A DNA stretch of 40,001 nucleotides from Sphaeroforma arctica JP610 (taxonomy: Eukaryota), in the NCBI RefSeq assembly GCF_001186125.1, contig NW_014040324.1:50561-90561 (forward strand), given 5' to 3'. Positions 1 through 40,001 of this stretch are shown piece after piece; position 1 is the stretch's first letter; every line of letters starts with the position of its first letter. The translations under genes were made by a program, and so were the position numbers. The notes below the pieces were generated by a model. The model was given only the letters and a program-made list of their open reading frames with translations, was not told the origin of the DNA and ran no database searches.

Positions 1-315
1 TGTATATATGTATATATGTATATACATACATATACATGTATATGTATATATGTATATAAGTATATAAGTATATATATATAAAGTATATATAAGTATATAT
101 ATTTATATATGTATATATGTATATATGTATATATGTATATGTATATGTATATATGTATATATATATATATGTATATATGTATATATATATACTACTTCTT
201 TCTTTGTGGGTGTGTGTTTTGTTCATTGTGGTGTTGTGTTGTCAAAGTCAAATGTGAAATGTCGAGTGTCGTTATTTCAACTATATATGTATATATGTAT
301 ATATGTATATGTGTA

Positions 316-356
<41 letters not shown>

Positions 357-498
357 ATATATATATATGTATATATGTATATATATATATATGTATATAT
401 GTATATATATATACTACTTCTTTCTTTGTGAGTGTGTGTTTTTTCATTGTTGTGTTGTCAAAGTCAAATGTGAAATGTCGAGTGTCGTTATTTCAACT
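1..498. repeat. (TA)n/(TATATG)n microsatellite containing a tandem duplication of a ~90-bp unique segment (about 190-282 and 411-498)
   Basis: Low-complexity TA/TATG runs; the segment 'tactacttctttctttgtg...gtcaaagtcaaatgtgaaatgtcgagtgtcgttatttcaact' occurs twice. Confidence 0.9.
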
Positions 499-3400
499 CT
501 GCATTCTGCAATCTACATCCATGATCCACTCTAAGTCTTGAGTCTCTGCTCTGAGTCTACTGTCTACTGCTGGACTCTACAGACTACAATACACGCGTAT
601 ACCGTTATACGACGCAGATGAAAGACTGCATGCACGGACCAATGTACAATATATTAGGCTACATAATACCTCTGCAAGGGGGATCTATTGTCGACAAAAA
701 GGACTTATTTTGTTTGTTTTTTTACTAAGAATTAAAAAAGAGTCCCAGAGACCAGATTCTCAGAGAGTCTCATTCCAGACTCCATACTCCAGTCTCCAGA
801 CTCCAGAGTCCAGAGTCCAGAGTCTTTTAACAAGAGTGTTTAGCTCTTTAAGAAAGCCAACAGTCGGTTACTTTAGTAAAATGTATATTTATAAACACAA
901 GCACGTACTCATAGAGCTAAGCTCAATAAGTTAACCGTTAAAACCTTTTATTACATGCCGATATAAGCGTTATTGTCCTATGGATTTCAGATGGGGTGTA
1001 ATTTCTAGGTCCGCAAATTTGTCCCCAGTTGAGGCTGTTGAGCGCGCCAAATATGACCGGGCTCCGAGTTCCTATTTTCTATTGACTATGCCAACCGAAT
1101 AATATATTCAGTTTGTTTTCACTTTCCGGCAATATCCACAACTCATTTCTCAGTTCTCGACTTCTCGCCCCTATTAGCACCGTATACAATCAAAATATAA
1201 ATCCACGGGCGCAAAGTTGTAGTCAAAAGTCAAAGGAATTGGGATCTGCGTTATCAAAATCATGGCGAGCTGATGATTGGTCGACACTCTCAATATAGCC
1301 CACTTCGTGGATTTTAGGTGCACATTCATATTTGGGCTACATAGCCGTTTTAAAGTTTATAGAACATTTAAAGTTCAATTTTTATTCAGCATACACATAA
1401 CGGAATGAGCTTAGTCATAGAGTCACACACTCACAGTAAGAGAGTCTCAACTCATCAAGTTCTCTCTCTTATACTCTTCTGTTCTCTTTTCTTCTGCACT
1501 GTCTCACCTTCTCTTTCTCTTCTTTTATTGTGTTGTTGTTTGTGAATACATGATGTGTGACAGACTGACAGTGGGTGTATGTTCACTGTGTTGTTTGTGA
1601 CTGTGAGGTTTTGTAGTGAAATTCACACTTCACACCACACTCGCAGTTCTGACTTCACAGAGTTCACAGTTCTTGCCACACTCGCAGTTCTGACTTCACA
1701 GAGTTCACAGTTGTTGTGGACACAACACAAGAAACAGCGCATTAATTCTCAGCCACACAGTGACTCACTAACGCACGCGCACAAAAAGAGACTTACAGAG
1801 AGAGAGATTGTCTGAATGCGAGCCACAGAGAGAAAGAGAAGAGTGAAGAGTGAACTGACATACAGTTATCAATCATGGGCGGCTGAGCCCTGTCACCCGC
1901 ATGAGTCTTAAAAGGAGCATCTTAATACCAAATCCCGGAATCCAGTATAAATCCACTTTGACCGTTTTTTTATTTATTTATATATTTCCAGTGATATGAC
2001 ATGTACACTTTGTCGTCTGGACTCTGGACTCTGTAGCAATGGACGGTCGCAACTGTACACAACTGCACACTCTGGGGGGACTGGGCCCGCTAACCTCAAA
2101 CCGTTTTCCGTTAAAACTTTTATAAATCGAATAAATATACATTTACGTTCAACTTTTATTCTATAGGCGGTCTTTTGTGTGCTCACAGGCGCACCTTGCA
2201 GATCTAAACATTTTGAGTGTACTGTTTTTACCATTCGAACTAGTCCTATAAATAACAGGTAGGCTCTTCTGATCACATTATAACGGTCATAACGTTTTAA
2301 AATTGAATAAATATGCGTTTACGTTTAACTTCTATTCCATACCCCATAACGTAATTAGCTTAGCTCTGTGGTATAACAACTGTCACAGCAAGAGAAGAAG
2401 AGACTGCAGAGAAGACTCAGACGAAGTCAGAACTTATGGGAGTGCCGAGAGTGAGAGGTTGTTTTGTCAAGAAGTGAGCAGCTGTGAAGTCACTGAAGTG
2501 TGAGACTGAGAACTTGAGAAGTCGAGACGTCACTATGACAAGTAGTCTACACCCACAAGAGAAGAGAGAGAGTCTGTACATAACTGTATCTAAAAGAGTA
2601 TCAAAGAGAGCGAGAGTGTTCAAACTCCAATGAGACTCATCACTCCTAGTCCTAACTCCAATACACACCACTCCTCACTCTCTAGTACTCCCAAGAAGAG
2701 GGCCAAGAGCCTAATCCCTAAGACTAAACCAAGAAGAGCGGCGTTATCGTCGCTAAGACAATAGACATCCAGTTCTCTACTCACCACTCACCAGTTTGTC
2801 CAAAATTCTTTTGAAATCTTTATTTTACTCGCGTTGCCTTTCGGGCGCTTGGAGTATCTTGACTATGTCATTATTTACGAGTTGTCTTCTATAAGACCAC
2901 TGTGCAGTGTTCGAGAATCGAGGGACTCTTGAGTCTTGACTCTCGACTCTCGAAGTCCATTTTTGCAATTTGCATATGTAGCCTTCTTCTGGACGACAGG
3001 TCAATATGACTATGTAAACTCAGTCACTCAAGGCTCAGTCAAGAGAGTCAATACTCAATACTCGATAGTCGATACTGAATACCCTTTCACTTTTGGGCCT
3101 TTTATCTTCAGTTCTTCACTCTTTAGAAGGCTAAAAATGTTTTTTTAATAAAATATATCTTGTATTTACATACTCTAGTCTATTTTGTATCTGTTGATAA
3201 ATTTTTTTTACACAAAACATGGACACTTGGACAGTCTGATATTAATATACTATCATGTAGGGACCAAAGCGTTAAAATTATTACCCTAAACCAAGAGACC
3301 TAAGACATAAATCCTATGTTATAATTTGTTTTTTGATTTATTTTATATAAAAAACAAATAATTGTATTTTTTTTATAACGTATATTTTTCCAGTATTTAC

Positions 3401-3869
3401 TATTTTATACATTTTAATTTTTACAAATGTAACCTACTTTTTCATTTACATACTTGTTTTCATACTTTGCCAGGGCTCAAAAATACTTTTTATGAGCCTT
3501 CTAATAAAACATATTTCCATCGCCTTCTGAATTGAAACAACAACAAGGCTATGACATTTCATGATTTGTTTCGTGATGTCGTCAGAGGGGAGACGTGACG
3601 GCGTGACCTCGCGTGATGACAGATGTCTGATGAGTGGGAACTGGGAACTGGGAACTGGGAACTAGTAGAGGAACTAGTAAATCAGAGGAACTACAATCCT
3701 ATGCCTGTTGTACGACTCTGTGTAGTACTCTGTATCTCTGGTACAAACTGATCCGATACCCTTTTTTCTTTCTTTTTGTTGTTTTTTTAATAAAAAAATA
3801 TACAAGACTCTATACTTATACTTTCTCAAAAAATATTTTTAGTGTTATGTATATACTTTCAAACTTGCT

Positions 3870-4270
3870 TTATTGAACCTTCGCTAATTGCTTATCCTTC
3901 TTAATCTCGCGTATAAGATTCGACACCGATAGACCATTACCGTATGCATCGTATAGCGTTTCGATAGCTGATTGTACAGAATTACCACGGGCAATAAGCT
4001 TCTCCATTACCTTCCAAAAATTAATCGAAAACTGTACACTTGCTTCACACGACCCCTCTCCACCGATGTAAAATGTTTTGCTGGCTTATTCCCATTAAAT
4101 CCAAATTCATATTTGTCCCATAGTAATTTGAGTGTTCTCGAACCCTTCATCAATATGGCTGGACGAATGGTTGTACTTCTGCTTGCACCCGAATTTTCCA
4201 TCCCTTGATTATCGTCGGGATTATTATTACCATGACTATTACTATTAGGTCCAGCGGCGTGATTTTTCGA
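3870..4270 (-). pseudogene. C-terminal fragment of a GCR1_C-like DNA-binding domain of the type found on Crypton (tyrosine-recombinase) transposon proteins; one frameshift, 5'-truncated by element A1
   Basis: Translation joined across one frameshift near 4020: RTLKLLWDKYEFGFNGNKPAKHFTSVERGRVKQVYSFRL/FWKVMEKLIARGNSVQSAIETLYDAYGNGLSVSNLIREIKKDKQLAKVQ* (stop 3870-3872). Matches the LWxEYxxGxxGxKPAK.FT..ERG...Y.aYG...SVt pattern from memory. Confidence 0.55.
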
Positions 4271-6672
4271 GGTCCTGCAGCATTAACAGCATGAGCTAGA
4301 CACTTGTCGTGACTGGCCAGCTGTGTGTTGGTTGGTTACGTCCTTATTAAGCAAGGACATGCACAGTCCAGGATTGAGTTCAATCTTAACTGAATCAGTT
4401 GAGAATACTCCTATTCAGAGTTACACTCTGAAACTTGATGCTGACCTCAAAGGGTCCAGATATAACACAAAAAAAAGGCGCAGCGATGGTACGAGTTCCT
4501 GATTATGCATGTTTTCTGTAAGAACATAGGGAACAACGACCGTGAAAGTCTGTACAACGAGTTACGACGTAAATACGCAACTGAGGCTCGAGACAAGGGA
4601 CATGAAACAAAGTTTCATCCATCCCGACTTGCGTGGGAACAGTTTTATGATACTATATCCGCTCTTTTCCCCGCACACCGAGTAACCTCGAAGGGAAAGG
4701 CGGTAAATATGAAACCGCGCAAGCTCGCTGATCAAGGGTACCTCTCACGCCAGACGTCAGATGATAAACCTCATCAGACGCGTCCTAGCCAGACACGTGC
4801 TCGCGACTCCACTCAATCAACGCGACCTAATAAACGGGCACGCGCGGAAGACCAATGGCTATCACGCCAAGTCTTGTGACAAAATTCCCGACATTAAGTT
4901 GGAGTGAAAGTACTACCCGGTACAATCATTACAAAGAAAATACAACGACTCCTTAGATTAGCGTGTAATAATCCCTGTGTATTGCAACGGAAATAAAGTA
5001 CTTACATTTATTGATCCTGGTTCAGAAATTTAATGTATATCCGACCGTTTTGCATTAATGAAATATATTGAAAGGCGCACTCAAACTACTCACCTAATCT
5101 TAGCAGATGACAAGCTTCTAAGTGTGACACCATGGCCACAGATGTTAAAATCTCCCTGGCCGATGATAGAAATATCACTACCCAAGCTGTGATAGTTAAG
5201 ATGTCACAGGAGTACGACTTAATAGTCGGAATGAGTGACTTACTCACACTAGGTAAAACCGTAATTGGTTTACCAAATAACATAGGTCCTTTAAAGGATC
5301 AATCAGACGATAACTGTCTGAAACCATATAAGCCCCCGTCAGACACAGTCAGGGCATTAATACCTGACTTTGCGGACAAAATCATGGATCTGATTCTAGT
5401 AAATAAGAAGATAAAGATTACAGATTGGGCAAAATTCCGTTTTAACGACGGATATATTAGCCTTGACTTAACCAAGGTAGACTTTACTAAGCTCAAATGC
5501 CCTCCAAGAAGCTATGTTACTTGGAGACACGAAGCTGCAGTTAAAGAACAAGTTGAGAATTGGTTATCCGATGGGGTAATCGAAATCAATTACCAACAAA
5601 CGCCAGTTAACTTAGCATTATTGGCAGTTGATCAATACAACTCTGACGGAACATTTAAGAAAGTCCGAGTATTTAGATATGAGTCCAATAAATAAGTTAT
5701 TGCCGACTCATAGTTTCCATTTCCCTCGTATAAAGAAATTACTGAGACGAATGGAAGGTGGTCCGGTGTTTACTTCCATAGACCTAACACAGGGGTATCA
5801 TCAAATGCAAATTTATGAACCCCATCGTAAGTACTTTAGTTTACCTGGAAAGGTAAATAATACAGGTTTGAGCGAATATGCCGCATTAGTCAGGCGAGTC
5901 TTTCATTTCAGAGACTCAACGAACAAAACTTCAAGATTAACGAGAAGAAATTTCACTGCGCCATGAGCGAAATACAGCTTTTAGGCTACCGTATATCTGG
6001 GGAAGGTATTGAAATCGACCCCGGTAAGGTGGAACACCTGTTAGATTGGCGAACACCAACTACAGAAAGAGATGTAAACAGCATGAGTGGGTTTGTAAAC
6101 TTCTTTTCAGATGGATTACCACACTTGGCTGATTATCTTAAACCCTTTGGACACTTAAGATGACATAAAGGCAAACTAGGAGACTTGTGGACTAAAGAGT
6201 GTGATGACGAATTTAAAGCGCTCAAGCACGCAGTCCAACAAGCCCCTGTTGTACAAGGACCAGTCGATGGCGTGCCTTTTGAAATATAAACGGACGCATC
6301 AGACTTGGCACTCGGAGGTGTACTATACCAGTTTATAAATAATAAACCAAGGTATATACAATTTTTAGCCGAGCAATGAATGCATCACAGCTGAATTATC
6401 CAACTGTAGAGCAAGAGCTACTAGCCATAGTAGCAGCTTCAACACACTTCTGCGAATACTTATACGGAACAGCTTTTACGCTGATGTGTGATCAGAAGAC
6501 CCTTCAATATATGAAGGAAATGAAGCCAGACTCTTAATTACTGAGCCGATGGCATGATACAATATCAAAATTTCATTTTGATATTAAACATCTACCGGGG
6601 GTACATAACCATTCACCGGATATGTTATCACGCTTCGTACCGGACTTTAATAAATCCGTACGTGAGATACTA

Positions 6673-7113
6673 GCCACTGATTGGAAATGTAACCCCAGGG
6701 GGTTTAAACTGGCTCAAAAGATATTTGGACCACATACAGTTGACATGTTTACTGCACATCATAATGCACAACTTAAGAATTACAGGACTTCAAATCATCC
6801 TTTAGGAGATACCTTTCAACTAGACCTCTCCGAACATAATGCGTGGGCTAATCCACCATGGCAGTTAATTGCCCAATTACTATATTATGTTCATATACAC
6901 AATCTACCATAACGCTGTGTTGCCCCTTACGGAGTAAAGATTCATGGCCCAATACATTAATAAGCATGATACAATGCGAGCCAATATATTTAGTTAGGGA
7001 AGTAGATACCTTCCTAAATCAGAGTACCCGAGCCGTCCAGAGGACGCCCTGGAGACATAATTTTATCCCTATAATATGTCGTATAGGTCCCATTGGAACA
7101 ACCAAATGGACCC
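6673..7113 (+). pseudogene. DIRS-type DNA N6-adenine methyltransferase domain within family A pol
   Basis: In frame after the RNase H DMLSR: DWKCNPRGFKLAQKIFGPHTVDMFTAHHNAQL...DTFQLDLSEHNAWANPPWQLIAQLL (NPPW at 6850-6861), then after a frameshift ...PLRSKDSWPNTLISM...ICRIGP. Confidence 0.85.
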
Positions 7114-7892
7114 CCGCCCTGTCTGCCCCAGTAGCCACCAGTTCACTACCAGCCACTTTACCTGCATCCAACAACTGATTCGGCGCATCCTGGTAGGCCC
7201 GAAACTGCCGCCCATTAGCCCTGACCTCTTCAGCAATTACAGGAGTGCCACGACTTCCACGGTATCTGGACCCTCCACGAACACCTTGGATCTTTTCTCC
7301 AGCATGTTGAAGAACCACCGTACCTTCACCCGTCCCTGACACATCAACAGATGTTCCCCATACCCCGGCTAATCACGCTGTTGAAATACTACTTCCAAAT
7401 ATCGGTTCAAACCAAATCATCGCGATTGTTGGTTCCGACTATGATACTTCCAATCCAGGCCAGCCAACACATACCGAATTCATCCGTGGTCTGGTGCGGC
7501 ATTGGCTTACTCCCATCCTCGCTTCTCGACCGGATTATGACGGATAACCTGGTCCTTCTCGGTATTTCGTACTCTGCACTAACCCATTCCGCGGCACTAC
7601 ACGGCGCAGACCCGATCCGTACCACAGAGGTGAGTACTCTACTTAGTAGGTCAGCAAGCAAATATATGGAACATTCGATAGTAACAGCGTTTTGTCAAAA
7701 CCGGCCCGAATTGACTCAGCACATATCTTCCATTGTCGACTCACTTGGCCCAAGCTTCAAACGGGGATTTACTGACCACTTCTTCCCATCAATCTTTCCT
7801 GAACCACTACAGCGACTATGAGAGCCATACCATATGTTCATACATTGTAACATACATACTTGCCATTTTTGAAATAAATAATATTATCCCTA
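7114..7892 (+). mobile_element. Unclassified repeat C, copy 1, inserted in A1 pol without a target-site duplication
   Basis: Homologous to 10059-10477 (-) and 15883-16771 (+). Removing it restores the A1 frame (aaa tgg acc c|ct gag acc ttc = KWTPETF). Confidence 0.8.
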
Positions 7893-8299
7893 CTGAGACC
7901 TTCTTTAACAAGGTCAAAGAATCAGAGATTCCACTCTCTACTAAATTGAACGTTAAGCAGTTCAAATGCAACACAGGACTTTGTGAAGTCTGTGCACAAG
8001 AAATACAATCTACTAATGACACTACAGTTAAGAAGCGCCAGTCTATAGCTAGGACTCTGTTTAACAACATAAAGTCCAAGCCCGACGTTTTCAATCCCTA
8101 TTTTTAAAGGGATTAATGAAAGATAATCCCGAAGCGTATACACATATAATTCGACTGTTTAATAAGTCAGGTGTATCAAACGCACGTGAGCGCACTCATG
8201 ACACTCATGCAAAAGATGGACAGGAGTCTGGAAACACTACAGACTTAGAGATCACGCAAGTGGATTCTCAACACCCTACCTTTATTCTGGAGGAGCAGA

Positions 8300-9295
8300 A
8301 TGATGAAAACATTCTTGCTTGGCTGACGCCAAACCATAAACTGAAGCACCAGAACATAGTAGACGCACTTAAAGATGCTAAGCGAAATGGGATCACGCAC
8401 CCTAAGCTGGCAACTTTAGTTGACAGAGTATATCAGTCATGTACAGACTGTGATCTCAACCAGGTCAAGCGCTATGGGTTCGCACCGCTTAAGAGTGTGA
8501 CTGAAGATGTTCCATAGCGCAGGTTCATCATTGATCTGGTTGACCTGCCTACGTCCGAGCACACAGGCAACCGTTACGTATGCTACTTCATTGATGTAGC
8601 GTCACTGTATAACTTGCTCTATCCTTTAAAGGACAAGAGTACGCATTCCATGGCAGAATTATGTTGCCAAGTCTTCGCTGACCACGGGTTGCCAGGTATA
8701 ATGTGTACTGATAACGGTAGCGAGTTCTGCGATGACGTATTGGAATCGTTAGTGCTCGTATCAGACATGTGCCATAAAAGGGGTGTACCATATAAACCGC
8801 AAACACAAGGCGCGAATAAAACGTGCCATAGAAGACTTAAGTTCTTCTTACGTACTACATTAACGGATGATGCAGATCATAGGCCGTACCACCTTAAGTG
8901 GGTACAAACATAGGTGAACGAGTGTGCTGATCCGGTTACAGGTACAACACCCGCTCACTATTTTCGTGGCACATATAGCGAGTTACAAATACCTTTGAAC
9001 AAGGACGAACCTAATCACCATGAGTTACCATGGTTAGAGAAGGCACAACGTATTTACAACGTTGTATATCCTTGCTTGCGAGAGACACGTAATGTGGCCT
9101 TATTAAAAAGGCAAAATAGATGGAATGCTACCAGAAAGATATCAGAGTATCAGATTGGAGAGTGAGTTAACATCCGTCAACGTAATTCCGATGCTACTGT
9201 ACTAACATCGAAACGGATAGGACCATACATAATCTCTGTAGCCGACACTAAAAGTGGAACCTGTGAGGTTAATAACCCCGACGGTTCTAGTGCTT
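8300..9295 (+). pseudogene. Retroviral-type DDE integrase (HHCC, rve core, GPY/F motif) of A1
   Basis: HKLKH...CTDC; P*RRFIIDLVDLP...YFIDVAS...DHGLPGIMCTDNGSEF...YKPQTQGAN; YQIGE*V...KRIGPYII. Confidence 0.9.
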
Positions 9296-9305
9296 TAAAT
9301 ATAGG

Positions 9306-9823
9306 TTAATAGTACCAGGAATTTAAGTTTCCTAAATGGTTATTATCGGTTTTATTAATTAATACCTTTTCCATTTTACATTCAGATATTTGGACAAGGC
9401 CATTAAAAGGCCCCAGTAAAAGACAAACATAAGATTTGGTCTAGTTCTACTAATAGAACTATATTTACTTTCCAAATCTATTTATATCTGAATACTTCGG
9501 TAGCGAGATGGCTCAACCGAACATAGGTTTCTAAGGACTATTAGCGTTGCTTAGTTTATCCTCCGTTCAGCCAACCAGATGTGCCAGTCTGATGAAGGCT
9601 AAGTCGGTAATTCTTGATACGTGACAAGTTATTAGTTAATGCAATAACTATGGACATCAACAATATATATTTTTTCTAAAGATAAGATTTTATGAGTCTC
9701 TCGGATTCGCCCCAACGAAACATACCATAGTTTCTAATAGAGCGACAACGAAACACTAAATAAAATCCCTTCGGCGAAAACAGTACTGAGAGGATTATAT
9801 ATTGGCAATGTCTCAGCCTCACA
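9306..9823 (-). repeat. LTR (partial), most likely the 3' LTR of element B
   Basis: Direct repeat of ~17842-18374. On the minus strand it begins TGTGA at 9823, immediately after a purine-rich 'tctgagggat' (weak PPT), and contains TATAAATAG near 9478-9486. Confidence 0.7.
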
Positions 9824-9899
9824 ATCCCTCAGAGTATTGCTGTTTTCACGAGGCATACCTAACTTTACTAAAAAGACTCATTTCGTTTATTTTTTCGAA

Positions 9900-11545
9900 T
9901 TTAGCTATACTTAGACTTAACCTAAGCGTTTAATTACTCTAAGACGTTAATATCGCCTTGATAGACCGAGTCTTACAGAGGTAATTATTATATTGTGTAT
10001 GTAAATTTATATCCCTGAGTGTCTTTGCCTACAAGATGATAGAGGATATATCTTATATTAGGGAAAATATTATTTATTTCAAAAATGACAAGTATGTATG
10101 TTACAATGTATGAACATATGGTATGGCTCTCATAGTCGCTGTAGTGGTTCAGGAAAGATTGATGGGAAGGAGTGGTCAGTAAATTCCCGTTTGAAGCTTG
10201 GGCCAAGTGAGTCGACAATGGAAGATATGTGCTGAGTCAATTCGGGCCGGTGTTGACAAAACGCTGTTACTATCGAATGTTCCATATATTCGCTTGCTGA
10301 CCTACTAAGTAGAGTACCCACCTCTGTGGTACGGATCGGGTCTGCGCCGTGTAGTGCCGCGGAATGGGTTAGTGCAGAGTACGAAATACCGAGAAGGACC
10401 AGGTTATCCGTCATAATCGGGTCGAGAAGCGAGGATGGGGATAAGCCAATGCCGCACCAGACCACGTATGAATTCGGTCCATAGTGACTCATCTAATGGT
10501 GGCTCCGTAGCCCGGTGAACTAGCCGAATAATCTCTATATTAACTGGGCGATCTCTGATTTCCGGCGGTTTGCTGCCATCCTTGTATCGTAGATGGTAAC
10601 TCTGATTCATACGACTATGAATTACATACGGACCCAGCAAAGGCTTCATAGCTTTGGTAGTCGCCTCTTGTGCGAGTATCATGACAACGTTACCTGGCTT
10701 AAATTCAATTAAATCAAACTTCCGCATTTGGTCAGTAACCTCCGCCATAGCATCAGTGTACTTGATGGTTTTCTGATGAAGTTTTGACAGAATCGTCTTC
10801 TCAAGGTCATCCAATCGCTTAAGCCATGCATCATTCATGGTCGGAATATGATCAGGTAAGTCATCAGTCATGTCTGCAAATGGAACATGGCAGCGCCCAA
10901 AGTAAACACTAAATGGTGCTGACTTGTGTCGACGTGTTATCCGGAGGTTCTGGTAAAGCATAGTAAAAGGTAGGCGTTCATCCCACAATTCCGGACAGCC
11001 AACACAGACGCACACATATGTGAATTTCTTTGTTTCGGCGCTCTGCCGCACCCAAAGTTTGAGGACGATATGATTGAGATGTCTTGTGTATAATTCCGAA
11101 TCCTCATGATATAGACCTGATAATGTTGTTGATAAATTCAGTCCCCTCATCACTCTGAATTTTCAGAGGAAAGCCATGCTTCACCAAATACCGACACTAA
11201 CTCTGTCGCCACCGTCTTAGCATCTTTTGCAGGCAGCGCCGGTAGAATAGAGTATCCGGATGCCACATACAAGACATGTAGAATAAGCTTGTTGCCTTTA
11301 GTAGATGTTACTGCCATCGGAATGATATCCATTTGAATGTGATCCCATGGATAACGTGCCGTAATACTCATTAAAGGATAAAATCCGTTATTCATAGTGT
11401 CATTACCTAAACATGTGCGACATAATTTTCGGACCTCTTCCGTTATTGGAAGCATTTGGTCCCAATTGTGTCCATCGTCTCGCATCTGTTGCACTATGAC
11501 CGCTGGAGCAGGATGTCCTTGTTCATGAAACTGCCAAGTAAGTTG
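9900..11545 (-). pseudogene. Integrase of element B with a GPY/F motif and a putative decayed C-terminal chromodomain, interrupted by repeat C copy 2
   Basis: FHEQGHP...CRTC...YPWDHIQMDII...SAPFSVYFGR...FKPGNVVMI...LLGPYVI. After excising C: DESLWNIRYILYHLVGKDTQGYKF...DSVYQGDINVLE*LNA. Confidence 0.75.
10059..10477 (-). mobile_element. Unclassified repeat C, copy 2 (shortest)
   Basis: Reverse complement of ~7474-7892 with the same fixed end (...AATAAATAATATTTTCCCTA). Excision restores tgg a|at ata aga in frame. Confidence 0.8.
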
Positions 11546-11754
11546 TACCCGGCTATTAGCTTCTTCATGTCCAGGATGATTGAGCACCGTCGCCCCCACA
11601 CAAATTTCAGTCACCTGTTCCGCAATCTGGCGTGTACGTCTGGTCATGGCTGGTTGCGCCCATGTCTCTTGATAACGATCATTAGCTTCCTCACACACTG
11701 GTACTTCGAGACCCAAGCTACGCCAAAATGACGGAGAAACTTTATAACCCGATG

Positions 11755-12157
11755 GAGGGCCAATACGCACTACCACCGTATATTCCCATGGATACTTACC
11801 ACATGCCTGTGTACCGTGCTTCAAGAACGTATGGGCTGTACGCGGGATCAGCAATGAATCTGATTGCATCATCGATAGAAGCAGAGGGAACCATGGCGCC
11901 CGTGTGTTCAACGGGAGTCACGCGACGCCCTGTCTGACAATATTTTACGAAGTACCTTATGTATAAGGCGCCATGGTGGATTCATCCATGCATTGTACTT
12001 GCTCCAGTCAAATTTTAAAAGCGCCTCCGTCTTTATCGTATGACCAGTATTGTCGTAGCTGAGCAGTGTCGCTTGATGCAAAGGCGTCAACGTGGTTAGG
12101 TCCGAAGTGGTTTTGAACCTGATCAAAGAAATCGGGATACAGCTTCCAGCACGATGT
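11755..12157 (-). pseudogene. DIRS-type DNA N6-adenine methyltransferase domain within family B pol
   Basis: CWKLYPDFFDQVQNHFGPNHVDAFASSDTAQLRQYWS...AFK/FDWSKYNAWMNPPWRLIHKVLRKIL (NPPW at 11971-11982).../TRAPWFPLLLSMM...VVRIGP; in frame with RNase H at its start. Confidence 0.88.
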
Positions 12158-12189
12158 GTAGAAGATAGCGAGAAAGTTGGTGTCCGCCG

Positions 12190-14052
12190 TGCCCTCATGA
12201 ACCCGGCACCACATGTCTGGTAATTTATTCAGTTCACCTGGAACATGTGCTATCACGAAGTTGAGTTGCGCAATGATGTGATGCCATCGTTGCAGCATGC
12301 TGTTCAATTTCAGTTGTGTGTTCATGTATATCAGCGCTTTGTGATCCGTGTGCACAGTGAAGCGCTGGCCTATTAAATGATCATGGAAGTGGACCAATGC
12401 ATATGTGAGCGCTAACAATTCCTTCATTGGTGTCGCTTATATCTGCTGCGCCTTGTTGAGAGTCTTTGAAAAGAACATCGGGTAGTGCTTGCGGCCGTCA
12501 ATTAACTGAAATAGTGCACCGCCGATACCCTAATCACTGACATCAGTCTCTAATTCGAGTCGAACCCCGTCAACCGGAAAATTTAACCGTACCGCAGATA
12601 CGATTGCTTCCTTCATCTGATCCCATGCCAATTGATGTTCTGGTTTCCAACGATCCCCAATCGGTTCCTTCGGCTTGAGTTTCGAGAACGATCGTAGTGG
12701 GGCCACTTTATGTGCAAAGTTAGATAAGTGCTCATGTAGAAAGTTCCCCAATGCAGATGCTATGTCCCTTTGGCATCGCGGCACTGGCCAGTCGATCAAC
12801 CGTTGTTGTTTCTCATGATCAGGGTCAATTTCTTTTGCAGAAACCTTCTTCCCTAGGACCTTAACCTCGCTTACTGCAAAGTGACACTTCTTCTGGTTAA
12901 GCTTGAGGCTGTTCTCGGCAAGCCGTCGGATGACCTCTTCCACTGTTGCAATATGTTCCTCGTAGTTATCAGATGCAATTATAAGGTCATCGACGTAGCA
13001 CTACACGTCTAAACCCGCCATCAGATTACTGATTGTGCGCTGGAATTGAGACGTGAGTGTCGACAATCCGAATGGGGCCGAAGTGAAGGAGTATTGGTTA
13101 CTGTCCCAAGTAAACGAGAACAAATGTTGTGAGTCCTCGTGCACGGGAAGGCGATGATATGCAGCCAATAAATCTAACGTGGTATAATATCGCTTGCCTC
13201 TTAAGTTACTAATAATCTCATTGACCTTCGGTAGCGTAAACTGGTCGCCCGGAATAAGGGCGTTGATCTGTCGCAAATCCAAACACACCCGAACCTTAAT
13301 GAGTTTCCCCGATGGTGTAAATGATGGTACTGCTAGTAAAGGCAGGTTGACCACTGACGCCGACGTACGACGTTTGGTCACCAATTCATGTTCCCATTTA
13401 TGTACCTGTTGCGTGGCGTGTGGTTTGTACTTGTCTGACACAAAGTTCCGTGTTTGTCGTCGAAGACCCAAAATTTTATCGCGAGGTATGGGGAGGGATA
13501 CTTCGCTACCTGGTAGAGTACATCGAACGGCATCCAAAATGGTCTCGTTGGCATCTAAATACTGGCGTAGTCGTTGCCGTATATCCTCAGCCTCGGACAA
13601 ATCTGGTGCCATGCGCATTTTGGAAACAGAGTTGATGGTCGAGTAAGACCTAAGCCCAATTCGCCCATAATATTCATTCCCAGAATTACATCAATATTAT
13701 CGGGTAAATTCATAAGTTCAAACGTACAACCTGTAGCAGACTTTGTACCATATTGAACCGTCGTGGCGTGTATCTTGCCAGGGCGCGGAGTGCGAAAAGC
13801 TTTGTCCGCCAAGTATATGTAACTGTCCTTAGCTGGTGGTGTAATGGACAGGTGCGCCTTTGCTGCGGATGTCTGAGTAATAACGGAGCGGTTCGCCCCC
13901 GTATCAGTGAGTGTGCGCATCGCATTTCCGTTGACTTGTAACGTAACATATACACGGTTGTCAGTAAGGAACAATTTATCTTTTATTGCAAATATTCGTG
14001 TTGCCGTTCGACCAAACGTCACACACACGTTTAACTCAGACACTTCAACAAC
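12190..14052 (-). pseudogene. Protease, reverse transcriptase and RNase H of element B
   Basis: DTGA aspartic protease motif; Ty3/Gypsy-type RT motifs including YVDD; RNase H ELETDVSD...ELLAL...TDHKAL...HVPGELNKLPD. Several frameshifts and stops. Confidence 0.9.
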
Positions 14053-15882
14053 TCAATTTGAGCTTGGCTCCTCTTCCCACTCGGCTGGCCCTTGCTCGGC
14101 CTCCATCAACTCATCTTCACTGTCCACATACGACTCGTCGACCATATTATGAATATGCATCACCTCACTTTCTCCTACCTCATCTGGCGTCAGATCAGGC
14201 ATATGATCATCCCCATCCACGAGATTAACTCGAGGACGGAAGTTATTACCCGACGCCTGTTGTGTGGGAGTGGATGTTCCTCCAGCCAATGTACGGTGTG
14301 GTGGCGCACCCCCACGTTGCGTATGGCTGCCCGTGTTCGTTGCTGTCGGTACATGGTGCGTGTGCTGGGCCAGGAGGGAAATTCTGCTCACATGACCGAC
14401 ATTGAGCCTTAGGGTTCGATGCTGGCGGCGCATGCGGATTAGCTCGTGTGTTGGCCTCCACACGCGTTCGTGTGCGTGAACGTGAACACCCGGGGATTTG
14501 CAGTGGTCGGGATAGGTTTGCCCGACGGTGTTCTTCCGCCTTATCAATACTCACCCGAAATACATCACGCATTTGTGCCGCGGAATATTCCCGCCAATTA
14601 GGGTGCATACGAAGAGTATCACGGTAATATGCACCCCCCGCAGTTTGATTCATTAGGTTGAGCATACCATGGTTGCGGTATACTTGTAGTGGATTATCAT
14701 ACTGTCGCATCTCCATAAAGTCTACTTTGCGTTCAAAATCCCAAAGTTGTGTCCCTAGTGGCACCGAAGGGTTTAACTTCATGCAAGCCAATACATTTTT
14801 TGTATGCGTTATTCTCCAGATCTTGTTCGTGTGTGCGTACAATCTAAGCAGTGGCGTCCAGAAACGACATGGACTGCAATTTTTGTCCGTTCTCTACAAT
14901 AAAATTCAAAAACGCCTTGGGTGCTCCTTCTTTCTGTAGTGCCCTATGTAGGCCCATCTGCATATGAATCGGTTCTAATTTGTGAAATTTCGCATTCTTA
15001 TGCCAATCCAAAATAAACGCATGCAACTGTATCTTCTGCGAACTATCCAAATAATAGCTGCCCTGTGGATTAGGTGGCCATTCCTTGAGTGTTCGTTTAT
15101 CTACCGTTATTGAGCAAGTCTTCAACGTCTCGTTAGATGTGCGAATTAAGCCCTGCAACGAACGAACGTCCTCAGTGCATCCTTCAGCTTCTGCTTGCAT
15201 CATACGTTGGGTGAGAAGGAATACCTGCGTTTTCATCTCTGCCGCGGTAGCTTCAGCAATGCACGCCTCCGTAGGTGGTGATATCTTACGTTGTTTCACG
15301 TCCTGCGGGTCTTCTACGTAACGATCGTGGTAAACAGGAAAGTGCTTACGGTATGCAAGTGTATCGATAGGTACATTTGCATTATCCTGGCAGTTCTCCT
15401 CTCTTTCTTCTGGAGATTCCGGACGACGATGCTGTTGTAATTTGTTCTTGTATAAATTCGCTGCCGCTTGACCGTGAGTAGGCTGTTGGCGTGAAGGTTT
15501 CATCACTTTGCGAAATGCCTCAAAGGACCGCTTCGCCGTCGATGACAACTTTTAAGCGGTGGCCATGTCCATATGTAAGTCCGTTGGGTCCAAAAAAATT
15601 CTACCAGGTGATTTCACCAAAGTTGTCGATTCCTGATACCAATCCGGACCATCAGCCTGCATCTCATCAGGAATCGGAATCGTCTGAGCTCGATTTTGAG
15701 CGTTCTTCAGCAACCGCTCTCTGCGCGTAACATAGACATTCTCGTAAGGAGCCACTTGAGGTACGGGCTTCGTGCGACCAATCCTGCGCTTCACCGGGTT
15801 AATTTTCTTCCTGTTGATAGTCCCGCTGTTAGGTGACTGGTCGGTTGGTGGCAACTCTGCCTGTGTTGGGTATTGAGGAGCA

Positions 15883-16771
15883 AAACTACCGCCCATTGGC
15901 CCTGACCTTCTTCAGCAATTACAGGAGTGCCACGACTTCCACGGTATCTNNNNNNNNNNNNNNNNNNNNNNNNNNNNNNNNNNNNNNNNNNNNNNNNNNN
16001 NNNNNNNNNNNNNNNNNNNNNNNNNNNNNNNNNNNNNNNNNNNNNNNNNNNNNNNNNNNNNNNNNNNNNNNNNNNNNNNNNNNNNNNNNNNNNNNNNNNN
16101 NNNNNNNNNNNNNNNNNNNNNNNNNNNNNNNNNNNNNNNNNNNNNNNNNNNNNNNNNNNNNNNNNNNNNNNNNNNNNNNNNNNNNNNNNNNNNNNNNNNN
16201 NNNNNNNNNNNNNNNNNNNNNNNNNNNNNNNNNNNNNNNNNNNNNNNNNNNNNNNNNNNNNNNNNNNNNNNNNNNNNNNNNNNNNNNNNNNNNNNNNNNN
16301 NNNNNNNNNNNNNNNNNNNNNNNNNNNNNNNNNNNNNNNNNNNNNNNNNNNNNNNNNNNNNNNNNNNNNNNNNNNNNNNNNNNNNNNNNNNNNNNNNNNN
16401 NNNNNNNNNNNNNNNNNNNNNNNNNNNNNNNNNNNNNNNNNNNNNNNNNNNNNNNNNNNNNNNNNNNNNNNNNNNNNNNNNNNNNNNNNNNNNNNNNNNN
16501 NNNNNNNNNNNNNNNNNNNNNNNNNNNNNNGATCCGTACCACAGAGGTGGGTACTCTACTTAGTAGGTCAGCAAGCGAATATATGGAACATTCGATAGTA
16601 ACAGCGTTTTGTTAACACCGGCCCGAATTGACTCAGCACATATCTTCCATTGTCGACTCACATGGCCCAAGCTTCAAACGGGAATTTACTGACCACTTCT
16701 TCGCCATTCCATATGTTCATACATTGTATCATACATACTTGCCATTTTTGAAATAAACAATATTATCCCTA
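15883..16771 (+). mobile_element. Unclassified repeat C, copy 3 (spans an assembly gap)
   Basis: 15883-15949 matches 7202-7267; 16531-16771 matches ~7614-7892 with a small deletion; same CCCTA end. Confidence 0.8.
15950..16530. other. Assembly gap (N run)
   Basis: N bases. Confidence 1.
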
Positions 16772-17229
16772 TGTTGTTGCACTGTTGGTTCGGCCTCAGT
16801 CTCAGAAAAACCATCATCCACTGTCGCCTGGGCCGTGTCCTGGGGCATAGACGTGTCAATATCTGCCAGTGACAATTGATGGCGTTGGCGGAGTTGCTCT
16901 CGAATGAGGCGACTCTTTTCCTTTGCCTCCTTCACATGTATCATCGTATTCAGGTGTCCTGCTTGATCTGCAATCCATGCTGGGGCTCGGCTAAGCCTAG
17001 CCAAGGTTCGGATTGAGTACTGGGCCTCCTCCAAAAGCAAATGAGTCAATTCCAATTGAATTATCACCTTCTCGTCGTCTTCGGGTTCAGGTTGCTTGGC
17101 ACGTGCTGTGTCCACCTTATTGCATAGCTCGGTCAAATGGCGGATCGTTCCAAGCAACCGTTTCATAAGTTGGTCACAGGCTTGCTTACCCACCGTAGGC
17201 AGCGGTCTAGTCTCGGGTCCCGTCATCGT

Positions 17230-18374
17230 TGTGAAAAATAAAATGATAAAAGTAACCTAATTTGCTTCTTAGTTACTTAACCTTTAAAGAACGTATTATA
17301 ATAAATATAGTAGTTCGGTCACTTAAAAATGTGGTCAAAACTAAGTAACACTTAGTAAAGAGTGTTAAGTCTGAAATAAGTGAACTCAGTCAGAAGTGCT
17401 GTTATGATCGGCGCGTCTGCTGTATTTATTATCACGTTCCTGTGTGGAACGAGATTTTCTCTAACGGGTAATTATGAAAATACCTGTATCTATGGTTTTC
17501 GTTTCCCGGTTACTAAATTATGATGACACCTCTTGAGTCATCAATCTTTCATATCAAATTCTCTATCTTAATATTAGGTCCGATCCCTCTGAGTACGGTC
17601 CTAAAATATATTACTTAGGTCCGCTCCTCTGGTCCGGTCCTAAAATTCCACTTGTAGGTTGGGCCCTCTGGTCCAGCCCTCAATGCCCGTCCAGGGTACT
17701 TTGTCCACAATGTGCATAAACACATACATGCGCATACATGTGCATAATCACATACATGAACATATGTAATAAGCCGGGCCTCCACATTAGACTCTATGTA
17801 TAAACGTACTCTTAAGCAGTACGCAAATTATAAACGTACTCTTAATAGTACGAGGAACTTAAGTTTCCTAAATGTACTCTTAATAGTACGAGGAACTTAA
17901 GTCTCCTAAATGTGCTCTTAAAAGCACAAACCTTCTCCATTTAACATATCAGATATTTGGATGAGGCCATTAAAAAGCCTCAGTAAAATACCAAACATAA
18001 AAGGGTTGGTCTAGTTCTATTAATAGAGCTTTATTTACTTTCCAATTTTATTTATATCTGAATACTTCGGTAGCGAGATGGCTCAACCGAATATAGGTTT
18101 CTAGGGACTATTTACGTTACCTAGTTGGTCCTCCGATCAGCCAACCAGATGTGCCAGTCTGATGAAGTCTAAGTCGGTAATTCTTGATAGTGGCAAGTTA
18201 TTGGTTAAGACAATAACTAAAGGCGTCACGAGTATTTTTATTTTTATTTCTTTTTTCTAAAGATAGGATTTTATGAGTCTCTCGGATTCGCCCCAGAATA
18301 GAGCGACAACGGAACACTAAATAAAATCCCTTCGGCGGAGACAGTACTGAGAGGATTATTTTTCTTGTCTAAGC
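17230..18374 (-). repeat. LTR (~1.15 kb), most likely the 5' LTR of element B; contains internal hairpin repeat arrays
   Basis: 17842-18374 repeats 9306-9817. On the minus strand it ends in ...TTTTCACA at 17230, complementary to the TGTGA start of the other copy. Minus-strand TATAAATA near 18048-18056 and AATAAA near 17425-17430. Confidence 0.65.
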
Positions 18375-18414
18375 TAGTCGTTAAGAGACAAGCTAGTAGT
18401 CATAAGGTAAGATT

Positions 18415-21400
18415 ATGACCAAGAAAGACAACACTCCTTCTAAGAAGCGTAGAGCTGAAAAGAAGAAGATGGAGAGAGAAGTCGCTAACGCTGCCGCAGC
18501 TATTACTGCTGCAAAAGCAACCGACGCCGCTGCTGATGCATTTAAGCGCACTGTAGCCAAAGTACTTGCCTCTGACAATTATAGTCATAAGGACAATGCT
18601 TCAGATAAGGAAGTAGCCACTCCGCTTAAGGAGACTACTCTTTCTGACAGAGCCCGAGGGCCAACTATTGCCTCAACTTCAAAGCTTGCATTAACGATGC
18701 CAAGAAGTGAGACAAGGGATACGTCTCAAGACGCCCCAACCCATTCTTCTGACGAAAATCAAAAAGGAAAGTCCCCAATTATGAGGGCGTCCCCAATTAT
18801 AGGGGACAAAGACAAATTTCAGAAGGAACCTATTATAGAACCAGAAGAGGAGGCAAGCTCAAGTAGCAAAACCGAATCTACGTCCGAGACTTCTAAGCCA
18901 AAGGACATAAGTAAGTTAAGTACTAAATACGCTGATCTTAAGAATCAGTTAGCTACTATAATGAAAGACTTGACTGTCGAACATGTAGGTCAATTAGAAA
19001 GATCAGGAAACCTTAAACAGCACTTACGCGAGCATGTTTCCCCGGGCATTACTGAAGCCCTACAGAAGTGGACAGAACGTCGACAGGCAATTACGCCCAA
19101 AGACTCGAGCTCGACACCTGAGCCATATGATCCAGAGGTGCACAGCGTCGATATACTGTACGAGGCATTACTGCCAGAAGAACAGGCTAATCATTCGCTT
19201 GTTCTGACACCCGGCCGTGAGTCACCTGTCCTCAAAGGTATTATAGACCGAGAGGTAAGAATATATACTCCGCCACTTGTACCCAATTGGGAGGATAATC
19301 GTCGGAAACCAGTTAAGACTGGATATGTTATTCTGACGCCAAGGGATATTAATCATCCCCGCAGACATGTGAACGATGTCGAGTTTAATCGCTTCGACCG
19401 CACGGCTTTACACCAACCCGCAGAGGATTTCCACTTTGACGAGGTGACCGGCCTTAATAAATCGGTCAACGACTATTCCAATAAAATGATAGTCGCCCAT
19501 GCTGCACATCATGCTGATGACGTAGCATACTATGCAAATATTATTGCGATTAAGTAAAAGCGCATAGACCAAATACTTCAGGCCCAACGTGGACAAGACC
19601 ACAGGAACAACCAGAAGTACAAGGGACAGATCAGTCGACTTAAGTCGAACTTGGATGCCAACAGCATGCAGGTCGAGTTTATAAACAACCATGACCTCGA
19701 CACGCTAACTCGTACACTTAATGCGTTTACGGTCATGCTGGAGACGAATGATATCGCTTCCCAGCAATGGATCTCTGACTTAATGCAAACATTTGACCCT
19801 ACAGGGACCAGTTATCTGATCTTGCAGCGACACCAGCATGAGCTAGACACTTGTCGTGACTGTCCAGCTGTGTGTTGGTTGGTCATATCCTTGTTAAGTA
19901 AAGATATACGTAGCCCTGGGCTAAGTTCAATTTTAAATGAACCAGCCGAGAATACACCCCTTCAGAGTTATATTCTGAAGTTAGACGCTGACCTGAAACG
20001 TCCCGATATAACAAAGGACAAGGCACAGCGATGGTACGAATTCCTGGTTATGCACGTGTTCTGTAAGAACATAGGGAGTAACGACCGTGAGAGTCTGTAC
20101 ACCGAGTTGCGACGTAAACACGCGACTGAGGCTCGAGACAAGGGACATGAAACAAAGTTTTATCTATCCCGACTTACATGGGAATAGTTTTATGATACTG
20201 TATCCAGTCTTTTTCCCGCACATCGAGTAGCATCGAAGGGAAAAGCGGCTGTTGACCCCAACATACACGTGCTCGCGAATCCACTTCAACCACGCGACCC
20301 AATAAATGGGCACGCGCAGGAGCGAAGGACATGGAACCTCCATTGAAGAAGTTAAGAAATGTGCCGACGCCCAGTGTGGGTATGACATGTACCAGTTAAC
20401 TCCTAACGGTTATTGGAATGGTAGACATGCATCCACCTGTACACACTTTCTTACTAAGTGTGGCAAGTGTGAGAAGACCAATGGTTATCACACTAAGTCT
20501 TGTGACCAAAACCTAACATTAAGTTGGAGTGACGGTACTACCAGGTACAATCATTACACAGACAACACAGCGACTCTTTAGATGAGAGTGTAATAATCCC
20601 TGTATATTGCAATGGAAATAGAATCCTTGCGTTGATTGATCCTGGTTCAGAAATTTCATGTATATCCGATCGCTTTGCATTAATGAAAGATATCGAAAGG
20701 AGAACACAAATAACTCATCTCATTTTAGCTGATGATAAAACTACTAAGTGTGATACCATGGCCACAGATGTTAAAATCTCCCTGGCCGATGATAGGAGTT
20801 TACTACTCAAGCTGTGATAGTTAAGATGTCACAGAAGTACGACATTATAGTTGGAATGAGTGATTTACTCACTCTAGGTATAACCGTAACTGGTCTACCA
20901 AACTAACACAGATCCATTAAAGGATCAATCAGATGATAACTGCCTGAATCCATATAAGCCCCCGTCAGACACAGTCAAGGCATTAATACCTGACTTTGCG
21001 GAGAAAATCATGGATCTGATTCTTGATATTAAGAAAATAAAGATCACAGATTGGGCAAAATTCCGCTTTAACGACGGATATGTCAGCCTTGACTTAACCA
21101 AGGTAGACGTTACACAGTTAAAGTGTCCCTCAAGGAACTATGTATCCTGGAGACACGAGGCTGTTGTAAAAGAACAAGTTGAGAAATGGCTAGCAGATGA
21201 TGTGATAGAAATTAACTATCAACAAACGCCAGTTTACCTGACACTGCTAGCCGTAGATCAACATAACTTTGACGGATCATTTAGGAAATTCAGAGTATGT
21301 TTAGATATGAGTCCAATAAATAAATTATTGCCGACTCATAGCTTTCCCCTACCTCGTATTAACAAGCCACTGCGAAGGAAGGAAGGTGCTACAGTGTTTA

Positions 21401-22078
21401 CAACTATAGACCTTACACAAGGATACCATCAAATGCAGGTATATGAACCCCACCGTAAATACTTTAGCTTTACGTGGAAAGGCAATCAATACCGGTTCAG
21501 AGGTGCACCTTTCGGGTTACNNNNNNNNNNNNNNNNNNNNNNNNNNNNNNNNNNNNNNNNNNNNNNNNNNNNNNNNNNNNNNNNNNNNNNNNNNNNNNNN
21601 NNNNNNNNNNNNNNNNNNNNNNNNNNNNNNNNNNNNNNNNNNNNNNNNNNNNNNATAGATGACATAGTCATATTTTCGAAGACTACAGGTGAGCACACCG
21701 CATTAGTCAGACGAGTCCTTAAGAGACTTAATGAGCAAAACAACAAGATTAACGAGAAGAAATGCCACATCGCAATAAGCGAAATACAGCCATTAGGCTA
21801 CCATATATCTGGGGATGTTATCAAGATCAACCCTGGTAAGGTAGAACACCTGTTAGATTGGCGAACACCAACTACAGAAAGAAACTTCTTTTCAGATGGA
21901 GTACCACACTTAGCTGACTACCTTAAACCTTTTGGATACTTAAGATGTCATAAAGGCAAACTAGGAGACTTGTGGACTAAATAATGTGATGACGCATTTA
22001 AAGCGCTCAAATACGCAGTCCAACAAGCCCCAGTTATACAAGGGCCAGTCGATGGCGTGCCGTTTGAAATAGCAACGG
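18415..22078 (+). mobile_element. Ty3/Gypsy family A, copy A2: gag, protease, RT, start of RNase H; 3'-truncated
   Basis: Long gag (18415-20532, with premature stops) containing CGKC...H...C; LIDPGS protease; RT FRVCLDM, GYHQM, APFGL, IDDIVIFS; ends at EIAT(D). Colinear with A1. Confidence 0.9.
21521..21654. other. Assembly gap (N run)
   Basis: N bases. Confidence 1.
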
Positions 22079-23121
22079 GTTCGAATTTACCTACTATGGC
22101 TGTCATAACACTCCCAGGTGGTGCCTTGACGTACTCCATAGTTGCGTGTACACCTTTTGGCAAATCATTCATATCGTCAAAGTGTCGAGGCTTGTAGCTG
22201 CGTGTATTATCTACATCTACTAGTTTCTTCAATTCAGATGGGAAATCAAGACGGACTAGCATTTCCGTAATTGCTTCCTTTGAAAAGATGAAAGCATCCC
22301 CTTCATCACCTGTATACGATTCCATTCCCGACTTTTCCCCTTCTTGACCTCCCAGCAAATATTTCTTGAAGTTGCGGTGTCGGGAGCAAAGCTAAACAAA
22401 ATGATATAAAAATGATCAATATACAAAGAAAAATCAAATACAGATGACACGACATATATTACAATAATAGTACAAAGCTGTAAATAGCATCAGTATACAT
22501 ATGTCATACCTTGTTCCATCGATTTTGAAGCTGTTGATCAGTGTAGCCTTTGCCATCATCTCCTATTTGATTTAGCGTTTTATTGCCAACGGCAGTCCAG
22601 CCACTATTTTGTAGATTCTTGCATTTTCCATCCGGGCCCATTGGTGCACCTAGTCCAAATTTGATATAATCCATGTATGCTGAAACTAATGTCGTGTCTC
22701 GAAAACCCCCATCATTATCCCAATCCGCTCTGGGCATTTTTCCGGTAGAAGCCGATTTTTTTCTTTGACTTTGTCGCATTCTTCGACAAATCATCACAAA
22801 CGCTAGCTCGTTTGGACTTGAAAGTGGGTAGTATAGGATTAAGTATGTAGAATTGTCGACATACAAAGTAGATGTTGGATGATTCGGAATAATTGGATTG
22901 AAATTGAAATCGAGATGATCAAGCTTTGATGGTGATGGATCGGGCAATGCGTGCATAGTTTGAATTTTTGAGATCGGGCTGTGTATTTTGTTTTGTGTAG
23001 ATATATGGCTATTTTGATCAGCCACGTCAGACGAATCTTCAACCGATTCATTCCCAGTGACCTCATCTTCCTCCACAAGAGAATCCATGGATCTAGGCGC
23101 GTGAGATGGGGTTGCACTCAT
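22079..23121 (-). pseudogene. Myb/SANT-like DNA-binding protein of the PIF/Harbinger accessory-ORF type, 3'-truncated at the junction with A2; intron 22392-22509
   Basis: RADWDND...LVSAYMDYIKFG...NSGWTAVG...YTDQQLQNRWNK|LCSRHRNFKKYL...KSGM...PRHFDDMNDLPKGVHATME. The GT-AG intron splices in frame. The start codon is uncertain. Confidence 0.65.
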
Positions 23122-25257
23122 TGTGGTTGAAAAATGGTGTGGCACTTGTAGAATACGACTATTCTTTATATATTCTATCGATAATGAAACGAAAAATCTC
23201 AACAGTTATCAACACGAACGTTTTGAGAAATGGCGCGGTTTCGTTTTTGCTCTTTCTATTTTTGGCGGTATTGATGGTAACGTAAAAAAGTTGTCGTAGA
23301 GATAATAATATTTATTTCAAATTGCCGTAGGCGTAAAAATCGACGGTTGGAAATAATGGCTGTTTTAAATAGTATATTTAAGGAGCTCAAATATTTTTGA
23401 GAATGATGTTGTACCCAAAAGAAAATCTGAGAATAAAAAATCGATCTAAAATGGACTTATTCAAAAAGAAATCATTTTGAGTTGCAGAACAGGGCCTAAA
23501 ACCACTACCAACAGCATGGTCAAAATATATTTGCTTTGTTTTATGGTCACAAATTGCATTGGTATTAATAATAAAAATTACAAGGTAACCGACCATTAGA
23601 AAAATCTAATTTGAGAGTTTGCACTCATCTGTGTCCAATGTCAGCCTGTCAGGTGCATATCTCGATATATTCTAAGACAAACCGATAATGAAAAGGTGAA
23701 AGTTTCAAAGTTCAAAAATCAAAACGTTTGGCCGATTTAATTTTTGTGTTTAGAATACTTTTACGAAATATTCAAAAATATTCCATAGAATCCATAATAC
23801 AACTCTGCTCGTCTGAAACCATAAATGCTTTTACTCTCTACCTGCATACTGAACTCTAGAGTAGACGCTACTCTTTCTAGTGCGAAGATTTCAGATTTAG
23901 AGTATTTATTGTTTCTCATTTGTCATAGCATACGATTTATATACACACGTCTTCCATTATTAAAAATAGTAAACATAGCCTTCTACATAATAATCTATTT
24001 TTAAAAATAAAATAAAATAGTTCACTTATAGGGTGAACATTCGGCCATTTGCACTCGTTGCTTTTATGTTGCTGCCTTTTTTTAAAAAACAAAATATATA
24101 AACAAACAAAAGAATCATATCCTTGTTTTTTTAATTTTTAAAAACAATATAAAAGTACTTTGCTCTATTGTATTAAAAATAACGACAATAGGTGGTTACG
24201 CAAGAGACCTATTTTTAAAGGGCTAAGAGTACGAGACAGGGTTTTAGCGATGATGAGGTATTTATTTTGATTTTAAGGGGGATTAATTTTAAGGTTTTGC
24301 TCCGAGGTGAAGGTGGAACATTGCGTCTTTTTTTCCTGAAAACAATCACACTCGTCAGTCATCACTCATCACTCGTCACTGTCATCCGTCGTGCTATTCT
24401 ATTCAGTTATTTTCATAGCCTCCTTAAATTGAACATAGTATGTGTTTTTTTTTAAACAAAATGAAAATACGTGTTCAGGAAGTCGAATATGCGCATCGAA
24501 CAGCTCACTCTTTATGTGAGTGATCTCAGAATACTTTTATTCTTGTTGAGAAAGAAGGCATAAGTTTCCCCGTGTGGAACGATCTTGATATTTTAAAATC
24601 TCTCCTGTGCAGAAGTGCACTAATATTTGTTCATGTCCGGCATGCACGAGTGGAACGCAACACATTGCTTTCACTGCGAGCTCAATCATTCAGTTTTAGG
24701 GTACATACAAGGCTTCTACGTAAACACAGAATATATGGGTTCTAGTTTGTAAGCGTGATTAAAGTTGGGCAAATCAACCTACCCCTCTCGAGACTATCCC
24801 GAGAATCCTGTAGATGTCACCCCTCTATCTCTATGTAAAGAAGACAAACTAATGTCATTGCTCCTACCAAACTTGAGAGGGGCGGGGTGCCCCTGTCCCT
24901 GCCCTCCACTACTCTAGTGTCTACAACTCGTCTACCTATTATAAATATCGCACACTTTTCTCTTGCTTCGTATATCCAAAAGTGGTGAAGAAGACGGCTT
25001 GCTAACATTTATGCTTAAGTCACCGCTTTTTTAATCAAATAAATAGTACAGTGTACGTACGATATACAGATTGAATTGCAACATGCTGTTATCTATAAAT
25101 TGGATGATCGTGGCCTCAGTGGGGATTCTATCCATCCAATATCGATATATCTAGGAGTATCTCATGCTCCCGAGATAGGTTTACTTCTCTGATTTGTTGT
25201 ATCATGGCGGCCACTCCGAGTATCTGAACGTGCCACATGTTTGTTTCGCCGACTGGT

Positions 25258-28119
25258 TCACACTCTTTCAGCGACCTTGATGGCTGCTCTACACCCAGTT
25301 TCAATCACCGTCTTGTATGCATTATAAAATGGCGTCTGTTCGAAAATCGAGCGGAGTGCAACCCATTAGCAAAGCCAGTCATATATAAGATGCGGTTCAG
25401 GCTCGCATACATTTTGACTAAGTTATGTCGCACTACAAAATTCAATTGAGATCTAATTTGTGGAAATATATGGCAAGGGCAAACATACGATGGATGAAAT
25501 GATTGTATTCTCCAGTGCGTACATGTCTGAAATCAAGAGAGCAAGAAAAAAATACTTTGAAACCCTGAATGGTGTTATGTGAATCAAGTACGCCTACCAC
25601 GCGTACAATCAACCCCTTCTCCGGCGCGCAAATTGCAACTAAAGAGTAATGGATGCGTTAACTTTCGTGATCGCCCGTGCAGCCGAGCAATAGTCCCACA
25701 GGGCAGATCTGAATTACATACCATCTCAGCATCATTTTCTAATCCTGTCTCCAGATGGTGCAGCTCTTCATCTCTGAACTGACTTATAATCCCGCATAGC
25801 TCAGCTCTCCTTTCTCTATCGCCCTCTTTTGCTTCATCCATACTAAGCAGTTCACGCAATTGACTACAAGATGATAGACGAACAAATTAGTAGCATTGGC
25901 CTACGGAAGATCGTCAGACAGTCACACTGATTGAAGAAGTTTGCATCGCTCTTGCGTAAAATGTTTTCACCGATAATTCACAAGTACATCTGTACGAAAT
26001 AACAATATAGAAACTTTGTGCACTGCTCAACAATTTCTACGTCGGTAACTACACGTACACGCCATTCCGTAATTTTAATAGGTGAAATGCAATATCAGTG
26101 CTTTACACCCCCCCCACACAGGGCGATGTAGCTACACTCTACTATGCACCTTCGATGTTATTCCGCGCGCATCTTGCTTCACAATCAGTACGAACACCCT
26201 ACCCCATCCTTTACACATATGTACACACAATGTATAACGATTGCGAACGCGGGACCAACCTGTCGTAATGCTCGCCAATGACTGTCTCAACAGCTACAGT
26301 ACACGCCATCGCAGCCTCTTTACCCAAAGCAGCACTGCCTGCACCCAAAACCCACCCGGCAACGTTCCACACAGGGTATAGTGCACTAGGGCGTACTCTG
26401 TATTCGTTCATAAGTCTCTCAAAAGTGGCCAAATGGTGCTTCTCTTGCTCCCACATTTCTTTGACGGTAGGTCCCACTGTTGCAATTGATTTTGACATTG
26501 GTTACGCTTGAATTGCATCTATTGAATACTTCAATGCCGATAATTGCCGATGGCCAAAGACAATTCAATGATACACAGACCGTTGGAAAACGTACACCAT
26601 TGGAACGAACGATGGAACGAACGAACGATGGAACGAACGAACTATTGATAGTGTCTAAACCGAGAATTGTTCGAACAACATCTGCAAAATATAATTCACG
26701 TGCTATAAATCGTGTACTTCAAAACATACCCGGTGTCGTCTTAAGAACAGCATACTGCCCTGCGTAGATACGATCAGCACCGAGCTCACCAGCATGATCC
26801 ACCCGGACGAGAGTATCGATAAACGTCCTTTCAGTCTCACTCAGACCCTTATATAGATGCCTAAATCTAGAAAACGGAATTAGCAAGAAAAAATATAAGA
26901 TCTCAATCATCCGTGGTCTACACTGGAAAGCAAAAATATATATGACGACCACTGGAGTACATTTATGTCTAAATCTATCTATCTCCCTATATATATNNNN
27001 NNNNNNNNNNNNNNNNNNNNNNNNNNNNNNNNNNNNNNNNNNNNNNNNNNNNNNNNNNNNNNNNNNNNNNNNNNNNNNNNNNNNNNNNNNNNNNNNNNNN
27101 NNNNNNNNNNNNNNNNNNNNNNNNNNNNNNNNNNNNNNNNNNNNNNNNNNNNNNNNNNNNNNNNNNNNNNNNNNNNNNNNNNNNNNNNNNNNNNNNNNNN
27201 NNNNNNNNNNNNNNNNNNNNNNNNNNNNNNNNNNNNNNNNNNNNNNNNNNNNNNNNNNNNNNNNNNNNNNNNNNNNNNNNNNNNNNNNNNNNNNNNNNNN
27301 NNNNNNNNNNNNNNNNNNNNNNNNNNNNNNNNNNNNNNNNNNNNNNNNNNNNNNNNNNNNNNNNNNNNNNNNNNNNNNNNNNNNNNNNNNNNNNNNNNNN
27401 NNNNNNNNNNNNNNNNNNNNNNNNNNNNNNNNNNNNNNNNNNNNNNNNNNNNNNNNNNNNNNNNNNNNNNNNNNNNNNNNNNNNNNNNNNNNNNNNNNNN
27501 NNNNNNNNNNNNNNNNNNNNNNNNNNNNNNNNNNNNNNNNNNNNNNNNNNNNNNNNNNNNNNNNNNNNNNNNNNNNNNNNNNNNNNNNNNNNNNNNNNNN
27601 NNNNNNNNNNNNNNNNNNNNNNNNNNNNNNNNNNNNNNNNNNNNNNNNNNNNNNNNNNNNNNNNNNNNNNNNNNNNNNNNNNNNNNNNNNNNNNNNNNNN
27701 NNNNNNNNNNNNNNNNNNNNNNNNNNNNNNNNNNNNNNNNNNNNNNNNNNNNNNNNNNNNNNNNNNNNNNNNNNNNNNNNNNNNNNNNNNNNNNNNNNNN
27801 NNNNNNNNNNNNNNNNNNNNNNNNNNNNNNNNNNNNNNNNNNNNNNNNNNCTATTAAGATTTAGATTCATATACATGAGACTACAAACCGCTTACCGTTT
27901 GGCCCTGTTGTTCTTCGCAACGTCGTCATCTTCCCTACAATCGCCACTAGCTGGTGCTACAGTACCAATTGAACGATGATTGGATATAGCACCCATATAG
28001 GCACTACTAGTCGACCTGAAACTACCCTTTATATACTTGCTAGAAGCCTGTGCTCGCAAAATTAATGGTGAGCGATGAACATGGTTGATACAATTTCCAA
28101 ACCGTAAGCCACACTGCAT
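25258..28119 (-). CDS. COQ7: 5-demethoxyubiquinone hydroxylase (COQ7/CLK-1), mitochondrial
   Basis: Exons 28119-27896, 26860-26730, 26476-26260, 25863-25722 and 25335-25258, all GT-AG with consistent phases. Motifs [65 protein letters not shown]. The start codon is tentative and intron 1 contains an N gap. Confidence 0.93.
26997..27850. other. Assembly gap (N run) within COQ7 intron 1
   Basis: N bases. Confidence 1.
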
Positions 28120-29573
28120 GATGGATTTTTCCTCCAAATGTGAGTACAGAGAGGGTAACTTCACGCAAATATGTATACAGTGTACGTTGTTCAATTCTGG
28201 CACAGCGAGACAGAACTGCGCATTTATATATTTTTAAATATTTAGTTACCTATGAACTTGTGGAGCCCCGGCCCCCGAGCCGTACCACATTCTCAGCCGC
28301 GATGTACACTTGGTATGCATAAATATTTACATCAATACATCTTGACGGAAATTTAGATTGACGATTTTTCATGAGGTACACTTTGCCGCCAAATTTTAAA
28401 CATCGAATCATTATAGCTTTCCATTGAAACGCTACACATAGAATGCTATGTATAAATACACGAATGGAAATACATATTCACTTTCTCGAACAAAACAAAA
28501 TATGCTGTATGTATATTTAGAAGGCTATGCTGTATTGATTTATCATATTTAACTTATTAAAACACACATGTGAGGTACAAGGTTTTGTATATTTATATTA
28601 TATTAATAGAGCTTATTGAAATCCCGCTGTTGTGATTCAGCAAGACAGCAATGAATAAATGTTGCAATCGCATGAACCTCTAGAAGTAGAAATAAAAATA
28701 TAGTCATCAAAATATGGCTGAACGGACTAGCGTCCGAAGGATACAATAGAAACTCAAACCTAATCGTCCCTACCCATGGCCCTCTGGACCAGAGTCTCCG
28801 CAGAGAACATTGTATGTTCTGGTATGTCCATGCCCTACCGTTGGTGCTTTTTTGTTCTAGATCGCTTCCACCACATTCTAATAAGTCGCTGTGAACCAAC
28901 CAATCGCTTTACCGGCCCCTCTATTTCTACTTGATTTACATCAGGCAGCCGAGGTTGGACCTCATACAACACATAGTAATTAGCGCGTATGGTGTGTTTC
29001 GTAAGCCCATAAAACACCCAAAGCGCATAAAGACCACGAGCTAGTTAACTCTTCTGTTCGTTAAAAGATAAGTCAGAAGTACAACTTGAGCTGAGCCTCG
29101 AACTTGTCTGCTGCGACTGGCTGGGCTGCGCCCGCCCATTCTGTTTGCATTGAGTAGGATGAGTAAAAATATTTACAAAGTATTGTAGGAAGCAAGATTG
29201 TAGTAGCTTATGACTACTACGAGTACCAACGTGCTTAGCATTGTAGAAGCAATCATAAAGCTTTGACGCAGAAGACCATGTGAGCCTCGATGTATAAATG
29301 TCAAGTAATATATTGACATATTGCCGCCTAAGGGGTGATTTGGTGTTTCATAGTACTTCTAGTATACATAGTACTCCGGGTAATACTTTTCATAAATCGC
29401 GGGTACGACTGCTGCGGCCAGCTATAAAGAATTCACCGTCTCCACAGCAGTCCACATCATGAGAAATTAAAGCTCGACAATCTATAGATACTTGTCTACT
29501 GATTGTATCCCAAGGTGAGTCTCAAAGCGCGAAACTTAAAAGCATTTATTGATGTGTAAACTATAACTAATAT

Positions 29574-32500
29574 TTATTTTGCGGCCTCAGCTGCTGCGGC
29601 GAGTCTTATATCGTTCACGACCTTCACGGCGGCAAGGGGTATGCGCGTGCCAGGACCGAAGATACTACTGCAACCAGCAGCATAAAGGAAATCATAGTCT
29701 GATGGGGGAATCACACCTCCGGCAAGCTGTAAATGTATATATGGGTGTCAGAATATCAGTCAGTGCGCGTCACGGTCTATTATTTACTGTTCTGTGAAAT
29801 ATTGCGTCTGGTGACCCAGATATTGAGTGCCTGCTGCCATTCTTAATTACAGTAAAAAAAATCACGTGCCCTAAGATATACAAACTATCAGTGCTGCAGA
29901 ATTATAAAATTATATAACTATATATATATATATATATATACATATATATATAAATATATATAATTTTGTGCGTAGCCACAAATACACAGTCAACATGCCA
30001 TGCAAAGTTAAATCACTTACAATGACAATATCCGGCCGTCCCAAATCCGTCAGCGCTGTCTTGAGCGTCGGTATAAGTGTCTTATGCCCTGCTGCCAGTG
30101 AGCTCACACCCACGACATGCACATCGTTATCTATTGCCTGGCGTGCCACTTCCTCGGGTGTGCAGAATAGCGGGCTGATATCAACATCAAATCCTATGTC
30201 AGCAAACGATGTGGCGATAACTTTTGCGCCTCTATCGTGTCCATCTTGGCCCATTTTGGCCATGAGAATTCGGGGAGGTCTACCCTCTTCCTTGGCGAAT
30301 TCCTATATGCACACACAGAGGTGAGAACCGCTCGCGTTTATGGGTTAATATTGAAAATATGGACAGACTATACGAGATAGACAAACTCTTTTGTGAACAA
30401 ATAGAGACGAGAACAGCGTATGGGCAAAATATATATATCTACTCTAAACTACAGGGAACTGGCGAGCGCCAACATATGCAACAAACAGAGACGAATCCCA
30501 CATACGTCGGCAAGATAAGTAATTAGGAAAATGGTGAAGTCCTTTTGTCCGAAAAGAGAGACGAAATCCACACATGTGCAGCAGACATATAATGTTACTT
30601 AAATAAACAGACATAATGATGATTCGACTATACACATCCTTCTAGGCGTAATCCGAACATATACAAATATATACATATGCACGCAAGTGTATTCATGTAT
30701 ATTTATATGCACATATTGTTAAATTACCTTCACAATATCCAAAGCCTTTCCCATATCATCGTCGCCAGGGATTTCGTTGATGTACGCGCCGCTGACCATG
30801 CCACTGTGAGCCACATGGCGGCCAAAGACTACCTCGAGCGAATCAGATATTTCACCCACTGTGCAACGCGCTCGTGCAGCCTGTTGTGTGAAGATCGATA
30901 TAAAAGTACAAAAACTGAGTACAGTGTGTGGACATTCAACTTGTCTGGCGTGGCGTAAGTTTTTAATAAGCGCAATTATACCGGGTGAACGTATACGTTA
31001 CCATGTTCTTATGAGAGTCTAAATGCATACGAAACAGAAATGCAGTGACAAGCGCATCTACAGTTGAGAAGTAATTAGAGTGTGCGGATGTCGAATTTGC
31101 AACCGAGAATGAATTTTGTGCAACTACAAGCGAACAGACAGTGTTCACAACTTAACAGGTATGACTGACACCGATTCACAAAATTATTTTTGATGCACAA
31201 TGAGGCGTCCTCGTATGATGTTGATATATATATATATATATATATATATGTTTATATATATATATATGTATATATATAAAAATATATAAATGTATGTATT
31301 TATGTATGTACATTGGTGAAAACTTTCATAAAAATAGATACAGATATGTAAACTTACGTTAATGGCCAGTTCCAATAAGTTTCCTTCGCCAGTTTTAGCA
31401 GACTCAGTCAGTGCCTCCAAACACTTATTGGCTTCCATGGAGTTCCTTTCTTTGCGGATGCGGTTGATTTTCGCGATCTGCTGATTTCTCACGGATGTGT
31501 TGTCAATTTGAAGCACATCAAATGGATCTTGCTGTGTTCCGGTAAGTAAGAGCAAGTCGATTAGCTTACAATCTTGAAATGATACTTCTCAAATCCCAGT
31601 TTCCGCCCACATATCGACAGTCAATGAGAACAATAGAAGAACCGCGATATAGATTAAATTTATCCCACATAATACAATCGGACAGAGCTCTGTAAAAATT
31701 CAACTGCATGTATCAGCAAGTCGTACACACATAAAACATATATATATAAATACGATACATTCATGCATATATTATATACAACATACAAAATATACATGCA
31801 CTTGAACCACGTTGTATCTGTCAACGCATATTACGACTCTTAGCCAGTAACAATGCGTGCCTACCGATTTGGGGGTCACTTGTGTGCGTAGTTTGGGCGA
31901 TATGTATGCCACAGTTTTAGTCATATTTGTAATACCATTGACAAGGCCTATATACATACAACTTATAAAGAAAACTTATAATATATATATATATATGTGT
32001 GTGTGTGGGTATATATATATATGTATAAATGTATATATATATATATATAAACTAAACACACATGCATAGCAGAAATACATACATACATACGTACCTTGGC
32101 CATCTTGTACTTATTAACGCCGACAATAACCTCTCTGCCAGTGTCAATGCGTGCCTGTCGTTTGGCCGCACACTCTTCAATACGCAACTTAGGCATACCG
32201 GATGCCACAGCCTTGGCCATACCTCCCAAATCGTCAATCTCTTTGATGATTGATAGAGACTCTGTGTAAATCTGTGGAGCGAATGCAATACAATTGTCGT
32301 TTGTTTAGTGTGAAAGTACTACATAACAATAGAGGGTTCTTGCAAATCTTTGGTGAAAAACCTTGATGATTATGCACTTTCGCATGACAAGGCGTGGGTT
32401 TGTGTATAGAGTAGCAGCCACTAGATTCGTATCGGTTACGCAAGTGTCGCATGTCGAATATCGTCACCAATGGAAACCCCCACGTACACCACGCGTTTAT

Positions 32501-35500
32501 TATACTGGCCTTGAGCTGAACTTATGCTGTCGTAGCCGCGACCAACCCACAATTGGAGTAAAATCGACACAAAGCACACTAACAAACGCGTCTTTGTCCG
32601 GGAGTGCCTAGTTCGACGTCTTGTCTTCCATGACTTAATTCTCGCCGCTATCACAATATTGCCTATATAACGTCCTAACAGGTACAGTACTGCCATATAG
32701 AGTTCTCAACAATTCGCTAGCCCATACTCGAGTTTTGAAAGTGCTAAACCACTTCAATTCAAACTACAGCTGACAATGAATAATCACCAAATATACATAC
32801 TAGCCATCATATAGTTGCACAAACCGAGCCCTATTCTTCAAGGGAAATACATTCCACTACCAAACACCTGACTTGTGTCAAATTTTCCACACGCAAAAGG
32901 GTCCGATGCGTATACAAGCAATTCAGACAGATGAATCCCACTTCAAGATATATGTAGTAATCATACACCAAGCACGCACCTCATCTGTCAATTTCTCCAT
33001 GAAGTACGATCCACCCCAGGGGTCGATGACATTGGGGATGTGCGATTCCTCCTGCAGGATCAGCTGTGTGTTACGCGCAATTCTGGCACTGAACTCTGTT
33101 GGGAGACCCAAAGCCTCGTCCAGTGAGTTAGTATGCAGAGACTGGGTACCGCCAAACACAGACGCCATCGCCTCGATAGTTGTACGCACGACATTGTTGT
33201 ACGGATCTTGCTCAGTCAGTGACCAACCACTTGTTTGACTGTGAGTTCGCAGCATCAGCGATTTAGGGTTCTTTGGTTTGAAGCGATCCTGCACCAACTC
33301 GGCCCATAGTTTGCGGGCGGCTCTCATCTTGGCGATTTCCTGTGTGTGTACCAATATGCAAATGGAAGTGTATATCGATGCGGGTTCGTGACATATACTG
33401 ATGTGATTGCGTGCCGGTTGAAGTAAGTGTGTATATATTGAGAATATAGAGAGTGGTTATGTGAACTGATGCGTGTGTGAATTCATGCAAGTGTGTGAAA
33501 GCATGAACGTGCTGAATTTTAATAGCCATCAATCATCTCTAATTAATGATAAAACGCGCGACTAGCCGTTGTCTAAAGAATACGGATCAACTCTTGATAT
33601 AAGGAGTTATTTGAAGGTGTTATCTCGTCATCAATGAGTGCACGCATACATTACCTACATTTGCGAAAGCCACGTAGGTGCAGTTCAGAGTAAAGCAGTG
33701 TAAGGTATACCACGAAACACAGGGCTGTACATAGCAATGTGTGCTATGACGATTCTCTTTTTCCAAATACCAGCAATATTTATGTAGAGCTGGGCGCGGA
33801 CTACGAGTTACGTATACTGCTCATGGCTGGTTTTGATGTAGTACTTGGAATATTTGAATACTAGATTCTAAGCATACCATATAGAAGCTCATTCCGATGC
33901 ACCAGAAGAAAGATAAACGAGGCGCAAACTTATCAATATCCAAACCCGCGTCGATTCCGGTCTGACAGTATTGCAAACTGGATGAAATTGGAACAAGCTC
34001 AGTTTGATTAGATGGCGTTTCGATTTCCCACCAAAAAGCGCATGCGGAGCAAGTACAAGTATCAACACATGGGGAACAACAATGTATCTGAAAGCAATAT
34101 ACACATGCGCGGTGTACATATACGTCACCTACGGTGAAAGCGCGCTCTCGTGCTGAGTGCATACCTGAATCTTGTATATGTACACAAGACATTAAGGGGA
34201 CGAACGAAAGAAACTCGAGTAGTTGTAATCCCTGGTACTCGACTCCCTCGTCGCTAACACCCATACCAAATTGACAAACTACAATTGACACATAGGCCCC
34301 AAATAAATCCAGTGTATCCTTTCCAACATGGATTAAGGTATGATATTGACGTTCAGCACTATAAAACAACAGCTATAACAGAGACGCGTGCCTGGGCTAG
34401 CAGCACATAACAAAACTGTGCGGGGTGTACTCACCCATCAGCAATGGTAAAGGCGCACTCTAGAGCTGAGTGGGCCCCAGCCTCTTGCAAGTGATAGCCC
34501 GAGATGGAGATGGAGTTCCACTTCGGCATGTGGGTAGCGGTGTACCCGAAGATATCGGCAATAATCTTCATCGACGGCTCGGGTGGGTAAATGTATGTGT
34601 TTCGCACCATGAACTCCTATATGTGCAGGTAATTGCGGGAGACGATGAGCAATAGTACCATAAAGTCAAGAATATGCACTTAAATGTGAACGAAGTCTTC
34701 TGGTAGTGAATAATTTTTTTCTTGCATACTTTCAGTCAATTCGTTCTATTTGCTACCCTGCCGTTCACCGGCGACGACGTCACAGTGAATACCTATGACA
34801 ACTTACGCTTAGTAACGAGTATTCGCATCCACGCACATGAATATGCACATTTTAAAATGATATATATATGTATACATATATACTCATATATATATATGTA
34901 CAAATGTATATATATGTATGTATGTATGTATGTATATATTTATGTATGTATGTATGTATGTATGTATGTATGTATAAATATATATATATATATATGTATG
35001 TACATATGTATGTATGTATGTATGTATATGTATATATATATATATATATGTGTGTATATATATACATATATATATATATATGTATGTATATATCTTTTTC
35101 ATCCAAACAGACATATACATAGATGTATATAGCGAAATGTGTCCATATATGAATAGAGCATGCACACAAATAGAGCTTGTAGAACCGTTCCTGACCTTCA
35201 GGATGTCGTTCTGTATAGTTCCAGCCAATTGGCTCTGCTTGGCACCCTGCTCCTCGCCGGCGACGATATACATAGCCAGCACAGGCAGCACTGCACCGTT
35301 CATTGTCATGGACGTCGACATCTTGTCAAGAGGTATGTCTTTGAAGAGAACCTGCAATGATTTATAATCATAGAGTAATTGAAATTCCCATAAATAAGGA
35401 TCTAAGATCTAGTAATGTCATGTTATGCACCGCTTCGGTGTGTAGAGGTCAGACTGAAGAAAGTACATCCAGTGAAGATTGTCAGTGTTCAATTTGGTGC

Positions 35501-35724
35501 ACAAGATAGAACAAACAATTCACCTAAACAAGCACCCTTGACGCTATAAAAAATGGGGCAGCAAGCGGAAATCGCACTTCACATACACACATATATACAG
35601 GCATTTGTATATTATGCACATATACAAACACGACATTGGCAAAGGTATAATCATTCGGATATACACTTACAAATACATTTAAAAATACATCTACATTAAA
35701 ATTTTCATTTACGCCCACACACAC

Positions 35725-35758
<34 letters not shown>

Positions 35759-35767
35759 ACAATAAAT

Positions 35768-35814
<47 letters not shown>

Positions 35815-35820
35815 ATATAT

Positions 35821-35869
<49 letters not shown>

Positions 35870-38271
35870 TGGTCTTTAAGCTATCTGTATCAACACCATC
35901 CATATCACGTTTCCCGTCACTTGCTTCTTCTCTGTAACTATATATACGTCGTGCGGCTAAGAACTTGCACCCACCTATACATACATGCATATATACGCAC
36001 AATTGAATATATACGCACATTGATAAACATGCACACACTTGGTATACGTATTTAAATGCAGATATATATAAATACCTTCATGTCCTCGACGCTATCGATG
36101 GCAACACCAGCCATACCCACATCACCCACCACTCGCTCGTTATCTGAATCGTATCCTCTGTGTGTGGCCAGATCGAATGCGACACTCAGACCTTGCTGGC
36201 CAGCAGCGATGTTCTTTTTGTAGAAGGCATTACTCTCTTCCACAGTACTGTAACAAAAAAATCCAAGGAGAAAGCCGACAAGCTTGCTGAGTGCACGTAA
36301 ACGACACAGAGTAGACGTGCCCAAGTTTGCAAAGTTGTGCACCGCAATGTACACCATGTGATAAGTGATACAATCCGGTACGTATGAGTATGATCTCAAA
36401 AAATATGCAGGTATGTGCGTTAACATGCAGATACTCAAATTGAAGAATCCGGCTGGGCAGATCAATATAAATTCTAAACATCGCAATGATTTGTGTTTAC
36501 AAATTTTTACATATTGGTAAACATACAATACGCATTTAGATCTAATTATGTGCATTTACCTATGTAACAAGTTTCAACTACATTGTATAACTTGTTTACC
36601 TGAACCCAGCGTACTGTCGAATCGTCCATGGTTTACGGGCGTACATCGTCGCGTAAGGTCCTCGTGTGTACGGGAATACTCCCGGATGTTGTGCGATATC
36701 CAAGTCTTCTATATCGGCGGCTGTGTACAGAGGTTTAACATCGATACCCTCCTGTAAGACCAGCACCATTAAAGAGAAAGCACAAATGGGGCAAATACAA
36801 TGCGTGTGAGATATACATTTTATACATACAGTTATAATTTCCTATGGGCATTCTCATATTCGGTTAATTGGAGATTGGATTTCTTGGTGAGATCTTGTGA
36901 CAGTGTGTCCGGCATGTTAGGCATCACTTTGAACTTCAACTTATATTCTGCCAATAAGACGGTCTCAATAGGAGCGTTAATATAAACCAGCCAAATGTCT
37001 ACTTATGTCATTTCACTGCCTTTAAAAGTATCGCTAGCTCTATATGGGGAGACAACTCATACAATTGCATCACCATATGGAAGATTCTCGTTGCTGTTAT
37101 ATACCTGCCGTAGTGTTCATTATCCTATGCAACGCTCACAGGACGAGTATTGCTTGACACCTTATGCCGCACCGTTGTGCACAATAAAGCGAAATAAGTG
37201 TTTCTGCGACATACACCTCAATACACCTCCGCTATTCATACGCACCTCAGCGCTGTGCCGCAACGCCGAGAAAGCGGAAATGTTGTGCAATATGAATATG
37301 CGGCACTAAGTGTAATAAGATTTATGGTGCTCCCAAGCAAGCAGATTCCATTGCGAGCATATCGAACTTGGCGACACTGCCAATGTACAAATATAACACT
37401 TTATATATATGAATGTGTGTATGTTTGTAATCTTATCAGAATGACTATTGCACTGTATATAAATACTGCACTCTAGAACGAGCGCAGGCATGGAGCGGCT
37501 GGCTCTAGGACTTTTTCTGAGTACAAGCATACTAAGCCTATGGAGATACCCCACTGGTATTGATATGTGTTCATATATAATTTGTGCATTAGTGTACCTT
37601 TATGCGTGTGCGTGTGTACACGCAAGTGTGTATGATTTTGATTATGTGTACACGTGTGTATTTCTGTTTAGATATACGTACATGTGTGTGCGTCAGTAGT
37701 TATGCGTGTTCGAGCACACACTGAGCAATTATGCATGTGCGTACAAACAATGTGTGTACATTTATTATGTATATTGTGTCCGTGTCTGTTTGCGTGTATA
37801 TTTCTTTATAGAAAAGTCCGAACGGTTGCAGCAAGCCTGTACATCGAGGCCAACTGAATTGCACAGTGTTCCGCCGAGAAGACGCCACACTTTGCTCGAG
37901 TCCTGCCTATTTGAACACGTACCGAAAATAGACCGCTATCCTAATAGGAATTACTCAAAGTATATGTATGTAGTGCAAACAGTAGCACAGCCAATACATA
38001 CAAGCACTCAATTCCGACTGAACACATACATGAAAGCATGCTATATATACAAACATGAGCTTCAAATATACATGCAGGCTTTAAGGCATGCACAGACCTG
38101 AGATTTCCACAGCAGTGCTTCGTTGGGTTTCTGTCCCTTGAGCTCCTTCTCAGCTCTTGTGGTCCAGGCTTGCTCACCCTCTTTAGCTGCTTTGATAGTT
38201 TTAGTGGACATAACTCTAACGCTGGACAGCCTGAGCGACCGAGAAGACACGGCACGTGTAGCGTTCAACAT
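29574..38271 (-). CDS. MMUT: Methylmalonyl-CoA mutase, mitochondrial (adenosylcobalamin-dependent)
   Basis: Twelve GT-AG exons: 38271-38098, 36751-36600, 36247-36076, 35351-35196, 34616-34435, 33977-33878, 33339-32980, 32271-32095, 31531-31358, 30880-30728, 30302-30021, 29726-29574. Motifs [45 protein letters not shown] and the B12-binding [10 protein letters not shown]; Arg/Ser-rich N-terminal targeting peptide. Confidence 0.97.
34858..35092. repeat. Intronic (TA)n/(TATG)n microsatellite
   Basis: Direct inspection. Confidence 0.9.
35724..35866. repeat. Intronic (TA)n microsatellite
   Basis: Direct inspection. Confidence 0.9.
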
Positions 38272-39705
38272 GATGTAGACGTAGTAGATGTACGAATACT
38301 ACCACAATGAGGAAAAGATAACTAAGAGTGGAGGTAACCGTTGACGTATGTGATACGCTAGTATTTTCTCCTGCTTTAAGAGACTAGCTGAGACAGCTAT
38401 GTTGCCGCAAGTGTCCAGGTTGTTGTGAAGCCCGTACAAAGTAGAGTATCCCCGCACTGGACATAGCAGTGCATTTTTAATAAACAAACAACGCAAAGAC
38501 TTTTGTGCAATTGCCGAAACGGCGGCACTCGTTCAGAACTTGCACGAAAGTCTTCGGCACCCACTGCCGCACAGTCCCGCAGGCCCACACTCACAGCCAA
38601 CCAAATGTTACTTTACGCGTTGCAAGTTGAAACTGCGTCGTTGGCCAAATCAGAAAAATCCGTCGGGCTGACTCTTTGTGACTTTGTGTCGGTCTATGTC
38701 ATATAGAGAGTAATAGCATAGTAGGAGTATAGACTATTATAGAGATGATATATTTTTCAGAAGCGATATCCATTAGTGCACAGGCCGACAACCTCGCTGT
38801 GCATTGGGAGATTGACTATCCTTTCACCAAACTACATATTCAATTGGCCATGAGAGAGAGCTATAGCTTAATTTTATCCATGTAAATTGTATTTAATAAA
38901 ATCAAATACGCTCATTTTGCGGTAGTTATTAATAACAATCAGTCAGTTATAAATTGATCATTCTTTGTTGACTGGCTGTTTTTTTTATTTAAACAAATTA
39001 CAACACCTGTCGGCTCACTCGGCTCATTGGCTGTCGTCTGTCGTCTGTCGACTAAAAGTCGAAACAACGGTCTGAAATCTCAAATCTGAGAGGCCCGCGC
39101 ACTTCTTGAAAGGCCATGACTTTGAAGTCTGCAGGGGTCTGGAGTCTGGAGTCTGGATTCTGGCTGGCCGGTATTTATTTTTGGGTTCAACAACACAAGA
39201 GTTTGGGCCTTTGGGCTTTGGCTCTATATATGAATATGGGCCTTTGGTTGTTGCAACTGTGGCCGTGGGCAGTGGGCTTCAGGGCCTGTGCCCCTGTGCC
39301 CTGTGGCCTGTGGCCTGGGACTCAAGACTCTGTGATAACCTAACATTGAAACTATGTATTTTTACCACACAAACAAACGATTTTTCCCCGCAGGGGTATA
39401 AGTGCCGTGGTGGGTGGATAGGGTTTAATATTCTTGTATGTATTTATTATATTACCACGATTATAGAGTCCTTCTGGCGAAGAAAGCTCTTGACTACTTC
39501 CCGCGATACCTGATACCATACGCCAGAGTTATGCTTGGTATGGGTTGTAGACAGCTCAATTGCATAAAATTATTCAGGGTTATTCCCGGTTTCCTGAGGT
39601 ACACGGCCATGAATCACAAGTGCTACCATATTTTTCGCGATTATTCTAGGGTCTAGATCGAACTGTACCATCATACCGGTTTCACTCTCAAAAAACTGTA
39701 TTCAA

Positions 39706-39792
39706 TATGTATATATATATATATATATATAGATATATAGATATATAGATATATAGATATATAGATATATATATATATAGATATATAGATAT

Positions 39793-39831
<39 letters not shown>

Positions 39832-39966
39832 TAGATATAGATATAGATATAGATATAGATATAGATATAGATATAGATATAGATATAGATATAGATATAG
39901 ATATAGATATAGATATAGATATAGATATAGATATAGATATATATATATATATAGAGATATATATAT

Positions 39967-40001
<35 letters not shown>
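39706..40001. repeat. (TA)n/(GATA)n/(GATATA)n compound microsatellite
   Basis: Direct inspection. Confidence 0.95.

What the first reader, a model, noticed from the sequence alone, without database searches (positions are those of the whole stretch)
11755..12157. Ty3/Gypsy LTR retrotransposon (family B) encoding an N6-adenine DNA methyltransferase between RNase H and DDE integrase
Seen: directly after a Ty3-type RNase H and before an HHCC/DDE integrase lies W.L.P..F......FGP..VDAFAS....QL..Y.S...AF..DW.....W.NPPW.LI.KVL.K...PWFPLL, which contains SAM-binding motif I and catalytic NPPW motif IV. Known: this MTase type is characteristic of DIRS tyrosine-recombinase retroelements, where it also follows RNase H. 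It is not a standard domain of integrase-encoding Gypsy elements, whose order is PR-RT-RH-IN. Inference: a PR-RT-RH-MTase-IN lineage, either a DIRS/Gypsy chimera or an independent capture. It could methylate its own cDNA or new insertion, for example to mimic a permissive 6mA mark or evade host defence.
Basis: partly seen in the sequence, partly recalled or inferred. Interest (0 to 1): 0.92.

Follow-up and report, generated by a model that had tools for sequence, protein, structure and literature searches.

The report
Decayed gypsy retrotransposon carrying adenine methyltransferase
This is a broken copy of a gypsy-type jumping gene in the single-celled animal relative Sphaeroforma arctica that carries an adenine-methyltransferase domain between its RNase H and integrase, which in intact copies likely marks the element's own new DNA so that it stays active; this kind of element was described in the same species in a 2026 preprint.

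Summary
On the minus strand, 12160-11765 encodes a Dam-like (PF05869) N6-adenine methyltransferase domain with DAFAS and NPPW motifs. It sits between a Ty3-type RNase H and an HHCC/D-D35-E integrase. This copy is dead: the domain has two frame changes and a stop. A second family (A) in the window has the same design. It is not a nested DIRS fragment: 15 of 94 database RT-bearing proteins carry RT-RH-MTase-integrase in one ORF. RT and RNase H group away from the DIRS-like set. A host gene matches Sphaeroforma arctica (99%), and both window families fall in an all-MTase RT clade (SH-aLRT 99) with an Abeoforma whisleri protein. That matches the 'Ichthyosporean DAM-LTR lineage' of bioRxiv 10.64898/2026.05.21.726589, so the architecture is already known. 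This scan also met the design before in other genomes. Likely mechanism: 6mA on the element's own replication intermediate, maintained by host AMT1; this is unproven, and the preprint's E. coli assay was negative. Three additions: the best structural match is the RNA-cap methyltransferase PCIF1, intact relatives end in a divergent chromodomain, and Copia-type carriers exist.

The parts
11765..12160 (-). Family B Dam-like (PF05869/PCIF1-like) N6-adenine methyltransferase domain; DAFAS 12088-12074, NPPW 11982-11971; frame changes near 12013 and 11943, stop at 11920-11918
12180..12580 (-). Family B Ty3-type RNase H (two in-frame stops)
   Evidence: Pfam RT_RNaseH E 9e-23 on the X read-through
12850..13400 (-). 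Family B reverse transcriptase, YVDD at 12997-12986, one in-frame stop just before it
   Evidence: Pfam RVT_1 E 6.6e-24; RT tree
13640..13965 (-). Family B aspartic protease (DTG); frameshifted against RT
   Evidence: Pfam gag-asp_proteas E 5e-11
10479..11560 (-). Family B integrase: HHCC zinc finger, D-D35-E core, GPY motif; frameshifts; cut at 10478 before the position where relatives carry a chromodomain-like end
14053..15881 (-). Family B gag-like region, broken; no Pfam gag match; assigned by position upstream of the protease
   Evidence: no gag hit; contigs cover it about as deeply as pol; inference
16772..17226 (-). Open frame, possibly the N-terminus of family B gag cut off by repeat X
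   Evidence: ORF 16729-17256; no Pfam hit; inference from position
10059..10478 (-). Repeat X (partial), replaces the 3' end of family B
   Evidence: 97% inverted match to 7473-7892; about 100-fold higher contig depth and mixed flanks at 10059
15883..16771 (+). Repeat X (with assembly gap 15950-16530) inside or beside family B gag
6670..7070 (+). Family A Dam-like MTase domain (DMFTA, ANPPW), one frame change near 6905
   Evidence: Pfam Dam E 5.4e-5; 77.7 and 33.8 bits; 62-65% identity to intact P0055
4273..9306 (+). Family A copy 1: gag-PR-RT-RH-MTase-(repeat X at about 7170-7892)-integrase, broken
9306..9977 (+). Likely family A 3' LTR region: 9306-9798 recurs (80%) at 17880-18359 just before gag of copy 2; ends in CA at 9977, where contig flanks diverge
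17880..22078 (+). Family A copy 2: LTR-like repeat, gag, PR, RT; ends at the start of RNase H, before the MTase

Best explanation
This is a decayed copy of a Ty3/Gypsy retrotransposon of the ichthyosporean DAM-LTR lineage, with an N6-adenine methyltransferase domain between RNase H and integrase in Pol that, in intact elements, likely methylates adenines in the element's own reverse-transcription product so that new insertions would be kept transcribable. Shown here: the domain, its position, its presence in intact single-ORF relatives, conserved DxFA and NPPW motifs, and conservation as strong as that of RT and RNase H. Taken from the preprint: S. arctica marks active genes with ApT 6mA, and its DAM-LTR copies are more often methylated and more expressed than other LTR elements. 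Inferred: the domain is carried in the particle as part of Pol; it uses SAM to methylate the cDNA or RNA-DNA hybrid; after integration host AMT1 would maintain the mark; a divergent C-terminal chromodomain in intact relatives may help choose the site. This copy is broken and makes no enzyme. Identity about 0.95; the mechanism about 0.5.
For: Domain and order. Intact single ORFs RT-RH-MTase-IN: 15 of the 94 non-window RT rows; 9 of 35 proteins scanned have RVT_1, RNase H, Dam and rve together at Pfam E<=1e-4. The closest to family B is P0050 (36.7% over 830 columns spanning RT to integrase) and to family A P0055 (50-65%). RT tree: both families lie in a 12-row clade (SH-aLRT 99) in which every row that reaches the position has the MTase, and it includes Abeoforma whisleri Awhi_evm2s11263. 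Host: a methylmalonyl-CoA mutase exon is 99% identical to S. arctica, and 12 exon hits span the protein. Mean pairwise identity among 7 intact clade members: MTase 41%, RT 41.5%, RNase H 40%, integrase 36%, MTase-IN linker 20%. NPP plus an aromatic residue is present in all 15 clade rows aligned. Other copies in public contigs carry the MTase region, and all 4 runs laid show contigs without the frame change at 12013. An intact homolog folds with pLDDT 95 into an N6-adenine MTase fold. Preprint: 6mA enrichment and expression of S. arctica DAM-LTRs.
Against: No catalysis is shown for any member: the preprint's expression of DIRS and DAM-LTR domains in dam-minus E. coli raised no 6mA. Iyer et al. 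2016 place DIRS1 MTases in the PCIF1 clade and call them likely inactive. The best structural match is the RNA-cap enzyme PCIF1 (Z 10.7, rmsd 2.9, 131 aligned), ahead of T4Dam (Z 8.9, rmsd 3.0, 107 aligned), with several rRNA MTases tied with T4Dam. The 138-residue domain has no evident target-recognition part. The preprint's 6mA enrichment is a correlation and could be host AMT1 following transcription. In this family B copy the D before the first W, present in 18 of the 19 rows that reach it in the printed alignment, is C, and a usually conserved N after DAFAS is T; I could not tell whether that is decay of this copy or a family trait. The MTase tree is weak: the branch holding both window rows has support 84/88, and family B is in no starred group. 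No named DIRS or Repbase references were in the trees; 'DIRS-like' rests on architecture. The LTRs of family B were not found.
Confidence: 0.55

Rival explanations
1. The domain is an RNA N6-adenine methyltransferase like PCIF1/CAPAM. It would methylate the element's genomic RNA (the cap-adjacent A or internal A's) to stabilise it, favour translation or packaging, or hide it from RNA surveillance.
For: PCIF1 is the top match in both structure searches (Foldseek E 1.3e-5, TM 0.68-0.71, against T4Dam E 0.038, TM 0.37; VIA Z 10.7). The profile aligns with PCIF1's ECFASPLN and ANPPF motifs (E 0.21), and one DIRS-like homolog hits Pfam PCIF1_WW at 3e-5. Iyer 2016 files DIRS MTases in the PCIF1 clade. 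A negative DNA assay in E. coli is what this would predict.
Against: Sequence profiles point to phage DNA methyltransferases (Pfam Dam E down to 2e-14; phrog_111 E 4e-13). A shared fold shows no substrate. The preprint links DAM-LTRs to DNA 6mA and to AMT1-bearing hosts. PCIF1's large helical cap-binding part is absent from the 138-residue domain (target 482 aa, TMt 0.23).
Confidence: 0.2
2. The domain is a non-catalytic (or barely catalytic) nucleic-acid- or SAM-binding module kept for a structural or tethering role in Pol; 6mA on these elements comes from the host alone.
For: Negative heterologous assay; Iyer 2016's view; unverified notes of this scan describe relatives in other genomes that have lost the catalytic motif.
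Against: In this clade NPP plus an aromatic residue is invariant in 15 of 15 aligned rows and DxF/xA is kept across about 40% identity, as expected of an active site under selection.
Confidence: 0.18
3. The MTase protects the element or the host, for example by marking element DNA against a host nuclease or by acting against DNA viruses.
For: Proposed as speculation for retrotransposon methylases in PMC6338049 (passages); phage Dam relatives have such roles (recalled).
Against: Nothing in the window or in my calls points to a restriction or antiviral partner.
Confidence: 0.05
4. The MTase is a fragment of a DIRS element nested by chance in a Gypsy copy.
For: The copy is badly decayed and other repeats are nested in it.
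Against: Same position in two families of the window and in 15 intact single ORFs; colinear with P0050 across both junctions; no DIRS-type RT or RNase H around it; no tyrosine recombinase hit among the window frames scanned (17, 7).
Confidence: 0.02

Closest known systems
Ichthyosporean DAM-LTR lineage (Fernandez-Moreno et al., bioRxiv 10.64898/2026.05.21.726589; Pirum gemmata, Abeoforma whisleri, Sphaeroforma arctica)
   Same: Same host species; Ty3/Gypsy RT; Dam (PF05869) domain with NPP plus aromatic residue in Pol; RT clade shared with an Abeoforma whisleri protein.
   Different: The preprint says this lineage lacks chromodomains; intact members show a divergent chromodomain-like C-terminus, though both window copies are cut before it. 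I could not see the supplement, so I do not know whether families A and B are among its listed elements.
DIRS1-type tyrosine-recombinase retrotransposons with RT-RH-MT ORF
   Same: Homologous MTase directly after RNase H, with the same DW, GPHxxDxFA, NPPW and W motifs.
   Different: RT and RNase H fall in a separate clade; here there is a protease and a DDE integrase, and no tyrosine recombinase was found.
PCIF1/CAPAM cap-specific N6-adenosine RNA methyltransferase
   Same: Closest solved fold (Z 10.7, rmsd 2.9, 131 aligned); similar FAS and NPP motifs.
   Different: 18% identity; no WW or large helical domain; embedded in a retrotransposon Pol; substrate unknown.
Phage Dam family PF05869 / phrog_111
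   Same: Profile match over the N-terminal two thirds.
   Different: Stand-alone phage enzymes. Structurally the domain is further from T4Dam and EcoDam (Z 8.9 and 8.6), which carry a target-recognition insert (insert as described in the preprint).
Gypsy-DNMT retrotransposons (de Mendoza et al. 2018, PMC5890265; search listing and abstract start only)
   Same: Retrotransposon that captured a DNA methyltransferase into Pol.
   Different: Those carry C5-cytosine enzymes; this is an N6-adenine type.

Membership tests
Ty3/Gypsy LTR retrotransposon | Pol order protease-RT-RNase H-integrase | tested here: met
   (with the MTase inserted before the integrase)
Ty3/Gypsy LTR retrotransposon | RT groups with Gypsy-type RTs, not DIRS-like | tested here: met
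   in the 55-row side (SH-aLRT 100) with integrase-bearing Pols; references mostly unnamed, no Repbase set
Ty3/Gypsy LTR retrotransposon | HHCC and D-D35-E integrase | tested here: met
   (QMD, QSD, AAE with 35 residues between the second D and E)
Ty3/Gypsy LTR retrotransposon | Long terminal direct repeats with PBS, PPT and target duplication | tested here: inconclusive
   Family B: 3' end replaced by repeat X, no direct repeat found. Family A: the sequence after the integrase of copy 1 recurs before gag of copy 2. PBS and TSD not established.
Ichthyosporean DAM-LTR lineage | Dam (PF05869) domain in a Gypsy Pol with the NPP triplet | tested here: met
Ichthyosporean DAM-LTR lineage | Ichthyosporean host (S. 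arctica, A. whisleri, P. gemmata) | tested here: met
   host gene 99% to S. arctica
Ichthyosporean DAM-LTR lineage | Groups with A. whisleri DAM-LTR proteins | tested here: met
   RT clade SH-aLRT 99 with P0049; the MTase tree agrees only weakly, 84/88
Ichthyosporean DAM-LTR lineage | Lacks a chromodomain (as the preprint states) | tested here: inconclusive
   Window copies are cut before this region; intact clade members, including A. whisleri P0049, show a divergent chromodomain-like end
Ichthyosporean DAM-LTR lineage | Copies enriched for ApT 6mA and expression | not testable with these tools
   needs modified-base reads; reported in the preprint
DIRS retrotransposon | DIRS-clade RT and RNase H | tested here: not met
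DIRS retrotransposon | Tyrosine recombinase in place of a DDE integrase | tested here: not met
   DDE integrase present; no recombinase hit in the 24 window frames scanned
Active DNA N6-adenine methyltransferase | SAM-dependent MTase fold with catalytic (N/D/S)PP(Y/F/W) | tested here: met
   model of intact homolog P0004 residues 734-871; motif
Active DNA N6-adenine methyltransferase | Methyl transfer to adenine in DNA | not testable with these tools
   the published heterologous test was negative

The most novel reading that the evidence does not exclude
The 'Dam' domain of these retrotransposons is not a DNA methylase but a minimal PCIF1-like RNA (or RNA-DNA hybrid) N6-adenine methyltransferase that marks the element's own genome. 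It has been swapped among DIRS, Gypsy and also Copia-type elements, and the ichthyosporean lineage pairs it with an overlooked divergent chromodomain.
Probability: 0.2. Interest if true: 0.65.

Novelty: already known. Interest (0 to 1): 0.22.

Why it matters
If the model holds, a transposon writes its host's 'active gene' mark onto itself, the mirror image of escaping 5mC silencing. That idea, and this lineage in this species, were published as a preprint in May 2026, so this dead copy adds little. What stays open and testable is the substrate. The structural closeness to PCIF1 gives a concrete reason to test RNA and hybrid substrates after the negative DNA assay, and intact ORFs (P0050 for family B, P0055 for family A) are ready subjects.

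Tried and rejected
No whole genome was held, so genome-wide copy counts, intact S. arctica copies and dN/dS could not be had. A word-index search with the family A MTase half against longer proteins found nothing (10 candidates); the HMMER search with an intact homolog then found 1682 hits. The Atlas search of the family A fragment gave only leads under 0.9, with a Dam cluster at rank 6. A sequence-profile search of the PDB gave nothing significant (best E 0.073; PCIF1 0.21). A metagenome scan meant to fetch full-length clade members and look for LTRs returned 4 loci, none with the MTase. No RNA holder was listed for the element, which says nothing about expression. A second laying of contigs over family A and repeat X got no answer, so the 5' end of repeat X and the copy spread of family A stay open. 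No listed divergent contig bridged both MTase junctions (most records were not shown). The inverted arrangement of 10059-10478 and 16531-16771 first suggested DIRS-like inverted terminal repeats. I rejected that: the same repeat sits inside family A, runs about 100-fold deeper in contigs, and contigs of family B continue with other sequence at 10478 and 15881. The MTase tree could not name a DIRS donor. Pfam found nothing for repeat X's open frame or the gag-like frames.

Full report
Observation. The methyltransferase domain runs from about 12160 to 11765. Its first half (WKLYPDFF, FGPNHVDAFAS) and last third (APWFPLLL, KYPWEYTVV) are in the RT frame; the WMNPPW stretch is in another, and there is a stop at 11920-11918. 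Single fragments match Pfam Dam PF05869 only weakly (E 0.0046). A profile of 18 homologous domains scores the two pieces at 69.0 and 28.6 bits, against a best of 5.7 bits in 100 codon shuffles of the element. The feature is real. The copy is dead: RT, RNase H, MTase and integrase all carry stops or frameshifts.

Surroundings. A second element, family A, lies on the plus strand (4273-9977, with a truncated copy at 17880-22078) and has the same MTase after its RNase H (ANPPW; Pfam Dam E 5.4e-5). A third repeat, X, occurs at about 7170-7892, 10059-10478 and 15883-16771. Its two copies around family B are inverted and first looked like DIRS-type terminal repeats. In public contigs X runs about 100-fold deeper than the element (the tool warns that depth is no copy number), its flanks at 10059 are mixed, and family B contigs continue with other sequence at 10478 and 15881. 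So X is a separate repeat that has cut this copy, and family B's own LTRs are not in view. For family A, the sequence after the integrase of copy 1 recurs before gag of copy 2 (80%), as an LTR would. In the 4 runs laid (of 24 listed) the MTase region is covered about as deeply as RT and integrase, several contigs differ from the window there, and each run has contigs without the frame change at 12013. The domain therefore belongs to a multi-copy family. One exact contig may come from the source sample and is not independent support.

Host. A methylmalonyl-CoA mutase exon in the window is 99% identical to the Sphaeroforma arctica protein and 93% to the next best match. Twelve exon hits span that protein; the cleanly aligned ones are 92-100% identical, and four that run into intron sequence are lower.

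Relatives. Searching with the X read-through of family B gave 37 proteins; the best, P0004, is an intact 1420-aa PR-RT-RH-Dam-IN polyprotein, 35% identical over 98% of the region searched. Its MTase domain found 1682 proteins at E<=0.001, of which 150 were listed. Of 35 of these scanned with Pfam, 9 have RT, RNase H, Dam and integrase core in one ORF, and 4 have a Copia-type RT. Two are named Abeoforma whisleri proteins. The nearest intact relatives are P0050 for family B (36.7% over 830 columns from RT into the integrase, across both MTase junctions) and P0055 for family A (50-65%).

Trees. Of 189 sequences, 97 with a near-complete Gypsy/DIRS-type RT went into the RT tree; Copia-type and RT-less rows dropped out. 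Forty-two RT-RH-MTase proteins without integrase (DIRS-like by architecture; none is named) form one side (SH-aLRT 100). The window's three rows lie on the other side, in a 12-row clade (SH-aLRT 99) with A. whisleri P0049; all rows of that clade that reach the position carry the MTase. Seven other MTase-plus-integrase Pols fall outside this clade, which fits repeated capture. In the RNase H tree (93 rows) the 41 DIRS-like rows are again one side (100) and exclude the window, so only the MTase is shared with DIRS-like elements. The MTase tree (74 of 144 domains; most short unassigned rows left out; bootstrap not settled) puts both window rows with the same clade at only 84/88 and cannot name a donor. 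Among 7 intact clade members the MTase is as conserved as RT and RNase H (41, 41.5 and 40%), against 20% for the linker.

Fold. The MTase of P0004, folded with a 58-row alignment, gives pLDDT 95. Foldseek's only hits under E 0.001 are six PCIF1/CAPAM chains (TM 0.67-0.71); T4Dam is at E 0.038. The wide VIA search agrees: PCIF1 Z 10.7 (rmsd 2.9, 131 aligned), then DIMT1, Erm and T4Dam at about Z 9. Sequence profiles point to phage DNA methyltransferases. The model is of a homolog, not of the window's broken copy.

What is known. It reports DAM-LTRs for the first time and defines an ichthyosporean lineage in P. gemmata, A. whisleri and S. arctica with Ty3/Gypsy organisation. It finds more 6mA and more expression on those copies, proposes methylation of RNA-DNA intermediates maintained by AMT1, and saw no activity in E. 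coli. From Iyer et al. (PMC4738411; passages only): DIRS1 MTases belong to the PCIF1 clade and are called likely inactive. From PMC6338049 (passages only): Dam domains known in DIRS, with an antiviral role as speculation. Four further searches (listings only) showed no earlier title or abstract start describing Dam in Gypsy or Copia elements; the library lacks most subscription journals and Repbase. This scan's notes hold 23 findings with these words in at least 3 other genomes; they pointed to the same preprint, which I had already found.

Mechanism. Most likely (about 0.5): the domain travels in Pol, methylates adenine in the element's cDNA or RNA-DNA hybrid, and the host's AMT1 system keeps the mark after integration, leaving the copy transcribable. 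The domain, its conservation and its fold are shown here; the 6mA and expression link is from the preprint; catalysis, substrate and hand-over to AMT1 are inferred. Rivals: a PCIF1-like RNA methyltransferase (0.2), a non-catalytic binder (0.18), defence (0.05), a nested fragment (0.02).

What is added. First, the structural link to PCIF1, which the preprint's main text does not discuss. Second, a divergent chromodomain-like C-terminus in intact clade members. A. whisleri P0049 scores E 2.8e-6 with a profile of four Pfam-confirmed chromodomains; 26 of 30 Atlas hits are Chromo clusters, best score 0.92; P0045 and P0043 hit Pfam Chromo at E 0.014 and 0.055, below cut-off; 6 of 7 members align there, three with scores near or below noise. 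The preprint says this lineage has none, and the window copies are cut before the region. Third, Copia-type carriers with the domain in at least two positions; the preprint's Chloro-Ochrophyta clade, with DAM between integrase and RT, may be the same thing.

Verdict. The feature is real and correctly read, but it is already known in this species, and this copy is a decayed member. Interest 0.22.

Noticed in passing
window 7170-7892 (+), 10059-10478 (-), 15883-16771 (+): Repeat X: a separate repeat, about 100-fold deeper in public contigs than the retrotransposon. All three copies keep the same end (..CCCTA) and seem to lack the other; no Pfam hit in its 198-aa open frame. Type unknown (SINE-, MITE- or Helitron-like).
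   Followed up: partly
window 4273-9977 and 17880-22078 (+): Family A, a second DAM-LTR family with its own MTase (6670-7070), 50-65% identical to intact P0055 and only distantly related to family B.
   Followed up: yes
proteins P0049, P0004, P0043, P0045, P0051, P0050 (C-termini): Divergent chromodomain-like end in intact members of the clade, against the preprint's statement that the ichthyosporean lineage lacks chromodomains.
   Followed up: partly
proteins P0062, P0102, P0106, P0108: Copia-type (RVT_2) polyproteins carrying the same MTase: between integrase/SH3 and RT (P0106), before the protease (P0102), or after it (P0108). Hosts unnamed.
   Followed up: partly
window 29577-38271 (-): Intron-rich host methylmalonyl-CoA mutase gene with TA-rich intron repeats; matches S. 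arctica.
   Followed up: yes
window about 26719-26850 (-): Exon reading [21 protein letters not shown], which looks like Coq7/CLK-1 (recalled motif, not tested).
   Followed up: no
window 22504-23205 (-) and 21948-22391 (-): Open frames of 233 and 147 aa right after the truncated family A copy, with no Pfam hit; perhaps another transposon or a host gene.
   Followed up: partly
L001 1-123 and 5725-5847: Metagenome Gypsy chromovirus without MTase whose contig begins and ends with the same 123 bases (LTR or circular assembly).
   Followed up: no
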